Shown here piece after piece: positions 1-64,000 of a DNA stretch of 64,000 nucleotides. Within the stretch, counting starts at the first letter, position 1; the number at the start of each line of letters is the position of its first letter. This stretch comes from Lacipirellulaceae bacterium (GTDB lineage: Bacteria; Planctomycetota; Planctomycetia; Pirellulales; Lacipirellulaceae), in contig JBIOWO010000253.1 in NCBI GenBank assembly GCA_044868555.1, positions 2,009 through 66,008 on the forward strand. The letters are read 5' to 3'. Made by a program: the position numbers and the translations under genes. The notes beneath the pieces are model-generated. The model was given only the letters and a program-made list of their open reading frames with translations, did no database searches and was not told the DNA's origin.

Positions 1-134
1 GCCTGCGGATCATGCGCCATCGCGCGAGCCTGATCGATGCCGCGTTTAGCCTCGGCTCGCGCGGCGGCGGTGGGACCGTGGTCGGGTGCAGTTTGACCGC
101 CGCTCCGTCGCCGAGGAACCCCATTACCCAGTAG
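1..134 (+). CDS. sensor histidine kinase, C-terminal fragment (5' end outside window)
   Basis: The frame ending at TAG 132-134 reads LRIMRHRASLIDAAFSLGSRGGGGTVVGCSL. This resembles the C-terminal ATP-lid end of NarX/DesK-type HATPase domains. It directly precedes a NarL-type response regulator. Confidence 0.6.
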   Translation, partial: LRIMRHRASLIDAAFSLGSRGGGGTVVGCSLTAAPSPRNPITQ

Positions 135-144
135 GACGCCCGGC

Positions 145-912
145 ATGGCGCGCGACATCGTCCCCGCAAAACAGAACATCGCGAGGCGCAAGCGGCACGC
201 TCCGCAGCGCCCCACCCGCATCGTCATCGTCGACGATCACGAATTGATGCGCTACGGCCTGCGGCTGATGATCGGCAACGAGCCGGAAATGAAAGTCTGT
301 GGCGAGGCCGCCGACGAGCAGGGCGCGATCGCCGAGGTCCGCCGCCACCATCCCGACGTCGTCGTCCTCGATCTCACGCTGAAAAAAGGCGACGGCATCG
401 CGCTCATCAAGCGGATCAAGGCCGTCGATCCCGCCGTCCGTATCGTCGTCTCCACCATGCACGATGAAAAAATCTACGGCGAACGGACGTTACGGGCCGG
501 TGCCGCGGGGTACGTGAACAAGCAGAGCCCCGCCGGCACGATCCTGCAGGCGATTCGTCATGTGCTCGACGGAAAGCTGTGGTTTAGCGACGAACTAACA
601 CAACTTGTCCTCCGACGCGCTTCCGATGCGGAAAGTTCGCACCCCGCGTCGCCCCTCGAAGCTTTGTCCGACCGGGAATTGGAAGTCTTTCGCTTGATCG
701 GGCAAGGACTGGCCACCGCCGACATCGCCGAGCGATTGCACGTCAGTCCTCGTACTGTCGATACCTATCGCGAGCGCCTCAAACGCAAGCTCCACATAAA
801 GTCCAGTGTCGAATTGCACTTTCAAGCCGTCCACTCGGCCCTCGAGCCGACCGCTGCCATCACGACGGGCGGGCCGTCGTCCAAGAGAAAGCGCCGGGGA
901 AAATCCGGCTAG
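145..912 (+). CDS. two-component response regulator, NarL/FixJ family (REC + LuxR-type HTH)
   Basis: REC motifs are present (IVIVDDHELMR, VVVLDLTLKKGDG, VVSTMHDE). C-terminal LuxR HTH: LSDRELEVFRLIGQGLATADIAERLHVSPRTVDTYRERLKRKL. Confidence 0.93.
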   Translation: MARDIVPAKQNIARRKRHAPQRPTRIVIVDDHELMRYGLRLMIGNEPEMKVCGEAADEQGAIAEVRRHHPDVVVLDLTLKKGDGIALIKRIKAVDPAVRIVVSTMHDEKIYGERTLRAGAAGYVNKQSPAGTILQAIRHVLDGKLWFSDELTQLVLRRASDAESSHPASPLEALSDRELEVFRLIGQGLATADIAERLHVSPRTVDTYRERLKRKLHIKSSVELHFQAVHSALEPTAAITTGGPSSKRKRRGKSG

Positions 913-953
913 CGGGAATCGTGCTTCGTCCTGATGCCGGTCTGCCACTGCCG

Positions 954-1014
954 TAGGTCAGGCTTTCGAGCCCGACGTCTCTGTGTTGCTTGTCAGGCTC
1001 AAAACCTGACCTAC
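954..1014. repeat. palindromic intergenic repeat (gtaggtcagg ... cctgacctac)
   Basis: 10-bp terminal inverted match (954-963 / 1005-1014). There is also an inner hairpin gtcagg-ctcaaaa-cctgac. Confidence 0.7.
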
Positions 1015-1024
1015 TTAGGAACGA

Positions 1025-1303
1025 CTCAAGAATAACTTCGGTGATTGTTTTCTCGAACCGATTTCGACCAGGATGCCGTTTGGCCGCAGGCCATCATTCA
1101 CCGTAGCCTGGGGCACCGCCCCAGGATTTGACGCCCACGTCGTGTTTGGCCGAAAGCCATATTCAACCCGAATTCATTGGACGGTCGAGCCGGATGAATA
1201 TGGCCGTTGGCCAAAAACCTCGGTACGCATCGCGTCTCTGTGGCGTTACCACAGGCTACGGTGAAGCAGGCCTTCGGCCAAAAATGCCGAAGTTATTCTT
1301 GAG
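1025..1303. mobile_element. MITE-like non-coding element with perfect 17-bp terminal inverted repeats
   Basis: ctcaagaataacttcgg at 1025-1041 recurs as its exact reverse complement at 1287-1303. An internal 10-bp inverted repeat is present (gccatattca 1156-1165 / tgaatatggc 1195-1204). There is no credible ORF. Confidence 0.5.
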
Positions 1304-1345
1304 CATGTCCTTAGCTGGCGGCGTACGGGAATTGAAACACTCTTT

Positions 1346-1428
1346 GGGTGGCACGCCCTGAGCCTAGGCCAAAGGGCCTGGCCCAGCCCGCTAGTACATT
1401 TGCCACGCCCTTTCAGGGCGTGCCACCC
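1346..1428. repeat. 16-bp perfect inverted repeat (gggtggcacgccctga / tcagggcgtgccaccc)
   Basis: The arms at 1346-1361 and 1413-1428 are exact reverse complements. They lie in an approximately 860-bp non-coding gap. Confidence 0.8.
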
Positions 1429-1773
1429 TGAATTCCCGGACACCCTCACTTAGCTCGGGAACCACGGCCCCCTCCTGGGCCGCTTGTGGTGGAATTTCGT
1501 ACAGAATAGGTGTTGCTCCCGGCAGCGCCCCGTCGATACGGGAGAATGCCGCGAGATTTGCGACCGTGAGTGCCGGGCTAATTACGAAACCAAGGGCGTC
1601 GTCGCAATTCTGTTTACGTTGGGGCAGGTTGCGGCGGCGTTCCTTTTTACCTCGCCACGAGCGGATGACGGTCAGGCTTCGACAGGCCACGACCGTGTCG
1701 GTCGTGCATTGGTCGATCACTGGAACGCCGTCAGTAGAATCCGGACTCGGACATACCAGGGGCCAAGTCTCTC

Positions 1774-2382
1774 TTATCTCGCGGCGGCGTAGCGTTCGCC
1801 GACTGCTTTCCAGTCGACGACATTCCACCAGGCCCCGATGTAATCGGGCCGGCGGTTCTGGTAGTTGAGATAGTAGGCGTGTTCCCACACGTCGAGGCCC
1901 AGGATGGGCGTCTTGCCGATCATGTAGGGGTTGTCCTGGTTCGGCGTGCTTTCGACGGAGAGCTTGCCCGACTTGTCGACGCTCAGCCAGGCCCAGCCGC
2001 TGCCGAAGCGGGTCGTGGCTGCCTTGGTGAATTCCTCCTTGAACTTGTCGAAGCCGCCGAGCTCCTTGTCGATCGCCGCGGCCAGATCGCCGGTCGGCTT
2101 GCCGCCGCCCTTGCCGCTCATGATCAGCCAGAACAGCGAGTGGTTCGCGTGCCCGCCGCCGTTGTTGCGGACGGCGGTGCGGATCGCCTCCGGCACTTTT
2201 TCAATGTTGCGGCACAGGTCTTCGATGCTCTGTTCGGGCAGGCCCTTGCCCTCGAGCGCCGCATTGACGTTGTTCACGTAGGCGGCGTGATGTTTGTCGT
2301 GATGGATCTCCATCGTCTTGGCGTCGATGTGAGGCTCCAAGGAATTTGCCGGATAGGGCAGGGGGGGCAATGTATAGGCCAT
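1774..2382 (-). CDS. sodA: superoxide dismutase, Mn-type
   Basis: Full-length match to Fe/Mn SOD ([31 protein letters not shown]). [11 protein letters not shown] and YQNRRPDY favour the Mn subtype. Confidence 0.95.
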
Positions 2383-2507
2383 GGTTCGCTTCTCCTCTCG
2401 AAAATCTTGGTGAGCGCAGAAATCTCCCTCGGCTCAACCTGCAAGATACCGCCGCCGCGGGCGTTTGACAATCGGCCTGAAGAGGTGGCCGAGGCGGGAG
2501 CACATAG

Positions 2508-2656
2508 CCGACCCATCTTGGGTCGGAGCGTTGCGCAACGCGAGCCGCGGGAAAATGGAAACTGGCGCCGGCCTGAAACCGGCCAAGATGGCCGGGCAAC
2601 GTTCTCCGGCCAGGATGACCGGGCAACGTTCTTCGGCCAGGATGGCCGGGCTATAT
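2508..2656. repeat. composite repeat: hairpin ccgacccatcttgggtcgg plus three tandem approx 27-nt units built on ccggccaggatggccggg
   Basis: The hairpin is at 2508-2526 and the tandem units at 2579-2656. The same pair of families co-occurs at 12011-12126 and 22246-22334. Confidence 0.85.
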
Positions 2657-2666
2657 CTACTACTGA

Positions 2667-2957
2667 TTAGTCGACAAGTGTCGTGACTTCGATGTCGCGC
2701 AACAGCCTGGCCAGTTGCTCGCGCTGGCGGTCGAGCGCTTCGAGCTGTTCGGCGAGCTGCGTCACCACGGCGAGATTCCTTGGCCGCCGCTCGTCGCGCG
2801 ACATTCCAGCGAACGCCTCGTCCAGCGCGTCGGTCGCGGGGATTGAACCTGCCGCGGCGGGCTGTTGGGTAGCCAAAATGGTCCGTAGCATCCGCTTTGC
2901 GCCGCGCCGCCGCACCGCTTTGCTCGCCAGGCCGATTTCAATCGGATCGTGTCTCAT
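2667..2957 (-). CDS. hypothetical protein (C-terminal coiled-coil-like segment)
   Basis: 96-aa ORF lying 62 nt downstream of, and co-oriented with, the HD/PAS/GGDEF gene. No recognisable domain. Confidence 0.4.
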   Translation of the reverse strand: MRHDPIEIGLASKAVRRRGAKRMLRTILATQQPAAAGSIPATDALDEAFAGMSRDERRPRNLAVVTQLAEQLEALDRQREQLARLLRDIEVTTLVD

Positions 2958-3019
2958 ACTTCATGCTCGAAATAGGGAGATGCGTTGCGATGTTTTCGAC
3001 CGACATCGATCAAATGTCG

Positions 3020-5386
3020 TTACTCCTGCGCCGCCGCCGCGGCCGCGCTGGCCGGCTCCGGCGTCGCCGGCCGGCCGTCGTCCTCGCGGGCCATCAGGTA
3101 CGACTTCAAGCTGCCCAGCAGCCGCCGCGCCTTTTCCACGGTGGCGTCGCGTCGCCGGTCGCGATCACGCCGCGGCCGAATCAACACTTCGATCCGCGTC
3201 TCAACGTACGAGCCCGCGGCGAAGCCCTGCGTGTTCGCACGGGCCTGATGACTCTGCGAGAGCTTCAAGTGGATCAGGAACGACATCGACCGATCGCCCG
3301 CCCGGCGATGCGTGGTCGAGTGGCTGTCGTTCACAACCATCTCCAGCTCGTTCTCGTTGGTTTTGAGGATCTTGGCCTCCTGATCGGCGATGAAGCCGCG
3401 TAGTTTCTGCACGGCCACCTCGATCGGAACCATCGTCACCAGGGTCGTCTCGACGAGGGCGCTGCCGCCCCAGCCTTGGAACGGCCACCATCCGCGCTTC
3501 ACTTTTTCTTCCATCATTCCGTCCCCCAATTGGACCACCTGGTTTCGGCCTTGGTCTTTCGCTTGCAAGAGGGCCCGATCCGCACGTCGCAACATGGTTT
3601 CCGGCGTGTCGCCGGCTTGCAGCTCCGTCACGCCGAAACTGGCCGTGATCGACTTGCCGTTCAGGCACGAATGTTTGACCTCGGACATCGCCTTGCGGAT
3701 GGCTTCCGCCTTGCGGGCCCCGGCGGCGTTCGTGCAATCGGCACACAACACCGCGAATTCCTCGCCGCCATAACGGGCCACCAGGTCGCCCGACCGGCAC
3801 ATCGACTTGAGGAGCGACGCAAACGTGATGATCGCCTCGTCGCCCGCCTGGTGCCCGAACGTGTCGTTGATCGCCTTGAAGTGATCGATATCGGACATGA
3901 TCAGGCTGCACGGCAGATTCGATTCCTGGTGGGCGGCGACGAAATTGTTCAGCATCCGATCGAATTCGGCCCGATTCGCCACCTGGGTCATCGGGTCCTT
4001 CGCTACCTGTGCGTGGAGCGCCTGGCATTTTTCCTCGAGCGACGTCTCCGACGACACGTCGTGCAGCAGCACGGTGGCGCCGTGGATCGCGCCGTCCTGG
4101 CCGCGGACAGGAATCGCGTGCAGGTCGACCGCCACGAACCGCCCCTGCCGCCCCATGATGCTCACTCGCCCGAGCCATTGCACGCCGCTGGTGATCGCGT
4201 GCGCCACGGGGCAGTCGTCGTTGGCGATCCGCTGCTCCTTCGCGTTGCACATATCCATCAGGCTGGGGATGAACGTCCGGCCGGTGGCGGCGCTGCCGCT
4301 GACGCCCGTGAGCCGCTCCATCCCCGTGTTCCACAGCACGATTGTCGCCTGGCTGTCGACGAACACCACGCCGTCGTGCATGTTGTCGATCAGCTTCTTC
4401 TCGAACAGAGCGACGGTCGATTCGCGGACGGGTTCCTCCCGCTCGTATTCGACGATCGCCGTCCACGGCAGTGGGCTGCCGGTCTTTGGCAGCCGGCGCA
4501 GCCAGCGATGGGCCAGCTTCTGCGTCAGCACGTTCTGGTCCTGCTCGAACAGGGCCTCGAACTGCCGCACCAACTCGGGGTCGAACTGGCTGCCGGCGAA
4601 TTCGTACAGCTCCGCCAGGGCTCGCTCGCGGGAACGGGCCGGCCGGTAAACGTGATCTGTCGTCATCGAATCGAACGCGTCGACGATCGCCAGCATCCGC
4701 GCCGCTAGCGGTATATCCTCGCCGGATCGCGCCTGCTTCTCGTCCCGGCAGGCGTACCACGACCGGCTGTGCTCGACGATCTCGAGCACCGTTGGCGGCA
4801 CGCCGCAGCTCCGCAGGATGTCGATCGTCAGTGTCGCGTGGCGCGACATGTGCGCGATTTCTTCCGGCAGAAGCCGGCCCGGCTTGAGCAGCACTTTGTC
4901 CGGCACGCCGATCTTGCCCACGTCGTGCAGCAGGGCTGCCACTTCGAGCGCGTCGCGCACGTCGTCGTCCAGGTCCATCGCCGTTGCCCACGAGCTGCAA
5001 CCGAGCGCCACGCGCAGGCAGTGCGATGCAGTGGGTGGATGTTTGGCCCGCAGGGCTGCGTGCAGGCCGCTGGCAATTCCCAGCCGGGCATGAACCAGCT
5101 TGCTTTCGTGGGCCACCGCCCGCGCCTGCGCGGCCGATTGCCCGCTCTCCACCGCCGCTTCATCCAAGGAATTGAGCAGCGAAGAGATCTCCGCCTGCGG
5201 GCGCGCGGTTTGGTTGGGGACCAGAACTGGCACCGGCGAATACCCGGCGTCCGGGATCGCAACGGCGAGCGTAGAATCAATGTGGGCCATGGCTGCTGCA
5301 GGGGAACGAGGTAGCGAATCATCCATGCGCGGCGTGAGTTCCTCGACCAACAGCCCGCTTGGATTGGCCGCAGAGTCGGCGCGCAA
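3020..5386 (-). CDS. multidomain c-di-GMP signalling protein: HD domain (degenerate GYP) + PAS + GGDEF + unknown C-terminal domain
   Basis: HD motif LLHDVGKIGVPD, but HSRSWYACRDEK stands where HHExxDGxGYP is expected. PAS segment: DGVVFVDSQATIVLWNTGMERLTG. GGDEF with an intact RYGGEEF and an RSGD I-site 5 residues upstream. The last approx 170 aa are unassigned. The true start may be internal. Confidence 0.9.
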   Translation of the reverse strand: MRADSAANPSGLLVEELTPRMDDSLPRSPAAAMAHIDSTLAVAIPDAGYSPVPVLVPNQTARPQAEISSLLNSLDEAAVESGQSAAQARAVAHESKLVHARLGIASGLHAALRAKHPPTASHCLRVALGCSSWATAMDLDDDVRDALEVAALLHDVGKIGVPDKVLLKPGRLLPEEIAHMSRHATLTIDILRSCGVPPTVLEIVEHSRSWYACRDEKQARSGEDIPLAARMLAIVDAFDSMTTDHVYRPARSRERALAELYEFAGSQFDPELVRQFEALFEQDQNVLTQKLAHRWLRRLPKTGSPLPWTAIVEYEREEPVRESTVALFEKKLIDNMHDGVVFVDSQATIVLWNTGMERLTGVSGSAATGRTFIPSLMDMCNAKEQRIANDDCPVAHAITSGVQWLGRVSIMGRQGRFVAVDLHAIPVRGQDGAIHGATVLLHDVSSETSLEEKCQALHAQVAKDPMTQVANRAEFDRMLNNFVAAHQESNLPCSLIMSDIDHFKAINDTFGHQAGDEAIITFASLLKSMCRSGDLVARYGGEEFAVLCADCTNAAGARKAEAIRKAMSEVKHSCLNGKSITASFGVTELQAGDTPETMLRRADRALLQAKDQGRNQVVQLGDGMMEEKVKRGWWPFQGWGGSALVETTLVTMVPIEVAVQKLRGFIADQEAKILKTNENELEMVVNDSHSTTHRRAGDRSMSFLIHLKLSQSHQARANTQGFAAGSYVETRIEVLIRPRRDRDRRRDATVEKARRLLGSLKSYLMAREDDGRPATPEPASAAAAAAQE

Positions 5387-5705
5387 ACTTTCGGCAATGC
5401 CTATGAAAAACTAGGTCACTTTCCCCCTGCTGGCAAAGCTCGCGGCCGGCGAGGTCGCCGCGGCGACCGGGAGTTTCTGCGAGTAGCGGCCCGGAGGTCT
5501 GTTCCTCTCCACCCCGTCAGAATTGCGCTCGACGGACACCCTCTCACTCGCTAATCATCCGGCCAACTCTGCCCAATCCTCACAAACGGTCCCTGTCTTG
5601 CGCCGCGTCAGTTGCCAGCATCGGAATGCCGAATCTGATTATGCGCCCCGTGCGGAATGTATTACTTGGCGCTAACTTTCTTCCCGTGCAGCCCCCGGAC
5701 GCACC

Positions 5706-6866
5706 ATGTTGAGTTTCCCAGGCCGCAATGGCCGGCGTCGCCGCGTGTTGAATGAAGAGGTCCTGTCCGCCTCGAGCTCTCATGTTGCGCTTCGCGCCAT
5801 GGCCGATGCGCGCGAGGCATCGACCGGCGCTCCCCGCTACAGCGACGCGGCCGGCGTCGAGAATCATCCACAAGTCACCGACTTCGTGCCCCGCCGCTAC
5901 CGCACCGTCGCGCTCCTGGTGCTGGCCGGCGTTTTGACCACGGCGGCACTCGGCGGACTCCACTACTTTGCCGTGCCCATCGCTACCGCCGGCGGCTTGA
6001 CGCACATCGGTCTGTTTGCGATGTCCGCGCCCGGCAGCCTGGCCAGTTGGATCGCCGCCGTCGTCCTGTTGGTCGCCGCCGTCAAGTGTTTGTTGGTCTA
6101 CTCCATCCGTCGCCACCGCATCGACGACTACCGTGGCCGTTACCGCATCTGGCTGGCCGCCGCCCTGGCTTGCTTGCTGCTGAGCGCCGACAGCGTGACC
6201 GGCCTGCACGAGGCATTGGCCCAATCGCTGAGCCACCACACCGGCTGGGCCGCGCTGCGAGCCGGTGCCGTCTGGTGGCTGGTCATCGCCGGTTTGCCGC
6301 TCACGTGGATCGCCGTCCGCATGCTGCTGGACGTCAAAGAGTGTCGCGTGGCCGCTGCCTTGCTCGTGGGTGTGGTCGCCTGTTTCCTCTCCGCCGGGGC
6401 CAGCTTCCTCGGCCTGATCCCGGCCGCCGACGCGCGATTGGAATCCCTCACCACCGGCGCCGCCATGTTGCTGGCCGACTGGTTGCTGCTCGCCGCCGTC
6501 GTATCCTACGCCCGCTTCGTCGTGCTCGACGCCCAGGGGCTCGTCCCCGTCGTGCACATGCGCCGCGCGTCCAAACCGAGCGAGTCGCGCAAGACGGCGG
6601 CCGCTCGCACCACCGAACCCTCGCCCCCACCGACCAAACTAGCCACATCCATCTTCGCGGCTGCTGGTCGGCCACAGCCGAAGCCGTCGTCAGCAGCCCC
6701 GCCCGCCAAATCGCCCGCGTCGTCGGCGCAGTGGGTCGACGGCAGCCGTGCCGAACGGGAACGCTACGACGACGATTCCGACGAAGACTCGGAGGACGAT
6801 AGCAAACTGAGCAAGTCAGAGCGCAAGCGACTCCGCAAGCTAAAAGCCCGCAACCGCGCGGCGTGA
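5706..6866 (+). CDS. hypothetical polytopic membrane protein with acidic/basic C-terminal tail
   Basis: Multiple hydrophobic helices are present. The tail reads DDDSDEDSEDDSKLSKSERKRLRKLKARNRAA. The start is uncertain. Confidence 0.6.
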   Translation: MLSFPGRNGRRRRVLNEEVLSASSSHVALRAMADAREASTGAPRYSDAAGVENHPQVTDFVPRRYRTVALLVLAGVLTTAALGGLHYFAVPIATAGGLTHIGLFAMSAPGSLASWIAAVVLLVAAVKCLLVYSIRRHRIDDYRGRYRIWLAAALACLLLSADSVTGLHEALAQSLSHHTGWAALRAGAVWWLVIAGLPLTWIAVRMLLDVKECRVAAALLVGVVACFLSAGASFLGLIPAADARLESLTTGAAMLLADWLLLAAVVSYARFVVLDAQGLVPVVHMRRASKPSESRKTAAARTTEPSPPPTKLATSIFAAAGRPQPKPSSAAPPAKSPASSAQWVDGSRAERERYDDDSDEDSEDDSKLSKSERKRLRKLKARNRAA

Positions 6867-6867
6867 A

Positions 6868-6965
6868 ATATAGCCGGCCATCTTGGCCGTTCACGCAGAC
6901 AGCCCGGCCATCCTGGCCGGCGCCCCGGGGTCGGGCTTCGGCCGTGAGCTCAGCCGAACGGAGTC
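6868..6965. repeat. two inverted-orientation ccggccatc(c/t)tggccgg units plus gggtcgggcttcggccgtgagctcagccgaacgga repeat
   Basis: The units are at 6874-6889, 6903-6920 and 6927-6965. They begin immediately after the stop codon at 6864-6866. Confidence 0.8.
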
Positions 6966-7050
6966 TGTTGCGGCTGTCCGACGTGGCCTATGATGAAGGC
7001 CCCCAGTCGCAAAAGAGTCCCGACCCCTTCGCGTTGCCCGCCGCGCCGCC

Positions 7051-8622
7051 ATGCCCCCACGCACCCGCTTCGCCCCCAGCCCGACCGGCTACCTGCACAT
7101 CGGCGGCGTGCGGACCGCGCTCTTTAACTGGCTGTTTGCGAAAGGGCAGGGCGGCCAGTTCATCCTCCGCATCGACGACACGGATGCCCAGCGCAACGTC
7201 GACGAGGCGCTTGCGCCGATCCTGCACGGATTGAAATGGATGGGACTCGATTGGGACGAAGGCCCGGACGTCGGCGGGCCACATGCGCCGTACTACCAAT
7301 CGCAGCGGCTCGACAAATACCAGGCCGCGGTCAAGCAACTGCTCGAAGTCGGCGCCGCGTACCGCGATTTCGCCACCACCGAAGAATTGCAGGCCGAGCG
7401 GGCCGCCGCAGAAGCAGAAAAGCGTGCGTTCGTCTACAGCCGTCGCTGGCGGGCCGAAACCGAGGCTGACGCCCGCCGCTTCGAAGCCGAAGGCCGCCAA
7501 GGCGTCGTCCGTCTTCTGATGCCGCGCGAAGGCCAGTTCCTCCTCAACGATATCATTCGCGGCGAAGTCCGCGTCGAGTGGGCGAGCGAGCAGGACCACG
7601 TCATCCAGCGAGCCGACGGCACCTGCCTCTATCATCTGGCCACCGTCGTCGACGACCACGACTTCGAGATCACGCACGTGATCCGCGCCGAGGAGCATCT
7701 TTCGAACACACCCCGCCAGGTATTCATGTTCGAGCGCCTCGGCTACACGCTGCCGCAATTCGCCCACTTGCCCTACGTCACCGAGCCCGGCAGCAAGACC
7801 AAGCTCAGCAAGCGCAAGCTCGACAAGTATCTCAAGAACAAAGAGTTCGCCGCGCTGATGGAGCACGGCCAATCGATCGCCCGCCGCATGGGCCTGGCGG
7901 TCGCGGCCGACACGTTCAATCCGGTGATCGTCGACTTCTACGAGCAAGTCGGCTACCTGCCCGACGCGCTCTTGAACTACCTGCTTCTGCTGGGCTGGTC
8001 GCTCGACGATAAGTCCGAGGAATTCACGCGCGATGACATGCTCCGCCAGTTCACGCTGAAGCGCGTCAACAAAGCGCCGGCCAGCTTCGACCCGGAGAAG
8101 CTGCTCGCGTTCGAGTCCCGCGCGATGCAAAAGCTGCCAATGAAGCAGCGCGTGGCCAAGGTCGTGCCATTCCTGGAGAAAGCGGGTTGGATCACTGATC
8201 CGCCGCCGTGCGACACAGCCCCTTACGTCACGCAGCTCCTCGACGCGGCCGGCGACCGCGTGAAGGTCGCCGGCGACATCCTCGACTACGACGACTTCTT
8301 CGTCGCCGACGATCGACTGCAATACGACGAGGCAACGCTGGACAAGCGACTTCGCAAGTCGGCCGGAGCAGTCGAGCTCCTCATTCGGTTCCGCGACGAG
8401 CTGAATACCACGGAACCATTCACCGCCGATGCACTGGAAAAAATGATCCATGCCTTTGTGGCCGCGAACGGGATCAAAATTGGCGACATTGTCCACACCG
8501 TTCGCGTCGCGGTGACCGGCAGGCCGGTCGGCTTCGGCCTGTTCGACACGCTCGCCATCCTCGGCCGCGACCGCTGCCTGGCCCGCATCAGCCGGGCACT
8601 CCATCTCGCTGCAAATCCGTAG
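7051..8622 (+). CDS. gltX: glutamate--tRNA ligase
   Basis: HIGH region [19 protein letters not shown] and KMSKS-type KLSKRK. The match is full length. Confidence 0.96.
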
Positions 8623-8645
8623 GGTGGGTCGAGTTCCGCGTGGCA
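8618..8645. repeat. half copy of the ggtgggtcgag...cgagacccacc repeat family; contains the gltX stop codon
   Basis: The 16-mer cgtagggtgggtcgag at 8618-8633 is identical to 24246-24261 at the end of trpE. Confidence 0.8.
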
Positions 8646-8781
8646 GGTTCTTCCGGCCCCAAAATCTGCACGTCACCCGCTGGCATACACCCCCCGACGT
8701 GGGGTAAATTGTCGAATCGGACAGCCAGAGGCATTGTGATATTGTTGGAATTTCCTCGCTCCTCGCTCCCTGCTCCTCGCC

Positions 8782-10170
8782 ATGTCCGTCTCGCTCAAAC
8801 ACGCTCGTCGCGAAAGAGCGCTGGAGGCGGTTCGTCGCCACCTGAAGCGGCTCGAGATTGAGACCCATCGCGTCAAGGCCGAGCTGGCCCGTCTCGAAGG
8901 CGAGTACGAAGACGATTTCGCCGACGATCTGGCGCAAACTCTCCGTCGACATCGTCGAGCAAAGGACGACCAGCGACTCGATGCTTCACCGGTCGAGCCG
9001 GCCCAACCGGTGAACGGCAACGGTTCTTCCGCGCCCGACCTGCCCACGATCGCGGCTCCGCCCACGGCGCCGGTCCGCAATCGCCGGCCGCTCGTTCGCA
9101 AGCCGATCGATAAGGCCAACCCGATTCGCGAAGCGGCGCCCGTGGTGCCCGCGCCGCGAATCGTCGCCGACGCCGATGGTCTCGACCTCGTCACAAGCCG
9201 CGACAAGTCGCACCGCACGAAAGCCTATCGCCGCACGGCCCGACCGCTATTGGTGAGTTTCGGCATCCACGCCATCGTACTCTTACTCTGCGTGTCGCTC
9301 ACGTTCGCCACGCTCGGCCGGCAAGAAATCTCCCTGTTCGCCAGTCCCGCCGCGGCCGACGAACTGCCGGAGCAGATCGGCGAAATCGAAATCACGGCCC
9401 ACAAATTTGCCGACGATGAATTGCAAAACGTCGTCTCCGAGTCCGACGAGTTCAACGTTTCGGACAGCCTGCTCCGCGAGTTCGACCCGGCCCGCATCGG
9501 CGCGGGCAGCGAGTCGCTCGCCGACATGGGCCAGCTCAATGTACTGCCGAGCGACCTGGGCTCCTTGATGGCCGGGGCCGGCGAGCCGGGCGGCGGGAAG
9601 AACGGCGGGCCGCTCGGCGAGGCCGTGTTCTTCGGCGCGCATTCGAAGGGCGACCGCTTCGTGTTCGTCGTCGACAATTCCAGCAGCATGAAGGACGGCC
9701 GGTTCAATATGGCCATCGCCGAGCTGGTGAAATCGGTCGGCGCCCTGTCGCCGCGGCAATCGTTCTACGTAATTTTCGTCAGCGATCAGCCGTACCCGAT
9801 GTTCTACCCCGTGCCGGAACGAACGCTGCTGCCCGCCACCGCCGTCAACAAAAAGCGGCTCGCCGATTGGCTGCCCAAGGCGATCCTCGCCTCGGGCAAG
9901 AATCGCGAGCTGATCAAGGCCATGGACCTGGCCGCCACGCTGCAGCCGCAGGCCGTGTTCCTGCTGTGGGACGGCGACATGAAGTACAGCGACAAGGTGC
10001 GGCTCGACGTGATGACGCATCTCACGCAGCCCAACCAGTGGAATTTCACTATCCACACACTCGGCCTGGGCGTCACCTCGCTCGACAGCGAATACAACCT
10101 CACCGCGATCGCCAAAGCACACGGCGGCACTTACCGCCGCGTCGACGTGCCAGCGTTTCCGAAGCGGTAA
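8782..10170 (+). CDS. membrane-anchored vWA-like domain protein with N-terminal coiled coil
   Basis: Charged coiled-coil N-terminus. One TM segment (LLVSFGIHAIVLLLCVSLTFA). vWA/MIDAS-like FVFVVDNSSSMKDG in the C-terminal half. Confidence 0.75.
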   Translation: MSVSLKHARRERALEAVRRHLKRLEIETHRVKAELARLEGEYEDDFADDLAQTLRRHRRAKDDQRLDASPVEPAQPVNGNGSSAPDLPTIAAPPTAPVRNRRPLVRKPIDKANPIREAAPVVPAPRIVADADGLDLVTSRDKSHRTKAYRRTARPLLVSFGIHAIVLLLCVSLTFATLGRQEISLFASPAAADELPEQIGEIEITAHKFADDELQNVVSESDEFNVSDSLLREFDPARIGAGSESLADMGQLNVLPSDLGSLMAGAGEPGGGKNGGPLGEAVFFGAHSKGDRFVFVVDNSSSMKDGRFNMAIAELVKSVGALSPRQSFYVIFVSDQPYPMFYPVPERTLLPATAVNKKRLADWLPKAILASGKNRELIKAMDLAATLQPQAVFLLWDGDMKYSDKVRLDVMTHLTQPNQWNFTIHTLGLGVTSLDSEYNLTAIAKAHGGTYRRVDVPAFPKR

Positions 10171-10291
10171 TTGTTCGGGCAGTGAGTGCCTGAGATCGAG
10201 CGGCAGAAGCGTAATCGATCCGCATTGACGCTATCCATCGCATGACTTACTCTCTGGCTCTCTGGCATCAATTAACGCCCGAGAGAATTTC

Positions 10292-10780
10292 ATGTTCCGT
10301 TCCGTTGCGTTGGTAATTCTGTTTTTTGCCAAGATGCCTTCGACGATGGCTGCGCCGTACATTGTGTACCAACCAGCGACGGGAGGATTTTGGATTTCGG
10401 GAACACAACAACTGGACGGCTATGGGGGATTATTTCTCTATTCCGAAAGTGGTCAGTTAGCGGAGCCGAATACACAACTTCTTGTCGGGTATCCACTGGA
10501 TAACGATCCACATTCCCCGACGTATCTCAGATGGCTCCACACGGAGATCAGTCTGTCACTGCCGATAAATTACATCGACCGACTTTTCTTGGGAACATTT
10601 GCCAAGCCGGATACCCCAGCCCTTGACTGGACGGCGAGATATGTTTGGATTTCGTTTGCCCGCAGGCAGTCCGTGGATCAACCCATTCCCGTTTACGTGG
10701 CGCCCGAACCGAACACGGCGTGGCTAGTCGTGATGGGAGTCGGCTTCGCACTTTGGATCAAGCGCCGCAACAGAAAATAG
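10292..10780 (+). CDS. small secreted PEP-CTERM protein
   Basis: Signal peptide present. C-terminal VAPEPNTAWLVVMGVGFALWIKRRNRK gives the PEP motif, a TM segment and a basic tail. It lies in visibly AT-richer DNA. Confidence 0.7.
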   Translation: MFRSVALVILFFAKMPSTMAAPYIVYQPATGGFWISGTQQLDGYGGLFLYSESGQLAEPNTQLLVGYPLDNDPHSPTYLRWLHTEISLSLPINYIDRLFLGTFAKPDTPALDWTARYVWISFARRQSVDQPIPVYVAPEPNTAWLVVMGVGFALWIKRRNRK

Positions 10781-10799
10781 CTTCAATCCCACTACTTAC

Positions 10800-10991
10800 C
10801 TTGCCAGTGCCTGGACCTTCACGATCCACACGCTCGGCCTTCGCGTCACCTCGCTCGACAGCGAATACAACCTCACCGCGATCGCCAAAGCGCACGGCGG
10901 CACTTACCGGCGGGTCGATGTGCCCACTGCGGCGCGTCGCCAGATGGTTATCAAGTTGATTGTCACATCGGGCCGCGGAGGCGTGAATTAG
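10800..10991 (+). pseudogene. orphan duplicate of the 3' end of the vWA gene
   Basis: 10818-10924 aligns to 10045-10151 with about 8 mismatches in 107 nt. It translates in frame as WTFTIHTLGLRVTSLDSEYNLTAIAKAHGGTYRRVDVP, then has a different tail. There is no upstream coding body. Confidence 0.75.
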
Positions 10992-11167
10992 CGCAAAATA
11001 TTTGGCACGCTGCTTATGGGAGCATCATAATAGATCACGCCGTGCGCGTGAATTTCGTCCGTGCGGCTTTCGTGATGATGAGCAGGTGACACAGCTGGCG
11101 TAGTAGCTGGCGGCGGAATGAAGATCATCACGGCAATGATGGCAAATCCGGTGGCAATTCCATCCAT
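10988..11167 (-). CDS. possible 59-aa membrane peptide
   Basis: ATG preceded by AGGAG at about 8 nt. Hydrophobic N-terminus MDGIATGFAIIAVMIFIPPP. It is below the ORF-track cutoff and has no homology basis. Confidence 0.3.
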   Translation of the reverse strand: MDGIATGFAIIAVMIFIPPPATTPAVSPAHHHESRTDEIHAHGVIYYDAPISSVPNILR

Positions 11168-11271
11168 GGAAAGTGCTCCTAAAAGTGAGGAACTAGGCGG
11201 GCGGACTTATAGCCGAAAAATAGGAGTGGCTTCAAGTCCCATCGACATCTGAAAAAACTGTACTCGACTCA

Positions 11272-12000
11272 ATGCTGGTGCCCGGCCTTTGGGGGCTCGA
11301 CCCGCGGCCACTCATGCAGCTAGCGTCCTCAAGTTTACCGGTTATTCCGCCGATGCTTGATGATGAGACCGTGTCGTTTGCGGAAGTTGTTTCAGCTGCG
11401 AAAACACGTGCGACCGGCGGCTCACTTACTCATCTACCCAGGGGCCGTGTCATGCCCGAAGGCATTGAAAAAATTGGCGGCAGTTTGCTCAATTTGATCC
11501 TCGGCGGCGTGATCCTGTGGGTCGGCCAGACCACGTTTCGCCATTCAGGCATCCTGGCCAGCGTGGACGAGAAGTTCATGGCCACCACGCAGCAGTTCAA
11601 CGACGTCGACCGCCGGCTGGAGAGCGTGAAGAAGTGGATCGAGAGCGCGGTCACCGACCTGAAAGACAGCACGCGCTCGCAGTTCACGCTGCGGGACGGC
11701 GACAAAGTCGTGGCCCAGGTCCGCCAGGCGGAGATGACGACCACGGAGCTCGAACGCCGGGTCGTGGAGCGATTCAGCAGCCTCGAATCGCGTCTTGCAG
11801 CCCTGGAAACGCAGCACCGCGGCACACAGGAGGTCGCGTCGCTGCAATGGGAAGTCGCCCAGCTTCGCAACGCCCTGACACGCACCGCACCGGCGGCGGT
11901 CGCGCAGGAAGGCGCGTATCCGCAACCGGCGTATCAGCCGGCCGCCGAGGTCGCCCGCGGCGTCCCGGTCTTCCTGCCGCCGACCGGCAACCGCCGCTAA
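11272..12000 (+). CDS. membrane-anchored coiled-coil protein (probable start 11452)
   Basis: A TM segment (LLNLILGGVILWVGQ) is followed by a long heptad-like region and a Pro/Ala-rich tail. Confidence 0.55.
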   Translation: MLVPGLWGLDPRPLMQLASSSLPVIPPMLDDETVSFAEVVSAAKTRATGGSLTHLPRGRVMPEGIEKIGGSLLNLILGGVILWVGQTTFRHSGILASVDEKFMATTQQFNDVDRRLESVKKWIESAVTDLKDSTRSQFTLRDGDKVVAQVRQAEMTTTELERRVVERFSSLESRLAALETQHRGTQEVASLQWEVAQLRNALTRTAPAAVAQEGAYPQPAYQPAAEVARGVPVFLPPTGNRR

Positions 12001-12010
12001 AAACAGATAG

Positions 12011-12126
12011 CCGACCCATCTTGGGTCGGTAACGGCGTCAACAGCATTCCGTTGGCACAAAAAAACCCGGCCAGGATGGCCGGGCTATTTGCGTGACCGG
12101 CCAGGATGGCCGGGCTATTTGCGTGC
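12011..12126. repeat. composite repeat: ccgacccatcttgggtcgg hairpin plus two exact 30-nt units ccggccaggatggccgggctatttgcgtga
   Basis: The hairpin is at 12011-12029 and the units at 12067-12096 and 12097-12126. It sits between convergent genes. Confidence 0.9.
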
Positions 12127-12128
12127 TG

Positions 12129-15100
12129 CTAATCGTTGTTGTTATTATTATTGTCGCCGTCGCCGCGGCGACGATCGCGCCGCCCTTCGCCGTCGCCCCG
12201 TCGCCGATCGCCGCCCTCGCCGCGTCCGCGGCCGCCCTGGCCCGCCTGCTGCTCGGGCCGGCCGCCCGGCCACGGCTTGCTCATCGCCTGGTCGATCGCC
12301 TTCTGCAGCGCCTCGGCGGTGACGCTGCCCGTCACGCGGTGGACCTGCACCGTCGTCTTCGGGGCCGCTTCTTCATCCAGGGCCTGAATCATCGCCACGA
12401 CGCTGGGGTAGAGCTCTTCCTGGACCGAGACCAGAATCATGTTCGAGACGTCGTCGGCGCCGATCGAGAGTGCGCCCTCAAAACCGACCTTCATCGGCGT
12501 GGGACGCTTGCCGCCTTGATCCCCATCAGAGCCATAGCGAAATACGGTCACGCGCTCCTGGCTTTGTCCCCGTTGCCGCTCGTCTCCGCCGCGATCAAAC
12601 TCCTTGTCTTTCGAGCTCAACAGGTCGCGATACACCTGCTTGATCGAGTCGGCGATTGCGGAAGCCTTCGAATATTTCACCTTGATCCAAGCCGTCCGCC
12701 GCGTTCTCACCGAGTCTTCCGGAGCCGGCTTGTCGTACTCGGCGATCAACTGCTCAATCTCCTGCATCTGGCTCGGCGAGGCATTGGCAATGAGGATCGT
12801 GTTCGAGGGCGTGTCCCAGGAGATCATCAGCTTCTTGCGCTTCGACAGACCAGTTCCCTTGTCAATACTGGAGGAGCCGGGCCGAAAGCCATACCAGGGG
12901 TCGTATTCAATCGTGCTCTTCGTATCGCCCTTCAATTCGTCGGCGAAGAAGTCCTCGAGATTCCATTTCATGTTCAGCGCGCTGATGTACTTTAGCCGAA
13001 ATACCTTGTACCGCTTTTCCGGCGGCGAGAGCTTGTCGATCAATTCCTCCATCCGGTCGAGCGCCAACGGGTCCGCCGAGCTCAGCATCAGGCGGCCGTC
13101 CTCGGTCACCGTCACCGTCACCGGCGGGGCCTGCCCGGGCTTCGCAGCCGGCGCTGTGGGCGCCGCGGGAACGTGCGGCGGCTCGGCGGCCGGCGCCGCC
13201 GCTTTGTCGGCAACCGCTTCAGCCGCACCTGCTCCCGTCTGCTCGAGCTGCACGAACTGCGCCAATACGGTCACCGGCCGGCGGAACGCCGCGGACCGAT
13301 CCTTGGTCGATTCGGCCGCCTTTTCGCCCGCCGGGTCTGCCTTCTTCTCTTTGTCTTCCGTTGCTTCGGCCGGCGGTTTCGCCGGCAGCTTGATGATCAG
13401 CTCGTTCTGACCGGATGCCGTCCAAGCGTCTTGCAGCCGCTTCAGCAATTCGTCGGTCGAGACTTCCGCACTCGGCTGCACGAGCCGGAACGGGCTTTGC
13501 TGCCGCTGGCCGTCCGGGATCTCGCCCAACTTCACGAGCAGCCCCCGCACCCGCTCCATCTCCGATTCGTTGGCCCACAACAGGAGTCGATTGTTCTCGA
13601 TGTCGGCATCCACGCCGAAGCCTTGGACGGGCTCGTCCTCGTTTTGGTTATTTCCGTAATCGTCCCAAGGACTCCAATAGCGGCGCTGATTGTTGTCCTT
13701 CTTATCCTTCGTTTGGCCGGCCATCAGGTTGAAAATCGTCGACGCCACCGCGTCGGCCGGCAATCGCCGCAGCCAGACCACTTCGAACTGCCGGCCGGTC
13801 CCGTCGAAATCGGCGATGAGGCTCTTGATCTTGACGTGGTCCGCCTCCGTGGCCAGGGCGAACAGCAGCTTGCTCTTCTTATCGGTCTTGAATTCGACGT
13901 ACGGGCTCAATCCGCCGATCTCTTTGAGCGTGGTAACGAAGTTCTCCGGGTCGAGCGTCGTGAGCGGATACTTTCTCATCTCTCGATCGCCGGTGCCGGC
14001 TGTCGCACCTGCCGTATCGACTGCCGCCTCTCCGCCAAACGGCACGTCCAGGTAGGCAATCGTCTGCTCGATGACTTTCATTTGCTCCGGCGGCGCATTC
14101 ACCAGCACGCTGTTTCGCTGCTTGTTGTAAGCCAGATACACGGGCGGGCCGTCCTGCTTGAGCATCTTCGAGACATCCGTTCCCTTCTGCTGCATCTGGG
14201 CCATGATTTGCAGCCTCTGCTGCTGCAGCTGGATGTCCATCTGCGTGGGCCGCGATTTCGGGTCCATCCCCAGCACCACGTACAGAATGTCGATCACTTG
14301 CTCGGGGCGGGCATGTTTGAGCACGAATTCCTTCGGCACCACCCGCCCGTCCTGCACCATCCGCTCCTCGTTCATCAGCGCGCTCACCATCCGCAAGTTG
14401 GCTACCGCGTCGATCACCAGGATCCGTCTTGATGTCACCAGCGGAAACGTCTTCGCGTTCGGGCTGAGCACCTGCTTGATGTCGTCCTTTGCCTTGTCGA
14501 CCTCCATGCCCGCCGGCAAGTCGAACGTCACCTTCACGAAATCATAGGGCTTCAGATCGAGGAGATCGTCCTCCGTCACCCGCCGGACCGAGCTCGGGTC
14601 GAGCTTGTCGATCTTGTACACACTCAGCAGCTCGCCGGATTGCACCGATATGTAGCCGCGCGCGAGTAGCTGGCGATTGAGGAGGTCGCGCACCTCATCC
14701 AGCGGATAGGCATGTTGTGTCGTCAGGTTGATGTAGCCGCTGGGCAACTCCAGGTAGTCCAAGCTGCATTTCGATAGATTGGCCAGCCATTGCATCACAT
14801 CCGGCCAGCCCTGGCCGATGAAATTGAACGGCGGCACCCTTCCGTCCTTGTCGAGCGCGACTTCTAATTCGCGCGGGTCCGGAGCGCGGGGCGGCTTGTC
14901 CGGCCGCTTGACGCTGTCGCCGCCCTCTTCCTTCTTATCTTTCTTCTCGCCCTCGCCGTCCTTCTTCTGCTCGTCTTTTTTTTCTTCCGGATTGGGCTGC
15001 GGTTGACCGCCTGGCTGCGGCCGGCCGCGCTTTTGCGCCTCCTGAATGGCCTTCATTTGTTCCGGACTCACCGGCTGCCCGTTGGGCCCGGAAATCATGA

Positions 15101-15299
15101 TTGTCCCCTCCTGGGCCACCACCAGCCCAGGCAAAACCGCCAGGCAGCACGCCACGAAGAGCGCCCAGAACGGCCCCATCCATCGATGTCGCAAGATGCT
15201 CTCGTCCATTCCTGTACCACTCCGAAAATGGCGCAGCACGACCCCTCTGCCGCCCGACGCGACCCGGTCTATTATAGGCGGGGGGGCCGGCACCCACAA
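12129..15299 (-). CDS. GspD-like protein made of repeated secretin-N (NolW-like) domains; no secretin pore domain recognised
   Basis: Several alpha/beta modules of the type VFRLKYISA...TILIANASPSQMQEIEQLIAEYD. Signal peptide at MGPFWALFVACCLAVLPGLVVAQ, so the probable start is 15209 or 15179. RG-rich tail ending in poly-N. Confidence 0.8.
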   Translation of the reverse strand: MWVPAPPPIIDRVASGGRGVVLRHFRSGTGMDESILRHRWMGPFWALFVACCLAVLPGLVVAQEGTIMISGPNGQPVSPEQMKAIQEAQKRGRPQPGGQPQPNPEEKKDEQKKDGEGEKKDKKEEGGDSVKRPDKPPRAPDPRELEVALDKDGRVPPFNFIGQGWPDVMQWLANLSKCSLDYLELPSGYINLTTQHAYPLDEVRDLLNRQLLARGYISVQSGELLSVYKIDKLDPSSVRRVTEDDLLDLKPYDFVKVTFDLPAGMEVDKAKDDIKQVLSPNAKTFPLVTSRRILVIDAVANLRMVSALMNEERMVQDGRVVPKEFVLKHARPEQVIDILYVVLGMDPKSRPTQMDIQLQQQRLQIMAQMQQKGTDVSKMLKQDGPPVYLAYNKQRNSVLVNAPPEQMKVIEQTIAYLDVPFGGEAAVDTAGATAGTGDREMRKYPLTTLDPENFVTTLKEIGGLSPYVEFKTDKKSKLLFALATEADHVKIKSLIADFDGTGRQFEVVWLRRLPADAVASTIFNLMAGQTKDKKDNNQRRYWSPWDDYGNNQNEDEPVQGFGVDADIENNRLLLWANESEMERVRGLLVKLGEIPDGQRQQSPFRLVQPSAEVSTDELLKRLQDAWTASGQNELIIKLPAKPPAEATEDKEKKADPAGEKAAESTKDRSAAFRRPVTVLAQFVQLEQTGAGAAEAVADKAAAPAAEPPHVPAAPTAPAAKPGQAPPVTVTVTEDGRLMLSSADPLALDRMEELIDKLSPPEKRYKVFRLKYISALNMKWNLEDFFADELKGDTKSTIEYDPWYGFRPGSSSIDKGTGLSKRKKLMISWDTPSNTILIANASPSQMQEIEQLIAEYDKPAPEDSVRTRRTAWIKVKYSKASAIADSIKQVYRDLLSSKDKEFDRGGDERQRGQSQERVTVFRYGSDGDQGGKRPTPMKVGFEGALSIGADDVSNMILVSVQEELYPSVVAMIQALDEEAAPKTTVQVHRVTGSVTAEALQKAIDQAMSKPWPGGRPEQQAGQGGRGRGEGGDRRRGDGEGRRDRRRGDGDNNNNNND

Positions 15300-15435
15300 A
15301 CGAGCTTGTTACACTTTGGCTCGTCGCCCTTTCGGACGCCGGACCGCAGGCCGCTCGACGTGGCGGAACGCACCAAGCCCCAATCGGCTTAGACGCACGT
15401 CGATGGCAAATCACTCGCCAAAAAATGGCGAAAAG

Positions 15436-15513
15436 GTAGCGGAATTCGCAAGAATTCCGACAATCGGCTGAACGAACGGCGACGTGAGGCTGAATTCTTG
15501 CGACCTCAGCTAC
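15436..15513. repeat. double-hairpin repeat family (gtagc..gaattcgcaagaattc .. ctgaattcttgcgacctcagctac)
   Basis: Same family as 38762-38859, 45192-45248, 53330-53391 and 59999-60053. Confidence 0.8.
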
Positions 15514-15522
15514 CGCGTCGAC

Positions 15523-16521
15523 TCACATCGCCGCCAGCACGGCCTCGACGAACTGCCCCGTCGTCGCCGTGCCACCCAGATCGCCGGTCCGCACGCTGCC
15601 CGCCGAAAACACGCCGCGGACGGCGTTCTCGACCCGGTCGGCGGCCTCCTTTTCACCCAGATAACGCAGCATCAACGCCGCGCTCAGGATGACGGCCGTC
15701 GGGTTCGCCAGCCCCTTGCCGGCAATGTCCGGTGCCGAGCCATGCACCGCCTCGAACACGGCCACGCCCTCGCCGACGTTCGCGCTCGGCGTCAGCCCTA
15801 ATCCGCCCACCAGTCCAGCGGCCAGGTCGGATACGATATCGCCGAACAGGTTTTCCATCACCATCACGTCGAACGAGTGTGGATTGACGACCAGCTTCAT
15901 CGCGGCCGCGTCAATAATGCAGTCGTCGCACGGGATATCCGGGTACGACTCGGCGACCTTCCGGCAGCACCTCAAAAAGAGGCCGTCGCTCAATTTCAGG
16001 ATGTTGGCCTTGTGAACGCACGTCACCCGCCGCCGGCCCTGCCGCCGCGCCGTTTCGAACGCGAACCGCGCGATCCGCAGCGAGGCAGCCTCCGTCACCA
16101 CCCGCAAGCTCTCCACCACGCCCGGCACCACTTCGTGCTCCAGCCCGCTGTATAGTCCTTCGGTGTTTTCGCGGACGACGATTAGATCGACGTTCTCGTA
16201 CCGGGTCGGCACGCCCGGCATCGACCGGGCTGGCCGATAATTCGCGTACAATTGCAGTTTCTGCCGCAATTCGACGTTCACGCTGCGAAAGCCGGTGCCA
16301 CTGGGAGTCGCCGTCGGACCCTTCAGCGTCGCGGCCGCACCGCGCACCGCCGCCAACGTCTCCGCCGGCAACGGCGCGCCGACCGCCTCCAACGCCACCT
16401 GCCCGGCCAGGTGCGTCTCCCATGTAATCTCCACGCCCGTCGCATCCACGACGCGCCGCGCCGCCGTCGTGACCTCCGGCCCAATGCCGTCACCAGGAAT
16501 CATCACAATTTGGTAGGCCAT
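15523..16521 (-). CDS. isocitrate/isopropylmalate dehydrogenase family protein (NAD-IDH / homoisocitrate DH-like)
   Basis: IPGDGIGPEV, ENTEGLYSG and NLFGDIVSDLAAGLVGGLGL are family signatures. The 332-aa short form does not allow substrate assignment. Confidence 0.9.
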   Translation of the reverse strand: MAYQIVMIPGDGIGPEVTTAARRVVDATGVEITWETHLAGQVALEAVGAPLPAETLAAVRGAAATLKGPTATPSGTGFRSVNVELRQKLQLYANYRPARSMPGVPTRYENVDLIVVRENTEGLYSGLEHEVVPGVVESLRVVTEAASLRIARFAFETARRQGRRRVTCVHKANILKLSDGLFLRCCRKVAESYPDIPCDDCIIDAAAMKLVVNPHSFDVMVMENLFGDIVSDLAAGLVGGLGLTPSANVGEGVAVFEAVHGSAPDIAGKGLANPTAVILSAALMLRYLGEKEAADRVENAVRGVFSAGSVRTGDLGGTATTGQFVEAVLAAM

Positions 16522-16526
16522 AATAA

Positions 16527-16620
16527 GGTTGAGCGTTTGTGGATGAGGGTTGAGGGTCGAGCGTACTGAAGTGGTTTTCCTAACCCTAAACCCTCAACTC
16601 TGTACCCTCAACCCTCAACC
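16527..16620. repeat. inverted pair of gagggttgagggt / accctcaaccctc repeats
   Basis: 16545-16557 is the exact reverse complement of 16607-16619. The same motif family occurs inside CDS at 38467-38541 and 42233-42265. Confidence 0.8.
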
Positions 16621-16660
16621 AAAAAAGAAGCCCGGTCCCCGCCGTAACGGGAACCGGGCT
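16621..16660 (-). terminator. intrinsic terminator (minus strand)
   Basis: On the minus strand: agcccgguuccc-guuacggc-ggggaccgggcu, a 12-bp stem with one G-U pair, followed by ucuuuuuu. Confidence 0.75.
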
Positions 16661-16933
16661 CTGTTATTGCTTTGAGATCAAGAACCTAGCTGACCCAGCT
16701 GAAGTCAAGCACGGCGCTTACTCAGAAGCAGGTGGTGGTCGCCTGAGGCGACCCGCCGGCCAACTCAGGTTAAACCACCTCGCTGGCTGTTAGAACAACT
16801 GTCGTACAATGACCACCTCCTTCCTACTAAAGTTATGGCTCAGCCAGCCTAGAAAGCCAACTTTCAGACAGGCCAGCCTTGCCCTCTAGTAAAGTCGTGC
16901 TGCGTCAGCACGAACCCGTCGCCTTCATTATAA
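16661..16933 (-). ncRNA. candidate orphan structured RNA / small non-coding transcription unit
   Basis: A terminator-ended unit with no convincing ORF. Local hairpins at 16895-16913 and 16737-16753. An SD-like ggaaggagg is present. Two aggtggt copies could alternately pair with one gaccaccacct. The palindromic ATTATAAT box at 16927-16934 is a possible -10. Confidence 0.3.
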
Positions 16934-17095
16934 TCGGACAAACCCGGTAATCTACACAAGAATTGCCGCGATTTATCCAACATTTTTACGACGCAGCGGG
17001 ACCCCCTTTGGTTCGCGCCAGTAGGTGCCGCGAGCCGAGCGGCACTTGGCCTTGTCCCATTTGGCACAGTTCTCGACGCATAGTACTCCTAGCAT

Positions 17096-17111
17096 TGGCA
17101 CACCTGTAGCA
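17096..17111 (+). promoter_or_regulatory. sigma54-type -24/-12 motif (TGGCAC-N5-TAGCA)
   Basis: GG and GC are at the canonical 12-nt register. It is one of four TTGGCACA repeats upstream of rtcB. Confidence 0.4.
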
Positions 17112-17131
17112 TTGGCACAGTACCCAATTAT

Positions 17132-17147
17132 TGGCACAGTACTCGCA
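17132..17147 (+). promoter_or_regulatory. sigma54-type -24/-12 motif (TGGCAC-N5-TCGCA), proximal to rtcB
   Basis: One mismatch to TGGCAC-N5-TTGCA. It ends 47 nt upstream of the rtcB ATG. Confidence 0.5.
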
Positions 17148-17194
17148 GTATTCGAAAACCTAATGCCAAGCCTCGGCTCGCCCAAATTTGCTCC

Positions 17195-18592
17195 ATGAAC
17201 GCCCGCCAGCTCCAAAAACTCGGTGTCCCACCCGACTGCGTGAAAGCGGCCATGCACGCGCTCGGCCGCGCCGCCGACGCGGGCACCGGCCTCGGGCTCA
17301 AGGGCAAGCGGGCCCGCCAGCTCGTCGCCGCCGTGATCCAGAATCCGCCGGCCCACGTGACCGATCCCGTTTGGGGCGAGCTGGCCCGCGAGCTCCTGGC
17401 AGCCGACGCCCCGCTGGCCCACGAAGCCATTTCGTATCGCACCTGGGGCGACGACATCGACGTCGGCGCCCACGAGCAGATGCGAGCTGCCTGCCAGGTT
17501 CCCACCGCCGTTGCCGCCGCGCTGATGCCCGACGCCCACATCGGCTATGGCCTGCCCATCGGCGGTGTCCTGGCCTGCGACAATGCCGTGATTCCCTACG
17601 CGGTCGGCGTCGATATCGCGTGCCGCATGAAACTATCGGTGCTCGATCTGCCAACCGCCACGCTGGAGAGCGATTTCAACCGCTACAAGGAAGCTCTCAT
17701 GGGTGGCACCAAGTTCGGTGTCGGCGTCGAGCACCGCCCGGCCCAATCGCACGCCGTGATGGACCGCGACTGGAACGTCACCCGCATCACGCGCGAACGT
17801 AAGGACACCGCCTGGAAGCAACTCGGCACCAGCGGCTCGGGCAATCACTTCGTCGAATTCGGCGTGCTGTCGCTCGCGCAAAACGAGCCGCAACTGGGAC
17901 TCGAAGCCGGCGAATATGTCGCCCTCTTGAGTCACAGCGGCAGCCGTGGCGCCGGCGCCGCCGTTTGCAGCACGTACAGCCAAACCGCCCAGGCCCAACT
18001 GCCCAAGCGTTTCAAAGACCTCGGCCGGCTGGCTTGGCTCAGCCTCGATAGCGAGGCGGGGCAGGAATACTGGAATGCGATGAACCTGATGGGTGAGTAC
18101 GCATCGGCCAACCACGCCGTGATCCATCGCCTGGTGACGAAGCTGCTCGGGGCCCAGATCATCGCCGGCGTCGAGAACCACCATAACTTTGCGTGGAAGG
18201 AACGACACCAGGGCCGCGAGCTGATCGTCCACCGCAAAGGCGCTACGCCAGCCAGCGCCGGCGTTTTGGGCGTCATCCCCGGCACGATGGCCGACCCGGC
18301 CTTCGTCGTTCGCGGCCTCGGCAATCCGCACAGTCTCAACTCGGCCGCTCACGGCGCCGGCCGCCGCATGTCGCGCAAAAAGGCAAACGACACCTACCGC
18401 TTCCAAGCCGTCCGCAAAGACCTCGAACAGCGCGGCATCCACGTGCTGGCCGCCGGCTCCGACGAAGTGCCCGGCGTTTACAAGGACATCCGCCAGGTGA
18501 TGGCCGCCCAGCAGGACCTGGTCGAAACGGTCGCCCGCTTCGACCCCAAAATCGTCCGCATGTGCGGCGACGGCAGCCGAGCGGAGGACTAG
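17195..18592 (+). CDS. rtcB: RNA-splicing ligase RtcB
   Basis: MPDAHIGYGLPIGGV, GSGNHF, SHSGSRG and NHHNFAW..HRKGAT motifs. There is an approx 60-aa N-terminal extension relative to E. coli RtcB. Confidence 0.95.
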   Translation: MNARQLQKLGVPPDCVKAAMHALGRAADAGTGLGLKGKRARQLVAAVIQNPPAHVTDPVWGELARELLAADAPLAHEAISYRTWGDDIDVGAHEQMRAACQVPTAVAAALMPDAHIGYGLPIGGVLACDNAVIPYAVGVDIACRMKLSVLDLPTATLESDFNRYKEALMGGTKFGVGVEHRPAQSHAVMDRDWNVTRITRERKDTAWKQLGTSGSGNHFVEFGVLSLAQNEPQLGLEAGEYVALLSHSGSRGAGAAVCSTYSQTAQAQLPKRFKDLGRLAWLSLDSEAGQEYWNAMNLMGEYASANHAVIHRLVTKLLGAQIIAGVENHHNFAWKERHQGRELIVHRKGATPASAGVLGVIPGTMADPAFVVRGLGNPHSLNSAAHGAGRRMSRKKANDTYRFQAVRKDLEQRGIHVLAAGSDEVPGVYKDIRQVMAAQQDLVETVARFDPKIVRMCGDGSRAED

Positions 18593-18646
18593 GTCCGCAT
18601 GTCGGCGAAATTGCGATTCTGATAAAATGGAGTGGGAGGAATCGCA

Positions 18647-19300
18647 ATGGCCGCCCCGTTCGAACCCAATCTTTCTATTTTACCTGACGAGCAGCGCCGC
18701 TTGTGGCCGGAATTGCGGGATGTGCCGCAGACGTTCGTGCTGTGCGGTGGCACCGCGATCGCTTTGCAACTGGGCCACCGCACGTCGCGCGATTTCGACT
18801 TCGTTGCCTTTGGCACGTTTGATCCCGACGAGCTATTTTCCCGATTGCCACTACTCGCTGGCAGCGAAGCCATTCAGAAATCAGCCAACACTCTCTCGTG
18901 CATCGTGAAGCGCGACGCCCCGGTTCAGCTATCGTTCTTCGGCACTCCCGGCCTCCGATTGCTCAATCCCCCGCTGATCGCCTCCGACAATCATGTGCGG
19001 ATCGCGTCGCTGCTCGACCTTTCCGCCATGAAGGCTGCGGTCGTGCAGAAGCGCGCGGAAGCAAGAGACTATATCGATCTGGATGCAATCGTTCAGCAAG
19101 GGGGCGTGGATCTCCCAACCGCCTTGGCGGCAGCCCGCGCGCTTTACGGACCAGCGTACAATCCAGAGCTAACGCTGAAATCGTTAAGCTTTTTTGGGGA
19201 CGGTAATTTAGCTAATTTGCCTCCGAACGTTCAAAACCGGCTCGAACAAGCAGTGCGAAGTGTCAATCTCAATGAACTGCCAAAAATCAGGCGATCATGA
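18647..19300 (+). CDS. DUF1814 / AbiEii-family nucleotidyltransferase (type IV TA toxin-like)
   Basis: CGGTAIALQLGHRTSRDFDFV is the NTase G-x-D-x-D motif. KAAVVQKRAEARDYIDLD is the AbiEii motif III-like segment. The ATG at 18647 is preceded by GGGAGG. The ORF track starts at the GTG at 18632. Confidence 0.8.
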   Translation: MAAPFEPNLSILPDEQRRLWPELRDVPQTFVLCGGTAIALQLGHRTSRDFDFVAFGTFDPDELFSRLPLLAGSEAIQKSANTLSCIVKRDAPVQLSFFGTPGLRLLNPPLIASDNHVRIASLLDLSAMKAAVVQKRAEARDYIDLDAIVQQGGVDLPTALAAARALYGPAYNPELTLKSLSFFGDGNLANLPPNVQNRLEQAVRSVNLNELPKIRRS

Positions 19301-19617
19301 AGCAGCTTGTGTTAACTCCCGAACTTCAGCAAGTGGCTCGCCGGGTTATCTGGTTCGAGGAGCCGGAGCAGGCAATCGCCGATCCAGCACGATTCGTCGC
19401 CTATGCGATGACATACGGAACTCACACCGATGTCGCAGAAATCGAGCAGCAGCTGACCGAAGTCGGTCTATTGGAGGCCCTTGAAAACGCCCCGGCCGGC
19501 ATCTTCGACCCGCGCTCCTGGGCCTATTGGAACCTCAAATTGGGCCGCTATCCTACGCCTCCAATGCCGCAGAGGCCATTTGATAAAATGCCGTGGCCGC
19601 CTAAGTTTGACGCGTGA
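19297..19617 (+). CDS. hypothetical protein, translationally coupled to the NTase (possible cognate partner)
   Basis: ATGA start/stop overlap with the preceding gene. 106 aa with no recognisable motif. Confidence 0.6.
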   Translation: MKQLVLTPELQQVARRVIWFEEPEQAIADPARFVAYAMTYGTHTDVAEIEQQLTEVGLLEALENAPAGIFDPRSWAYWNLKLGRYPTPPMPQRPFDKMPWPPKFDA

Positions 19618-19722
19618 TTTCGGAGCTGCGGGCGACTATCCTAGAAGCGTCATATTGGTAAGCGTCGGCCGCGGAGCCGAATTCAGCGGCCTCGACGTCT
19701 CCATCACGTTCTGGAGTCCACC

Positions 19723-20544
19723 ATGACCAACCCAACGCTTCGATATTTGACCGTGATCTGGTTGACGCTTGTCGGCGTTATTCTGCAACAATTCACCGCG
19801 ATGGCTCAAGAGCGGCTGCGTGTCGAGCGAGACGGAGGATCGACTCTTGCGCTTCAATTTGGTGGTCGAGGGGAAACTTCCGACACTCCCGCGCCTTCCG
19901 CCGAACCCCGCGACCTGGTCGCGCTCACAGTCTGGGTGCTGACTGTCTCCGATTCAGCCACACCGGAAACGGACGAGCTTATCGGCCAATTGGTCGACAA
20001 GGCGAACAGCCTGCCGGTGGTTATCGGAAAATCGGACGACGTCCGCGATCTCGTCAAACGGCTCAAAGTCGCAGGGCTACTGAGCACGTCGCGCGAATAT
20101 CGTCTCCTCACGCTCGACGGCCAGCAAGTGACATCTCAGGCCGGCTCCAACCATCCTACCATCGTTGCCACCAACATCACCAACCGCGGCCGGACCAACT
20201 CCATTAACTTCCAACAAGTCGGGACGATGATCACGGCGACAGCACGCATCGACGCTGCTTCCGGAATTCTTGTGAGCCTCGACTATCAGGCCAGCGGCGT
20301 CGAGAAATCGAGGGACGTGGCGATCGATCAACCGGGTGAAGGCCAGCCGACATTCGCTGACATCATGGCAACCCAGCAGATCAACACGACAGTCCGCCTC
20401 AAGAGCGGCACCGCTTTACTGGTACGCAGTGACGCGACTCAAGACTTCGGCGAAAAATCCACCGGCGGACAGACGCGCCTGATAATCCTTTCTGCCACGG
20501 TGATACCCGCGCTCGAGGAACCGCGGAGCGCGGCCGCAGAGTAG
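19723..20544 (+). CDS. secreted hypothetical protein with secretin-like C-terminal segment
   Basis: Signal peptide present. The C-terminal QQINTTVRLKSGTALLV...RLIILSATVI resembles the end of secretin domains. It lies in AT-richer DNA. Confidence 0.5.
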   Translation: MTNPTLRYLTVIWLTLVGVILQQFTAMAQERLRVERDGGSTLALQFGGRGETSDTPAPSAEPRDLVALTVWVLTVSDSATPETDELIGQLVDKANSLPVVIGKSDDVRDLVKRLKVAGLLSTSREYRLLTLDGQQVTSQAGSNHPTIVATNITNRGRTNSINFQQVGTMITATARIDAASGILVSLDYQASGVEKSRDVAIDQPGEGQPTFADIMATQQINTTVRLKSGTALLVRSDATQDFGEKSTGGQTRLIILSATVIPALEEPRSAAAE

Positions 20545-20592
20545 GGTGGCCGAGTGCCACCGGACGCACCAACAACGACCGACCCGGCGCGG

Positions 20593-21693
20593 CTAATTCT
20601 GCCCCGCCTTCGGCGTCTCACCGCTCAGGTGCCGCCGCAGGTACGTCGCCCGCTCGATATTGCGGTCCGACGAATCGAGCTCCATGCCGGTCAGCTTTTG
20701 CAGATGGGCCGGCTGCGTGTGCACGAATAGCTTGTTGACGGTCGGCATCGCCACGTCGCGAATCAGGCCCAGATTGACGCCCATCCGCAAGCTCGACAAG
20801 AGGTGCATCGTCTCTTCCGAGCTGATCGTTTGGGCCGTCCGCAGGATGCCGTATGCCCGGCTTACCCGGTCGTGCAGCGTCTCCTGGCTCTCGCGAATCA
20901 AGAACTCGCGGGCCTGTCGCTCGTAATCGATCATCACCGGCACCACGTCGGCCACCTTCTTTGTCAGCTCCTCTTCGCTCAGCCCGAGCGTGATCTGGTT
21001 GCTGACCTGGTAGAAATCGCCCTGGGCCTGCGAGCCCTCGCCATAGAGGCCGCGGACGGCCAGGTTGATCTTCTGCAGGCTGCGAAACACCTTGTCGATC
21101 TGCCGCGTGAGCACCAGTGCCGGCAGGTGCAGCATCACGCTCACCCGCAGGCCCGTCCCCACGTTGGTCGGGCAGGCCGTCAGGTAGCCGAACCGATCGT
21201 TGTACGCGTACGTCACCCGCGACTCGATGTGATCGTCCAGCTCGGTGATTTCCTCCCAGGCCGCGGTCAGGTCGAGCCCGCTCTTGATCACCTGGATCCG
21301 CAGGTGATCTTCTTCATTGATCATCACGCTCACCTGCTCGCGCTTATCGATGACCACCGCCCGCGCTCCCTCGGCTTCGGCGTGTTCGCGGCTGATAAGC
21401 TGCCGCTCCACCAGAAACTGCCGATCGACGGCCTCCAGCGCACTAACGTCGACGTAAATCAGTTGGCCGATGAATTTGCCGACCTCATGCAGCTTTTCGA
21501 TTCGCCCGCGCAGGATGCGGCCGATCTCCGCCCGGTCGGCGTCCGTCGCCCGCGCGATGAATGGAAAGTCGGCCAGGTTCCGCGCCAGCCGGATGCGGCT
21601 CGAAATGACGATGTCCGACTCTGGCCCCTCGCCCCGCAGCCATTCGCCGGAGGTCTGCGCCAGGTCGTGCAGATTGATGTTGGAGAAGTCCAT
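20593..21693 (-). CDS. mcsB: protein arginine kinase McsB
   Basis: Phosphagen-kinase-type motifs: RIRLARNLADFPF, NEEDHLRIQ, CPTNVGTGLRVSVMLHLPAL. Confidence 0.93.
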   Translation of the reverse strand: MDFSNINLHDLAQTSGEWLRGEGPESDIVISSRIRLARNLADFPFIARATDADRAEIGRILRGRIEKLHEVGKFIGQLIYVDVSALEAVDRQFLVERQLISREHAEAEGARAVVIDKREQVSVMINEEDHLRIQVIKSGLDLTAAWEEITELDDHIESRVTYAYNDRFGYLTACPTNVGTGLRVSVMLHLPALVLTRQIDKVFRSLQKINLAVRGLYGEGSQAQGDFYQVSNQITLGLSEEELTKKVADVVPVMIDYERQAREFLIRESQETLHDRVSRAYGILRTAQTISSEETMHLLSSLRMGVNLGLIRDVAMPTVNKLFVHTQPAHLQKLTGMELDSSDRNIERATYLRRHLSGETPKAGQN

Positions 21694-21705
21694 GGTGAAG
21701 GCGAA

Positions 21706-22227
21706 CTATTTCTGCGCTTCCTCGCGCGTCTGTTCGATCTTGCGAATCTCGTCGCGCAGTTTCGACGCCCGCTCGTACTCCTCCGACGTTACCGCCTCTT
21801 TCATCTCCCGCCGCAGCCGGATCAGCTGCGTCTGCTCTTCGGCGCCGCGGGCACAGAACTTCGGCACCTTGCCCATGTGCTTGGTCTCGCCGTGGATGTT
21901 GAGGAGCAAAGGCTCCAGCTCCTCGGCAAAGCACACGTAGTCGTGCGGGCAGCCCAGTCGGCCCTGCTTGCGGAACTCCAAAAACGTGATCCCGCACACC
22001 GGGCAAGTCCGCTGGTCGAGCCGCGCCAGCTCCTCGGCAGTTTCGCCCACCGCCAGATGTTGTGCCAAGAGCCCCGCCATCGCCGGCAGCACCTCGTTCG
22101 CCTCGTCCGAACTCGGCGCCAGGAACTTGTGCGCACATTCCTCGCACAGGTGCAGTTCGTTCGGCTTCCCGTCCACAAGGTCGGTAATGTGAAACGTAGC
22201 CGGCTTCTCACACTTCTGGCATTTCAT
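21706..22227 (-). CDS. mcsA: McsA-like activator (zinc fingers + UVR motif)
   Basis: CQKC...CEEC and CPVC Cys pairs. C-terminal UVR-like EEYERASKLRDEIRKIE. The start is taken at MKCQKC because the longer ORF runs into a repeat hairpin. Confidence 0.85.
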   Translation of the reverse strand: MKCQKCEKPATFHITDLVDGKPNELHLCEECAHKFLAPSSDEANEVLPAMAGLLAQHLAVGETAEELARLDQRTCPVCGITFLEFRKQGRLGCPHDYVCFAEELEPLLLNIHGETKHMGKVPKFCARGAEEQTQLIRLRREMKEAVTSEEYERASKLRDEIRKIEQTREEAQK

Positions 22228-22245
22228 GGCAAACTCACCAAATAG

Positions 22246-22334
22246 CCGACCCATCTTGGGTCGGATGACGCCGTAATCGCGGCACAGTGCTACTCGCCCC
22301 TCAATCCGGCCAGGATGGCCGGGCCATTTGCTGC
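22246..22334. repeat. composite repeat: ccgacccatcttgggtcgg hairpin plus ccggccaggatggccggg unit
   Basis: The hairpin is at 22246-22264 and the unit at 22306-22334. This is the third occurrence of the pairing. Confidence 0.85.
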
Positions 22335-22557
22335 GGAGCGCGAACCCAATTCTTATCGGCCCGCACCTATCTACATCATATCCCAGCCGTCAAAGAAGCG
22401 AGAAATTGTGTGAATCCACGCCGGGCAGAGAGTGGCTAGTGGGATTCTAGCCAGGGGCACCCTACTGTCAAGACGAAGCACGCGCTACGGCCTCCACGCA
22501 GCATACCACGCCGTGGTAGGATGCGTGTCTCCGGGTGGAAATCAATGTTTTGCCGCG

Positions 22558-22599
22558 ACGCGCTCGTCGAGCGGTAGCTCGACATAGCGGAGCGCGTCC
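22558..22599 (+). promoter_or_regulatory. nested stem-loop in the trpE 5' leader
   Basis: The outer stem gacgcgctc / gagcgcgtc (9 bp) encloses gtcgagc-ggta-gctcgac (7 bp). It ends 28 nt before the trpE ATG and has no U-tract. Confidence 0.35.
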
Positions 22600-22627
22600 T
22601 CGCCGGACCCGCGTGAAGCGTCAATCC

Positions 22628-24245
<1,618 letters not shown>

Positions 24246-24250
<5 letters not shown>

Positions 24251-24277
24251 GGTGGGTCGAGTTCGACGAGACCCACC
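24246..24277. repeat. palindromic repeat ggtgggtcgagttcgacgagacccacc; contains the trpE stop codon
   Basis: Family members at 8618, 30201, 32516 and 34326. Confidence 0.85.
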
Positions 24278-24284
24278 TGTCAAC

Positions 24285-25727
24285 TCACTCCACCGTCCAC
24301 AGCGTTAGCGCATCTGCGTCTTTGATATAGATGCCGTTCCCCGCGGGCACCGGGTAGGCGTACGTCCCGCCTTCGGCCACTTTGTAGCGGGCCACTTCCG
24401 TGTAATCGGCGTCCGTCGGCTGGAACACGACCAACTCAGCGGCCGGCGACAGCGCTAGCAGCACCGAACCGGCATCGACAATCGAGCCGTATCCACCGCC
24501 GCCACCTCGTCCACCACGGCCTCGTCCACCACGACCACCGCCACGGCCCTCACCGCGCTGGAATCCCTCGCCTCGGCCACGTCCTTGTCCTTCGCCGCGC
24601 CGCGGTTGCTCTCCTTCTTGCTGCTGCACAAGCTGCGCGAATCGCACCCTCACCTGCACGCCCCCTGTTGCGGCAGCCCGATCGCGCTGTTCGCCTTCCG
24701 CCGTGGCTGCCGGCTTCGTAATTGGCGCCGTCCACGCCGTCTTGTTCGTCTCCGTATTGATGCAAAATAGTTGCCCGCCGTTCGAAAGGCCATACAGCTT
24801 GCCGTCCTTGAGCACGGGGGTATTGAATTGCACGGAATTGTCCGTATTGCCCCACACCTTCTCCTCTTTAAGTCCTTCGCCGTCGAGCGCGAGCTTGATC
24901 GCCGTAATCCCCGTGCCCGGGCCGGCGAGAATGAGCGTGTCGCCCGCCACGATCGGCGTCGCCGAATTGTAGCGACCTTGCGAGTACGGCATCTCCCACT
25001 TCTGCTTGCCGTCGGTGCCAAGAGCGACCATGTTCCTCGCCGTGGGAGCCACGATCACATGCGTGCCACCGACAGTCATCAACACGGGCGAACCGTACCC
25101 AGGACCATCTTCTGTCCACTTCCATTTTTCGTCGCCACTGATTAAGTCGAACGCGACAATGCCGCCTTCATCCTGCCCGCCCAGCTGCGCAATGCACATG
25201 CCATCGACCACGATCGGCGAGCTCGCCGCGAAAAACATGGGCAGGTCGCCGTCAAAGTCGTCCTTGCCAGCTTTCCGCCACAACTGCCGACCGCTGTTGA
25301 TGTCGTAGCAGGTGAGCGTGCCATCCACGCCCAAAGTCACCGCCTTGCCATTCATTAGCGTCGGCGAGCTTCGTGGGCCGGGAAAACCACTCGCCCCGCC
25401 CGTTGGCCGCCGCGCTGGATATTCGTCCTTCCACAATTCGTCGCCCGTGGCCGCACTCAGGCACCGCACGACTTCGTTGTCGTCTTGCCGCGAAAACACG
25501 ATCAGCTTGCCGTCGGCCAGCGACGGCGTCGACACGCCGTTGCCCACCGGCACCGACCACTTCTTGGTCAACTCCTTGGGCCAGGTGGCCGGTGCTTGGA
25601 AGCCGCTGGCCTTGGCATCGCGATTCGGTCCCCGCCACTGCGGCCAGTCCTGTCCGCCGGCGCGATCGCCGCTCATCAACACGAGTCCACCAACGACCAG
25701 ACCCACCACCCACGTCGCGCGCATCAT
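24285..25727 (-). CDS. PQQ-like beta-propeller repeat protein (BamB-like fold) with RGG-rich insertion
   Basis: Signal peptide MMRATWVVGLVVGGLVL, then DWPQWRGPNRD and repeated propeller blades. The start is set at 25727. Confidence 0.85.
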   Translation of the reverse strand: MMRATWVVGLVVGGLVLMSGDRAGGQDWPQWRGPNRDAKASGFQAPATWPKELTKKWSVPVGNGVSTPSLADGKLIVFSRQDDNEVVRCLSAATGDELWKDEYPARRPTGGASGFPGPRSSPTLMNGKAVTLGVDGTLTCYDINSGRQLWRKAGKDDFDGDLPMFFAASSPIVVDGMCIAQLGGQDEGGIVAFDLISGDEKWKWTEDGPGYGSPVLMTVGGTHVIVAPTARNMVALGTDGKQKWEMPYSQGRYNSATPIVAGDTLILAGPGTGITAIKLALDGEGLKEEKVWGNTDNSVQFNTPVLKDGKLYGLSNGGQLFCINTETNKTAWTAPITKPAATAEGEQRDRAAATGGVQVRVRFAQLVQQQEGEQPRRGEGQGRGRGEGFQRGEGRGGGRGGRGRGGRGGGGGYGSIVDAGSVLLALSPAAELVVFQPTDADYTEVARYKVAEGGTYAYPVPAGNGIYIKDADALTLWTVE

Positions 25728-25923
25728 GAATCTGTCTCCCTTTGCAAGCCGTCGAAAATAGAAATCGCACGTGCGCCGGTCTCCAGACCGGGCCCGATAA
25801 CGGCACGAATGTTCATGGCCACGAGCCGCATCCTTGCCAACCCGCTTCCCAGCCGAACCACAAAGGTCGCACGCATGATAATCGCTCTTGCGACTATAGT
25901 AAAGCCGTTTGAGGCAGCAGTTT

Positions 25924-26035
25924 GTAGCAGGCACGCTCCGCGTGCCGTAGCTGAACCACCGGAATTTGGTGATTACGCCATCGTTTGGCCGAACAACTAC
26001 CGCTTCCGTAACGGCACACGGAGTGTGCCTACTAC
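25924..26035. repeat. two hairpin repeats (gtagcaggcacgctccgcgtgccgtagc; gtaacggcacacggagtgtgcctactac)
   Basis: At 25924-25951 and 26008-26035. The mirror copies lie at 26693-26717 and 26774-26801. Confidence 0.85.
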
Positions 26036-26125
26036 GTTTCTTTTCCTTCCCGCCCGCGTTTTCCACGGCTACAATGACGATAACCTGCGTGCGACCGCCG
26101 CCTACGTCGCGCGAGGCCCCAAAAA

Positions 26126-26689
26126 ATGGCTGATAGCGACAAAAATCTCTCCGGGCATTTTCTCGTCGCCTCGCGCTACCTGCGCGATCCCAACTTCGTG
26201 CGCTCCGTCGTGCTGATGATCCACCACACCGACGAGGGCGCGATGGGCGTCGTCATCAATCGGCCCTCGGACAAAACCGTAAGCGAAGTCTGGGACATGA
26301 TCGGCAACGACCCGGTCCAGCGCGAAGACTTCATTTACGTCGGCGGCCCCGTGCCCGGCCCGCTGGTCTGCGTTCACGACCAAGAAGCTTTCTCTGAACA
26401 CCAGGTCCTGCCCGGCCTGTTCGTCGCCACCCACCGCGATGCGCTCGACTTGATCGTTCGCAAGATGCAGCATCCGGTCCGCCTCTACAGCGGCCACGCC
26501 GGCTGGGGAGGCGGCCAACTCGAAGGCGAGCTCGAAGCGGGCGGCTGGCTGTTCACACGGGCCACCAAGGACGACGTCTTCGCCGACCACGAAACGATTT
26601 GGAAGACGGTCACCCAGCGGATCGGCCTGGAGATCATGGCTCCGGACCTCGACTTCGAACACGTCCCGCCCGACGCCTCAATGAACTAG
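26126..26689 (+). CDS. algH: YqgE/AlgH family protein (UPF0301)
   Basis: LVASRYLRDPNFVRSVVLMIHH..GAMGVVINRPS ... GHAGWGGGQLEGELEAGGWL. Confidence 0.9.
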   Translation: MADSDKNLSGHFLVASRYLRDPNFVRSVVLMIHHTDEGAMGVVINRPSDKTVSEVWDMIGNDPVQREDFIYVGGPVPGPLVCVHDQEAFSEHQVLPGLFVATHRDALDLIVRKMQHPVRLYSGHAGWGGGQLEGELEAGGWLFTRATKDDVFADHETIWKTVTQRIGLEIMAPDLDFEHVPPDASMN

Positions 26690-26692
26690 GTG

Positions 26693-26801
26693 GTAGGCAC
26701 ACTCCGTGTGCCGTAACTGCAACGGTGTTCGGTCGGTCGCCCCGCAACGCTTGAGAGTCGGATTGGTGTTTCTGCTACGGCACGCGGAGCGTGCCTGCTA
26801 C
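26693..26801. repeat. two hairpin repeats, reverse-complement partners of 25924-26035
   Basis: gtaggcacactccgtgtgccgtaac at 26693-26717. gctacggcacgcggagcgtgcctgctac at 26774-26801. Confidence 0.85.
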
Positions 26802-26965
26802 GATTCTGCGACAGTGTGCGATCATCACAACCGTCACACCTTCTCATAAACGGCTCGCGCGTTTTGACGAGTCAAAATTCTCACGCCGTTTTCGGTGCGG
26901 TTCCGTGTAACACGTGGCCGAATTCTCTAGGTAAGCCAGTCACTCTCTTACCCGCCGCGTGATCG

Positions 26966-27841
26966 ATGGACCGATTTCGCTTTGCTCTACCGCTGTTTTC
27001 GTTGGCCGCGCTCCTGGCGTTTGTCGTGGAGTCGGCATCCGCTCAGTGCGGTCGTAAAACGCTGATGCAATGGAGCTACGGCACCAGCTTCGAGGGCGGC
27101 CCCGATCTCGATGAGCCACTGGTGACCGACCGCCCGGATTTCACCGAGTCGTCCGTCACCGTCGGGCTCGGCGTAACCCAGGTTGAAATGGGTTACACAT
27201 ATACCTACGACTCCGACAACGCCAGCAGCTCGCGTCAGCACTCCTATCCCGAAACTTTGTTTCGCCTGGGAAGGCTGGCCGACTGGTTCGAGTTCCGGCT
27301 CGATTGGAACGTCGGCGGACTCCAGGAAAACGAATTTGGCGGCACGTTTGACTCCGCCACAGGCGCCGAAGACCTCGGTATCGGGTGCAAGATCGCCCTC
27401 ACGCCGCAGGAATGTATCCTGCCGGAAACGGCAATCATCCTCGAGATGAGCGTGCCGACTGGCGACGATGAGTTCACCGCCGACGAAGTGCTGCCCGGCT
27501 TTTCCTATTGCTACGGTTGGACAATCAATGACCGCTGGGAAACCGGCGCGCTCACCGGATTGCATCGGCAAGTCGACGATGACACGAACGACCCCTACGT
27601 CGAATTTGAGCAGTCCTGGACCCTCGTCCGCAGTTGGACGGACCATGTCAGCAGCTACAGCGAATGGTACTGTCTTGTCCCCTGTAGCGCGGATACCAAT
27701 CACACGCAGCAGTACTTCGACGGCGGCTTCTCCGTGCTGCTGAGCGACGATGTCCAATGGGACATCCGCGCCGGAGTCGGCCTCAACGAAGCCGCCGACG
27801 ACTACTTCGTCGGCTCCGGTTTGTCAGTGCGCTTTAAGTAG
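26966..27841 (+). CDS. outer-membrane beta-barrel protein (MetA-pathway/transporter-like family)
   Basis: Signal peptide present. TDRPDFTESS motif, alternating beta-strand pattern and a terminal aromatic residue. Confidence 0.7.
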   Translation: MDRFRFALPLFSLAALLAFVVESASAQCGRKTLMQWSYGTSFEGGPDLDEPLVTDRPDFTESSVTVGLGVTQVEMGYTYTYDSDNASSSRQHSYPETLFRLGRLADWFEFRLDWNVGGLQENEFGGTFDSATGAEDLGIGCKIALTPQECILPETAIILEMSVPTGDDEFTADEVLPGFSYCYGWTINDRWETGALTGLHRQVDDDTNDPYVEFEQSWTLVRSWTDHVSSYSEWYCLVPCSADTNHTQQYFDGGFSVLLSDDVQWDIRAGVGLNEAADDYFVGSGLSVRFK

Positions 27842-27897
27842 GTCCCGCGAGCCGTGCCGGACGAGGCGTTCGAAGTGCTCCGTCTCCCCGGCCCTTT

Positions 27898-28575
27898 TCA
27901 CGACTTCTTTTGTAAGGCGTAAATGATCCCGCCGGCAGCGAGCCCAACTATCGCGCCGACCGCCGCGGGCACGATCGCAGCGTCCCTGCCTTCAACGAGT
28001 GGCCTGCCATTCAGCACTGCGGTGCCACCAGCGACTATGGCGCCGCCAAGCATGCCCCAAAGTGGCGCAAGCTGTTTCAGAGGCGACGGAGATCCTGCAA
28101 GATCAAGTTTCTCGTCCCATCCCAACTCCTTTAGTCGCGCAAGCTTGCGAGAGCGGAACAGCATGCTGAGGCCAATGCAGTAGGTGCGATTCTTGCATAC
28201 GAGGTCGTACGTGCCCCAAAACCCGTAGTGAATTCGCTCAATTGCAGCGCGCGGAACGACAATCGTATTGTTTTCAGTGTCGACTTCCATTCCGTTGATC
28301 TTAACAACGACCTTGGGCTCAAATCGCACCAAAAAAGGGTACGGCCTGTGCTTTAGAAACTCGTCGAAGTCTTCCAGGGTCGCATCGTATACATGAACGT
28401 CGTCCGTATCGGCGAGGCCCTTAGGAGTTCGCGCGCCAATATGGAGAACGAATGCATCTCGTGATGCGATGACCATGCCGAGAAAATTTCCCCGGATGAG
28501 TCCTGGGCGGACTTGAAACGTGCTGCCGATAACTTCTGTTTCGGACACCAGGTTGCTTTGGTCCATGTAAGTCAT
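27898..28575 (-). CDS. hypothetical membrane protein (Gly-zipper C-terminal helices)
   Basis: 225-aa ORF in AT-richer DNA. The C-terminus reads GMLGGAIVAGGTAV...AAVGAIVGLAAGGIIYAL. Confidence 0.55.
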   Translation of the reverse strand: MTYMDQSNLVSETEVIGSTFQVRPGLIRGNFLGMVIASRDAFVLHIGARTPKGLADTDDVHVYDATLEDFDEFLKHRPYPFLVRFEPKVVVKINGMEVDTENNTIVVPRAAIERIHYGFWGTYDLVCKNRTYCIGLSMLFRSRKLARLKELGWDEKLDLAGSPSPLKQLAPLWGMLGGAIVAGGTAVLNGRPLVEGRDAAIVPAAVGAIVGLAAGGIIYALQKKS

Positions 28576-28687
28576 GATTTGATCATATTTCCGTAATGAC
28601 CAAATGCAAGTGGTTGGCCACCAACGGGACGGCGAGAACTGGGCGTACTATTGGACGCGGGGACAAGTGCCGCTCGGCTAGCGGCAC

Positions 28688-30124
28688 CTACAACACCGGC
28701 GCCATCAGCCGCGCGATCCGCACCGCCACGTGGAACCAGAACCCGCGCGCCGCGAACGCCTCGGCCGTGTCCAGCCGGCACTTGCTGAAATCCTCCTCGA
28801 GCATCTTCGCCACCTGCGCCGCAAACGGCTCATCGGCAAACAGCACCATCATCTCGAAATTGAGCCGCGTCGAGCGATTGTCGAAGTTCGCCGTACCCAC
28901 CGACGCGAAATCATCGTCCACCAGGATCACCTTGTGGTGCATGAATCCCGGCTCGTAGCGATAAAACTTCACGCCCGTCGGCTCGCACTCCTCGATGAAC
29001 GAAAACGCCGCCAGGTAGACCATCTTGTGATCCGGCCGCTCCGGCAGCATGATCCGCACGTCGACGCCGCGCAGCGCGGCCAACTGCAACGCGGCAATCA
29101 GCGGCCCATCGGGCACAAAGTACGGACTCGCGATCCACAGTCGCCGCCGCGCCGCGTTGATCGAATGCACGAAGAACAGCTCGCACGTCTCCAAGTCGTC
29201 CGACGGCCCCGACGCCAACACCAGCGCATTCTGGTTTTCCCCTTCCGCGGGTCGCGGGGCCCATTCCAATTCCGGCACGTCCCCCGTCGCCCAGTGCCAA
29301 TCCTCGACAAACGCAAACTGAATCGCCTCCACGACCGGCCCGGTCACTTCCACGGCTGAATCACGCCACGGGCCAAATCGCAGATTCTGGCCCAAGTACT
29401 CGTCGCCCACGTTCATGCCGCCGACGTACGCCACGCGACCGTCCACCAGCACGATCTTGCGATGATTGCGAAAGTTGATCTGAAACCGATTGCGGAGGCC
29501 GCGCGACGTGCGGAACGGCAAGATCAACACGCCGGCCTCCGTCAACTCGCGCCGATACGTCTTCGGCAAGTAGTAACAACCGATCTCATCGTACAACACG
29601 TACACCCGCACCCCCGAGCGGGCCTTCGCTTCCAGTCGCGACTTCAGTTCCTTGCCGATGCTGTCATCTCGAATAATGTAGAACTGCACGAGGATATATT
29701 CCGTCGCCGACTCGATGCCCGCGAACATCGCATCGAACGCCGCTCGCCCGTCGATCAGGAGGTTGGCATCGTTGTGGCTCGTGAACGGCATCTTTGGAAA
29801 CTGTTCCAACGCGCGATAACTCGGATCGACTTCATCGGTCCGCACCCGGAACAGGCGCATCTTCTTCTCCAGCGCCCGCGCGATATGGTCGATCTGCGAG
29901 TCGCCCGCCCTCCGCGCCCGCACGTAGCCTTGAAACTTCCCCCGCCCAAAAGCCAGATAGACGGGCAGCACGACATAGGGAAACGTGACCAGCCAACTGG
30001 CCCACGCGACCGCCCCTTGCGGCGTCCGCGAATACAACAGCGCATGGACCGCCGCTGCCATCCCCGCCATGTGCAGGCACAGCACCACCAGGCCGATCAA
30101 CTCCCAAACCGCCGTAGTAAACAT
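28688..30124 (-). CDS. cls: cardiolipin synthase
   Basis: Two HKD motifs (HRKIVLVDGRVAYVGGMNVGDEY; HHKVILVDDDFASVGTANFDNRS) and N-terminal TM helices. Confidence 0.95.
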   Translation of the reverse strand: MFTTAVWELIGLVVLCLHMAGMAAAVHALLYSRTPQGAVAWASWLVTFPYVVLPVYLAFGRGKFQGYVRARRAGDSQIDHIARALEKKMRLFRVRTDEVDPSYRALEQFPKMPFTSHNDANLLIDGRAAFDAMFAGIESATEYILVQFYIIRDDSIGKELKSRLEAKARSGVRVYVLYDEIGCYYLPKTYRRELTEAGVLILPFRTSRGLRNRFQINFRNHRKIVLVDGRVAYVGGMNVGDEYLGQNLRFGPWRDSAVEVTGPVVEAIQFAFVEDWHWATGDVPELEWAPRPAEGENQNALVLASGPSDDLETCELFFVHSINAARRRLWIASPYFVPDGPLIAALQLAALRGVDVRIMLPERPDHKMVYLAAFSFIEECEPTGVKFYRYEPGFMHHKVILVDDDFASVGTANFDNRSTRLNFEMMVLFADEPFAAQVAKMLEEDFSKCRLDTAEAFAARGFWFHVAVRIARLMAPVL

Positions 30125-30200
30125 GATTCAGCGATCATCCGTGCCGCCAGCCGAGTTGTCAAATCGCCTCCGCCACACAAGAATGAGAGAATCGAAACGG

Positions 30201-30231
30201 GTAGGGTGGGTCGAGTCTCACGAGACCCACC
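30201..30231. repeat. palindromic repeat ggtgggtcgagtctcacgagacccacc
   Basis: Same family as 24246-24277. Confidence 0.85.
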
Positions 30232-30279
30232 GTTCAACGTCCAGAATCGAGCATCCAACATCTAGCATCCAGACCGCCC

Positions 30280-30771
30280 ATGTCCCTCACCATCATGCGC
30301 CGCATCAAGTTCTGTGCCGGCCACCGGCTGCATCGCCACGGCGGCAAATGTGAGTTCTTCCACGGCCACAACTACACGGCCGACTTCTACGTCACCGGCA
30401 CCGAGGTCGACGCCGTCGGCCGCGTTATCGACTTCGCCGTGCTCAAAGGCCTCTTCAAAGGCTGGCTCGACGAACACTGGGACCACGGCTTCGTCCTCAG
30501 CGCGGAAGACGAAAACGGCCTGGCCGCCGTGAAGCTCGTCGAGCCGTGCAAGTTCTACGTGTTGCCGTATAACCCCACCGCCGAGAACATGGCCACGTAT
30601 CTGCTGCACGAAGTCTGCCCGCAGCTGCTCGCCAAAACCGGCGTCACCGCCACGAAAGTCGTAATCTGGGAAACCGACGAGTCGTTCGCCGAAGCGGCCC
30701 TCTCGCCCGGCGACCCCGGCTACCAGCAGATCGACAATTCAATCGCCACAGAAAGAAGCTGGCTAACCTGA
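30280..30771 (+). CDS. queD: 6-carboxytetrahydropterin synthase
   Basis: FCAGHRL..HGHNY motif of the PTPS/QueD family. Confidence 0.88.
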   Translation: MSLTIMRRIKFCAGHRLHRHGGKCEFFHGHNYTADFYVTGTEVDAVGRVIDFAVLKGLFKGWLDEHWDHGFVLSAEDENGLAAVKLVEPCKFYVLPYNPTAENMATYLLHEVCPQLLAKTGVTATKVVIWETDESFAEAALSPGDPGYQQIDNSIATERSWLT

Positions 30772-30889
30772 CGCTCACTCCCAAAACGCTCGCGTCGCCC
30801 ATCGCTTGCGGTTTAGCTGGTAGCAACCGGGTGCCGTATCTATGATGAAAGTGTCACGACAAGTTACCATTTAACCGAGTCATCCACCG

Positions 30890-32422
30890 ATGAAACATCA
30901 TACTTTCCTTCTCTTGCTGACATTTTGCCTGGCCGCCGCCACTTCATTGGCACAAGACCCCCCCGCAAAAACCGACGACAAGAAAGACGACAAAAAGGCC
31001 GAAGAGCTCGTCGACAAGATCTCAAAGACCGAACACTCCGCCACGATCAACGGCAAGGAAATCAAATACACCGCCACCGCCGGCACGCTCGTCATGAAGA
31101 ATGACGAGGGCAAACCGAAGGCCACCATCTTTTTCATCGCCTACACCAAGAACGGCGTCGACGATCTCGCCCAGCGGCCGATCACGTTCGCCTTCAACGG
31201 CGGGCCCGGCTCGTCGAGTGTCTGGCTCCACCTCGGCATGCTCGGGCCCAAGCGCGTCAAGCTGCCCGACGATGCTTCGCCGGTGCCGCCCCCGTACGAA
31301 TTGACCGCCAACCCCCACTCGCTGCTCGACATCACCGACCTCGTGTTCATCGACCCCGTGAGCACCGGCTTCAGCCGACCGGCCAAGGGCGAAGAGGACG
31401 ACCAGTTCCACGGCTACGAGGAGGACCTCCGCAGCGTCGGCCAGTTTATCCACGATTACGTCACCAAATACGGCCGCTGGCGTTCGCCCAAGTTCCTGAT
31501 CGGCGAGAGTTACGGCGGCCTCCGCGCGGCGGGACTTTCCGGCCACCTCCGCGAGCGGTACAACATGCCCCTCAACGGCGTCCTCATGGTCTCGCCGGCG
31601 ATCAACTTCCAGGCGCTCGGCTTTTCGCCGGGCAACGATCTGCCGTTCGTCCTGTTTGTCCCGAGCTATGCCGCCACCGCCTGGTATCACAAGGCCCTGC
31701 CCGGCGACCTGCAAGCTCTGACCCTCGATGAAGTTGTCAAGCAGGCAACCGATTTCGCCCTCAACGAATACACGCTGGCCATGATGAAAGGCCAATCGCT
31801 CAGCGACGAGGAGCGAAACGCGATTGCCGAGAAGCTCGCCCGCTTTACAGGCCTGTCCAAAGAATACGTGCTGAACGCGAACCTGCGTATTTCCATGGGG
31901 CGCTTCGGCAAGGAACTGCTCCGCGGCCGCGGCCGCACCATCGGCCGCTACGACAGCCGTTACACCGGCATCGACGCCGACAGCGCCGGCGAAGGCGCTG
32001 AATACGATCCCAGTGGCGAGACCATTTTCGGCCCATTCACGGCCACGATCAACGACTACCTCCGCAACGAGCTGAAAGTCGACGACGACGATCACGTCTA
32101 CGAGATTCTTACCGGCGCGGTGCAACCGTGGAATTACGGCCGGCAAGCGCGATCTCCCGACGCCTCCAACACGCTCCGTCAAACCATGTCGGCCATCCCC
32201 TTCATGAAACTCTTCGTCGCCGCCGGCCACTACGACCTGGCCACGCCGCCGGCCACGTCGCGCTACAGCGTCGAGCACATGCGCCTTCCGCAGCACCTGC
32301 AAAAGAACATCAACTTCCACACCTACGAAGGCGGACACATGATGTACGTCTACGAGCCATCGATGAAACAACTCCGCAAAGACATCGAAGCGTTCTACGA
32401 ATCGGCGCTGAAACGCGAGTAA
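30890..32422 (+). CDS. peptidase S10 (serine carboxypeptidase family), secreted
   Basis: Signal peptide present. FNGGPGSSSVWLHLG and the catalytic GESYGG. Confidence 0.88.
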   Translation: MKHHTFLLLLTFCLAAATSLAQDPPAKTDDKKDDKKAEELVDKISKTEHSATINGKEIKYTATAGTLVMKNDEGKPKATIFFIAYTKNGVDDLAQRPITFAFNGGPGSSSVWLHLGMLGPKRVKLPDDASPVPPPYELTANPHSLLDITDLVFIDPVSTGFSRPAKGEEDDQFHGYEEDLRSVGQFIHDYVTKYGRWRSPKFLIGESYGGLRAAGLSGHLRERYNMPLNGVLMVSPAINFQALGFSPGNDLPFVLFVPSYAATAWYHKALPGDLQALTLDEVVKQATDFALNEYTLAMMKGQSLSDEERNAIAEKLARFTGLSKEYVLNANLRISMGRFGKELLRGRGRTIGRYDSRYTGIDADSAGEGAEYDPSGETIFGPFTATINDYLRNELKVDDDDHVYEILTGAVQPWNYGRQARSPDASNTLRQTMSAIPFMKLFVAAGHYDLATPPATSRYSVEHMRLPQHLQKNINFHTYEGGHMMYVYEPSMKQLRKDIEAFYESALKRE

Positions 32423-32424
32423 TA

Positions 32425-32463
32425 AACCCTCTCCCGGTCCCGGTGAGGGACCGGGAGAGGGTT
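32425..32463. repeat. perfect 17-bp-stem hairpin aaccctctcccggtccc-ggtga-gggaccgggagagggtt
   Basis: It starts 3 nt after the stop codon. An identical 39-mer is at 35376-35414. Confidence 0.9.
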
Positions 32464-32515
32464 GGTGCCGTGTGCCGTGTGCCGTAACCGCAGAGGCCGT
32501 GGCATGACAGCGGTC

Positions 32516-32546
32516 CTACGGTGGGTCGAGTTCCACGAGACCCACC
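32516..32546. repeat. palindromic repeat ggtgggtcgagttccacgagacccacc
   Basis: Same family as 24246-24277. Confidence 0.85.
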
Positions 32547-32568
32547 AAGGCGTTATCATCACCGGTAA

Positions 32569-34260
32569 ATGCCCGACGCCGACATCCCCAATTCCCCGTC
32601 GCTCTTCGCCACCACGCTCAACGAGTGCCGCGAGCTCTACGTCTCCAGCGGCCGGCTCTGTGTCCATGAATTTCCCGACCGCATCTCCCCCGCGGGCGAC
32701 AAATTCGTCGAGCTCATGGACGACCTGCACCGGGCCCTCGTGCTCAAGACGTACGTCGCCGTCTGTGAGGCCGACCGCAAGTGGTCCAGCGAAGAACGCT
32801 ACCTGGCGGAAACGCTGTTCCACCATCTGTGGGGCCAGCGGCTCACGGGCGACGACCTTCGCACCGCCGCCAAGCGGGCCGCCGCCGATTCCGGCAAATT
32901 GAAATGGTACGCCCTCGTCCGGCCGTTCGACCAGATCGTCCCCCTCCGCGACCGGATCGGCACGCTCGAATCGCTCGTCATGCGCCTGGCCAACATCATC
33001 GCCCGCGCCGACGGCCAGCTCAACGAGCGGGAAGCGGGCGTCATCAAGTCGATTCAAGAGGAGCTGCAGCGCCATCTGCGCCCGGTGCCGATCGACGAAC
33101 CCACCCAGCACGAGGAAGCCAACGCCACCAGCCAGCAGGCGATCGCCTCGATGAAGAATGATGCCAACGATATCTACGCGGCAACACGCCCGGATGGGGG
33201 CAAGGAGCTGGGAGCACGGAGCAAGGGGCAGGGGGTTGGAAGCGCAACTCCCCGCTCCCCGCTCCAGGCTCCATGCTTAGACGACGCCCTCGCCGAGCTC
33301 GACGGCCTCATCGGCCTCGATCGGATCAAAGACGAAATTCGCACGCTCACCAACTACCTCAAGCTGCAACAGCGGCGCGGCGCCGCCGGCCTGCCCGATA
33401 CCGAGATCAGCCTGCACATGGTCTTCACCGGCAACCCCGGCACCGGCAAAACAACGGTCGCCCGCATCGTTGGCAAGATCCTCGGCGCGATGGGCATCCT
33501 CAAAAAGGGCCACCTCGTCGAGACCGACCGTTCCGGCCTGGTCGCCGAATTCATGGGCCAGACCGGCCCGAAGACGCAGAAGAAAATCGATGAAGCGCTC
33601 GACGGCGTGCTGTTCATCGACGAAGCCTACAGCCTGGCCTCGCACGAAAGCCAGGACGCCTTCGGCGGCGAAGCGGTCCAGGCACTGCTCAAGCGGGCCG
33701 AAGACGACCGCGAGCGGCTCGTCGTGATCCTGGCCGGCTATCCCGACGAAATGGACACGATGCTCAAGTCCAATCCGGGCCTGTCGTCGCGCTTCAACCG
33801 CATCCTCCACTTCGACGATTACTCGCCGCTGGAGCTGGCCCGCATCTTCGCGTTTCTCTGCGACAAGAACCACTACAAGCTGGCCGCTCTCACACGGGCC
33901 AAGCTGATGCTCGGCCTCACCGAGCTGCATCGCATCCGCGACCATCACTTCGGCAACGGCCGCGCCGTCCGCAACCTGTTCGAGCAGGCCATCCGCCGCC
34001 TGGCCAATCGCATCGTAAACATCCGCGAGCTCTCCCAAGAGCAGCTCATGCTCCTGGAGCACGAGGACATCCACCTGGACGGCCTGCCGCAAGGCACGGT
34101 GCTCGACGCGGCCGACGACGGCCCCTGGCGATATCGCGTCCATTGCCCCGGCTGCAAACACACGACCAAAGCCCGCGGTTCCTTCCTCGGCCAAAAAGTC
34201 CGTTGCAACAAATGCAACCACGAATTCGCCGCCGACTGGGGCGAACCGATCCCAAAGTAG
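32569..34260 (+). CDS. AAA+ ATPase (CbbX/SpoVK-type) with TerB-like N-domain and C-terminal zinc ribbon
   Basis: Walker A GNPGTGKTT and Walker B VLFIDEAYSL. N-terminal ARADGQLNEREAGVIKSIQEEL is TerB-like. C-terminal CPGC...CNKC. Confidence 0.88.
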   Translation: MPDADIPNSPSLFATTLNECRELYVSSGRLCVHEFPDRISPAGDKFVELMDDLHRALVLKTYVAVCEADRKWSSEERYLAETLFHHLWGQRLTGDDLRTAAKRAAADSGKLKWYALVRPFDQIVPLRDRIGTLESLVMRLANIIARADGQLNEREAGVIKSIQEELQRHLRPVPIDEPTQHEEANATSQQAIASMKNDANDIYAATRPDGGKELGARSKGQGVGSATPRSPLQAPCLDDALAELDGLIGLDRIKDEIRTLTNYLKLQQRRGAAGLPDTEISLHMVFTGNPGTGKTTVARIVGKILGAMGILKKGHLVETDRSGLVAEFMGQTGPKTQKKIDEALDGVLFIDEAYSLASHESQDAFGGEAVQALLKRAEDDRERLVVILAGYPDEMDTMLKSNPGLSSRFNRILHFDDYSPLELARIFAFLCDKNHYKLAALTRAKLMLGLTELHRIRDHHFGNGRAVRNLFEQAIRRLANRIVNIRELSQEQLMLLEHEDIHLDGLPQGTVLDAADDGPWRYRVHCPGCKHTTKARGSFLGQKVRCNKCNHEFAADWGEPIPK

Positions 34261-34325
34261 TAGGCACCGGGGCACCCGGCCGCCGGGTCGGCGTGCCGTA
34301 ACCGCCGCGGAATTAACTGGTTCGC

Positions 34326-34355
34326 GTAGGGTGTGCTGAGTTCGCGAGACCCACC
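34326..34355. repeat. degenerate copy of the ggtgggtcgag...gacccacc repeat
   Basis: cgtagggtgtgctgagttcgcgagacccacc. Confidence 0.7.
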
Positions 34356-34362
34356 ACCCGCG

Positions 34363-35325
34363 TTACTCAGCCTTCAGCTTCTCAATCAAAAACTTGCGAA
34401 TCGTCGCATAGCTCCAGCCATCGCCATCCGCATACGCCACAACGACCTCGACCCCGGCCTGCTGCATTTTCTCCGCGAGCTTGATTCCATAAATCGCCGT
34501 ATGCGTTGGGTCGGGCTGCCGCGTGCCCACGGTCGGTGGTTGCTTGTCCTTGGAGTAGTACAGCAGCACCGGCGGGTCATCGTTCGTCACCAGCTCGATC
34601 GGCGAGTATTCCCGAATCATCGGCAACAGCCTCTCGCGGTTCTCCAGGAGCAGCGCGAACTCCTCCGGCCGCGTGCGCCCCTCACTCCGAAATCCGAACG
34701 CATGGCCTCCGTACTCGGCGTTCGGAATCCACTCCTTGAGCTCCTTCGGGTCCAGCGACGTCTGTGCCACTTCAACACCCGCGCAGGCCAGCCGTGTCGA
34801 TTCGCGGGAGATTGGATCGCTGTTGTTCGGGTCGGCCAGGTCATCGTGGAACGCCAGCCACAACGAAGTGCAGGCGCCCGCCGATCCGCCCGTCGCGCCG
34901 ATCCGCGTCGGATCGACGTTCCATTCCTTCGCCTTCGCCCGAATGGTCTGCACCGCCCGCGCCGCATCGAGCACGCATGCCTTCACCGGCGGATCGATGC
35001 CTTGTTTCATCGCCTGATCGATAAAGCGATAGTTGATCCGCGCCACCGAGACGCCCGCATCCAAGTACGGCTGAATGAACTCGGGCAGGTACGAGCCCTT
35101 ATCGCCACGAATCCAAGCCCCGCCATGGATCATCACTACCACCGGCGTCGGCCGATCGGACTCCGCCTTCCAAAAATCGAGCTTCTGCCGCTCCGATTCC
35201 TTCCCATACGCATAATCGGCAACGGTCGGCATTCGCCGCTCATCGACCGATTCCCCGCGTTGCTGCGCCGCACCGTTCGCGGTCAAAACCAACAGCAGAC
35301 AAACACCGGCAACATTCCGCCACAT
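34363..35325 (-). CDS. alpha/beta hydrolase (esterase/lipase-like), secreted
   Basis: Signal peptide present. HGGAW oxyanion motif and the nucleophile elbow GGSAGA. Confidence 0.85.
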   Translation of the reverse strand: MWRNVAGVCLLLVLTANGAAQQRGESVDERRMPTVADYAYGKESERQKLDFWKAESDRPTPVVVMIHGGAWIRGDKGSYLPEFIQPYLDAGVSVARINYRFIDQAMKQGIDPPVKACVLDAARAVQTIRAKAKEWNVDPTRIGATGGSAGACTSLWLAFHDDLADPNNSDPISRESTRLACAGVEVAQTSLDPKELKEWIPNAEYGGHAFGFRSEGRTRPEEFALLLENRERLLPMIREYSPIELVTNDDPPVLLYYSKDKQPPTVGTRQPDPTHTAIYGIKLAEKMQQAGVEVVVAYADGDGWSYATIRKFLIEKLKAE

Positions 35326-35375
35326 CGCGCGCCTCGCAAGCTAATGCATTTCCATTTTGAGTGTAGCGGATAATC

Positions 35376-35633
35376 AACCCTCTCCCGGTCCCGGTGAGGG
35401 ACCGGGAGAGGGTTCTTACCCGCTACACGGTTGCCGGAAATGTTCTAACGGCCACTCATCTTCAGCCACCCGCCCGGCATCGTCAAGTTTTTCCGGCGAC
35501 TGGATACTAAACCCTCTCCCTCCGGGAGAGGGCAGGGTGAGGGTTCTTCCGTCTCCCTTCCCTTCACGCGGAACTCGATTACGTCCCTCTTCTGTCTCCC
35601 TCCCCTTCGACGGGGAGGGACTAAGGGAGGGGT
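35376..35633. repeat. cluster of three related G/C-rich hairpin repeats
   Basis: 35376-35414 is identical to 32425-32463. The others are 35509-35545 (aaaccctctccctccgggagagggcagggtgagggtt) and 35590-35633 (ctccctcccc..ggggaggga). Confidence 0.85.
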
Positions 35634-35687
35634 TATCGCCTGCGTGCCACTCGCCGCGGCGAGTGGCAGCCGCGCACCAATCGCATA

Positions 35688-36959
35688 TTACTCGGAAACT
35701 ATTTGACTGCCTTTCCGGAGCACGAGTTCCAGATAAACATCCTTGTCGATTGTCTCGCTAATCGAGTCCACGTGAGCGTCGGCGTAGGCGTGATTCACCA
35801 CGCTAGGATGCCGGCTGCTAGGTCCCCAAATACGCGCTCCTCCGCCGTGCGGACTTATCGGCTGATAATACTTGTCCGGGTTGTTGCCCTGTGGGTCACC
35901 CTTATTCAACGCGATGTCGCATTTTGTTGTGTCGTCGCACGTCCAAGTAAAACGGCCCGGTGCGAATTCCCGACCCGCCGGATCAACTCCGTTGGGCGGC
36001 GGCATGACCGCCACCACGTAGGATGCGAGCCCACTGTACCAACTGGTCAGATTCTCTTCGCGGCTTTCCGTTATTAGTGCGACCTTCGATGTCCCCTTAG
36101 AGAAATGCTTGAAGCTCAGCCCTCTTGTTTGAACCTTTCCCTCGACGACGCCGGGGAACGGCAAACCGCCATTTCCGCAATGAGCGCCACTCGTGCAGTC
36201 CTGCCCACCCGCGTTGGACCCAGCCGCGCTCGGCACTCCGCTTTCCAAATGATGGCTGGGACTCGTCCGATAGTGGGTCGCCGCGAGCGCGACGTAGTTG
36301 CCCACCGCCACCTTCGAATCCGGTATGCCGCCAAACGAGATTACTTCCTCTTCGCCGGGAAAGCTCGGGCATACAAACGACGATATTCTCGTCGACCAGT
36401 AATAGGGACTGCTGGGTGTCGCAGTCGCTTCCCAATTCCAATTGCTCGACAGCGCAAACGCCGCGTCCGCTAGCCTGCCAGATCGCGGGACAGGCGTTTC
36501 TCGGGCGGATGTCATTTTCTCGTAAAGCGTGTTTTCTTCCATAAATGGCAAGCACTGGGCCATCCAGCTGTATCCGTCGCCCTGCTGGCCGGCCGTCCAA
36601 TTTTCCGGCGCTTCCGCACTCGGCGATGCTGCGCCAACCGCCCCATATTTCTGAATACCCTCCTCTGCGACAAGCGGCGACGTGGAGGCCAGCGGCAAAA
36701 CTCCTCGTGTCTCTTGATGATTCTGAATCGCGATCGTCAACTGCTTGAGATTGTTCATGCACTGATTGCGCCGAGCCGCCTCGCGAGAGGTTCTTACCGA
36801 CGGTAATAACAATGCAAACAGGACGCCGATAATCGCAATAACCACCAGGAGTTCGACAAGGGTTAGCGCTTTGCGCTCGAGTTTATTCACTGGCCGGCCA
36901 TTATCGCCGCGCAGCTCGACGCGGGCGAAAGTTCGCCTCGGTTCGGCTTCTGTATCCAT
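35688..36959 (-). CDS. DUF1559 domain protein with prepilin-type N-terminal methylation motif
   Basis: [44 protein letters not shown]. The ATG at 36959 is preceded by GGAGGG. The C-terminus is of the H-x-DGS type. Confidence 0.88.
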
Positions 36960-37009
36960 GGCAATCCCTCCTGCAGGAAAAGAAAAGGAAGATGAGATCG
37001 ACAAACGTA

Positions 37010-37732
37010 TCATCGTGCAATAATTTCCATCGCCGGCAACTGCAATTTGATAGGCGCGGGCACTGAACGACGTTCGCCGGTCATCCGCCCTCCCACCAAT
37101 CGCCCACGGAGCGCAACCGTAAGCTCGAAAGCCGCCAGCGGAACCACCCAACTGGCCCACGAAGCGAGAGGATAAGCCCAACTATCTCCGACACCGGTCA
37201 CCGTCGCCAGCCCACCGATGATCCTGAGAACTACCGCCGAACATAACAACAGATACGAGCGAAACATCCACCGACGATGTTCGGCAAATCGCCGTTTCAC
37301 GGCGGCTCGCCATCCGAGCAGCACACTCATTCCGGTGGCGATCCCGAGCACGAAAAACCCAATGGCGGCGTACGTCCCCGTTTGAGCGTAGTAAGCCATC
37401 CACAAGCCGCTCGGACAAAGCAGCAATATGACAAGTGCCGCTTGGACTTTTCCCAACGAGCGATGCGACATCGGAAATCGCTTCCGAAACTCATCGCTGA
37501 CGAGAATCAATCCAAGTAGGAGCGAGGCGGGGCCGGAGAAAATATGCGTATAGAACGCCCATCGGTAAGCGCCGAAAAAATAAGTTTGCCGTCCGCGCAG
37601 AAAATCCGAATCAAAATTGGGCGGGAAGTATGCGCGATAGCCGAGAATCACGCTCAACGTGACTTTGACAATCAAGACGACTGCCAGCAGCATCAATACA
37701 CGTTTCAGAACCGTTGAGCGAGAGTTTTGCAT
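37010..37732 (-). CDS. polytopic membrane protein (DUF2306-like)
   Basis: Six or more hydrophobic helices. The family assignment is tentative. Confidence 0.65.
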
Positions 37733-37855
37733 ATTTCCCAGATTATTCGTGGGAAAACCGATCTAGTATTCCGCACAGTCCCAGGTTTTCCGTCACTTTC
37801 GTCCTTTTGCAGGCGCATGATGGCCGTCCCCTTCACCGCTTTTCCCTCCCGCTTC

Positions 37856-38749
37856 TCACAGCTCCTTCACCATCCGCTTCAGCGCAAAATGCCGATAGCT
37901 CTCGAGCGCGAGTTCGGCAATCTCGTCCCAATCCTGCTTCTCTTCCACATCCAGGTCGATCCAGCCGTTGTGGCCCGTGTACTGGGAGATTTCAAACCGC
38001 TTGCTCCCAAATTTGCCACCACGCTTGTCCGCAACGAGCTGCTTCTGCCGCGCGGCACCGACCCAGAACGATAGCTTGAGCCGGCCCGTGTAATAGTGCG
38101 CGGTGCCAAAAACTTTGGTGCCCGCCAGCCACGTCGGCATGCCAAACCGTGTGCCGCGCTCCGTCTCCGGAAGCCGGGCGCAGATCGCGTCCAGCTTCTT
38201 GAGCACCGCCCGGGCCGCCTTGCCTTGGAACCGGTCGATTTCTTCCGGCCGAAACTTCCGCGTCGGCGGCCGCACGCGCAAATCCTTCTTCAGCGACCGC
38301 ACCAGCTCGGCCGGCGCCACCATCGCGTACGCCTCGCGCACATGCTCGCCAACGGTCGACCAGCCGAGTCCCTTATCGAGCTCCACGCCCAGCCATCCCG
38401 ACGGCCCAACATACGGCGGCACAAAGTACGGCCAATCGTTGCCCTTCTTCGCCTTGGTTTTCCCGACACTCAACTCTCGACTCTCAACCCTCAACTTTCC
38501 TTTTCCGGCCATCAACTCTCGACTCTCAACCATCAACCCTCGCGCCAACGCCGCCTGCGCCCCGCGCGGCGCCATCAGCCACAGCGCCACCCGCCCATCG
38601 CCATGGTGATTGATCGCATACATGCCAAACACGTTCCGCCCGCGCACCCGAAACGTCGGCATCCCATGCGACACAAACTCCTCGACCTCGGGCAGCGCCG
38701 CCATGATCTCCCGCACCGTGTCGCTGATAGTTCGCTCAACTCGGGGCAT
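37856..38749 (-). CDS. tandem MmcQ/YjbR-like domain protein with repeat-derived insertion
   Basis: Two YjbR-like halves (..PSGWLGVELD.., ..HNGWIDLDV..). An inserted VESREL..VESREL segment is encoded by the repeat DNA at 38467-38541. Confidence 0.65.
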   Translation of the reverse strand: MPRVERTISDTVREIMAALPEVEEFVSHGMPTFRVRGRNVFGMYAINHHGDGRVALWLMAPRGAQAALARGLMVESRELMAGKGKLRVESRELSVGKTKAKKGNDWPYFVPPYVGPSGWLGVELDKGLGWSTVGEHVREAYAMVAPAELVRSLKKDLRVRPPTRKFRPEEIDRFQGKAARAVLKKLDAICARLPETERGTRFGMPTWLAGTKVFGTAHYYTGRLKLSFWVGAARQKQLVADKRGGKFGSKRFEISQYTGHNGWIDLDVEEKQDWDEIAELALESYRHFALKRMVKEL

Positions 38750-38761
38750 GGCTGTCCCTTT

Positions 38762-38859
38762 GTAGCTGAACTCGCAAGAGTTCAGACGAGCATCTGAAGT
38801 TTTGTAGCTGAACTCGCAAGAGTTCAGACGAACATCTGAAGTTTTGCAACTTCAGCTAC
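38762..38859. repeat. tandem duplication of the double-hairpin repeat (gtagctgaactcgcaagagttcag..ctgaagtttt)
   Basis: Two approx 45-nt units, the second completed by gcaacttcagctac. Confidence 0.85.
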
Positions 38860-39002
38860 GGATTAAATCTGCTTCGAGTGGACCGCTGGCTGCCATTGCT
38901 GGCTGGACACCACCCGCCATTTTGACGAAGACCGCTCCGCAGTGCTAGGATTTCAGCCCGAATTAACGCCTGTTGACAATATAACATAAAGGTTATATTA
39001 TT

Positions 39003-39362
39003 GTGGTGTGGGATGTCGAATATACCGATGAGTTCGAACAGTGGTGGACGAGCCTCACCGAAGATGAACAGGCCGACGTGAACGCCGGCGTCGAATTGCT
39101 CGAACGTCATGGGCCGCAGTTGGGCCGGCCCCACGTGGACACATTGAAAGGGTCGAAGCATTCCAACATGAAGGAACTACGAACGCAATCCAGCGGCAAG
39201 CCGCTTCGCACGTTTTTCGCCTTCGATCCGCGTCGCACCGCGATTCTGCTCATCGGTGGCGACAAGACCGGCGACAAGCGATTTTACGATCGTATGGTGC
39301 CGATCACCGACAACCTGTACGACGAGTACTTGAAGGAAATCGATCGGGAAGGGCTCATCTAA
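39003..39362 (+). CDS. RelE/ParE-superfamily toxin (HigB / Gp49-like)
   Basis: VEYTDEFEQWW..L...LGRPHVDTLKGSKHSNMKELR...RTFFAFDPRRTAILLIGGDKTG. GTG start. It is followed at a 1-nt overlap by an XRE antitoxin. Confidence 0.85.
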   Translation: MVWDVEYTDEFEQWWTSLTEDEQADVNAGVELLERHGPQLGRPHVDTLKGSKHSNMKELRTQSSGKPLRTFFAFDPRRTAILLIGGDKTGDKRFYDRMVPITDNLYDEYLKEIDREGLI

Positions 39363-39682
39363 TGGCCGGACATCGCAAGTTTCAACTGCTTCGAGACAAG
39401 CTGACCCCCGCCCAGCGCGAGCGCTCCAAGGCTCGTCTGAGCGAACTGCAGAAGGAAATGCTGCTGTCCGAGCTACGCAGGGCCGCTGGCCTGACGCAGC
39501 AGCGACTTGCCGACGAACTTGGCGTCTCGCAGCCCTGTTTGTCCAAAATGGAAAAGCAATCCGACATGCAAATCGGCACGCTCGAACGGATTGTTACGTC
39601 GCTTGGCGGCCAGCTTGAGGTGATTGCACACATGCCCGGAGGAGATGTCGTTTTAACGCAATTCACTCAGCGTTCTTCCTAG
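39362..39682 (+). CDS. XRE-family HTH antitoxin (HigA-like)
   Basis: HTH segment LRRAAGLTQQRLADELGVSQPCLSKMEKQ. Confidence 0.85.
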   Translation: MAGHRKFQLLRDKLTPAQRERSKARLSELQKEMLLSELRRAAGLTQQRLADELGVSQPCLSKMEKQSDMQIGTLERIVTSLGGQLEVIAHMPGGDVVLTQFTQRSS

Positions 39683-39698
39683 GCATGCGACGCGATAC

Positions 39699-40055
39699 TC
39701 AGCCGCCACCAACCGGCTTCCCGTTCGCCAGCAGCGTCATCTCAATAGTCCCGCGCGTCGCTTTCGAGTACGGGCAGATCGTGTGCGCCTTGGCGACCAG
39801 CGCCTCGGCCTGCTACTGGCGGACGCCCGCCAGTTCGGCGTCGAGCGTCGCATCGATGAAGAAGCCGCTGTCGTCCTTGTGCAGCCGAACTGTGGCCGTG
39901 ACCGCTCGCCTCACTCGCTTCGCCGTGTCCTCCGTGCCTCCGTGGTAAATCAGTTCGGCGATGGCCAAAAATAGTTGCTGAACTTGCCCGTCGTTTGTGA
40001 TACGGTCGATGTCGCACAATATTGCGCGCCGAAAGAACGCCGGCAACATTGTCAA
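39699..40055 (-). pseudogene. degraded Ohr/OsmC-family peroxiredoxin gene
   Basis: The C-terminal [27 protein letters not shown] matches Ohr. An in-frame TAG at 39813-39815 separates it from the upstream part. The first catalytic Cys position reads Y (AIAELIYHGG), and the N-terminus is truncated and diverged. Confidence 0.55.
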
Positions 40056-40474
40056 TCAGCGTTCGCGCTCACCCTGCACACCGACCGCCATGTTCCATCA
40101 CCCACCAGCCATCAATCAACGTAACCAACGCCGTTCTCCCAGTTTGAACGAGCTGGCCACGGGGCGACCCCCATGCGCACGTGACCCCTTCGAAAGTTTA
40201 ACGACTTACGTCGACGCGCTCGTGACCCCATCGCAAAAACAAGCCATTTTTGCGGGCCTAAGTTCGACCCCCCTGTCGTCTTCGAAAATCGAAGCCACTT
40301 CCGAAAGCTCGCCCGCCCCGATTGAGAATTTGATGCAAGATTTCAGCGCTGCCGTCATGTCTCTGCGCCCTCCGGGACCTCCTGTTCAAAACGCTCGATC
40401 GAAAATCGCAACCGGCCAAAAATAGTTGCTGAACTCGCACCACGAATCTGCTAACGTCGATTTCGATGATGCGA

Positions 40475-40515
40475 GACTCTCCGTTCGGCTGAGCTCACGG
40501 CCGAAGCCCGACCCC
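40475..40515. repeat. repeat gactctccgttcggctgagctcacggccgaagcccgacccc (reverse orientation of 6927-6965)
   Basis: Near-exact reverse complement of the copy at 6927-6965. Confidence 0.85.
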
Positions 40516-40678
40516 GGCACCAACAACACGCGTGTTCTCAACTCGAATCCAACTGCGATCATCTGCGAAATCCGCGGCAAAAAACCCGTCTGGAACCCGG
40601 AGTGTCGCGCGCCGCCCAAATCTGCTAAATTTCCAGCCTAGCCCATTCTCAGGCGCACGCGAAAAATGGATTGATCCT

Positions 40679-42481
40679 ATGTCCGCCAACGGCACACTAT
40701 CCCCTGAAAAACCCTCCCTCAACTTCATCGAGCAAATCATCGAAGCCGATCGCGCCGCCGGTAAGAACGGCGGCCGAGTCCACACTCGCTTTCCCCCCGA
40801 GCCGAACGGCTACCTCCACATCGGCCACGCCAAGAGCATCTGCCTGAACTTCGGCCTCGCCGAGGAGTACAAGGGCAAGTTCAACCTGCGCTTCGACGAC
40901 ACGAACCCCACCAAGGAGGAGCAGGAGTACGTCGACTCGATCATCGATGATGTCGACTGGATCACCTCCGCGTTTGCGGGCGACCAGCGAGCCGGGTCGT
41001 CCCCGACCCCGGCCCGTTCCGAACCGCTCTATGCGTCCGACTATTTCCAGCAACTCTACGACTGGGCCATCCAGCTCATCAAAGAGGGCAAGGCCTACGT
41101 CTGCGACCTCACGGCCGACGAAGTTCGCGCCCATCGCGGCACGCTCAGCGAACCGGGCAAGAACAGCCCCTACCGCAATCGGTCCGTCGACGAAAATCTC
41201 GACCTGTTCGAGCGGATGGAGAAGGGCGAGTTCCCCGACGGCGCCCGCACGCTCCGTGCCAAGATCGACATGGCCTCGCCCAACATCAACATGCGCGACC
41301 CGGTGATGTACCGCATCAAGCACGCCTCGCATCACCGCTCGGGCGACCGCTGGTGCATCTACCCATCCTACGACTACACCCATGGCCAAAGCGACTCGAT
41401 CGAGGGCATCACCCATTCCATCTGCACGCTCGAATTCGAAAACCACCGCCCGCTCTACGACTGGTTCTGCAAAGAACTGCGGATCCACCACCCACAACAA
41501 ATCGAGTTCGCCAGGCTCAACCTCACGTACACGGTGATGAGCAAGCGCAAGCTGCTTCAGCTCGTGCAGGAGAAGCACGTCGCCGGCTGGGACGACCCGC
41601 GGATGCTCACCATTCGCGGCCTTCGCCGCCGCGGCTACACGCCCGAGGCAATCCGCGCGTTCTGCGAGCGGATCGGCGTGGCGAAATTCAACAGCACGAT
41701 CGACATGGCCTGGCTTGAGGACGCGATTCGCGAGGACCTGAATGTCCGGGCCCCGCGCGTGATGGCCGTGCTCAAGCCGCTCAAAGTCGTCATCACGAAC
41801 TATCCCGAAGGCAAAACCGAACAACTCGCAGCGGCCAATCACCCGCAGTACGCCGCGCTGGGCACCCGCAGCGTGCCGTTTTCGCGCGAGCTGTACATCG
41901 AGGCCGACGACTTCATGGAAGACGCCCCCAAAAAATTCTTCCGCCTCGCCCCCGGCCGCGAAGTGCGTCTCCGCTACGCTTACTTCATCACCTGCACCGA
42001 AGTGGTCAAAGACAAGTCCGGCCACATCACCGAGCTCCGCTGCACCTACGACCCAGCCACGCGCGGCGGCAACGCGCCCAACGGCCGCAAAGTGAAAGGC
42101 ACGATCCACTGGGTCGATGCCGCCTCTGCCGTCAGTCCCGAAATCCGCCTCTACGACCACTTGTTCAAGACAGAATTTCCAGATGGTGGGGGACGAAAGG
42201 CGGACACCGAAGATCCAGACGATCCCTCCGGTCCTCAACCCTCAACCCTCAACTCTCAACCCTCCACCTTCCTCGACAACATCAACCCAAACTCACTCAC
42301 GATCGTCCGCGACGCCAAGCTCGAACCATCGCTCGCCGCGGCCGCCCCAGGCCAACATTTCCAATTCGAGCGCCTCGGCTACTTCTTCACCGACCCAATC
42401 GACTCGAAACCTGGCAAACCGGTTTTCAGCCGCACCGCGACGCTCCGTGACACGTGGGCCAAGGAATCGGCCAAAGAATAG
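40679..42481 (+). CDS. glnS: glutamine--tRNA ligase
   Basis: [14 protein letters not shown] (HIGH), VMSKRK (KMSKS) and C-terminal [10 protein letters not shown]. The start is taken at MSANG. Confidence 0.95.
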
Positions 42482-42498
42482 GCGAAGTTTCATAGATC

Positions 42499-43311
42499 GT
42501 GACCGTCAAACATTATGACAATCCGTTAGTGCAGGCGTACTTTGAAAAGGTGCTGCCGTCGCTAGTCTTTGTCGAGTGCACAAACGTTGCAACAGGTCAG
42601 GTTTTGTGTGGAACGGCGACGGTGATTGCACATGGCGGCGATTCGGCAGGCGGTTATATCCCGTATTTGGCAACCGCGGGCCATTTGTTACCCGAAGCAA
42701 ATGTCGCGACTCATTTTCGACTGACTCGGTACACGTTTGAGGATCTAGCGAACCCAATGTCACGAATGGCCGAATTTGAAATGCCTCATGCAGAAAGCAC
42801 TCGTAAGACTCCAGCATACATAAAGATTGGTGATAAGGACGGCCTTTCCCGTTTGGACATTGGTTTGATCCGGGCACCGATCACCTGCATCGATGGCCAG
42901 CCTTGGTTCGTAACGAATAAGCCTTCAACAGAGTCAATGTCTATCCAGCCGGCGTCCGCTTGGGCAGCTGAAGGTTCGCAAGTCGCTTGGGCAGGATTTC
43001 CAGCGCTCGCTATGGACATCGCGCGGCGTCCACAACCTTGCTATTACCAAGGGGTCATTTCGTCGTTACTAATTAGGAACGAATTCCAGATGTACCTCAT
43101 TGACGGACACAACACGTTTGGCATTAGCGGCGGTCCTGTCTGGTGGATCAACGCTGAATCACGAGTACCAACCGTAATTGGTATCGTATCATCCTATCGC
43201 TTTAGCAAACAAATGAACGCCATGCCTGGATTGGTTGCTGCAACGCCGATCCAGCTTTTGTTGTCGCTGGTTTTTCAAGACTACGTTGCTAAGACCTCAA
43301 CGATAAATTAG
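42499..43311 (+). CDS. trypsin-like serine protease fold protein
   Basis: TAGHLL (His region) and GISGGPVW (GDSGGP-like). GTG start. The DNA is clearly AT-richer. Confidence 0.55.
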   Translation: MTVKHYDNPLVQAYFEKVLPSLVFVECTNVATGQVLCGTATVIAHGGDSAGGYIPYLATAGHLLPEANVATHFRLTRYTFEDLANPMSRMAEFEMPHAESTRKTPAYIKIGDKDGLSRLDIGLIRAPITCIDGQPWFVTNKPSTESMSIQPASAWAAEGSQVAWAGFPALAMDIARRPQPCYYQGVISSLLIRNEFQMYLIDGHNTFGISGGPVWWINAESRVPTVIGIVSSYRFSKQMNAMPGLVAATPIQLLLSLVFQDYVAKTSTIN

Positions 43312-43382
43312 GGATTGGCCGATCCCGCGATTAGCGCGCAATCGCGCCCCTAACGTGGAGACACAACGGAGGCGCCCAATCG

Positions 43383-43571
43383 CTACTTCGGATCCGGCAC
43401 GGACAGCCCGCGACAAATCTTGATCGCGAGCCGATCGCTAACTTCCGTGTGCCGTGGCACCGCTTCAACCTCGCCCGTGTGCGGGTTGGTCCACAGCGAG
43501 TGCGAGCGGCCCTCGCGCTTCAGCCGACAGCCATGACGCCGCAGATGGCGCAAGAAAGAGGTCCGCTTCAT
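43383..43571 (-). CDS. hicA: HicA mRNA interferase toxin
   Basis: LRRHGCRLKREGRSHSLWTNP...VPRHTEVSDRLAIKICRGLSV. Confidence 0.88.
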   Translation of the reverse strand: MKRTSFLRHLRRHGCRLKREGRSHSLWTNPHTGEVEAVPRHTEVSDRLAIKICRGLSVPDPK

Positions 43572-43831
43572 TCGACAACGACGATCTCGCGTTCGGCATC
43601 GGCGGGCACGCCGCGCAAACCGTCCTCGCGCCGATCTTCAAGAATCAACGCAATCGCATCGCGCAGACTGGTCACAGCTTCTTGCTTGGTCTGGCCCTGT
43701 CCGTTTGCTCCCGGCACTTCGGGGCAATACGCGATGAACCACGGTCCATCCTGTTCGATCACGGCAGTGAATTCGTTTCGCATTGAATGCCTCGAATTTT
43801 GCCAGCGAGCAACCATCGCCGACAATGACAA
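43568..43831 (-). CDS. hicB: HicB-family antitoxin (probable start 43783)
   Basis: FTAVIEQDGPWFIAYCPEVPGANGQGQTKQEAVTSLRDAI. It overlaps hicA by 4 nt. Confidence 0.85.
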   Translation of the reverse strand: MSLSAMVARWQNSRHSMRNEFTAVIEQDGPWFIAYCPEVPGANGQGQTKQEAVTSLRDAIALILEDRREDGLRGVPADAEREIVVVE

Positions 43832-43927
43832 TTTTAAGCGATGAACCTGACTCCGACTATCCCGTCTTCAACTGCTGCGCTCCGCGCCACCTGGGCCAAA
43901 GAGTCGGCCCGAGAATAGATCGAGAGA

Positions 43928-45088
43928 TTAGCGGTGCTGAGGAATTCGACGGCCGAGCCCACGGCAACCGCAGACAATAAGCATCCCAACCATGAACGCG
44001 GCGAAAGACGGTTCAGGCACCACCAAGGTCGCCACCACGCCGGCATGGTCGGCCGGCCACAGACCAGACGGTGTGCGATCGGCAAGTGCCTCGCCAACGG
44101 TGTCTGCGTCCACGGCGAGTGGTCCGTTCCTAGTCAGGATCAGGTCGACTCTTTGGGATAGCTCGGAAGGGTTATTCAGGAGGTCTGCATCTTGGCAGCA
44201 AGTGTATCCGGGATCGCCGGGGTGAACTACGCTCCAGGCGTCGCTGAATCCGGCGCCAATCAGGCTGGCGTAGGTTGAGGACCCACTGCCATCGGCCGGA
44301 GAATTGAAGTCGCCGACGAGAACGGTGGGCGAATTTGAATTGGTTGGACCGGAGAGCAATTCGGCGGCTTGAAGCACTTGAGCCGCCGCGACCGGATCGA
44401 GATGCGTGTTGAAAAATCGGAAGTCGAGTCCATCGGTGTCGACGTCCACTGCCGTCCACCCGCGCAAGAAGTTCACTCCCAACGCCGAGCCAAACACCGC
44501 GTAGTTGCCGGATTGCGGATTGGAGACTTGGAACTGAGAAGGTGGGAGATCGGTGCGAGCGAGGATCACGTCGCGGTCCGTCAGTCGAATATCTTGCAGA
44601 ATCGGACTAGTGTCGGGATTAAACCCGATAAGTCGCGGAAACTCGGCATCGACGTTTTGAACTGTTGCCACCGCCGCGTAGCTCAAGCCCCGCGCACTGA
44701 GTGCGTTGAGCATCGTCGACAAGAAGTCGATTTCCACGGTGGTCGCATGAGGCGCACCTGGACCATCAAAGGGCGCGGACCGAAACAGCGACACCTCCTG
44801 CAAACCAATCAGGGCCGGTTGCTTCTGGTCAACCTCGAGAGCGATGGCGTCCGCTCGGGCGGCGATATCGCTGGCCAATACTTGCGCATATATCGTCGTG
44901 GTGAGCGCCACGACGTTTCCCGGATTCGCGCTGACATCGGCAACGTACTGGCCAACGTCAAAGCCCACATACATGTTTTGTGTCATGACGCTGACCGCCG
45001 CGTCAATCCGCGGAGCGAGCATCAAGCCGACCAACGCGGCAAGATACAATCGAGAAGCAACGGAATCGAAATGTGATGCGGACATCAT
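43928..45088 (-). CDS. endonuclease/exonuclease/phosphatase (EEP) family protein with PEP-CTERM anchor
   Basis: LQEV, VGDFNS and PADHAGV motifs. The C-terminus reads VVPEPSFAAFMVGMLIVCGCRGLGRR. Confidence 0.8.
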   Translation of the reverse strand: MMSASHFDSVASRLYLAALVGLMLAPRIDAAVSVMTQNMYVGFDVGQYVADVSANPGNVVALTTTIYAQVLASDIAARADAIALEVDQKQPALIGLQEVSLFRSAPFDGPGAPHATTVEIDFLSTMLNALSARGLSYAAVATVQNVDAEFPRLIGFNPDTSPILQDIRLTDRDVILARTDLPPSQFQVSNPQSGNYAVFGSALGVNFLRGWTAVDVDTDGLDFRFFNTHLDPVAAAQVLQAAELLSGPTNSNSPTVLVGDFNSPADGSGSSTYASLIGAGFSDAWSVVHPGDPGYTCCQDADLLNNPSELSQRVDLILTRNGPLAVDADTVGEALADRTPSGLWPADHAGVVATLVVPEPSFAAFMVGMLIVCGCRGLGRRIPQHR

Positions 45089-45191
45089 CGTGCCCTTTCA
45101 TCTCGCATGGAGCGATCCTTCTCAGGGGTGTTAAAGTGCGCAGCATAGCACATCCGCCAGTTGATAAGAAGCAGTTTCATAACGCGCTTTG

Positions 45192-45248
45192 GTAGCTGGA
45201 TTCGCAAGAATTCAGCCAGGAGGGCTGAAGTTTTGCAACTTCAGCTAC
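45192..45248. repeat. double-hairpin repeat gtagctggattcgcaagaattcagcc..gctgaagttttgcaacttcagctac
   Basis: Same family as 59999-60053. Confidence 0.85.
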
Positions 45249-45304
45249 CGTATTGAAACTGCTTCAAGTCAAATAAACTCAAAACAATGGAAAACTGCGG
45301 CAAA

Positions 45305-45455
45305 GGGCACGTGTCGCTGGCCGGGCTCGGCCAGCACTTCCAATTCGAGCGCCTCGGCTATTTCTTCACTGACCCCGTCGACTCGAAGCCCGCCACCCCG
45401 TCTTCAACCGCACCGCCACCCTCCGTGACACCTGGGCCAAAGAAGCGGCCAAGGA
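45305..45455 (+). pseudogene. orphan, frameshifted duplicate of the glnS 3' end
   Basis: 45329-45455 aligns to 42350-42478 at roughly 80-85 percent identity (by eye). It reads [21 protein letters not shown], then a 1-nt deletion, then [18 protein letters not shown] in the +1 frame. Confidence 0.75.
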
Positions 45456-45646
45456 TTGAATGATATCCGGCGGCCCATTGCCCGCAAGTAAGGAGCGACT
45501 GATTGAATTGCGGCCAACTTGGGCAACGCTGGTCCACACCCCAAAATGGCGGCGAACTTTGGACTAGTTCGGTTGCCGTCGAACAACTTGCTCTCCGGCA
45601 CAAGAACTGCTCATCCGTCTCGTGCCAGAGTTCGAGAGGGTGAGCT

Positions 45647-46168
45647 ATGTCGGCCGCAATCTTGGACAACGTGTTTGTCATGCTGTGCGACTGGCGGGGC
45701 AGATGCGTCTGGACGAGCACGCCTCATGTTCTTGTCGATGTTGGAGAATTCATATGGCGGCGATTGACGGCCGATTCGCAGGAACGGGCTAAGGCTGTTT
45801 TTGCCCGCGTGGTCACCCTCAGGGAAATGCAGGAAGCTGATATTTCGGACGAAGGCGGCAGAGTTTTTCACGGTCGCTTTTGGCCGCTCGATTCGCCGGA
45901 CGCGGCCGTCTGCATCATCGGTGCCCGAATTCCCGAGCAAATGGCACGGCTCGGGCCGCGGGAAATCGAATGCTTGAAATTGCTTTCTGAGGGGGCCGAT
46001 GCCCGCAGTATGGCGGAGCAGCTCGACGTGGGAGTGAGCACCGTCCACACGCACTTAAAGCGGGCCCGAGTGAAGCTCGGCCTCCCAAGCATGGAAGCGC
46101 TGATCGCCTTCTCCGCGCGATACTTCTACCAGCCCGAAAGTTCACTCAAGCGACGGGCCGCCAATTAG
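45647..46168 (+). CDS. LuxR-type HTH regulator with PAS-like N-domain (paralog 1)
   Basis: The N-terminus has CDWRGRCVWTS...WPLDSPDAAVC. C-terminal HTH: REIECLKLLSEGADARSMAEQLDVGVSTVHTHLKRARVKLG. Confidence 0.8.
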   Translation: MSAAILDNVFVMLCDWRGRCVWTSTPHVLVDVGEFIWRRLTADSQERAKAVFARVVTLREMQEADISDEGGRVFHGRFWPLDSPDAAVCIIGARIPEQMARLGPREIECLKLLSEGADARSMAEQLDVGVSTVHTHLKRARVKLGLPSMEALIAFSARYFYQPESSLKRRAAN

Positions 46169-46454
46169 CGAAGGCAATGCGCAAAAACGAGTCAATTGTG
46201 ACCGCGCTGCGCCAAAATAAAGCATACGTGCTGAGTGGCTATTCAGTCCGATGCGATTTGTCACACCGGCTCGTACATTGGCGATAGGCAGCGTACGATC
46301 GGCCACGCACTTTGCTGGATGAAATGCCGGCCGGGGCGATCCTGCCCCGGATTCCGCCCCGTCCGGCCAGATGCGCTTTGGGCGCTCCATCTACATCGGC
46401 TATATTCGCATCGTGTCAACATCACGAGTGACACAATCTTCGTGAGGTTTTGTC

Positions 46455-46940
46455 ATGTCGGATACGACACCGGACGATATTGCCGTAACGGTTTGCGACT
46501 GGAACGGTCGACTCATCTGGACGAGCCGGAATGCCCCGTGTTGTGGCGCCGGCAATCCCATCTGGGAAGGCGCTGCTCCCGAATGCGCAGAGGCCGTCAG
46601 AGCGGCCGTCTCGCGCGTCGTGGCGCTGCGCGAACCGCAGCAATACGAGGCGGCCAACCTGCGCGGGGAGTTTTTCCACGTTTGGATGTGGCCGCTCGAC
46701 TCGCCTGAAATCGCCGTCTGCATGCTCGCCGTGCGAGTTCCCGTCGAACTTTCACTGCTCTCGACTCGCGAGCGAGACTGTTTGCATTTGTTGGGCGCAG
46801 GCGCGGCGCCCGGCGCGATTGCAACCGCCTTGGATATCAGCGTGAGCACGACCCACACGCATCTGAAGCGGGCGCGGGTCAAGCTCGGCATCGAGAACAT
46901 CGAAGCACTGATCAGCTTTGCCGCCCGACACTGCGTCTGA
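46455..46940 (+). CDS. LuxR-type HTH regulator with PAS-like N-domain (paralog 2)
   Basis: Collinear with paralog 1: CDWNGRLIWTS...WPLDSPEIAVC; RERDCLHLLGAGAAPGAIATALDISVSTTHTHLKRARVKLG. Confidence 0.8.
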   Translation: MSDTTPDDIAVTVCDWNGRLIWTSRNAPCCGAGNPIWEGAAPECAEAVRAAVSRVVALREPQQYEAANLRGEFFHVWMWPLDSPEIAVCMLAVRVPVELSLLSTRERDCLHLLGAGAAPGAIATALDISVSTTHTHLKRARVKLGIENIEALISFAARHCV

Positions 46941-47684
46941 CTACTTCCCGCCCTCTTTGCTCCCGCGCTCCGTCCCCGGCGCGTTATCGATTACTTCATT
47001 CAGCAGAAACACCTCGACGCAGTTGTTGTCGTTCTGCCAATTGGCCTCAAAGCGCTTGGTCAGTGGCTCGAAGCCGGCCGACTCGCTCAGGCGGATCCGT
47101 TCCGGCTCGACTCCCAACTCCTCCAGAAACTGCATTACCGTCCGTGCGCGAGTGTAACAGAGTTGCCAATGATCGGCGAACTGACTACCCGACGGCAGCG
47201 GCCGCTGTGTCGAATGGGCGCGGACTTCGATCTTGTTCAGCTTGCCGATAATCGCCGGAGTAAAACTGGTCAGCTCGCGCTTTGCCTGCTCCGAAAGCGC
47301 GGCCGACGCTTCCTCGAACCGCACCAACAGCGCCGGCAGCGTGCGGTCGCTGTTCGCCAGGAAGTGGATCGGGTCCTTTTGTTCCCAGCGCGAGGTCTTG
47401 TCCCCGTCGACGGGACCGTTCGACTGCGGAGTTTCGCTCGGCCGGGTGTGGTTCCGCTTCATGGAATTCGCCGACGGCACGCCGCCGGGCGTCTCGCTCG
47501 GCACGCTGAAGCTGGCGCCCGTGTTCGACGACGACGTGCCCCACGGGTCTTCAAAGTATCCCGCGATGGCGACTTTCACATCCTGGTTCTGCGACGTGAT
47601 CCACATCACCAGAAAGAAGGCCATCATCGCGGTCACGAAGTCCGCGTAAGCCACCTTCCAAGCACCACCGCCATGACCAGCCAT
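46941..47684 (-). CDS. motB: flagellar motor stator protein MotB (OmpA-like C-domain)
   Basis: GGAWKVAYADFVTAMMAFFLVMWI plug/TM signature and an OmpA-like C-terminus. The start is set at MAGHGGG because the longer ORF reads through a repeat hairpin. Confidence 0.85.
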   Translation of the reverse strand: MAGHGGGAWKVAYADFVTAMMAFFLVMWITSQNQDVKVAIAGYFEDPWGTSSSNTGASFSVPSETPGGVPSANSMKRNHTRPSETPQSNGPVDGDKTSRWEQKDPIHFLANSDRTLPALLVRFEEASAALSEQAKRELTSFTPAIIGKLNKIEVRAHSTQRPLPSGSQFADHWQLCYTRARTVMQFLEELGVEPERIRLSESAGFEPLTKRFEANWQNDNNCVEVFLLNEVIDNAPGTERGSKEGGK

Positions 47685-47691
47685 ACGTTTC

Positions 47692-47780
47692 GGGTGAGTA
47701 AGTGAGTGGGTGAGTAGGTGAGTAGGTAGTCGATCGCTCGCCGTCACCTACTCACCTACTCACTTACTCACCTACTCACC
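47692..47780. repeat. large hairpin of ggtgagta-type units between motA and motB
   Basis: gtgagtaggtgagtaggt (47710-47727) is the exact complement of acctactcacctactcac (47746-47763). Further unit repeats flank both arms. Confidence 0.9.
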
Positions 47781-47788
47781 TCTTCCTC

Positions 47789-48649
47789 CTACGCTGCTTC
47801 CGCTTCCTTGAACCACTGATCGAGCTCTTCCCGCTCCGGCCGGAATTCGCTCACCACGCCACGCCGACCCATCTCCACCGCCACCTTCGGCGGCAGATTG
47901 TTGGCGAAGCCCACGATGATCGTTGCGCACGTCCGAAGATAAGAAAATTCGGCCTGCGAAATGAATTCCATCCGCGTCACCAGCGGGGCCGCGAAACCGT
48001 ACGACAGCAAAATTCCCAAAAACGTACCGACCAGCGCGGCGCCCACCTTGTGACCAATCTCGGCCGGCGGTCCGTCGATGTGCCCCATCGTTACCACGAT
48101 GCCCAGCACGGCCGCCACGATGCCGAAGCCCGGCAGCGCGTCGGCTACTTTCGACAGCGCGGCCATCGGGGCATGATGTTCGACTTCCATCACCTTCAGT
48201 TCCGCCTCCAGCAGCTCGGCCATTTGCTCCGGCTTCACGGTCGCGTCGACCAGCGGCCCCATCCCGCCGCAGATGAAATGCAGCAGGTGGTGATTGTGCA
48301 AAATGCGAGGGTACTTGGCGAAGATGTTGCTGTTCTCAGGATTGGAAATGTGCGGCTCGAGCGCCAACATGCCGTCCCGCCGTGCCAGCCGCAACAGGTC
48401 GTAGGTGCACTTGAACAAGTCCTCGTAGGCCTGCTTCTTGTACGGAGAGCCTTTGACGGCGCCCATGATGCCTTTTGCCAGGTCGACGAGCACCTTCTTC
48501 GGCGCGCTGACCAGCAGCGCCCCAAACGCCGCCCCGCCGATCGTCACAAACTCCGACGGATGAATCAGCGCGCCGACGTGGCCACCGGCCATGCTGAACC
48601 CAGCCAGCACGCAACCCATCACCACGATGCATCCGACAATGACGATCAT
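47789..48649 (-). CDS. motA: flagellar motor stator protein MotA
   Basis: Collinear with E. coli MotA throughout (YPRIL, LPGFGIVAAVLGIV, GTFLGILLSYGF). Confidence 0.93.
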   Translation of the reverse strand: MIVIVGCIVVMGCVLAGFSMAGGHVGALIHPSEFVTIGGAAFGALLVSAPKKVLVDLAKGIMGAVKGSPYKKQAYEDLFKCTYDLLRLARRDGMLALEPHISNPENSNIFAKYPRILHNHHLLHFICGGMGPLVDATVKPEQMAELLEAELKVMEVEHHAPMAALSKVADALPGFGIVAAVLGIVVTMGHIDGPPAEIGHKVGAALVGTFLGILLSYGFAAPLVTRMEFISQAEFSYLRTCATIIVGFANNLPPKVAVEMGRRGVVSEFRPEREELDQWFKEAEAA

Positions 48650-49022
48650 CAGTCTGCCAATCCAGCTTGCCCGTTGGATGGCTCCGGGAGGCTGAGCTTG
48701 TCGAAGCCCGCCGAGTCATCCACGCCAAATCACGGCAATAGCCCGACCGTCGCCAAGGCAAACCGCCATGGCTCGCGGGCGTTACCGACCGTGTCTTAGC
48801 TACCATAGCACGGGCAGAATGACGCGGACGCCGGGAAAAACAGCCGTTTCGCAGCAAGACGTCCCCACACTTGCGGGGTGGCCGGTCGTGGCCCTTACAT
48901 CCGGCCAACCCGCACGATCGGCCGGCAACTTGAGCGCAATCGTTGCCAAGAGAAGTGTACTCCTCTCGCTCCGCGAGAGGGATTCGTGAAGGGAATCGTC
49001 AAGGGCACAATGAAATTGGACG

Positions 49023-51245
49023 CTACGAACGAAGTGCAATGGGCCGACGCTTTCGTCGCCGACAACCAATGACAAGTATCGCACCCAAAAAGATGGCGCT
49101 GCTCGCCGGCTCCGGCACGCTCGATAGCGACGCGCCAGAGCCCGGCCCAGTGAATGCATTCCGCCAGATCGCGTAATCGGCGGTGTCGACCACCCCATTT
49201 TCATTGCCGTCGGCCCACAAACCGGCGACGGGAACCGTCGTGCCGTACGCGCCCTTCCACACGTTGTAGTCCGCGGCATCCACGTCGCCATCCACGTCGT
49301 AGTCGCCTGGAATCCGCGCCGGCCCGACGATCTGCCGAATCATCCCGTCGCTCTTGCTGAGAATGTACAGCTCGCCGTCATTGCCGATTTGGATGCGAAT
49401 GTCGGCCCGGCCGTCGCTGCCGCCCGACACGGCCGCGCTGCCCGGCAAATGATCGTCCAGCCCGCCCCGTTCGTGATAAGCCTGCTCGACGATTTTAAAG
49501 AGCGGTCCCTTCACGGTGTCGCTCGGTACGTCGCTGGTGGTGTTCCAAAGTTGCTCGCCCTGATCGGGCGCGTCATTAGGGTCGTTCCACAAGATGTCCA
49601 GCGAATGGATCGCGGCCATCGTCGCCGGGTTGCCGTCATCGGCCGCGAGCATTTCCGCGTAGTCGGCATAGAAGATTTGTCCGGTCGTGATCTCGCCGAA
49701 CAAAAACTTGCCGTACAACTGCGGGATCTTGCTGCCGCGATAGACATAACCACTCGAAATCGAATCGCCGATGTAGGTGCTGTCTGAAAAATCGTGCCCA
49801 TAGGCTGCCACGGGGTAGGTCGGCGTCAGTGTGCCCGAGTTGGAGCAGGTACTAAAGCTGCTGCCAGTGCAGATCAAGTCCTTCTCAATGACGTCCGGAC
49901 TTGGAATTGGGCCAGTTTGGTTGTTGTCGTTTGCATCAATAAAGAGTTCCTCGGGCCCCTCCCGCCGTGAATATCCATAATTGACTCCCTTCTTGATGAT
50001 GTTTACTTCTTCCCAATCGTGCAGGCCAATGTCGCTAACAATTAGATGATTGTTCGTGTTTACATCCGGGTTACCCGGATCGACGTCCCAGCTCATTCGG
50101 TGAGGATTGCGCATCCCCAGAGCCCAAATCTCATCGCGTACCGTCCCATTCGTGCCGCCCGGGTTTGGCACGTTGAAGAACGGGTTATCATTGGGGATGA
50201 AATACCGACCACCGTTCGCCGATGTGACTGGCGTATTCACATTGGCGTCCGGTGCGATTCGCAGCACCTTGCCGCCCATCGTATTCAGCAACTGGGGCGT
50301 CCTTCGTGCAGTCAAGCTGGTGGTGCTTTCCCCAGCCCCGCCGTCGCCGATCGAGATGTACATCACGCGCCAATCGGGATCGCCTGGCCCGGCGGTCGGA
50401 TTGAATATTAAGTCCCCCATCGGATGAATCTGGCCCGACATATTCACCCGCATTAGCTCCCGTGCCGTGCCTTCGAACGTCGTATTGTTGATATTCGTAT
50501 CAGTCCATTCGACCAGAACCGTCGCCCGCGTGCTTCCACCTGGTGTCGCAAACGCGGTTGACGTTGTGTACCCCGCGGTATTCAGTCCAGGTTCGTTCGT
50601 GTTGTCCGGACCGAAGGTGCCGGTCAGATGGCCCGGCTGCTCCATGTGCACCGTGTAAAACTTCCCATTCGTTTGATACGCCGGGTCAAATTGGAACGTA
50701 ATCAGTCCGTTGGCGAACCCTGACGAATACACGAACTCGCGGAACATCCCCGGATTCTTGACCTCTGGAAAATCCGGATCGATCACCCGGCCGTTGAAGT
50801 CCAGATACTGCGTAAATTGCTTTGTGTTCTTGTCGAGAATGTAAAGCGGCCCGTTCAGGTCGTTCACGAAGAAACGGTTGCCGCCGCCCGGCTCATCTGC
50901 CAGGAAATTGACCCGTGCCAGGTACGCGCTGTTCGCAGTGGCCGAAGGAAACGCCACCGAACCGGTCATCGGCATCGTCGCGTAGTCTTGAATCCGCAGC
51001 GATGTTAATTCCGCCACGGCCGAGCAGCTCATCGCACCCCAAATCACGACCGCCGCCAGCGCCGCCGCCCCGCGCGGCGACCGCCGACAATTCGCTGCGC
51101 CAATTCGCAACGCCTTGCGCAGAACAAGGGCAATGCCGCCTGAAATCGTCATGGATTGGGAAGGGGGGTGCAGGTTGGTGGGACGCGCGAGCCAAACCGA
51201 TGCGCCGCGCGATGCTTGCCCCAGCGAGCGGCCGATCTCCTGCAT
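49023..51245 (-). CDS. PQQ-dependent sugar dehydrogenase-like beta-propeller with dockerin-like module and PEP-CTERM
   Basis: GMRNPHRMSWD-type GSDH motif. The C-terminus reads DYDVDGDVDAADYNVW...DGNENGVVDTADYAIW followed by VPEPASSAIFLGAILVIGCRRRKRR. The start is uncertain (51245 or 51152). Confidence 0.8.
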   Translation of the reverse strand: MQEIGRSLGQASRGASVWLARPTNLHPPSQSMTISGGIALVLRKALRIGAANCRRSPRGAAALAAVVIWGAMSCSAVAELTSLRIQDYATMPMTGSVAFPSATANSAYLARVNFLADEPGGGNRFFVNDLNGPLYILDKNTKQFTQYLDFNGRVIDPDFPEVKNPGMFREFVYSSGFANGLITFQFDPAYQTNGKFYTVHMEQPGHLTGTFGPDNTNEPGLNTAGYTTSTAFATPGGSTRATVLVEWTDTNINNTTFEGTARELMRVNMSGQIHPMGDLIFNPTAGPGDPDWRVMYISIGDGGAGESTTSLTARRTPQLLNTMGGKVLRIAPDANVNTPVTSANGGRYFIPNDNPFFNVPNPGGTNGTVRDEIWALGMRNPHRMSWDVDPGNPDVNTNNHLIVSDIGLHDWEEVNIIKKGVNYGYSRREGPEELFIDANDNNQTGPIPSPDVIEKDLICTGSSFSTCSNSGTLTPTYPVAAYGHDFSDSTYIGDSISSGYVYRGSKIPQLYGKFLFGEITTGQIFYADYAEMLAADDGNPATMAAIHSLDILWNDPNDAPDQGEQLWNTTSDVPSDTVKGPLFKIVEQAYHERGGLDDHLPGSAAVSGGSDGRADIRIQIGNDGELYILSKSDGMIRQIVGPARIPGDYDVDGDVDAADYNVWKGAYGTTVPVAGLWADGNENGVVDTADYAIWRNAFTGPGSGASLSSVPEPASSAIFLGAILVIGCRRRKRRPIALRS

Positions 51246-51408
51246 CTTGCTCGAAACCTGAAGATTTGTCCATTCTCTTAGCGGTTACGCGACTGTTTTT
51301 TTGCCGTAGCAAACGCTCCGGCCACGTCCGCACCGCCGCATTTTCAGCCCGGTTTGACCTTTCCAGCGGCTGGGTCTAAGCTGAACCGACTTATCCCGCT
51401 CGACGAAT

Positions 51409-53283
51409 TTGTGGAGCTTGACCATGAAAATGCACTCCCTTTCATCCGGCCTGGCCGGTCGCTTCCTGTGCCTGCTCCTGTCCGTGGCGATGGCGACCGG
51501 GCCGTCGGCTGCAGTCTTCGCCCAGACGAATGCGGCGGCCCAAGCCGTCCGCCAGCGGGTGCAGGGGCTCGAGGGCGGCGGCGAGTCGCAACCCGCCCCG
51601 ACGACGCCGCCCCCTGGCGACGATCGTGACTATGGCGGCGGCCGCGAATCGATGCCCGCCATCCCCGGCGCCGGCAGCGCCGATACCTCGTACGTCGCAC
51701 CAAACGCCGTCGCCATTATCGTTCTCCGACCGGCCCAATTGCTGGCCGCGCCGCTCGCCCAGATGTTTCCCGTCGAAGTGGCCAGCGCCGCAGGCCTGAA
51801 GAACCTGGGTTTTGATCCGGCCGATATCGAGCAGGCGGTCGCGTTCGCCCAAATGCCGTCCGGCGAATCGCCCCAAGTCGATTACGGCGTGGCGATTAAA
51901 TTCCTGAAGCCGTTCAAGGGCGCGGCCATCCCCGCACACCTCCGCGCCCACGCGGCGCCGGGCGATCTGGCCGGCCGCAAGTATTTGCAGAGCCGCCAGC
52001 CGATGCTTCCGAGCCTGTACGCGCCGGATGCCAAGACGCTCGTCGCGGCCCCGGATACGACATTGCGGCAGCTCGTCGAAAGCAAGGACCAGCCCAAATC
52101 CGGATCGGTGATCGACCGCGTCCACGCGGCCCCGCCCGGCAGCGATCTCTATGTGGCGGTCGACGTCGCCGCCCTTCGGCCGCTGATGGCGGTGGGCCTG
52201 ATGCAGGCCGCTCAGCAGTTGCCCCCCGGGACGCCGCCGGAAGTCCAGCAGTTTTTCGAGGCCCCGAATCTCATCTCCGCCGCCGAGCTCACATTCAACG
52301 TGTCGGCCAGCGGTCCAATGTCGCTCGTCGTTCACGCCAACGACGACGCCAGCGCCGAGCGGCTCGAGCAATTGGTCGACGCCGGCATGCAACTGTACCA
52401 ATCGCAGCTCAAGGCGCAGATGGCCGCGCAAGCCACCGGCGATGACCCGATCGCGCAGGCCATGGCCCGCTACATGGAGCGGATGTCTGTGCAATGGGCC
52501 GACAGCTTTAGGCCGCAGCGCGAGGGCGCCAAGCTGACTTTCTTCAAAACGGAGGGAGACGATCCGGCAAAACAGCAGCTCACCCAGGTGGCCGTCATCG
52601 GCATCCTCGTCGCGCTGTTGCTGCCGGCCATCCAGGCAGCACGCGAGGCGGCCCGACGGACGGACTCGTCGTACAAAATGAAGCAGATCATGCTCGCGCT
52701 TCACAACTTCCACGATACGCGCAAGAACCTTCCCGCCCACGCCATCTACAACGCCGACGGCCAGCCGCTCTTGAGCTGGCGCGTGCAGATCTTGCCGTAC
52801 TTGGAGGATGGCGGCGCGGAGCTCTACAAGGAATTCAAGCTCGACGAGCCGTGGGACAGCGAGCACAATCGCCCACTCATCGCCCGCATGCCGGCCGTCT
52901 TTTCCAACCCGAATTTCATCTCCGAGCCCGGCAAGACGAATTTTCTGGGCGTCGTCGGCGAGCACTGCGGCTTCAACGGCACGAAACAAGGCCTCGGGTT
53001 CAAGCATTTCACCGACGGCACCAGCAAGACGATCGTGCTCGTCGAAGCCGACGCCGATCGGGCCGTCGAATGGACCAAGCCCGACGACTGGCAATACGAC
53101 GCCAGCAATCCGTCCGCCGGCCTGGGAAAACTGCGGCCCGGTGTCTTTAACGCCGGCTTCGCCGACGGCTCCGTACAACAGATCTCCAACAACATCGACC
53201 CGGAGATGCTCAAGGCGCACTTCACCCGCGACGGCGGCGAAGTCATTCCGCAAACACTCCCTCCCCAGATCCGCAATCGTTGA
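51409..53283 (+). CDS. DUF1559 domain fused behind a signal-peptide-bearing approx 390-aa N-terminal domain
   Basis: An internal pilin-like helix [24 protein letters not shown] lacks the G/FTLVE cleavage motif. DUF1559 body: [12 protein letters not shown] ... FADGSV. Confidence 0.8.
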
Positions 53284-53329
53284 CGGTGCTCATTCGCGCT
53301 CTATTGGTCTGTCAGGCATGATCTGATGC

Positions 53330-53391
53330 GTAGCTGAAGTCGCAAGACTTCAGGTTCTCGCATGAGGACTGAATTCTAGCGAATTCAGCTA
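53330..53391. repeat. double-hairpin repeat (gtagctgaagtcgcaagacttcag..ctgaattctagcgaattcagctac)
   Basis: Same family as 45192-45248. Confidence 0.8.
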
Positions 53392-53416
53392 CATCGATTC
53401 ACGGCCTGACAGACCA

Positions 53417-55309
53417 CTAGGCTGCCGCTCGCGGCCCAACGCGAATTGGGTAAATCGCCAACCACGCGAGGCCGCCCATCAACGCGAGCACCCAGCCTGC
53501 CGGCTCCGGCACCGCCGCCAGAGTCGTCGTCGCCCCGGCCGTCGAGCCCGACGTGTCTCCGAAATGGGTCATCCACACCGGGTAGTCTTCGTCGCCGACC
53601 GTCCCGCTGCCGTCTCCGTCCGCGCCATCGAATGGCGTCACGCTCGTGCCGTAGGTCCGTCGCCAGACGACATAGTCGGCCGCGTCCACGACTCCGTCCC
53701 GATTGTAGTCCCCCGCCAACAGCGCGGCCGTCACCTGGCCCGCGAGCGACAGCGTGAGCATCGTGTTCAACGCGCCCGGCAGATTCTCGTCCGACAGATT
53801 CAGCGTATAAGTGGCCGAAAAGCTGCCCACCACCGACGTATTGAGCATCGCCGTGAACTGCTGATATGCACCGGCATCCAGCGACAAGCTGCCCGCCGAC
53901 ACCGCCAGATTCGTGCTCAAGGCCGCCAACGCCGCCGCCCCGCCGCTCCCCATCACGCTGTCAAAATCCAGGTCGGCGGTGTAGCCGGGCGTCGTGGACC
54001 GATTGAACAGGTCGAAATTGAACGTCGGCGCCGCACTGCCCATCGTCACCGAGCCGAAGTCATGCATTAGAGTCGTCACCGTCGAGCCACCGGCAAACGA
54101 CGGCGTCGCATGATCGAGCACCGTCAGGCTCAGGTTGATCGTGTCGTTCGCGTCGCCCGCTCCGTGCCCGGAGCCGGCGCTGCCGGTGATATCGAGATTG
54201 TTGACGGTCACCGTGCCACTCTTCAACCCGGCGCTCGTCGTGGTCGTGTTGAGCCCGACGTTGAACGTTTTGCTGTCCGTCATGGTCGTGCGAAACGCAT
54301 TCAACTTTCCGGTCACCGTGCTCGTGGCAGCGCCGTTCGTTGTGACTTCGTAATACGTGCCGTCCGTACCGCCTTTATTCAGTTTTACGCTTTGTGCGCC
54401 GGGCACTCCGCCGCCAACAAATACCCGCCCCAGGTCGACGTTCTTCGTCGAGCTGCCATCCCCGTTCACCGTCGCGCCGTCGATGGCGATTTGACTGTTG
54501 TTATTGGTGGTCTTGAAGATCGACCACACCCATTCCGGATGATCAACAAATGGATTGCGGTTGCTTTGCATGTAGGGATTGCTGATGGCCGGGCCCGTTG
54601 CTCCGGGCAAGCCGTAGATCGCGTGGTTGCGGCGCCGCTCGAACGCGTCCGGCACGTCCCTGAAGTGGTAATAGATGAGCGACGACAAATCGCCCATCTG
54701 CGTTCCGGTGGGAGGATCGTTATCCGTCAGCGACAGCGTCGAGTATCGCGTGGCCATATAGAACTGGGAGCGGGCGACGTCGCCCGCATCCGCATCACCG
54801 GGATAGAAATAATCGCCCACCGGTCCGTAATTACCAGAGGACGCGTCCAAACCGAAAGGGTCATCTCCCCGGGCGTTATTGATGTCCGTGTCAGCGGGGC
54901 GCAAGTTGAACTGATCGCTCGCGATGTTTGCGACATTGTTGCTAGCGCTGGCCCCGAGTCGCGACTGCGGCCAAATGTGCTCTCGATTCCACGGTAAGTT
55001 CACATTATCCCAAACATCAGAAACTGACGCGCGATTATAGATCAGCAAGATATTTCCGGCCGCATTCGGATCCGGGTCTGTGTATGGTGCTGAGTAGCGT
55101 GCGTCGCCGTAGGTCACATCCGTCATGTCGCTGACGATCGTCCGCAACTGACTAAGCAGCGCTGCCCCGGTGAGCCCGGCCGTGCCATTGTAATAGCTCA
55201 CCGGCGGATCATAGTCATCCGCCCCTGCCTGCAGGGCCGCGAGCGCCACGGCCAAGGCCAACAGTATCGCCACGAATCGCTGTCGCCTGATCAACGCACC
55301 ACTCCTCAT
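53417..55309 (-). CDS. secreted endonuclease I-family nuclease with dockerin-like module and PEP-CTERM
   Basis: WNREHIWPQS and DQFNLRPADTDINNARGD are Endonuclease_1-type motifs. The C-terminus reads DYNRDGVVDAADYVVW..DGDGSGTVGDEDY then VPEPAGWVLALMGGLAWL. Confidence 0.8.
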   Translation of the reverse strand: MRSGALIRRQRFVAILLALAVALAALQAGADDYDPPVSYYNGTAGLTGAALLSQLRTIVSDMTDVTYGDARYSAPYTDPDPNAAGNILLIYNRASVSDVWDNVNLPWNREHIWPQSRLGASASNNVANIASDQFNLRPADTDINNARGDDPFGLDASSGNYGPVGDYFYPGDADAGDVARSQFYMATRYSTLSLTDNDPPTGTQMGDLSSLIYYHFRDVPDAFERRRNHAIYGLPGATGPAISNPYMQSNRNPFVDHPEWVWSIFKTTNNNSQIAIDGATVNGDGSSTKNVDLGRVFVGGGVPGAQSVKLNKGGTDGTYYEVTTNGAATSTVTGKLNAFRTTMTDSKTFNVGLNTTTTSAGLKSGTVTVNNLDITGSAGSGHGAGDANDTINLSLTVLDHATPSFAGGSTVTTLMHDFGSVTMGSAAPTFNFDLFNRSTTPGYTADLDFDSVMGSGGAAALAALSTNLAVSAGSLSLDAGAYQQFTAMLNTSVVGSFSATYTLNLSDENLPGALNTMLTLSLAGQVTAALLAGDYNRDGVVDAADYVVWRRTYGTSVTPFDGADGDGSGTVGDEDYPVWMTHFGDTSGSTAGATTTLAAVPEPAGWVLALMGGLAWLAIYPIRVGPRAAA

Positions 55310-55480
55310 CCCGTAGCCGCTTCGTGCCGAAACACGGATCGCGAGTTTCGGCGAAACTCGCCTACGCGCCTAATCCCTCAGCATACTCGCCTACTCGCGA
55401 TTTGCCGAGCAGAAAGTGCCCCCAACCCGTCGCGTCCCTTGCGATCAAACCACAATCACCCGATAATCTCCGCCACAATA

Positions 55481-55515
55481 CCTCCGACCTCCGACCTCTG
55501 ACCCCCGACCTCTCC
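55481..55515. repeat. cctccgacctccgacctctgacccccgacctctcc low-complexity repeat
   Basis: It lies immediately upstream of the pfkB-family ATG at 55519. Confidence 0.6.
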
Positions 55516-55518
55516 ATC

Positions 55519-56421
55519 ATGCCCCTCCTCGTCGTCGGCTCGATCGCCATCGATAACATCCTCACACCCTGCGAGCGCCGCGACGGCCTGCTGGGCGGCT
55601 CCGCTACACACTTCTCCTACGCCGCCAGCTTCTTCACGCCCGTCGAGCTCGTGAGTGTCGTCGGCGGCGACTGGCCTGCCGAGCATACCGAATTCCTCCG
55701 CCGTCGCGGCATCGACGTGGCCGGCATCCAGGTCATTCCCGGCGGCAAATCGTTCCGCTGGACCGGCCGCTATGAACGGAACATGAACGACCGCGAAACG
55801 CTCGACATCGAGCTCGACGTGTTCGGAAAATTCGAGCCGGTGCTATCGCAGTCGGCCCGCCACAGTGAATACGCCTTCCTCGCCAACGCCGCGCCGTCGA
55901 CGCAATTGAAAACCCTCGAACAAGTCTCCGGCGCCCGGCTCGTCGTCGCCGACACGATGGAGCTCTGGATTCAAACCGCCCACGCCGACCTGATGCAGCT
56001 CTTCCAGCGCATCGATGGACTGGTGATCAACGACAGCGAAGCAAAGATGTTGACCGACACCGACAACCTGGCCCTCGCCGGCCACATGGTCCGCGAGATG
56101 GGCCCCAGGTTTGTCGTCATCAAGAAAGGCGAGCACGGCGCGATGTTCTTCAGCGAGCACGAGACGTACGTGCTGCCGGCGTTCCCGACGGAAAAAGTCG
56201 TCGACCCTACCGGCGCCGGCGACAGCTTTGCCGGGGGCATGATGGGATATCTGGCCCAGCAGGAAAACGTCGAGCCCGACACGCTCAAGACGGCCATGGC
56301 GTACGGCATCCTGGTGGCCAGCTTCAACGTCGAAGGCTTCGGCCTGGAGCGCATGCAAGAAATCACGCGCAAAGACATCGACGAACGCATGACGGCGTAT
56401 CGCAAAATGCTCACCTTTTAA
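55519..56421 (+). CDS. PfkB-family carbohydrate kinase
   Basis: GSIAIDN and DPTGAGDSFAGG (PfkB signature 2). Confidence 0.9.
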   Translation: MPLLVVGSIAIDNILTPCERRDGLLGGSATHFSYAASFFTPVELVSVVGGDWPAEHTEFLRRRGIDVAGIQVIPGGKSFRWTGRYERNMNDRETLDIELDVFGKFEPVLSQSARHSEYAFLANAAPSTQLKTLEQVSGARLVVADTMELWIQTAHADLMQLFQRIDGLVINDSEAKMLTDTDNLALAGHMVREMGPRFVVIKKGEHGAMFFSEHETYVLPAFPTEKVVDPTGAGDSFAGGMMGYLAQQENVEPDTLKTAMAYGILVASFNVEGFGLERMQEITRKDIDERMTAYRKMLTF

Positions 56422-56433
56422 TGCCTCCAGGCA

Positions 56434-56808
56434 ATGGTAGAATTGAGGAGGCCGCCGGCATGTTCGAATCAAAATGGCATGGTCCGAAAAATGGTTGCCT
56501 CACTTCGCTTACCGATTGACCGCGAGAAGCTCCGCGATTTCTGTCGCAGGTGGTCCATTTCCGAGCTTGCGGTCTTCGGGTCCGTCCTGCGCGATGACTT
56601 CCGTCCCGATAGTGACGTAGATTTTCTGGCAAGTTTTTCCGCCGATGCGCCATGGAACCTTCTTGATCAGGTGAAGATGCAGAACGAGCTGGCCGAGATC
56701 GTCGGGCGACGCGTCGATCTTCTCACGCGTGCGGCTGTGGAAAAGAGCAGGAATCCGATTCGGCGACGGGCTATCCTTGAATCAGCCGAGGTGCTTCATG
56801 TCGATTGA
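56434..56808 (+). CDS. mntA: MntA-type nucleotidyltransferase antitoxin (type VII TA)
   Basis: LAVFGSVLRDDFRPDSDVDFL is the GS-x10-D-x-D minimal NTase motif. It overlaps the downstream DUF86 gene. The start is uncertain (56434, 56479 or 56491). Confidence 0.85.
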   Translation: MVELRRPPACSNQNGMVRKMVASLRLPIDREKLRDFCRRWSISELAVFGSVLRDDFRPDSDVDFLASFSADAPWNLLDQVKMQNELAEIVGRRVDLLTRAAVEKSRNPIRRRAILESAEVLHVD

Positions 56809-57160
56809 TCGCGACCCTGCGCTTCTCATCGACATCGCGAATGCATGTGATCTGATCGGCAAATTCATCCGCGGCACTAGCAAACCCGAATTCGATGCCG
56901 ATCAAAAGTTGCAGTCTGCCCTACTTCATCAGTTGCTCATCCTTGGTGAAGCCGCTCGTCAATTATCCACCGGTTTCCGCGCTGCTCATCCAGAAGTCGA
57001 TTGGTCCGGCTACATCGGACAACGCAACGTGTTGATTCACCGCTATCTTGAAGTGGATCTGGATAAGGTCTGGCGAGTCGTCGAGGACGAAATTCCTGAG
57101 CTCCGACGATGGATCCAACCCTGGTTGCCTGACGAGTTCTTCGAAAATTCACCGCGGTAA
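56798..57160 (+). CDS. hepT: HepT (DUF86, HEPN) ribonuclease toxin
   Basis: The HEPN R-x4-H motif is in GQRNVLIHRY. It overlaps mntA by 11 nt. Confidence 0.85.
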   Translation: MSIDRDPALLIDIANACDLIGKFIRGTSKPEFDADQKLQSALLHQLLILGEAARQLSTGFRAAHPEVDWSGYIGQRNVLIHRYLEVDLDKVWRVVEDEIPELRRWIQPWLPDEFFENSPR

Positions 57161-57180
57161 CCTCGGTCCGCGAATGCAAA

Positions 57181-57747
57181 ATGCCCATTCGCACTTTCAT
57201 CGCCGTAGCCGTCTCATCCGAAATCCGCCACGGCGCCACGCGCCTCATCAGCCGCTTGCGGCCTAGCGCCGGCGACGTCAAGTGGACCGCGCCCGACAAT
57301 CTCCACTGGACGCTCCAGTTCCTGGGCGACGTCGACGATTTGGAAATCCCTGCGCTGTGCGATGCCGTCGCCACCGCCGTGAACGATATCGAGTTGTTCG
57401 ACTTGCAAGCCTGCGGCGCCGGCGCATTCCCGACCGCCGATCGCCCGCGCACACTCTGGCTCGGAGCAGGGCAGGGCGCGGATGCAATGATCGCCCTGCA
57501 GCGGGCGATTGAGCGACCGCTCAAAAAGCTCGGCTACCGCGGCGAGGACCGCCGCTTCGTGCCCCACCTCACGCTCGGCCGCGCCGGCCGGCGTGGCCAA
57601 CCGCAATCCCTGGCCGCCGAGCTCGCCGCCCTGGCCGACTTCGACGCCGGCTCCATGCTCGTCGACGAAGTCACCGTCTTCGCCAGCACGCTCACCCGCG
57701 AAGGCTCCGAGTACCGCGTCCTGGCCCATGCCCCGCTGGCTCAGTGA
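57181..57747 (+). CDS. thpR: RNA 2',3'-cyclic phosphodiesterase (2H phosphoesterase, LigT/ThpR)
   Basis: Two H-x-T-x motifs (HWTLQFLG; PHLTLGR) at the correct spacing. Confidence 0.9.
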   Translation: MPIRTFIAVAVSSEIRHGATRLISRLRPSAGDVKWTAPDNLHWTLQFLGDVDDLEIPALCDAVATAVNDIELFDLQACGAGAFPTADRPRTLWLGAGQGADAMIALQRAIERPLKKLGYRGEDRRFVPHLTLGRAGRRGQPQSLAAELAALADFDAGSMLVDEVTVFASTLTREGSEYRVLAHAPLAQ

Positions 57748-57804
57748 ACCACCCCCGCCGCCGTTCGCTGCAGCGCATGGTTAGGCCTTACGGCACTCCC
57801 GGCT

Positions 57805-58299
57805 TCATCGCTCCGCCAAGTAGGGCAGCAAATCGGTGTGCTTTCCGATCATTTTCCACTGGCCATTTTCTTTGCGGAAAGAGTTGGTGGCGCGGATGGA
57901 AACCTTCTGGCGTTCTCCTTTCGCGTTGGTATTCTCTCCCTTTTCGTAACAGCTCACGACCGCGAGATCCGTGCCTGCGATGATTCGCATATCGGCGGGC
58001 TCGACCTTGCCCCCAAGTTTCATGGCAGCCTGCGCCTCCCAATTTTCAAGCACCTGCTTCCATCCGACCTGGAACCCGCCGCCAGGCCCCATGTAGGTAA
58101 CGTCGTCTGCGTGGGACCAGACCGTCTTCATTGGCCCCAACTCACCGGTAAACATTTCGTTCAACGCGGCATAAAACTGCGCCGCGGCGTTCCTGACGGC
58201 TGTCTCGTCCTTCTCAGCCGCGAGCGCTAACTTGGCGCAAACAAGAACCGCCACCGACAAGATGGACATCGAAATCCAGACCGTCCATTTACTCTTCAT
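57805..58299 (-). CDS. secreted NTF2-like (SnoaL/DUF4440) protein
   Basis: Signal peptide MKSKWTVWISMSILSVAVLVCA. AAQFYAALNEMF..W NTF2-like core. GGAGG lies 6 nt upstream of the ATG at 58299. Confidence 0.7.
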   Translation of the reverse strand: MKSKWTVWISMSILSVAVLVCAKLALAAEKDETAVRNAAAQFYAALNEMFTGELGPMKTVWSHADDVTYMGPGGGFQVGWKQVLENWEAQAAMKLGGKVEPADMRIIAGTDLAVVSCYEKGENTNAKGERQKVSIRATNSFRKENGQWKMIGKHTDLLPYLAER

Positions 58300-58410
58300 C
58301 TTATGCCTCCGTAGTTGAAGTGAACCTGCTTCATTCATAGTGGCATTGACAATCTGCCTTACGTTGTCGCCTAATGACCGAGCTCAGCAGCGGCTTGTTC
58401 GGCGCTGCTC

Positions 58411-59004
58411 TCACGCACACTCGAAGTCCGCAACGGCCAGCACCTGGGAACACTCCGGACACTTGCCCACCAGGTTGAACCAGGTAAACAGCTCCTGCTC
58501 CCGACCGGCGAACTCGGGGAAATCGCCGTCAAACAGGTCGTCCGGGTACTCGAACCGCACGAATGTTTCGAGTGGCTGCCGCCCGCACGTGGGGCACTCG
58601 TACACGACACGCTCCCCCTGTGCGCGAACGGTGGCCGAGCCGTGTCCCAACTCCGCATCGTACCCATGCACGTCGGTGTCGAGCAACTCGGTTGTCTTCC
58701 GGCACGCCGCGCATTCCAGTCCGAGCGGGCTGAGAATAACGACCGCGTTGTTGAACTCAACGTTGACCCACCTGTGGCAGTGGACGTAGTGCCGAATACC
58801 GCCACACTGGCACGAGAGGGCGAAGACGGGGTTGATGTGTTCGGGGGCGTCGATCGTGACGCCCGGCGGAACCTCGAAGGTGAGCTGCGACATCGAGGCG
58901 TGCCCGTCAAACTCCACACCGCGCAGTTCGGTGGGCCGAGCGGTGAACCCGGCGATGCACCTCGGCGGGTGGCTCCGGAAGTAGCTGGCCTGATCCATCC
59001 GCAT
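58411..59004 (-). CDS. hypothetical Cys-rich protein (putative zinc-ribbon pairs)
   Basis: CQCG..HC, CAAC, CPTC and CPEC pairs. GGAGG lies upstream of the ATG. No family recognised. Confidence 0.55.
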   Translation of the reverse strand: MRMDQASYFRSHPPRCIAGFTARPTELRGVEFDGHASMSQLTFEVPPGVTIDAPEHINPVFALSCQCGGIRHYVHCHRWVNVEFNNAVVILSPLGLECAACRKTTELLDTDVHGYDAELGHGSATVRAQGERVVYECPTCGRQPLETFVRFEYPDDLFDGDFPEFAGREQELFTWFNLVGKCPECSQVLAVADFECA

Positions 59005-59111
59005 CTCACCTCCGCTCGCCGCACGACCAGCATCACGGGGCCGCCGCCATGCGACGTTCCAGTCAAAACCGACCGGGTCGGCGGCTCCGGTGCATGCGAT
59101 GGTTCGGCGGC

Positions 59112-59678
59112 TTACGCTTCGGGCCGTTCCGCTCTCGGCTCTGCCCGGCGGATCAGTTCGTTGGACGGCAACCCCGGATCCAGGACCTTGCGCGCCGTCT
59201 CAGCGCCCGCCACCGGCAGGCGCGCCGGGGCAAGTAACCCAAGTTGGACAAGGACCGATGCCTGATCCCAGTAGATTCGCTCGCACTGCACCTGATCGGC
59301 ATTCAACTGTACGACGACGACCAGCGGAACCTCAACCGGCCGACCGGTCGGAGGAATGCCGGGCAGCATCCAGTCCATCTCGATGTCGTGGGTGAACGCG
59401 AAGATCATCTCATCGATGACCCGTTCTTGCCCCACCGTGCGACAAACCGGCGTGAGTCGGGTATCGGCAGGCATTTTCGGGATAAAGTGTCGGCCGTAAA
59501 ACGTCAGCATCTCAGTCCGGCCACGTCCGCCGGTCATCACGGGAACGTGATTGACGTAATTGTCGTCCGACATCGTCGCGACTGTGGCATCCGCGTCACG
59601 GGCCGTAAATTCGCAGCGGATATGTTCTTCCCAGATGTCAATCAATCGTTGTTCGTCGGGCGTGAACTTCGACTCCAT
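59112..59678 (-). CDS. SnoaL-like / NTF2-fold protein (ester cyclase-like)
   Basis: IDIWEEHIRCEF..VNHVPVMTGGRGR..FYG is typical of SnoaL-like cyclases. AGGAGG lies 8 nt upstream of the ATG. Confidence 0.7.
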   Translation of the reverse strand: MESKFTPDEQRLIDIWEEHIRCEFTARDADATVATMSDDNYVNHVPVMTGGRGRTEMLTFYGRHFIPKMPADTRLTPVCRTVGQERVIDEMIFAFTHDIEMDWMLPGIPPTGRPVEVPLVVVVQLNADQVQCERIYWDQASVLVQLGLLAPARLPVAGAETARKVLDPGLPSNELIRRAEPRAERPEA

Positions 59679-59882
59679 GTGAGGGCCTCCTAACGCGCGC
59701 TCTCTGTGTGCCGCCTAACAACAATCTTGAGAGGCGGGAGTGATGATGTATACAGGCGTATATCACCACGTCCCTCTGCTCCCACCGACAGCGGAAGTCC
59801 TGTCACGGCAACATCTTATCGTCGGCCAACCGCCACCGCAAGCAACTACAAAGACGATTCGGGGCCGGATAGCGTCCGGATT

Positions 59883-59983
59883 CCGGCTCCATGCTCGTCG
59901 ACGAAGTCGCCGTCTTCGCCAGCACACTCACCCGCGAAGGCTCCGAGTATCGCGTCCTGTTCCACGCCCCGCTGGCTCAGTGA
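59883..59983 (+). pseudogene. orphan duplicate of the thpR 3' end
   Basis: Aligns to 57647-57747 with about 6 mismatches in 101 nt, including the TGA. It reads GSMLVDEVAVFASTLTREGSEYRVLFHAPLAQ* and has no upstream coding body. Confidence 0.8.
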
Positions 59984-59998
59984 ATCGCCGCTTGTTCC

Positions 59999-60053
59999 GT
60001 AGCTGGATTCGCAAGAATTCAGCCCAATGTCTGAAGTCTTGTGACTTCAGCTA
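59999..60053. repeat. double-hairpin repeat gtagctggattcgcaagaattcagcc..ctgaagtcttgtgacttcagctac
   Basis: It starts 16 nt after the orphan thpR fragment. Confidence 0.85.
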
Positions 60054-60196
60054 CTCTCCGTCATCCGCTTTATTGCAGCTTCGTGACGCAAAAGTGAGGC
60101 CGTTTGGCGGCGGACCTGAAGCGGGGCCGCCGTAAAATGGACTTGGCTCCCGACCGGTGCGTTCCAGGAGCGAACACGCGGAACAGTTCCACAGGC

Positions 60197-61600
60197 ATGC
60201 GCGCATTCTCCAGAAATCGCACTGCCATTCCCTTCGTCGCGACCGCCGTGTTGGCGACCTGCTATTTAGCTCCGCGCGCCCACGCCCAACTGGGGTCCGG
60301 CTGGATCGCCACCAATCCGACCAAACGCATCCACCTCGACGACGACGTCGACCTGCAGACGTTCACCTGGACCGCGTCCAAATCGGTCTGCACTCCGACC
60401 TGCGCCGACTACAACTACGATAGCGCCACCAACACCGAAACGTTCCGCATCTTCGACTCCCGCAGCAACCGCTCTGAAATCCGCCTCCAGAACGACTATA
60501 CGACCGGTACCCATCAGTTCGAAGGCTACGTCACGTTCTTCGAGCCGCTCGAAAACGAATCGCTCTTCCAAATCTTCGGCAACTCCGGCAGCGCCGCCAC
60601 CTACGCGATGATGCGTGGTTACAACGATAACGGCGGCGAAATTCGCGTGGTGGGCGGTTCCAACGTGATCGCCTCCGGCGTCTACGGCCAGGAAGTGCGC
60701 ATCAACGTGATTCACACGCAGGACCAATACAGCAAGTGGTACGTGAACGGTGAATTGAAGCTAACCAAGAGCGATACCGACACCCTGGCGACCAATTACT
60801 GGAAGGACGGTGTCTACGGCACCACCAGCGGCAACGTCCCGGCCATTGTCGAGTGGCGCAACGTCCGCACGTTCCGCGACGGCCTGCTGCCCGACGCCAC
60901 CGCCACTCCGCCCGGCGCTTACGAAGCAGAGAATGCCCTCCTCAGCGGCCCCCTCATCGCCAGCAACAACGCCGGGTTCTCCGGCTCCGGCTTTGCCGAC
61001 TACACCAACCCCAGCGGCGATTACATCGACTGGACGGTGACAGCCACCGCAGCCGGTCTGTACGACCTCAGCTTCCGCTACGCCCTGCAAAGCGGTAACC
61101 GTCCGCTCGCGATCCAGGTGAACGGAGAAACCGTCAGCGCCTCGCTCGGTTACCCGTCCACGGGCGCGTGGGACGCCTGGACCTATATCACTCTCCCTTC
61201 GCAGTATTTGCAGGCCGGCAGCAACACCATCCGCGCCACCGCGATCGGCTCCAGCGGCCCCAATATGGACCACCTCCTCTTGTCCGCCGGCCTCGACGGC
61301 GACCTCAACAAGGATGGCGTTCTCAACGTCGCCGACTGGACCATGTTCAAGCAGGGTCAGGGCACCAACTTCACCGGCATGGCGGCCTCCCAGAGATATT
61401 TCCTCGGCGATTTGAACGGCGACTCCCTCCACGACCTGGCCGATTTCGCCCGCTTCCGCCTTTCCTACGACACCGAGAACGGCTCCGAAGCGTTCGCCCA
61501 AATGCTCGCCGCCGTCCCCGAGCCCACGACCCGGATGTTCATCACTGTCGCGCTCATTTCAGCCCTGACGATCATTCGCCCGAACACAAAATCTCACTAG
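60197..61600 (+). CDS. PL7-like (concanavalin-fold) lyase domain + CBM6/35-like + dockerin-like + PEP-CTERM
   Basis: RSEIRL, QIFG and YWKDGVYG are PL7-like strands. YEAENA..FSGSGFADY is CBM-like. DLNKDGVLNVADW..DLNGDS follows. The C-terminus reads VPEPTTRMFITVALISAL. The start is taken at MRAFSRN. Confidence 0.7.
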   Translation: MRAFSRNRTAIPFVATAVLATCYLAPRAHAQLGSGWIATNPTKRIHLDDDVDLQTFTWTASKSVCTPTCADYNYDSATNTETFRIFDSRSNRSEIRLQNDYTTGTHQFEGYVTFFEPLENESLFQIFGNSGSAATYAMMRGYNDNGGEIRVVGGSNVIASGVYGQEVRINVIHTQDQYSKWYVNGELKLTKSDTDTLATNYWKDGVYGTTSGNVPAIVEWRNVRTFRDGLLPDATATPPGAYEAENALLSGPLIASNNAGFSGSGFADYTNPSGDYIDWTVTATAAGLYDLSFRYALQSGNRPLAIQVNGETVSASLGYPSTGAWDAWTYITLPSQYLQAGSNTIRATAIGSSGPNMDHLLLSAGLDGDLNKDGVLNVADWTMFKQGQGTNFTGMAASQRYFLGDLNGDSLHDLADFARFRLSYDTENGSEAFAQMLAAVPEPTTRMFITVALISALTIIRPNTKSH

Positions 61601-61630
61601 GAGCGAGCCGGGCCGTCCCCGGCCCCGATC

Positions 61631-63514
61631 ATGCCCCGTCGATTTGCCCAACGTCTGCTTTTCGCCCTCAGCGCGCTCTTCCTCGCCCTCGCGCTGCATT
61701 ACCCAGTTCGGGCAGCGCTGCGCACCGTTAACGTCGGCAATAATTCACAGCTCACTACCGCCCTCTCCACGGCGCTGCCAGGCGACGAAATCATCCTGGC
61801 TAACGGCAATTATGCCGGCTTTACGATGACCCGCAGTGGCCTTGGTCCCGAACCCAACAATTTGATCAAGATCAAGGCGCAAAACCAAGGTGGAGCTGTT
61901 ATCAACTCCGGCGTCATCCATTTCAACAATACGGCCCACGTCACCGTCGAGGGGCTTACGATCACGACCCCCGGCGCCGTGCGAACATTCGACAACGTCA
62001 GTTGGAATGTCGGCGTCCTATTTCAAAGTGCCGATTACAGCCAATTGACCCGCTCCACGCTCATGCTCAGCGGGCAACCCGCCAACACCTATTGGGTTAT
62101 GCTGGCCGGCGACAGCAACCACAACCGCATCGACCACAATGAGATCGGCCCCGACCCCGGGAGTGGCATCTATATCTACACGCGCGGGAATCCGAACATC
62201 CCTGGCGTCACCTTCACACCCTCGGTAGACCGCGGCCCCTGGGCCCACGGCCTTGGTCCCTACAACCCGAACATGGCCCGCAATACCCGCATCGACCACA
62301 ACTATATCCATGGTCACACCAATCGCGAGTCGCTCATCCTGGGTGGCATCGGCATGACCGGCGATTATCAGGACACGGCCACGGTCGTCGAATACAACCT
62401 GTTCGAGAACAACGCCGGCGACAGTGAGTTGATCTCGATCAAGACCTCCGGCTCCACGATTCGCTACAACACGGTGCGCGACGGCTATGGCGCCATCGTC
62501 AACCGCGCCGGCAACGGGAGCCGCATCTATGGAAACACGATGCTGCAGGGCGGCGCCGCCGGCAGCGCGGGCATTCGCCTCCACGAGATGAATCATGAGG
62601 TTTACAACAATTACATCGAGAACACCGACGACTTCGGCATCCAAGTCTACGAAGGCGATCTTTACGACGAGAGTAATGGCATCACCTTCACTCATGCCCA
62701 AGTGGTGAATGCAAAAATCACGCACAACACGATCGTAAATCCCGGCGCCCAGGCCATCCGAATTGGCGCGGGTGGTAACGTGCTGCCCCCGCGCGACTCA
62801 GTCATCGCCAACAACATTCTCATGGGAAGCGGCACCCTCTTTACCGAGAACACGTCGAACCCTGCCATCAACATGACCTACTCGCAGAACATCGTCTGGA
62901 CGCAGAATCCCAACAAGGCCGGTTTCCTCGTCGTGAATCCGCAACTGACGACGGTCGGCGAGCTGCAAGAACTCTCCGCGTCCAGCCCCGCGATCAATGC
63001 GGCCAATCAGAATTACTCGTCGTCCGTGACCGAAGACATGGACGGCCAGCTCCGCGACGCCCTCCGCGACATCGGCGCCGACGAATTCAGCGGCGGCATC
63101 GTCCGCCTGCGCCCCTTGACCGCCGCCGACGTCGGCCCCTTGGCCGCCAGTCTCGACGCCGATCTCAACCAGGACGGCTTTCTGAATCAGGCCGACTGGA
63201 CACTTTTCAAAGCCGGCCAGGGAATGAATTTCGCCGGCCTCACGCCCGTGCAGTCCTATTTCCTCGGCGATCTGAACGGCGACCTGGAACACGACCTGGT
63301 CGACTTCGCCCTCTTCCGACTCTCCTACGAGGAAACCAACGGCGCTGACGCCTTCGCCCAAATGCTTGCCACGATCCCTGAACCCACGACGCTGCTCCTG
63401 ACTTCCCTCGCGCTGCTCGCAACGCTCACTCAGCAGCGAGCCGGGTCGTCCGCTCGGCTGAGCTCGCCGAAGTCCCGACCCCGATATATCGCCGCCACAC
63501 GGCACGCCTGCTAA
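61631..63514 (+). CDS. PL6-like right-handed beta-helix lyase + dockerin-like + PEP-CTERM
   Basis: N-terminal LTTALSTALPGDEIILANGNYAG and ELISIKTSGSTIRYNTVRDGYGAIVNRAGNG are chondroitinase-B/PL6-like. DLNQDGFLNQADW..DLNGDLEHD follows, then IPEPTTLLLTSLALLATL. The last approx 25 codons are repeat-derived. Confidence 0.75.
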   Translation: MPRRFAQRLLFALSALFLALALHYPVRAALRTVNVGNNSQLTTALSTALPGDEIILANGNYAGFTMTRSGLGPEPNNLIKIKAQNQGGAVINSGVIHFNNTAHVTVEGLTITTPGAVRTFDNVSWNVGVLFQSADYSQLTRSTLMLSGQPANTYWVMLAGDSNHNRIDHNEIGPDPGSGIYIYTRGNPNIPGVTFTPSVDRGPWAHGLGPYNPNMARNTRIDHNYIHGHTNRESLILGGIGMTGDYQDTATVVEYNLFENNAGDSELISIKTSGSTIRYNTVRDGYGAIVNRAGNGSRIYGNTMLQGGAAGSAGIRLHEMNHEVYNNYIENTDDFGIQVYEGDLYDESNGITFTHAQVVNAKITHNTIVNPGAQAIRIGAGGNVLPPRDSVIANNILMGSGTLFTENTSNPAINMTYSQNIVWTQNPNKAGFLVVNPQLTTVGELQELSASSPAINAANQNYSSSVTEDMDGQLRDALRDIGADEFSGGIVRLRPLTAADVGPLAASLDADLNQDGFLNQADWTLFKAGQGMNFAGLTPVQSYFLGDLNGDLEHDLVDFALFRLSYEETNGADAFAQMLATIPEPTTLLLTSLALLATLTQQRAGSSARLSSPKSRPRYIAATRHAC

Positions 63515-63846
63515 TCGACACGAGCGCCGCCCCACTTCAGCTCCGAAGGAGCGAAATTCAATAGCCCAGGGCAAGGCCAAGCGAGCCCGGCGAGCGCAGG
63601 CCGTCGCCCTGGGACATCCCACCAACAAGAAACAAAAGCCCTGAAAGGGCGAAACAGCGTTTAACCACCGCCGGGCTCTCTCTTATCTCCATGCTCACCG
63701 TTCCCTGCTCCAAGCTTTCCGCGCGGTGGTATAATCGGCCCGCATGGACCGCCCCCGCCCACTCCGTCAACTTCGCGGGGCAACTTTTCTCAGCTTGTGC
63801 TAGGACTGGCGGCAGGCTACTGAGATTTGGTGAAAGGTCGTCAGCG

Positions 63847-64000
63847 ATGCCTCAACTGATCTGGGACGAGACAGAGTTTCTAGACTGTCTGGAAGTTGAA
63901 CCGACTATCGACGAGTACGAGACTGGTCATCACTACACCGTAGCGAAGGATGGTCTCCGGTTGGAATTGTCGGTGTTCCAACTTTCCAGTGACATTTGCA
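63847..64000 (+). CDS. hypothetical protein, 5' fragment (continues beyond window)
   Basis: An open frame runs from the ATG at 63847 (MPQLIWDETEFLDCLEVEPTIDEYETGHHY...) to the window edge, in AT-richer DNA. A TG-n-TATAAT extended -10 box is at 63727-63735. Confidence 0.3.
   Translation, partial: MPQLIWDETEFLDCLEVEPTIDEYETGHHYTVAKDGLRLELSVFQLSSDIC

Follow-up and report, generated by a model that had tools for sequence, protein, structure and literature searches.

Genes and features of the locus

The stretch of 64,000 nucleotides analyzed here (the window) carries on its forward strand rtcB (17195-18592), whose immediate neighbors are icd and a nucleotidyltransferase (NTase) gene. The product of rtcB is an RNA 3'-phosphate ligase of 465 aa (PF01139, E 1.3e-86); its catalytic motifs align with those of the solved RtcB structures TTHA1785 and PH1602, and the earlier note was right to credit it with the full motif set. 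An N-terminal extension of about 90 aa is common to all 80 orthologs sampled, and ortholog alignments span residues 1-465. RtcB enzymes join a 3'-phosphate or 2',3'-cyclic phosphate end to a 5'-OH end. The region 60-135 nt upstream of the gene contains four TTGGCACAG repeats, TGGCAC-N5-TCGCA among them. Control of the sigma-54/RtcR type was considered and rejected, since the sigma-54-like TGGCAC repeat motif was not found upstream of 69 other RtcB orthologs examined and no ORF for a GAFTGA-type activator lies within the window. The entire window was scanned with Rfam and for tRNA genes in search of an rtcB-linked Y-RNA, tmRNA, or other RNA, with no hits.

The NTase gene (18647-19300, forward strand) encodes a short DUF1814 (AbiEii/MenT-type) enzyme, a predicted toxin. 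Its start could be at 18632 (GTG) or 18647 (ATG); homolog alignments favor the ATG, which gives a protein of 217 aa. The protein matches PF08843 AbiEii with 57.3 bits (cut-off 22.5, E 2.8e-15); the AbiEii models of PADLOC match it weakly (best E 1e-6) and the AbiEi models do not match. Across 28 homologs the invariant residues are G34 G35 T36, H44 R45 x S47 x D49 x D51, Q134, R136, D141, Y142, and D144, with K129 nearly invariant. The DUF1814/AbiEii signatures first noticed by eye therefore hold throughout the family, and alignment found the catalytic residues intact rather than degenerate. Immediately upstream there is no gene for a COG5340/AbiEi winged-helix antitoxin; rtcB stands there instead, as the earlier note had observed.

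Searches of PDB sequences were uninformative (nothing with the single NTase, and with a profile a weak match to MenT1, E 0.55), so a fold search was needed to place the enzyme. The AF2 model has a pLDDT of 93, and Foldseek gave probability 1.00, with E from 4e-6 to 6e-4, for 4ok0, 8an4/8an5, 6y56, and 5uvd. The top match was JHP933 (4ok0, 4e-6, 218 aligned columns), followed by MenT1 (8an4/8an5, ~1e-5) and MenT4 (6y56, 6e-5), and the antibiotic nucleotidyltransferases ANT(2'')-Ia and LnuA stood lower in the list. The GG and DxD motifs align to those of MenT1. The invariant Ser47 aligns with the Thr of RFTRDVD in MenT1, which by count is residue 38 of the PDB chain, a position that fits native T39, the reported phosphoacceptor. 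The phosphoacceptors of type VII toxins are T39 in MenT1, S78 in MenT3, and T65 in AbiEii, and Ser47 appears to supply the window enzyme with the Ser or Thr expected at this position in that type. Sequence and model together support an intact DUF1814/MenT-like enzyme.

An ATGA overlap at 19297-19300, correctly described in the earlier note, joins the NTase stop to the start of a gene for a small all-alpha partner of 106 aa (19297-19617, forward strand), which is a predicted antitoxin. The overlap indicates that the small protein is translationally coupled to the NTase. The earlier note had recognized no motif in this protein, and Pfam, NCBIfam, and PADLOC all proved negative. Its AF2 model (pLDDT 92) has six helices; the fold search suggested for it was run against the PDB and no known fold matched (best E 3.5). 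A profile of the family matched no PDB chain by sequence, MenA1 included (E <= 10), and DUF6922 does not match the window protein, with two distant members scoring 21.6 and 16.9 bits, below the cut-off of 27. There are at least 718 close homologs and at least 1262 clusters at 50% identity in the family, whose members are short stand-alone proteins throughout the best 150 matches. A profile search of 1.84 billion representatives found no informative domain fusion among the best 150 matches; in one representative protein an N-terminal stub of the NTase is fused to the small protein. One N-terminal extension in the family resembles a helix-turn-helix by eye, without Pfam support. Ten clusters checked carried no source-given name. 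A link to Helicobacter pylori JHP0932 was sought with a search seeded by the Campylobacter homolog, which gave five unnamed proteins and no link. By these searches the family is new and without a Pfam model.

The rtcB stop and the NTase ATG are separated, on the same strand and by the distance originally given, by 54 nt (18593-18646, forward strand); read directly, this spacer is a promoter-like region, and with the two genes that follow it is called the cassette (18593-19617). It contains a consensus match to an extended -10 (TGATAAAAT, 18620-18628), a GGAG/GGGAGG ribosome-binding region (18629-18639), and a perfect 10-bp inverted repeat whose arms, ATTGCGATTC (18610-18619) and GAATCGCAAT (18639-18648), enclose the -10 and overlap the ATG; the repeat is a candidate operator. 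A -10-like hexamer lies 5' of the NTase in 21 of 58 loci (about 10% expected) and a TGn-extended -10 in 7 of 58 (0.7% expected). The TAAAATGG element is found again in L020, L084, and L170, loci of the rtcB-linked clade described below, and palindromes resembling that of the window are present in L170 and L016. The cassette thus seems to be equipped with an extended -10 promoter of its own and a possible operator palindrome, both calls resting solely on consensus matches. The palindrome was also considered as an RNA hairpin that would insulate the NTase start from rtcB read-through; its folding energies are unremarkable (z -1.2 to +0.2), and it is therefore kept merely as a possible DNA operator. 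Because the spacer is short and its 54 nt contain no terminator-like site, read-through from rtcB into the cassette is likely.

Downstream of the cassette and outside it lies a gene for a secretin-domain protein of 273 aa (19723-20544, forward strand; PF00263, E 5e-9). It is followed on the reverse strand by mcsB (20593-21693; PF00217, E 3.8e-69) and mcsA (21706-22254; UVR motif), which are convergent with rtcB and bound the variable region on the right.

The gene pair across genomes

The pair was studied in 79 assessable loci out of 399 matching species genomes, collected through the small protein, a procedure that misses orphan NTases and was complemented by NTase-first look-ups (n=5). The hosts are Planctomycetota, Nitrospirota, Nitrospinota, Alpha-, Gamma-, and Deltaproteobacteria, and Acidobacteriota, at least six phyla, and the pair is also found on plasmids. 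An intact NTase gene lies directly 5' of the small gene in 58 of the 79 loci, and 48 of these 58 have the 4-nt overlap. The other 21 have an intact small gene with an NTase fragment (nine) or with no NTase (twelve), and this outlasting of the NTase by the small gene fits a division into antitoxin (small protein) and toxin (NTase). In each of the five further NTase look-ups the small gene followed the NTase, and an NTase without the small gene was seen in none of them. Both proteins are 55-73% identical across phyla, and their pairwise identities are correlated (r = 0.78, Mantel p <= 0.001).

Islands dense in toxin-antitoxin genes harbor the pair, as does a conjugative plasmid of Acidiphilium, where it stands among other toxin-antitoxin genes. 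The small gene is missing in the PLSDB gene table for plasmid pACMV1. A distant Campylobacter plasmid, p16192, carries true homologs of both proteins with the small gene before the NTase. The only IMG/VR contigs that bear the pair are two near-identical ones (L164 and L165, NTase identity 44%), and 50,697 phage records gave no match. The two genes have the features of a toxin-antitoxin module, namely a linked, bicistronic, mobile pair and asymmetric decay of the predicted toxin, and the comparisons support a conserved and autonomous pair. The small protein is the cognate partner of the NTase and probably its neutralizer, the earlier note having supposed a neutralizer or adaptor; this is argued from the pairing and the 4-nt overlap, the correlated divergence, the orphan small genes beside decayed NTases, and the reversed order of the pair on the Campylobacter plasmid.

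The position beside rtcB

The ten distinct loci with an RtcB at least 76% identical to that of the window all have the small gene 3' of rtcB on the same strand; the NTase is kept in seven and lost in three, with rtcB retained. In one of the ten (L013) rtcB reads frameshifted, possibly through an assembly error. The cassette-adjacent RtcBs, 76-85% identical to the window RtcB, belong to one Pirellulales-type clade. Outside it, window-type rtcB is near the cassette in none of about 70 loci from Nitrospirota, Nitrospinota, Proteobacteria, Acidobacteriota, and other Planctomycetota, the sole exception being an RtcB homolog of 26% identity that lies about 4 kb distant and is encoded on the opposite strand (L041). 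Nor does the cassette lie within 5 kb of any of 78 RtcB orthologs that are 52-74% identical. The adjacency of rtcB and NTase, which the earlier note had proposed to survey, is thus conserved in close relatives but not beyond the clade, and its recurrence in an independent lineage was not found in the loci surveyed. The same note knew of no described pairing of RtcB with AbiEii, and no paper mentioning both was found in the literature searched.

Within the clade the flanks vary, with icd, GGDEF, or ECF sigma genes upstream and either mcsB or an ECF sigma gene and a kinase gene downstream. The spacers between rtcB and the cassette measure about 50-105 nt in six loci and about 300 nt in L019. A linkage that is invariant across two flanking contexts exceeds the persistence of random neighbors, and selection could be involved. 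A neighbor-joining tree of the NTase and small protein recovered an rtcB-linked group with a bootstrap of 57% that includes the unlinked L007; with bootstraps no higher than this, the tree was too weak to tell one insertion beside rtcB from several.

The cassette is compositionally foreign in the window. The GC content is 0.57 in the NTase and small genes and 0.59 in the next gene, compared with 0.67 in rtcB and 0.63 in mcsB, so that the AT-richer stretch noticed after rtcB is real. GC3 is 0.63-0.65 in the cassette (0.63 in the NTase) and 0.83-0.86 in icd, rtcB, and mcsB, a contrast seen in all clade loci; the secretin-like gene (GC3 0.68) belongs to the same low-GC3 stretch, which as a whole has 0.63-0.68 against 0.81-0.86. 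With a GC3 of 0.83, rtcB resembles icd and mcsB, and on sequence grounds it is a genome-native gene that adjoins the cassette without membership in it. The mcsB/mcsA genes keep their synteny in L004, L013, L019, L020, L085, and L170, at 84-89% identity. The secretin-like gene and IS630 come and go in the gap that holds the cassette: the former is missing in L004, L019, L020, L175, and L182, and in L013 and L085 it precedes the small gene. In L170, L182, and L013 the inserted DNA is followed closely by relic copies of the rtcB 3' end, which are evidently insertion scars.

Interpretation and related systems

The toxins with DUF1814 NTase domains (AbiEii and MenT) are among the most abundant defense and toxin-antitoxin enzymes. 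MenA1-MenT1 of Mycobacterium tuberculosis (Rv0078B-Rv0078A, type VII) is similar to the window pair in having a DUF1814 NTase of about 200 aa, which is among the best fold matches and has in common with the window NTase the GG...(S/T)xDxD core and later K/D residues, and in both systems the partner is small and without a recognizable DNA-binding domain. However, the antitoxin gene is upstream there (PMC7450476) and the partner gene is downstream in the window. The two NTases are only about 20% identical. MenA1 has 68 aa, is related to MazE, and is largely disordered, whereas window-type partners are folded six-helix proteins of 96-106 aa with no sequence or fold match to MenA1. JHP933 of H. 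pylori, the top Foldseek match, has to our knowledge no demonstrated toxin activity. It is paired with a small overlapping upstream gene, jhp0932, as a putative toxin-antitoxin pair (PMC7450476). This order, small gene and then NTase, is opposite to that of the window and the same as that of the Campylobacter plasmid pair, which comes from the same bacterial class. AbiEi-AbiEii from Streptococcus agalactiae and Lactococcus, MenA3-MenT3, and MenA4-MenT4 share PF08843, the predicted chemistry, and a bicistronic arrangement with overlapping genes, but the window has no COG5340/AbiEi winged-helix antitoxin and its NTase is about 70-80 aa shorter. For all characterized DUF1814 toxins, as far as we know, the antitoxin is encoded upstream and is of an AbiEi, COG4861, or MazE-like type. 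In current models of AbiE and MenAT, the antitoxin induces autophosphorylation of the toxin (bioRxiv 10.64898/2026.01.19.700257).

The best explanation, and a probable one, is that 18593-19617 is a self-contained, horizontally acquired cassette of the toxin-antitoxin type that lies beside rtcB by lineage history, with RtcB as a bystander. By analogy with MenT and AbiEii, the first gene would encode an NTase of the MenT1/JHP933 kind that adds nucleotides to tRNA 3' ends and so blocks aminoacylation. The translationally coupled alpha-helical partner would keep it harmless by binding it directly; this binding might induce autophosphorylation at the invariant Ser47, on the pattern of type VII MenAT/AbiE. 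The cassette would have landed in a variable, foreign stretch flanked by rtcB and mcsB, two convergent native genes, its position there being set up in one Pirellulales-type lineage and then inherited, possibly with re-seeding through recombination for which the conserved rtcB 3' end served as anchor. RtcB would then be the native ligase gene at an insertion site and no designed partner.

The earlier note had instead proposed that the three genes form one wired RNA damage-repair unit. A toxin-RtcB link exists as a theme in known rtcB contexts, which are rtcBA with RtcR and sigma-54 (E. coli), rsr-yrlBA-rtcBA (Salmonella), RtcB-PrfH, and RtcB-archease, and in these RtcB mends RNA cut by ribonuclease toxins. 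The window has an intact RtcB as they do, but none of their partners flank it, and the RtcB-linked toxins are endoribonucleases whereas the window enzyme is a nucleotidyltransferase. A repair unit restricted to the lineage, in which the Pirellulales-type rtcB, NTase, and small gene are co-transcribed, RtcB repairs or exploits RNA ends acted on by the NTase, and the small protein is a regulator or adaptor, would account for the small gene following rtcB in all ten loci with the NTase kept in seven, for the trio staying together despite differing flanks, and for the mostly short spacers and the lack of a terminator in the window. A second RNA-end repair gene, thpR (57181-57747), also abuts a toxin module, directly following an MNT/HepT toxin-antitoxin pair (56434-57160) as the earlier note had pointed out; this one adjacency does not yet count as independent support. 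Such a unit is nevertheless unlikely. The adjacency is limited to the clade, about 70 cassette loci lacking window-type rtcB and 78 RtcB orthologs lacking the cassette, and a clade-wide pattern amounts to one or few evolutionary events. The NTase was lost in three of the ten loci with rtcB retained, in the same gap where the secretin-like gene and IS630 turn over, and the cassette has a foreign GC3 and its own promoter-like -10 element. Chemistry also counts against RtcB as repairer for the NTase: MenT-type addition yields none of the 3'-phosphate or cyclic phosphate and 5'-OH ends that RtcB needs, and ligation by RtcB does not reverse 3'-end nucleotide addition. The suppressor in the M. tuberculosis MenT work was RNase PH (PMC7450476). 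Since the inserted DNA of three loci has relic rtcB 3'-end copies at its flank, rtcB is a possible anchor, and the cassette, which has no recombinase, may home to the rtcB 3' end as a specific landing or recombination site, or it may have been co-opted, with rtcB read-through tying expression of the NTase and its neutralizer to the RNA-repair response. Either is quite unlikely; if true, it would connect a DUF1814 tRNA-modifying toxin with the RtcB pathway for the first time.

The roles within the pair can also be read differently. A benign two-component enzyme, in which the small protein is a specificity or regulatory subunit of an NTase that modifies a small molecule or nucleic acid, for example in resistance or RNA maturation, would suit the unusually high conservation of both proteins for a toxin-antitoxin system, and the DUF1814-like fold also includes ANT(2'')-Ia and LnuA. 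MenT2, moreover, had no toxicity in tests (PMC7450476). This is rather improbable, since toxin members are the best structural matches, plasmids and islands rich in toxin-antitoxin genes carry the pair, its distribution across phyla is patchy and its composition in the window foreign, and the NTase alone decays frequently. Highly improbable is a reversed polarity of the MNT-HepT kind, in which the NTase would be an antitoxin and silence a toxic small protein through covalent modification. The overlapping order of NTase and then small gene is that of MNT-HepT, with such a pair in this very window, and homology leaves a toxic activity possible for a small protein without a known fold. However, the 21 loci with intact small genes alone or beside broken NTases would then hold toxins lacking their antitoxin, which should not persist. 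In addition, the NTase has the fold of the DUF1814 toxins MenT1 and MenT4 and of JHP933, unlike the minimal MNT fold, the small-protein alignment contains no HEPN R-x4-6-H motif, and the small gene comes first on the Campylobacter plasmid.

With the rtcB link limited to a clade and the cassette probably autonomous, lineage history together with insertion-site effects best accounts for the linkage to RtcB, and an RtcB-plus-toxin "repair module" should not spread as a functional pairing. What the locus reveals is a large family of short DUF1814 NTases with a different partner, usually encoded downstream, that is highly conserved and confidently folded but has no Pfam model or PDB fold match. If this partner neutralizes the NTase, it would add to the DUF1814 superfamily both an antitoxin class and a gene order that are new, and the pair would be a compact model in which to study the inactivation of MenT-type enzymes.

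Conservation of the NTase and small-protein pair

In the window, rtcB (17195-18592; PF01139, E 1.3e-86) is followed on the same strand by a 217-aa ORF for a DUF1814/AbiEii/MenT-type nucleotidyltransferase (NTase; ATG at 18647 to 19300; PF08843, AbiEii, above threshold) and by a 106-aa ORF (19297-19617; the small gene), whose ATG overlaps the NTase stop (ATGA). An alternative in-frame GTG for the NTase lies at 18632, and the aligned homologues start at the ATG. The ORF map confirms this layout and overlap as the earlier note described them, and its family calls also hold: the metal-binding and guanylyl-His motifs of RtcB align to solved RtcB structures, the NTase is of the AbiEii family, and the 106-aa protein has no match in Pfam, NCBIfam, or PADLOC. 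The AT enrichment is confirmed, and third codon positions show the contrast more strongly, with a GC3 of 0.63 in the NTase gene, 0.65 in the small gene, and 0.68 in the next gene, which encodes a 273-aa secretin-domain protein, versus 0.83-0.86 in icd, rtcB, and mcsB. The composition of the cassette formed by the NTase and small genes is foreign in the window, and its low GC3 is retained by every member of the clade (Pirellulales-type loci in which RtcB is at least 76% identical to that of the window).

Relatives of the small protein occur in 399 stretches when one genome per species is scanned, and the best 80 of these stretches come from Planctomycetota, Nitrospinota, Nitrospirota, Alpha-, Gamma-, and Deltaproteobacteria, and Acidobacteriota. 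For 79 small-protein loci the upstream sequence is long enough to be assessed: 58 have an intact NTase directly upstream of the small gene, nine have NTase fragments only, and twelve have none; the 4-nt overlap is retained in 48 of the 58 intact pairs. Pairwise identities of the NTases and of the small proteins are correlated (r = 0.78, Mantel p <= 0.001, 62 pairs), and the small protein is the cognate, co-inherited partner of the NTase. Five NTase-first look-ups returned no NTase lacking the small gene, in a sampling of loci that is biased towards the small gene. Intact small genes are found beside dead NTases, and the representative protein P0242, which joins the first ~45-57 NTase residues in frame to a complete small protein, is an example of NTase decay via internal deletion. 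This asymmetric decay suggests that any harm done by the pair comes from the NTase and that the small protein is harmless and probably protective. The earlier note had proposed a three-gene RNA damage-repair unit of RtcB, NTase, and a small neutraliser or adaptor; the neutraliser part of that reading is favored by the conserved pair and its asymmetric decay.

The pair also occurs on plasmids. The conjugative plasmid pACMV1 of Acidiphilium multivorum (L183) carries both genes in a toxin-antitoxin-rich region, where the small ORF (3001-3303) lies downstream of an annotated AbiEii gene with no gene listed for it in the incomplete PLSDB table; some annotations may miss members of the family. An annotated IS1595 transposase overlaps the 3' end of this ORF. 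Plasmid p16192 of Campylobacter sp. RM16192 (L184) has both homologues in the opposite gene order, again with a 4-nt overlap (NTase 34% identical, E 2e-27; small protein with an hhalign probability of 98.5%). On this plasmid, a compact toxin island (2465-4650) runs in the order small-protein homologue, AbiEii NTase, zeta toxin, MNT, and HepT; its genes share one direction, and most of them overlap.

The predicted structure of the NTase (pLDDT 93) most closely matches the DUF1814 proteins JHP933, MenT1, and MenT4 (E 4e-6 to 6e-5). Residues G34, G35, T36, H44 R45 x S47 x D49 x D51, Q134, R136, D141, Y142, and D144 are invariant in 28 homologues, while K129 is nearly so; the protein is an intact DUF1814 NTase with MenT-like active-site residues. 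Ser47 aligns to the Thr of the MenT1 segment RFTRDVD, a position that fits T39, the phosphoacceptor described for MenT1 (bioRxiv 10.64898/2026.01.19.700257). The small-protein family is large and unusually conserved, with at least 718 close matches (63-76% identity among those listed) and, in a profile search at E <= 1e-3, 1262 clusters at 50% identity, the best 150 of which are all short stand-alone proteins. Its predicted structure has six helices (pLDDT 92) and no fold match (best E 3.5) or profile match among PDB chains. Two distant family members match DUF6922 below threshold, and the small protein of the window gives no match to it. In P0342 (184 aa), an N-terminal segment that looks helix-turn-helix-like by eye, without Pfam support, is fused to a small-protein domain.

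Linkage of the cassette to rtcB

Window-type rtcB lies near the cassette only where RtcB is 76-85% identical to that of the window, and the named records are from Pirellulales or Planctomycetota; none of the other cassette loci has it. The sole other RtcB match near a cassette, a homologue of 26% identity encoded on the other strand ~4 kb away in a Hyphomicrobiales locus (L041), is taken as chance. In a sample centred on RtcB, made up of 80 metagenomic orthologues that share its 465-aa type and are 52-85% identical to it, the cassette or small gene is downstream only in the two closest (85% and 81%), and neither is found within 5 kb in the remaining 78. The adjacency to rtcB is limited to one clade, which counts against the other part of the three-gene reading, the wiring of the NTase to RtcB. 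As a separate observation, the RtcB of the window has an N-terminal extension of ~90 aa (17195-17460, residues 1-90; MNARQLQKLGVPPDC...) that lies outside the Pfam RtcB model and the solved RtcB structures and is conserved throughout these 80 orthologues (52-85% identity).

Within the clade, to which NTase look-ups added L170, L175-179, and L182, linkage to rtcB is invariant: the small gene is downstream of rtcB in all ten distinct loci, and the NTase is retained in seven. The cassette lies between convergent rtcB and mcsB-mcsA in seven loci, while two are flanked differently, by an ECF sigma factor and a protein kinase. What fills the rtcB-mcsB gap varies: the small gene stands with the NTase or by itself, an IS630-type transposase or a 241-aa gene may be present, and a secretin-like gene may precede or follow the small gene. 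The 273-aa secretin-domain gene of the window (19723-20544; signal-like N-terminus, partial Secretin domain, low GC3) is another variable passenger of this gap; its product is 33-35% identical to counterparts in L013 and L085, which are upstream of the small gene. In two clade genomes assembled from long-read metagenomes (L013, 3278-4752; L170, 2460-3942), rtcB reads as frameshifted, which may reflect an assembly error instead of pseudogenisation.

Three clade loci contain relic copies of the last 60-130 nt of rtcB, stop codon included and 75-87% identical, downstream of DNA inserted after the functional gene: right after the small gene in L170 (5019-5087) and L182 (3469-3528), and after 260 nt of sequence without assignment in L013 (5011-5139). 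These relics are insertion or recombination scars, and recombination or insertion seems to recur at the 3' end of rtcB. Because linkage is invariant but clade-restricted and accompanied by these scars, a slight chance is left to lineage-specific homing or co-option of the cassette at rtcB. In a tree of NTase plus small protein, rtcB-linked cassettes group with an unlinked Pirellulales cassette (L007) at a weak support of 57%, so that one ancestral insertion and repeated rtcB-anchored exchange are inseparable.

Expression signals around the cassette

The 54-nt gap between rtcB and the NTase gene has no terminator-like site and contains an extended -10 element, TGATAAAAT, 21 nt before the NTase ATG; similar elements (TAAAATGG) are at the same place in L020, L084, and L170. 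A -10-like hexamer is present within 46 nt before the NTase in 21 of 58 loci, against ~10% expected from shuffles, and in none of the coding controls, while the TGn-extended form is present in seven of 58 against 0.7% expected. A perfect 10-bp inverted repeat has its arms on either side of the -10 (18610-18619 and 18639-18648), with the right one overlapping the NTase start codon. Analogous palindromes with other arm sequences are found in L170 (3959-4003) and L016 (about 4195-4232); over the three loci the perfect repeats are 8-10 bp, with a right arm that adjoins or overlaps the start codon. Folding of the palindromes as RNA hairpins is not significant, and one may guess that they are candidate autoregulatory operators.

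Upstream of rtcB, within a stretch of 90 nt (17061-17148), are four TTGGCAC(A/C) repeats. Two of them have sigma-54-like -24/-12 spacing (TGGCACacctgTAGCA, TGGCACagtacTCGCA), and the enrichment of this 9-mer in the window is due to the cluster. None of the 69 other RtcB orthologues examined has the motif upstream, and the window has no ORF for a GAFTGA activator. The 673-nt region between divergent icd and rtcB (16522-17194) has a low GC of 0.53, no Rfam match, and no convincing ORF. CCCTCAA-type heptamers build an imperfect inverted repeat in it (16527-16625), and icd has a strong 15-bp terminator hairpin there (16628-16661).

RtcB chemistry, known systems, and proposed mechanism

RtcB joins 3'-P or 2',3'-cyclic-P ends to 5'-OH ends, whereas MenT-type enzymes make a different lesion, and their known suppressor is RNase PH (PMC7450476). 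The pairing thus has no obvious biochemical reason. Elsewhere in the window, thpR (57181-57747; LigT-type 2H phosphoesterase) begins 21 nt after a toxin-antitoxin pair on the same strand, formed by overlapping MNT (56434-56808) and HepT (56729-57160) genes. Cleavage by HepT-type toxins is expected to produce cyclic-phosphate ends, on which ThpR-type enzymes can act, so that the adjacency of thpR to MNT-HepT would be biochemically more plausible than that of rtcB to the NTase.

The cassette resembles MenAT1 and the putative JHP932/JHP933 pair in combining a short DUF1814 enzyme with a small partner. Searches by sequence and by fold show no relation between the small protein and MenA1. The absence of AbiEi sets the cassette apart from AbiE systems. 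What is new is the usual gene order, with the toxin first, and a partner family without a model, solved fold, or name in the entries checked; a literature search of incomplete coverage returned no paper on AbiEii together with RtcB and none mentioning DUF6922. If the pair behaves as in MenT/AbiEii work (PMC7450476; bioRxiv 10.64898/2026.01.19.700257), the NTase would add nucleotides to tRNA 3' ends and arrest translation, while the small protein would bind and neutralise it, possibly through induced autophosphorylation of Ser47, and the module would act as an addiction or abortive-infection element.

Follow-up and report, generated by a model that had tools for sequence, protein, structure and literature searches.

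Two successive insertions of small cargo modules at the 3' end of glnS in a soil planctomycete

In a soil planctomycete, the last codons of the essential gene glnS are an insertion target, and two small cargo modules lie stacked behind them. The 64,000-nt stretch of DNA that we analysed (the window) had been predicted to carry a single 2.85-kb island at this place. However, a third copy of the glnS tail at 43861–43918, overlooked in that prediction, splits the island and indicates two successive insertions, module B (with the EEP gene) first and module A (with the protease and hicBA) second. A two-step stack of small modules at the 3' extreme of glnS, rather than a single island, is thus well supported. 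As for its origin, we favor with moderate confidence repeated site-specific insertion into a conserved core of the glnS tail, building a tandem stack through a recombinase that acts in trans or has since been lost. The arrangement is as follows.

40679–42481, plus strand: glnS, glutamine--tRNA ligase, 600 aa, intact (NCBIfam glnS equivalog, E 5e-216, and three Pfam domains)
42340–42481, plus strand: copy 1, the working glnS 3' end, in the attL role (reference copy of repeat families D1–D3 in alignments)
42482–43860, no strand: module A, the younger insertion, 1.38 kb, protease and hicB-hicA, bounded by copies 1 and 2
43861–43918, plus strand: copy 2, the short glnS-tail remnant, 58 nt (family D1, 79–83% identity, E 1e-6)
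43919–45318, no strand: module B, the older insertion, 1.40 kb, EEP gene and 230-nt spacer, bounded by copies 2 and 3
45319–45459, plus strand: copy 3, the long glnS-tail remnant, 141 nt (84% over 128 nt, E 2e-35)

The repeat of the glnS tail, previously put at about 80–85% identity, is real and far beyond chance: positions 42350–42477 and 45329–45455 are 84.4% identical over 128 nt (E 2e-35 within the window). It is glnS, not gltX, that the repeat resembles: a gltX-like region at about 7.7 kb gives an 18-nt match only. The homology of copy 3 starts at 45319 and ends with an in-register TGA at 45457–45459. Its frame is broken, as predicted, by a 1-nt gap near 45389, and the translated remnant contains ...[44 protein letters not shown]. 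Copy 2 has a 5-nt deletion and a TAG in register. All three copies are in register, and each closes with a stop codon at which the homology ceases; the repeats are glnS coding sequence and show no arm symmetry. The shortness of copy 2 (58 nt) could suggest that the similarity is due to chance or to faulty assembly, or that the glnS end was duplicated locally in tandem and unrelated genes arrived later. These explanations are effectively refuted by the E-values of the two remnants (2e-35 and 1e-6), the in-register stop codons, the identical contig structure in independent soil runs at 8x depth, the recurrence of the architecture across independent assemblies and the colinearity of remnants with the working tails of relatives. 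The island is present in the assembler contigs of two soil runs, with no clean tail-to-tail joint, and no island-free variant of the host organism was found among the metagenome contigs.

The copies differ in how closely they resemble the glnS genes of the clade. At three diagnostic residues the working tail has I, S and S against V, N and A in the clade consensus, while copy 3 agrees with the consensus (V, N, A and D). Against 13 orthologous tails, copy 3 averages 79.4% identity and the working tail 76.5%. Of the displaced tails, copy 3 is the oldest, and it is the likeliest candidate for the native glnS end, in keeping with the displaced, decaying gene end that the rightmost copy had been taken for. 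Copy 2 is the tail that was working before module A entered, and its counterparts are the short remnants of the related loci L083, L081, L088, L170 and L097. The terminal 20–57 nt or so of the working glnS were probably supplied by the element. In a distant blastn comparison of the island with plasmids, the only matches were annotated glnS genes, solely via the copy 3 remnant.

Remnants of the glnS tail also lie behind other cargo at 7 of about 14 related Pirellulales loci and in one distant lineage, in the following orders.

L083: methyltransferase, short remnant, HepT-MNT, long remnant
L165: HepT-MNT, long remnant
L171: HepT-MNT, long remnant with an internal deletion
L081/L082: ATP-grasp gene and an ORF, short remnant
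L170: 973-aa ORF, short remnant
L088: 405-aa ORF and hicAB, short remnant
L097: CPBP protease, short remnant; its GlnS is 64% identical to that of the window

The island-less relatives L164, L166, L001, L085 and L086 lack the remnant, as does L172, and at the empty site of L166 a conserved ABC gene directly follows glnS. The finding that would have refuted the predicted island, a remnant in relatives without the cargo, was thus not made. The comparison of filled and empty sites gives the direction of displacement. In L083, the short remnant and the DNA downstream of it are colinear with the working tails and downstream DNA of L171 and L165 (83% over 761 nt and 73% over 952 nt, respectively). 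In L088, the remnant and its flank are closer to the working tail and flank of L001 than to L088's own tail. The remnant is therefore the displaced former gene end, and the working end is imported. The glnS tail is a recurrent hot spot in this clade, with a common core.

On our reading, the EEP module entered the glnS tail first, pushing the original last 140 nt or so to the right as copy 3 and supplying a new end. The protease and hicB-hicA module then entered about 57 nt ahead of the stop codon, so that the then-working last 58 nt became copy 2 and module A supplied the present gene end. glnS was kept intact at every step. The displaced ends, no longer under selection, are decaying, as their frameshifts show. 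Foreign cargo in the glnS 3' end is borne out, and the glnS ORF is intact. In other Pirellulales of the clade, as well as in one distant lineage or more, this process has struck the site again and again. The recombination would be of the att type, through a circular intermediate, with the recombinase provided from elsewhere in the genome or by a transient helper element, given that the modules encode none.

The shared core can be delimited by alignments of attL, empty and attR sequences, which place a common block at about −57 to −17 relative to the stop; the conserved codons covered by the core of the copies read [12 protein letters not shown]. In L097, a perfect block of 36/36 from −57 is followed by 5 mismatches in the final 21 nt. 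In L083, a 29-nt perfect block is followed by a wholly different final 17 nt, and the end reads KEQVRP*. Six short remnants have their left edges between −48 and −66, and the two long classes begin at about −124 to −147.

These edges bear on homology-facilitated illegitimate recombination, in which the linear glnS 3' part of a relative, with its downstream gene, would recombine inside glnS, while the far end would join illegitimately within the recipient's glnS tail and leave the recipient's last nucleotides as the remnant. No recombinase would be required, glnS is a highly conserved anchor, and the DNA downstream of glnS is hypervariable clade-wide, even at L172, L167 and L085, where no remnant is present. 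However, such joins should be scattered, instead of clustering as observed; the perfect block and the 5 mismatches of L097 would be unexpected for a divergent donor and recipient; and the edge is shared by a lineage whose GlnS identity is just 64%. We consider this route very unlikely.

The blocks could alternatively mark RecA-dependent, Campbell-type integration, whereby one homologous crossover within the conserved tail would bring in a circle carrying a 40–150-nt piece of a glnS tail. The circles would arise by loop-out of a module between two tail copies in another genome, without a dedicated recombinase. The direct repeats around each module would permit such loop-out, the glnS-derived block is the sole sequence common to different cassettes, no recombinase was found, and homologous pairing needs at least roughly the length of the perfect blocks (29–36 nt). 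On the other hand, 30–60 nt of imperfect homology recombines very inefficiently, and the first joining of unrelated genes to a tail fragment, with the same edge near −57 across phyla, would be left unexplained. Imported ends that can be unlike glnS, such as that of L083, better fit an element-borne arm. Campbell-type integration is accordingly rather unlikely, though the strongest of the rivals.

Site-specific insertion, our preferred reading, also has evidence against it. The left edges spread over about 15 nt and not at one nucleotide, and the short and long length classes would need two kinds of attP, or another process for the long class. Between copy 3 and the long remnant of L165, the final 57–60 nt are 90–95% identical, depending on the alignment, while the upstream parts are 76% identical, a contrast that the simple model does not predict. 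Furthermore, no arm-type motifs common to different cassettes were found, although the members of a single element family might have some in common. Part of the cargo may have moved by other routes, as L172 has hicAB close to glnS but no remnant, and in L167 hicAB lies upstream of the gene. The lack of an island-free variant among the metagenome contigs also weighs against this reading.

The modules themselves are compact. They measure 0.87–3.25 kb, are coding-dense and contain no debris; one cargo stop sits just 4 nt from the remnant. The first gene is co-oriented with glnS in 6/6 short-class modules, and the co-directional cargo, which begins 14–200 nt past the glnS stop, is probably transcribed by read-through from glnS. 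The GC content of the cargo is mostly lower than that of the host (0.50 vs 0.61, 0.52 vs 0.63, and 0.46 vs 0.49–0.54).

Such compactness is difficult to reconcile with decayed large islands or prophages, that is, integrase-bearing elements at glnS reduced by deletions that spared one or two genes and the att repeats, which is essentially the original prediction applied twice. The att-type anatomy would fit, terminase and portal genes occur on a predicted viral contig that abuts the glnS 3' end in L168, and 15 of the 31 ssrA islands of Dehalococcoides lack an integration module (PMC3146451). However, compactness holds for every one of at least seven independent modules, which lack integrase fragments and pseudogene debris, one of them with its cargo stop a mere 4 nt from the remnant, and about 170 loci include no intact integrase-bearing element beside glnS. 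A series of deletions, each sparing attR exactly, would be needed as well, which is improbable. This origin is quite improbable.

The earlier statement that no mobility gene remains is correct as to absence, but one- and two-gene modules free of pseudogene debris do not resemble a decayed large island and fit recombinase-less cassettes better. Pfam detected no recombinase in the modules or in the larger ORFs of the window at 24–63 kb (±15 kb), and none appeared in the gene calls of the relatives or in crude motif screens. Neither a helper element nor a circular form was found. The sole lead is L168, from an unrelated bacterium, in which the contig abutting glnS is predicted to be viral. With recombinase, helper and circle all unfound, the key enzymatic step is argued from the anatomy of the sites alone.

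The cargo gene calls (protease, hicBA and EEP) stand, some of them weakly. Module A, which is coding-dense and without debris, contains three genes.

42499–43311, plus strand: trypsin/chymotrypsin-fold serine protease, 270 aa (catalytic triad, AF2 model, Foldseek)
43383–43571, minus strand: hicA-like toxin gene, 62 aa (Pfam HicA_toxin, E 2.6e-5, below the cut-off)
43568–43783, minus strand: hicB-like antitoxin gene, 71 aa from the ATG at 43783 (weak Pfam HicB_lk_antitox match)

The protease gene begins with a GTG 17 nt downstream of the glnS stop, and this long start is supported by 269-aa homologues. The Pfam Trypsin_2 score falls short of its threshold (24.5 vs 27.6 bits). The triad of His62, Asp120 and Ser210 (in a GxSGGP motif) is invariant across 10 homologues, and the AlphaFold (AF2) model, with a pLDDT of 84, matches chymotrypsin, DegP/DegS and HtrA1 in the PDB (Foldseek, E 3e-9 to 8e-8). 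By its modelled fold and His-Asp-Ser triad, the protein is a PA-clan (trypsin/chymotrypsin-fold) serine protease with predicted activity. Only 11 homologues were found in 5.8 billion proteins. The AT-richness noted earlier holds for this gene (GC 0.50 vs 0.61), but the GC profile shows no dip elsewhere in the island.

The hicB and hicA genes overlap by 4 nt, and HicA and HicB score below the Pfam gathering cut-offs (24.7 and 17.6 vs 27 bits). Their homologues in relatives are 75–91% identical, those of HicA being 76–87% identical in L172, L167 and L088, and the pair is conserved in the same three loci. The cross-locus homology of hicB stops exactly at the ATG at 43783.

Module B contains a single gene and a hairpin.

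43928–45088, minus strand: secreted endonuclease/exonuclease/phosphatase-family (EEP) hydrolase, 386 aa (Pfam PF03372, 32.1 bits, cut-off 24.5)
45161–45272, no strand: long imperfect hairpin, REP-like (inverted repeats I1/I2; fold −50.3 kcal/mol, z −5.45)

The EEP gene is convergent with glnS, and its stop lies 9 nt past copy 2. The hydrolase has a signal peptide and a PEP-CTERM-like end, matches PDB 3teb (E 2e-4) and has more than 1900 homologues, the best of which is 86% identical and comes from a Pirellulales MAG. Its assignment to the EEP family, as predicted, is above the Pfam cut-off. The predicted PEP-CTERM signal, on the other hand, is recognized by eye only, as VPEP, a hydrophobic stretch and RR (VPEP...RGLGRR), with no Pfam or NCBIfam match in this protein; the 72% identical homologue P0136 has PF07589. 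The double hairpin had been noted near the remnant, at 45192–45248. Further copies at 15488, 38834 and 59998 reveal a dispersed, genome-wide family of REP-like repeats that is neither specific to the island nor part of the attachment site; at the hairpin, the read depth is doubled and contigs break.

The region resembles the tandem islands known from ssrA, from tRNA genes and from rlmH. In Dehalococcoides, islands of about 10 kb or more, with a 20-bp 3'-end direct repeat and strain-specific cargo, follow one another behind ssrA, a conserved gene present once, and a serine-recombinase module is found in 16 of the 31 (McMurdie et al. 2011, PMC3146451). The glnS modules share with them the stacking, the direct repeats of the target-gene 3' end, the differing cargo and the missing integration modules. 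Unlike the tmRNA gene targeted there, the target here is a protein-coding aaRS gene with repeats of 58–141 nt of coding sequence, and the modules are only 0.9–3.3 kb with a recombinase in none. In Prochlorococcus, tycheposons target tRNA genes and carry tyrosine recombinases and replication modules; newcomers push earlier elements deeper into the island, among scattered partial target-gene copies and degraded elements (Hackl et al., bioRxiv 10.1101/2020.12.28.424599). The displacement of older elements and the partial target-gene copies are alike, whereas the glnS modules contain neither tyrosine recombinase nor replication genes.

In Staphylococcus, ccr-less pseudo-SCC elements occupy the 3' end of rlmH/orfX. 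Cis-mobilizable elements (CIMEs) and site-specific accretion at the 3' end of Streptococcus fda are reviewed in PMC5704250. Like these elements, the glnS modules have att-type flanks without recombination or transfer genes and lie in the 3' end of an intact housekeeping protein gene, in arrays that would grow by accretion and need a recombinase in trans for mobilisation. They differ in being much smaller and in the consistent orientation of the first gene with the target. Moreover, the cognate integrase-bearing ICE or SCC of those elements is known and often alongside, while no helper was found here and none of about 170 loci has an integrase-bearing element using the same att site beside glnS. 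Compared with att-flanked islands in general, the 3'-end direct repeats, the intact target with its displaced end and the unoccupied relatives are all present, and no integrase or recombinase of their own was found.

The modules also bear a functional resemblance, not one of membership, to integron arrays: cassettes of about 1 kb with one gene, mostly promoterless-looking, and toxin-antitoxin pairs follow a fixed expression platform, and a copy of the repeated site ends each cassette. An integron cassette array was rejected, since there is no IntI gene or attI adjacent to the platform and no attC with R/L boxes, the only hairpin being the dispersed REP-like repeat. The site is the glnS coding tail and not a folded attC hairpin, and successive sites share 30–40 nt, not 6–7 nt.

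Upstream of glnS are HigBA-like, YjbR and AAA genes, with no integrase among these neighbours, and the backbone resumes downstream with a pair that is also found downstream of the L001 glnS.

45647–46940, plus strand: two paralogous LuxR/GerE-type regulator genes, backbone (Pfam GerE)

The glnS gene of the window encodes a full-length glutamine--tRNA ligase (NCBIfam glnS equivalog, E 5e-216), and its last ~140 nt recur downstream. The original prediction had placed such a repeat at the right end of an island, and this repeat, copy 3, was confirmed, with 84% identity across 128 nt and a within-window E of 2e-35; one base is absent near 45389, and the stop codon is in the same register as that of glnS. 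A further copy, copy 2, was noticed by reading the sequence and was then confirmed with a repeat finder (family D1). It is 58 nt long, is 79-83% identical to the other two copies, and has a 5-nt deletion and an in-register stop. In all three tail copies, the stop codon is the limit of homology. Since copy 2 lies between copies 1 and 3, the interval consists of two modules, A and B. The earlier reading of an island-like segment in the 3' end of glnS with a decaying displaced end thus stands, while that of a single insertion gives way to two.

40679-42481: glnS, full 600 aa
42340-42481: copy 1, the working 3' end of glnS
42482-43860: module A, with a protease gene on the + strand and hicB-hicA on the - strand
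42499-43311, + strand: protease gene, with a GTG start 17 nt past the glnS stop
43861-43918: copy 2, a short remnant
43919-45318: module B, with an EEP hydrolase gene on the - strand and a 230-nt spacer
45161-45272: strong hairpin, fold z -5.45
45319-45459: copy 3, a long remnant

The protease of module A matches the Pfam trypsin model below threshold; two further lines of evidence are firmer. His62, Asp120 and Ser210 (GxSGGP motif) are invariant across ten homologues, and searches with the AlphaFold model (pLDDT 84, pTM 0.85) retrieve chymotrypsin, thrombin, DegP/DegS and HtrA1 with E near 1e-9. Homologues of 269 aa favour the GTG start. The GC content of the gene is 0.50, as compared to 0.61 for the window. 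Members of this family are very rare (a 5.8-billion-protein collection contains 11), and in neither of the two homologue contexts retrieved is the protease linked to glnS. The hicA and hicB genes have weak Pfam matches and a 4-nt overlap, and relatives keep the pair. The EEP protein of module B is above the Pfam cut-off and belongs to a large family, of which an 86% identical orthologue, P0133, seems to be encoded on the same Pirellulales MAG contig (195,294 bp) as the GlnS P0113; its PEP-CTERM end was seen by eye and is picked up by no model. Models of anti-phage defence gave no convincing match for any cargo, Rfam gave none in 42.0-46.5 kb of the window, and a promoter/terminator scan did not rise above the shuffled expectation. 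The hicAB pair was also considered as an element backbone tied to the short remnant, and was ruled out because it occurs near glnS without a remnant in one relative (L172) and upstream of glnS in another (L167).

The window belongs to a soil planctomycete in the order Pirellulales, close to Lacipirellula, Bythopirellula and Aeoliella, with best GlnS identities of 77-79% in species-representative genomes and 84-86% among metagenome proteins. It conforms to the clade backbone of Peptidase_S10, AAA ATPase, glnS, (ABC/DUF1854, polysaccharide deacetylase), MotB and MotA. The DNA immediately 3' of glnS differs in nearly every genome of the clade. When each retrieved glnS locus (L-numbers) was queried with its own glnS tail and a panel of tails, the tail proved to be a recurrent hot spot, with the following orders of genes and remnants.

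L083: glnS, methyltransferase, short remnant, HepT-MNT, long remnant
L165: glnS, MNT-HepT, long remnant
L171: glnS, MNT-HepT, long remnant with an internal deletion
L081/L082: glnS, ATP-grasp gene and an ORF, short remnant
L170: glnS, 973-aa ORF, short remnant
L088: glnS, 405-aa ORF and hicAB, short remnant
L097: glnS, CPBP/Rce1-like protease, short remnant

The GlnS of L097 is only 64% identical to that of the window, and among its named neighbours a Zixibacteria MAG is the nearest (69%). About 150 more distant glnS loci showed no comparable remnant. In line with the expectation that the remnant accompanies the island, none was found in the relatives without one: L166, in which an ABC gene directly follows glnS, and L164, L001, L085, L086 and L172. 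The pair of L001 and L088 offers a clean comparison of empty and filled loci, as a repeat-rich protein (~930 aa, PEP-CTERM-like end) is encoded directly after glnS in L001 (11846-14641) and after the short remnant in L088 (3421-6231).

We aligned the working tail, the empty site and the remnant as attL, attB and attR, respectively. The block common to the three runs from about -57 to -17, counted back from the glnS end, and this ~40-nt core contains AACCGCACNGCNACNCTNCGNGACACNTGGGCNAA. In L097, 36 of 36 bases from -57 are identical, followed by 5 mismatches in 21 nt, and in L083 a perfect 29-nt block gives way to 17 unrelated bases. On the left, the six short remnants begin between -48 and -66, and the long class begins between -124 and -147; the edges do not share one exact nucleotide. 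The short edge is real rather than a product of uneven sequence conservation, because the cargo gene of L097 ends 4 nt before the remnant. The long class calls for a longer tail mimic or a different process. A comparison of the cassette arms revealed no shared motifs. Two other routes are possible, namely the integration by homologous single crossover of circles bearing the core, and illegitimate recombination anchored by homology. We rate both lower, as the clustering of the edges and the passage from a perfect block to divergent sequence speak against each of them. In its anatomy, the locus corresponds to site-specific integration at a conserved gene's 3' end, together with tandem accretion.

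The order of the insertions was approached through the relatives. The short remnant of L083 and the DNA 3' of it are colinear with the working tail and downstream DNA of L171 (83% over 761 nt), and likewise with those of L165 (73% over 952 nt). The methyltransferase module therefore inserted about 55 nt ahead of the glnS stop in an arrangement like that of L165. The new glnS end brought by this module encodes an odd terminus, KEQVRP-stop. Similarly, the remnant and flank of L088 are closer to the working tail and flank of L001 than L088's own tail is. By analogy, copy 2 would be the tail in use before module A came in, and copy 3 the older and probably original end. Copy 3 has the clade-consensus residues (DPVDS, VFNRT, KEAAKD), whereas the working tail departs from them at three (DPIDS, VFSRT, KESAKE). 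The mean identity to 13 orthologous tails is 79.4% for copy 3 and 76.5% for the working tail, both noisy figures. The assignment of the displaced copies relies on the colinearity in relatives and the consensus residues; identities over 57 nt alone, also considered for telling a native from an imported tail, were too noisy to decide. Unexpectedly, the last 57-60 nt of copy 3 are 90-95% identical (varying with the alignment) to those of the long remnant of L165, while the upstream parts are only 76% identical.

The modules measure 0.87-3.25 kb and are filled by intact genes. No integrase fragments were found in them, and no recombinase was detected by Pfam among the larger ORFs in 24-63 kb of the window, in precomputed gene calls of nine related contigs, or by crude motif screens of about 170 loci. 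Phage and plasmid databases held no related element. When viral contigs were searched for an attP-like tail mimic, the sole match to one pattern was a full glnS next to prophage genes, where 13 kb of sequence contained no remnant, and a second, core-only pattern had no match. In the predicted viral contig L168 (IMG/VR UViG_3300033002_000089), from an unrelated bacterium, portal and large-terminase genes directly follow the stop of a full-length glnS (9882-14707). One end of a prophage may thus sit at the 3' end of this glnS, with its other end off the contig. Among metagenome assembler contigs, the island is present in two soil samples, and no empty variant was seen in those contigs. A single joint skipping from 42088 to 45344 was rejected as evidence of excision, as one side is 21 nt long and non-equivalent tail positions are joined; it most likely stems from the glnS of a relative, with a closer match to copy 3 than to copy 1.

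Since no recombinase was found and the modules are very compact, we favour recombinase-less cassettes that, like CIMEs or pseudo-SCC elements, are serviced in trans, and consider large islands that have decayed less likely. A recombinase supplied in trans would act on the cassettes. In the tandem accretion, newcomers settle beside glnS and the older modules are shoved outward. In all six short-class modules, the first gene has the glnS orientation and starts 14-200 nt past the glnS stop, suggesting that the cargo is expressed by read-through from glnS. The same gene-end integration and tandem accretion characterize the Dehalococcoides ssrA islands (PMC3146451) and tycheposons (bioRxiv 10.1101/2020.12.28.424599); the glnS modules are unusual in their lack of a recombinase and very compact size. 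A tentative and rather doubtful extension is that recombinase-less single-gene cassettes have a dedicated docking site in the conserved last ~20 codons of glnS; they would insert beside the gene, profit from its constitutive transcription and move earlier cassettes outward. Such an arrangement would amount to an integron-like capture platform on an essential aminoacyl-tRNA synthetase gene, with the enzyme in trans, and would operate in Pirellulales and in one or more further phyla.

The stacking at the glnS tail adds a variant to well-known genome plasticity. Planctomycetes have large, plastic genomes with poorly described routes of gene gain, and the glnS tail provides a concrete point of entry that is used repeatedly: small foreign modules (proteases, nucleases, methyltransferases and toxin-antitoxin pairs) gather in 40 nt of an essential gene, with no visible mobility gene. 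If the cassettes are indeed serviced in trans, they point to a recombinase-and-site pair not yet described, and also to a natural safe harbour that genetic tools could use in this hard-to-engineer group. For annotation, short out-of-frame copies of gene ends mark the boundaries and order of successive insertions.

The earlier reading also needs correcting on the double hairpin near the remnant, which belongs to a dispersed repeat family with further copies near 15.5, 38.8 and 60.0 kb and is no part of the attachment site. In the read data, depth doubles and contigs break at this hairpin. The family comprises long imperfect palindromes (15488-15514, 38790-38900, 45161-45272 and 59998-60024) with the core GTAGCTGRNNTCGCAAGARTTCAGNC ... 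TCTGAAGTYTTGCRACTTCAGCTAC; it includes a tandem pair near 38.8 kb, resembles REP or MITE elements, and causes contig breaks in public assemblies. An attC-like or dif-like symmetry in the glnS tail was judged absent by eye, the sole strong hairpin being this dispersed repeat.

The flanks of glnS are variable on both sides. About 6.3 kb (34300-40650, probably island 1 of the original prediction) separates the conserved AAA ATPase gene (32569-34260) from glnS in the window, where relatives have only a 70-100-aa ORF. This segment encodes a 346-aa ORF, a DUF1559/N-methyl protein, DUF2306, a YjbR/DUF1801 protein and, at 39003-39682, a HigB/Gp49-like and HTH_37 pair; near 38.8 kb, the tandem REP-like hairpins coincide with a GC dip to 0.48. 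On the 3' side, a tandem pair of small LuxR/GerE paralogues that have a conserved N-terminal domain occurs in the window (45647-46940) and L001 (16022-17618), and is missing from most other relatives. Over the final ~900 nt of the glnS body, the window and L001 share 76% identity. In L165, which also has a long remnant, an HNH endonuclease gene (133 aa, 9567-9968) lies 33 nt upstream of glnS, and might be connected with breaks at this gene.

The glnS gene itself bears a low-complexity insertion in the anticodon-binding region (42150-42300), with 14-nt tandem units at 42234-42264; its length and sequence differ between relatives, and it is absent in some. Read depth rises to ~100x there, implying further copies of the motif elsewhere in the metagenome. 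A second lineage-specific insert, at ~40950-41030, is common only to the window and the homologous protein P0005. Another homologue, the 832-aa P0002 (ENA contig, 6552 bp), contains an internal duplication of ~270 residues, PYRNRSVEENLDLF to DDFRENPPT, which could be an assembly artefact or a true in-gene duplication.

Follow-up and report, generated by a model that had tools for sequence, protein, structure and literature searches.

A chromosomal-integron fragment without integrase behind thpR in a Pirellulales genome, probably captured by duplicative illegitimate recombination

Introduction

Genomic islands that carry an integrase can be flanked by a duplicated 3' end of a gene or tRNA (attL and attR), and integrase-less derivatives of such islands are also known, such as the CIMEs at fda in Streptococcus thermophilus and the tycheposon remnants in Prochlorococcus. 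Integron integrases use secondary sites of the GWT/GTT type, and the promoters of integron cassettes usually lie on the attI side. Bacteria can also capture foreign DNA by homology-facilitated recombination or by end joining. To our knowledge, no class of natural bacterial islets with 60-130-bp flanking duplications that end at stop codons has been described. Clusters of attC sites lacking an integron integrase are called CALINs, and their origins have been listed as loss of intI, IS rearrangement and insertion at secondary sites, the use of such sites being origin number 2 (Cury et al. 2016, PMC4889954).

The window analysed here is the whole 64-kb stretch of DNA, in which three genes (island 3) lie between thpR and a second, diverged copy of the thpR 3' end. 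The island resembles a CALIN, or a degraded sedentary chromosomal integron, in its promoterless same-strand cassettes with their own Shine-Dalgarno (SD) sequences and attC-type sites, in having no intI nearby while an orthologous array lies beside an intI pseudogene, and in a cassette content that varies between strains. Unlike a CALIN, it still has its attI side and the initial codons of intI, only one of its attC sites is fully canonical, and it is flanked by a 102-bp duplication of the host gene end with microhomology at both junctions. The origins listed in PMC4889954 do not describe it. With the attL/attR islands it shares the order of gene 3' end, cargo and diverged direct repeat; tandem accretion is seen at glnS in the same window. 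However, island 3 has no integrase, conserved core or element termini, its cargo ends are truncated integron parts, and at island 1 of the window the C-terminus of the protein is not restored. MMBIR/FoSTeS (Hastings et al. 2009, PMC2621351) is comparable in its microhomologies of 2-4 nt, in the joining of a distant segment with a short local duplication, and in its non-recurrent endpoints, but both MMBIR and the capture models rest largely on work on copy-number changes or on transformation in the laboratory.

Results

The features of the locus are collected in Table 1. By base-by-base comparison, the direct repeats are 102 nt long with 6 mismatches (57673, 57690, 57714, 57724, 57725 and 57729), and the repeat search gave 107 nt at 93% (57647-57753 and 59883-59989). 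The identity of the copies extends through the TGA and one A (57748 and 59984) and ends there. In about 290 kb of the relatives' loci there were no chance repeats as long as this pair. The earlier note had described an intact-frame duplicate with about six mismatches, both copies ending in TGA. The mismatches and the common stop codon were borne out and the frame of copy 2 is indeed open, but it carries no meaning, with substitutions of T to A and of A to F at two positions that are invariant in 13 relatives.

Table 1. Coordinates of features in and around island 3 (positions in the window)
Feature	Position	Strand	Basis or remark
thpR (2',5'-RNA ligase / LigT family), intact	57181..57747	+	Pfam LigT_PEase 1e-26; pfkB-thpR synteny kept in 13 genomes
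Repeat copy 1: last 33 codons of thpR, stop codon and 1 nt	57647..57748	+	repeat search, base comparison
Junction 1	57748/57749 (57749-57752 ambiguous)	.	1 nt past thpR stop, inside variable stem of ORF1 attC
Truncated attC of ORF1	57749..57786	-	alignment A2 with L054
ORF1 cassette gene, secreted NTF2-like (SnoaL_3/DUF4440), signal peptide, GGAGG SD	57805..58299	-	Pfam; 93% nt identity to L054 10650-11273
ORF2 cassette, 649 nt	58375..59023	-	gene 58411-58998; boundaries checked
attC of ORF3, 91 nt, canonical	59018..59108	-	structural scan, fold
ORF3 cassette gene, NTF2-like (SnoaL_2), AGGAGG SD	59112..59678	-	Pfam
attI-side region	59713..59886	-	core GTTAGGC 59719-59713, then 165 nt homologous to L054 intI leader and first codons (alignment A1)
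Junction 2, CCGG microhomology (4 nt)	59883..59886	.	alignment A1; same joint in run X1
Repeat copy 2: remnant of the thpR 3' end in decay, joined to native downstream DNA	59883..59984	+	repeat comparison; alignment of relatives
Double-hairpin dispersed repeat (REP-like), native intergenic DNA	59999..60054	+	one of six window copies

The thpR duplicate is absent from 13/13 relatives, thpR serves as an insertion site with duplication in no relative examined, and at about 40 thpR loci of relatives the cargo genes were never found downstream. The repeats differ by 6% and are common to the close strains (~97%) but absent in L001, where a CBM gene lies directly 3' of thpR. An exact-protein lookup with ThpR returned no record. 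Scans of genomes and metagenomes, in which the best relatives were 71% and 70% identical, yielded neither thpR duplicates nor a same-species empty site of the kind that the earlier note had hoped to compare. The tRNA scan found no tRNA, and therefore island 3 is not tRNA-associated, as had been supposed; an Rfam search of the 64-kb window gave no match.

Run X1 (an independent soil; Logan contigs) carries both island junctions. One of its contigs reads ...GACGATTCGGGGCCGGATAGCGTCCGGATT/CCGGCTCC across junction 2, and a contig of 1737 nt spans junction 1 from copy 1 into the cargo. Run X3 has junction 1 and the join of copy 2 to the downstream DNA. Since the contig is metagenome-derived and de Bruijn contigs break within repeats, the assembler might have joined the thpR ends of two strain variants in tandem. 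However, junction-spanning contigs with copy-specific variants were present in the independent runs X1 and X3, which makes this hardly conceivable. The structure of island 3 is not an assembly artefact, a danger against which the earlier note had warned.

The cargo (57749-59882) has 90-93% identity to a segment of an otherwise unrelated 446-kb contig, L054. By blastn, L054 9769-10662 corresponds to window 59886-59016 (89.6%), and L054 10650-11273 to window 58379-57753 (93%). The homology stops at both island borders, the flanks in L054 being unrelated (ABC transporter and PQQ genes), and no direct repeats were found around the L054 segment. In L054 the same DNA extends beyond the cargo on both sides, on one into intI and on the other through the remainder of an attC. 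The adjoining ORF (9494-9973, minus strand), beside which the ORF3-ORF1 pair sits, matches the integron-integrase models NF011946 (2e-19) and TIGR02249 (3e-18) and is a truncated gene that encodes 85 N-terminal residues of such an integrase. Because its counterpart adjoins such a truncated gene, the cargo appears to be an integrase-less integron fragment. There is no intI beside the array as in a complete integron; about 165 nt of the intI leader and first codons are left. None of 40 ORFs in the 64-kb window was a recombinase by Pfam, and neither a source integron nor an intI of the organism was found.

The attI-side region, with the GTTAGGC core and conserved with L054, is a candidate attI, and a contig of run X4 passes from it into intI-like sequence. 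The attC of ORF3 begins 4 nt past the stop codon and occupies the whole intergenic gap. Judged by the consensus R'' RYYYAAC and R' GTTRRRY, it has the R''-L''...L'-R' order of an imperfect hairpin with an extrahelical base 3' of an ORF: R'' GCCGAAC, a 5-nt spacer, L'' CATGCAC with the extrahelical G, a variable stem-loop and, on the far side, L' GTGATG, a spacer and R' GTGCGGC (GTTCGGC in L054). Its fold has -29.1 kcal/mol and a z of -2.5, and in the L054 orthologue z is -4.8 with R''/R' pairing of 7/7. What is left of the attC of ORF1 is R'' GCCTAAC (57786-57780), then L'' GCTGCAG, then the 5' half of its variable stem; the 3' half of the stem, L' and R' are gone. In L054 it is complete, at about 110 nt; both there and in X4 it runs on as ...AACCGCGACG... 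for ~65 nt further, to GTTCTGC. Positions 57756-57791 are ~200x deep in X4, as a multi-copy sequence with several different flanks on each side, and three X4 contigs extend as ...AACCGCGACGG before 57754; in the closest run, X1, the segment is single-copy. With about 35 nt, ORF2 has an atypically short attC, and the inventory of the island is thus one full canonical, one truncated and one short site.

The motif GCC[G/T]AAC occurs within 25 nt 3' of each of the three cargo genes. The GTTMGGC sites of the window number 25, and 4 of them fall within about 440 nt of island spacers. The window-wide counts of GTTMGGC and TTMGGCGRC gave no overall enrichment, and it is only the clustering of these sites in the island spacers that is informative. 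Our own attC scan found 3 matches under strict settings against 0.7 expected, only one of them intergenic; relaxed settings produced noise and were dropped.

All three minus-strand genes were confirmed, two of them as NTF2-like by Pfam (SnoaL_3/DUF4440 and SnoaL_2); the third, ORF2, is Cys-rich as the earlier note had described it. ORF2 had no Pfam match, and a fold search gave a confident model, yet no match in PDB. The family of ORF3 is very abundant in soil. The strong SD sequences, said to be scarce elsewhere, were found as claimed: GGAGG stands at SD distance in 3/3 cargo genes vs about 3-4/47 other genes of the window. This is unusual for the host genome and was counted in favor of an integron-fragment origin. 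The promoter and terminator scan showed nothing beyond background, and no sigma-70-like Pc promoter was detected.

ORF2 lies in a unit of exactly 649 nt between R' cores. Contigs of X2, X3 and X4 pass over this unit, and L054 and the close strains (~97%) do not have it. Its first letters, TGCGGCGA..., stand directly behind the G of the R' that precedes it, and its last, ...GGTCA, stand before TTAGGCGAC. Homologues of ORF2 occur in settings that resemble cassette arrays, among them an array of roughly 20 genes on the same strand, and also behind GGTCGTTCGGCGA in L021. ORF2 thus behaves as a cassette, being an ORF with an attC, bounded at G/TT, variably present and found in other arrays. A non-canonical crossover in GGCGA was considered for this indel and rejected, as the placement by the aligner was uninformative; the empty site of L054 (GGTCG/TTCGGCGACAACG) shows that canonical G/TT boundaries fit.

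Microhomology at junction 1 is 0-4 nt, and the CCGG of junction 2 is common to the integron segment (5' tip of intI) and thpR codon 156. We also considered junction 1 as a clean G/TT cassette end, but rejected this reading because the attC continues in L054 and X4 and is therefore truncated here. The ends of the cargo are arbitrary breakpoints within integron features, one in an attC stem and the other in the first codons of intI, and neither junction is an att site. The identical core and constant termini of a site-specific element are absent, with 4 nt shared at junction 2. The ends have no inverted repeats as in a transposon, and the length of the duplications differs between the islands, from ~60 to 132 nt.

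The layout of 3' end, cargo and duplicate recurs in the window, as the earlier note had noticed, at a VWA gene (10039/10812) and at glnS (42340/43871/45319). The instances are not all of one age and kind. Another species (L055/L056) has the glnS-EEP-remnant arrangement too, the EEP 'cargo' gene is a syntenic neighbour of glnS in relatives, and the ancient glnS repeats differ by 20%; compared with 6% at thpR, this divergence fits age and was counted for the capture model below. At island 1 the repeat ends 19 nt short of the stop codon, with an altered C-terminus of the protein. No junction motif is common to the three islands, and placement of reads and contigs at islands 1 and 2 gave no clean empty-site joints. 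In two or three of these islands, glnS included, the upstream junction lies at a stop codon or no more than 1 nt away, and this placement favors something non-random. The double hairpin that had been linked to the remnant is real, but as one of six dispersed copies it lies outside the island and is not an island landmark.

Discussion

Island 3 is probably an integrase-less, CALIN-like fragment of a chromosomal integron that was captured by duplicative illegitimate recombination. On the minus strand, the fragment would run from the intI first codons and leader through the attI side, ORF3 with its canonical attC and ORF2 to ORF1 with its cut attC. We suggest that an integron piece of 1.5-2.1 kb was inserted between thpR and its native neighbour by microhomology-mediated recombination. 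Replicative template switching may have left thpR at the stop and re-entered 102 nt behind; end joining at a staggered break could have had the same result, as could a longer insertion that was afterwards trimmed by deletion at CCGG. Each of these options would duplicate 102 bp of the target. The event perhaps survived because the upstream copy keeps thpR intact; the downstream copy decays. However, a random event does not predict junctions at stop codons (1 nt past the stop at thpR, at the stop in glnS), and selection for an intact gene explains this placement only in part. Also against this model stand the search for a source integron or intI of the organism, which found none, the single copy of the ORF1 attC segment in X1, the one canonical site among three attC sites, and the failure to detect a sigma-70-like Pc promoter.

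Import by homology is an unlikely alternative. In that case, the integron fragment of a related donor already abutted the donor's thpR stop, and the thpR 3' part with the cargo, circularised or joined at CCGG, entered via ~100 nt of thpR homology by Campbell-type or homology-facilitated illegitimate recombination, so that the gene received the donor 3' end and the remnant is the recipient's. Homology between genomes stops where a gene does, which would then explain why the copies lose their similarity at the stop codon; the repeats, diverged by 6-20% and not identical, and the EEP gene that is syntenic with glnS in relatives agree with this as well. However, two separate illegitimate events are required, one in the donor (junction 1) and one in the recipient (junction 2), and RecA works poorly on 102 nt at 94% identity. 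The changes of copy 2 at invariant residues look like decay and not like a functional foreign allele, and the roughly 40 thpR loci of relatives include no candidate with cargo genes downstream. It is improbable that the repeats are attL and attR of a site-specific element with a replacement 3' end and an integrase elsewhere, similar to cis-mobilisable elements or cargo-only tycheposon remnants. Since the cargo has no integrase, any such action would be in trans, and the earlier note had indeed proposed a recurrent trans-acting integrase that targets coding 3' ends, on the basis of a layout found three to four times in 64 kb; the tandem accretion at glnS and the junctions at stop codons also speak for it. 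For island 3 the proposal was unsupported, as the cargo is a random integron sub-fragment with a CCGG junction and is truncated inside attC and at the intI start instead of ending in element termini. Junction 2 shares just 4 nt, the islands are without the common motif that had been expected, the window ORFs run through Pfam include no recombinase, the repeat of island 1 stops short of the stop codon with a changed C-terminus, and no relative has a thpR insertion with duplication.

Even less credible is an insertion by IntI at a secondary GTT-like site overlapping the thpR stop, followed by rearrangement. The minus strand at junction 1 reads ...GTGG/TTCACTGAGCC, with G/TT where the identity of the repeats ends, and secondary sites of this kind are known for integron integrases. 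Such an insertion, however, brings no attI or intI sequence and duplicates no 102 bp, and the attC of ORF1 is without L' and R' boxes while that of L054 and X4 is longer. Rather doubtful, too, is a recurrent and as yet undescribed route of duplicative insertion in this Pirellulales lineage, which would paste segments at or near stop codons with target duplications of 60-130 bp. It might work by widely staggered nicks or target-primed copying, the segment here reaching from the integron attI side to an attC hairpin. If this were true, the placement would be mechanistic and not an effect of survivorship. Several islets in one 64-kb stretch, with duplications of roughly 100 bp that end at stop codons, form the residue that the capture model leaves.

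Under the preferred reading of capture by illegitimate recombination, island 3 would be a junction-level example of how a cluster of cassettes without integrase arises by such recombination and not by integron chemistry. It also calls for caution in genome scans: a 3'-end repeat around cargo is usually read as attL/attR, which here it probably is not. One cassette of the captured array still comes and goes between close strains. After the capture, the ORF2 cassette may have entered or left precisely at the R' core of the attC, and this would imply either that an integron integrase acted in trans or that the array recombined with a homologous one.

The thpR repeat and its genomic setting

A repeat search of the window aligned 57647-57753 with 59883-59989 as a direct repeat of 107 nt at 93% identity. 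Base-by-base comparison placed 6 mismatches within the first 102 nt, with identity running through the TGA and one more A (57748 and 59984) and none beyond, so that the thpR 3'-end repeat described in the earlier note is real. The same note stressed the intact frame of the downstream copy (copy 2). Its 33-codon frame is indeed open, but openness is uninformative and invariant residues are changed: copy 2 carries T to A and A to F at invariant positions together with three synonymous differences. The upstream copy (copy 1) retains the residues common to all relatives (EVTVF, VLAHAP), and copy 2 is a decaying remnant of the thpR end. An assembly artefact, one of the suggested refutations, is ruled against because junction-spanning contigs with copy-specific variants were present in independent soil runs, covering both junctions in X1 and, in X3, junction 1 (copy 1 to cargo) together with the passage out of copy 2 into downstream sequence.

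The host organism is a soil Pirellulales; among species-representative genomes, the nearest is a MAG whose ThpR is 71% identical. The order upstream gene-pfkB-thpR is kept in 13 relatives, none of which has the thpR 3' duplicate. The window holds three short 3'-end repeats, and none comparable was found in about 290 kb of the relatives' loci. Because a CBM35-domain gene directly follows thpR in the closest relative, and the same gene lies to the right of island 3 in the window, the island is an insertion separating thpR from its native neighbour. In another lineage, the spacer between thpR and the CBM gene contains two PEP-CTERM genes without duplication. There were no tRNA genes in the window and no recombinase among the 40 window ORFs scanned against Pfam. 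An MNT/HepT toxin-antitoxin pair occupies 56434-57160 between pfkB and thpR; it is missing in a strain of X3 about 97% identical to the window (joint 56422 to 57190) and three distant relatives (L003, L012, L029) carry it at this position.

Features of the thpR and glnS islands and of the dispersed repeat (window positions)
Feature	Position	Strand	Description
thpR	57181-57747		LigT/2',5'-RNA-ligase family gene
ORF1	57805-58299	minus	SnoaL_3/DUF4440, signal peptide
ORF2	58411-58998	minus	Cys-rich; no Pfam match
ORF3	59112-59678	minus	SnoaL_2
EEP-family gene	between glnS end and outer remnant (45319-45450)		syntenic neighbour of glnS in closest relative
glnS inner cargo	42482-43858		trypsin-like gene and HicAB; absent from L055 and L056 genomes
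Double-hairpin repeat	15433, 38759, 38801, 45189, 53327, 59996		GTAGCTG, GCAAG-loop hairpin, spacer, second hairpin, CAGCTAC

Integron origin of the cargo

The three minus-strand cargo genes are two NTF2-like genes and one Cys-rich gene, as first read, and the strong Shine-Dalgarno sequences noted for them also held: GGAGG stands at the appropriate distance in 3/3 cargo genes, compared to about 3-4 of 47 other window genes. The decisive evidence on the identity of the cargo is a homologue of ORF3, 96% identical, in the unrelated 446-kb ENA contig L054. By blastn, window 59886-59016 matched L054 9769-10662 (89.6%) and window 58379-57753 matched L054 10650-11273 (93%), which places the entire cargo bar ORF2 in an unrelated genomic context; the homology ends at both island borders (alignments A1 and A2). 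Ahead of this segment, L054 has a divergent ORF; its residues 71-159 hit two integron-integrase models, NF011946 (2e-19) and TIGR02249 (3e-18). Since the match spans only profile positions 5-89 of 337, the ORF is a truncated intI. The L054 integron is likewise degenerate, with an integrase that is cut short at some 89 residues, next to an ABC-transporter gene (9494-9973, 8500-9500). In the sediment run X4, too, a contig links the attI-side region to sequence resembling intI.

The spacers of the island carry the corresponding recombination sites. The one that follows ORF3 has the canonical attC layout over 91 nt: R'' GCCGAAC, 5 nt of spacer, an L'' bearing an extrahelical G, then a stem-loop, L', another spacer and R'. 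The R' is GTGCGGC in the window and GTTCGGC in L054, where the orthologous site pairs R'' with R' at 7/7 positions (fold z = -4.8). GCC[G/T]AAC occurs at most 25 nt after each of the three cargo genes, and 4 of the 25 window matches to GTTMGGC fall within the island's ~440 nt of spacers. In X4, the 5' half of the ORF1 attC (57756-57791) was about 200x deep with several different flanks on either side, which is how a multi-copy attC family behaves. The cargo is thus an integron fragment minus its integrase.

The ORF2 unit is exactly 649 nt (59023-58375) and bounded by two R' cores. Contigs from three runs, about 97% identical, skip these 649 nt, and L054 lacks them too; its empty site reads GGTCG|TTCGGCGACAACG. 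Because the array of the ORF2-less strain already has junction 1, this polymorphism implies that the cassette was gained or lost later at the R' core. Such turnover would call for a trans-acting integrase or for recombination involving a homologous array. ORF2 homologues form a widespread 195-aa family; one lies within a ~20-gene same-strand array of small genes, and another is preceded by GGTCGTTCGGCGA, the motif found ahead of ORF2 in the window. The family is uncharacterised; eight of its cysteines are invariant, and it has no Pfam domain. The AlphaFold model of ORF2 was confident (pLDDT 90, pTM 0.85) and matched no fold in the PDB (best E 0.15), and therefore the predicted fold may be new.

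Integrons and CALINs (clusters of attC sites lacking an integron integrase) are known kinds; the origin of island 3 is unusually well resolved, and its flanking duplication is unusual. By the definition of Cury et al. (PMC4889954), the cargo most resembles a CALIN, except that it keeps the attI side. Earlier papers already report integrons from Planctomycetes.

Junctions and mechanism of insertion

At junction 2 (59882|59883), integron-derived sequence ending ...GCGTCCGGATT-CCGG joins thpR codon 156 (GAC GCC GGC TCC); the four bases CCGG are present in both parents, and L054 runs on at this point into intI. Junction 1 (57748|57749) lies 1 nt past the thpR stop, with a microhomology of 0-4 nt (AA/AACC); 57749-57752 are ambiguous. 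On its cargo side, the ORF1 attC breaks off within its variable stem, after R'', L'' and the stem's 5' half; in L054 and X4 it continues ...AACCGCGACG... for about 65 nt via L' (CTGAGC) to R' (GTTCTGC). Because of this continuation, the minus-strand G|TT at junction 1 is most likely coincidental rather than a cassette boundary. Both ends of the cargo are arbitrary truncation points within integron features, which neither a site-specific element nor integron-integrase chemistry would yield.

Truncation of this kind is predicted by illegitimate recombination. The best supported explanation is that a 1.5-2.1-kb integron fragment was inserted via microhomology, with 102 bp of target being duplicated, and that the insertion was tolerated since the upstream copy preserves an intact thpR. 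The route could have been template switching of the MMBIR type (PMC2621351), with exit just past the thpR stop and re-entry 102 nt further back; the joining of ends at a break with a wide stagger; or a longer insertion later trimmed through CCGG-mediated deletion. The main rival is that a donor allele was imported by homology (Campbell-type or homology-facilitated), which accounts for the similarity stopping at the stop codon but requires two separate illegitimate events. How far the copies have diverged agrees with how old each event appears to be: at thpR the difference is 6%, with the island common to the ~97% strains and lacking in the closest species, and for the glnS remnant it is 20%.

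Other islands and repeats in the window

The earlier note proposed a recurrent integration mechanism targeting coding 3' ends. This is contradicted for island 3 and may still hold genome-wide. The pattern of gene 3' end, cargo and duplicate does recur, but the cases are heterogeneous and no motif common to the island junctions was found. For both thpR and glnS the upstream junction coincides with the stop codon or lies no more than 1 nt from it, a placement that is not fully predicted by selection to keep the gene intact. At island 1 (the VWA gene islet), the repeat ends 19 nt short of the stop codon, and the protein C-terminus is altered, not restored. In the X3 ~97% strain, different sequence stands in place of 10137-11326, a stretch that takes in the cargo and copy 2 of the repeat, and the VWA protein ends in a third C-terminal variant, ...GGTYAY*.

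Since the closest relative and a second MAG (L055, L056) have an orthologous glnS remnant with the same left junction, the outer duplication of island 2 is older than the species split. Between the window locus (42340-45450) and that of another Pirellulales species (L055 9730-12954; L056), the glnS 3' remnant beyond the EEP-family gene is 76-78% identical, and it has been kept about as well as the coding end. Upstream of glnS, a 52-nt promoter-like direct repeat (39963-40014 and 40414-40465; 79%), with copies about 400 nt apart, may correspond on the 5' side to the 3'-end duplications. One arm of a 39-nt perfect inverted repeat (6925-6963 and 40479-40517), with arms 33 kb apart, is just upstream of the glnS start.

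The double hairpin after the thpR remnant (59999-60054), thought to echo island 2, exists but is one of six dispersed window copies with covarying stems. It had no Rfam match and probably represents either a REP-like element or a family of small RNAs or terminators in the lineage; one copy was seen in the relative L008. Further toxin-antitoxin-type modules lie between conserved genes at 18632-19617, 39003-39682 and 43400-43831 (AbiEii, Gp49/HTH HigBA-like and HicAB), bringing the number of such small modules in the 64 kb to four.
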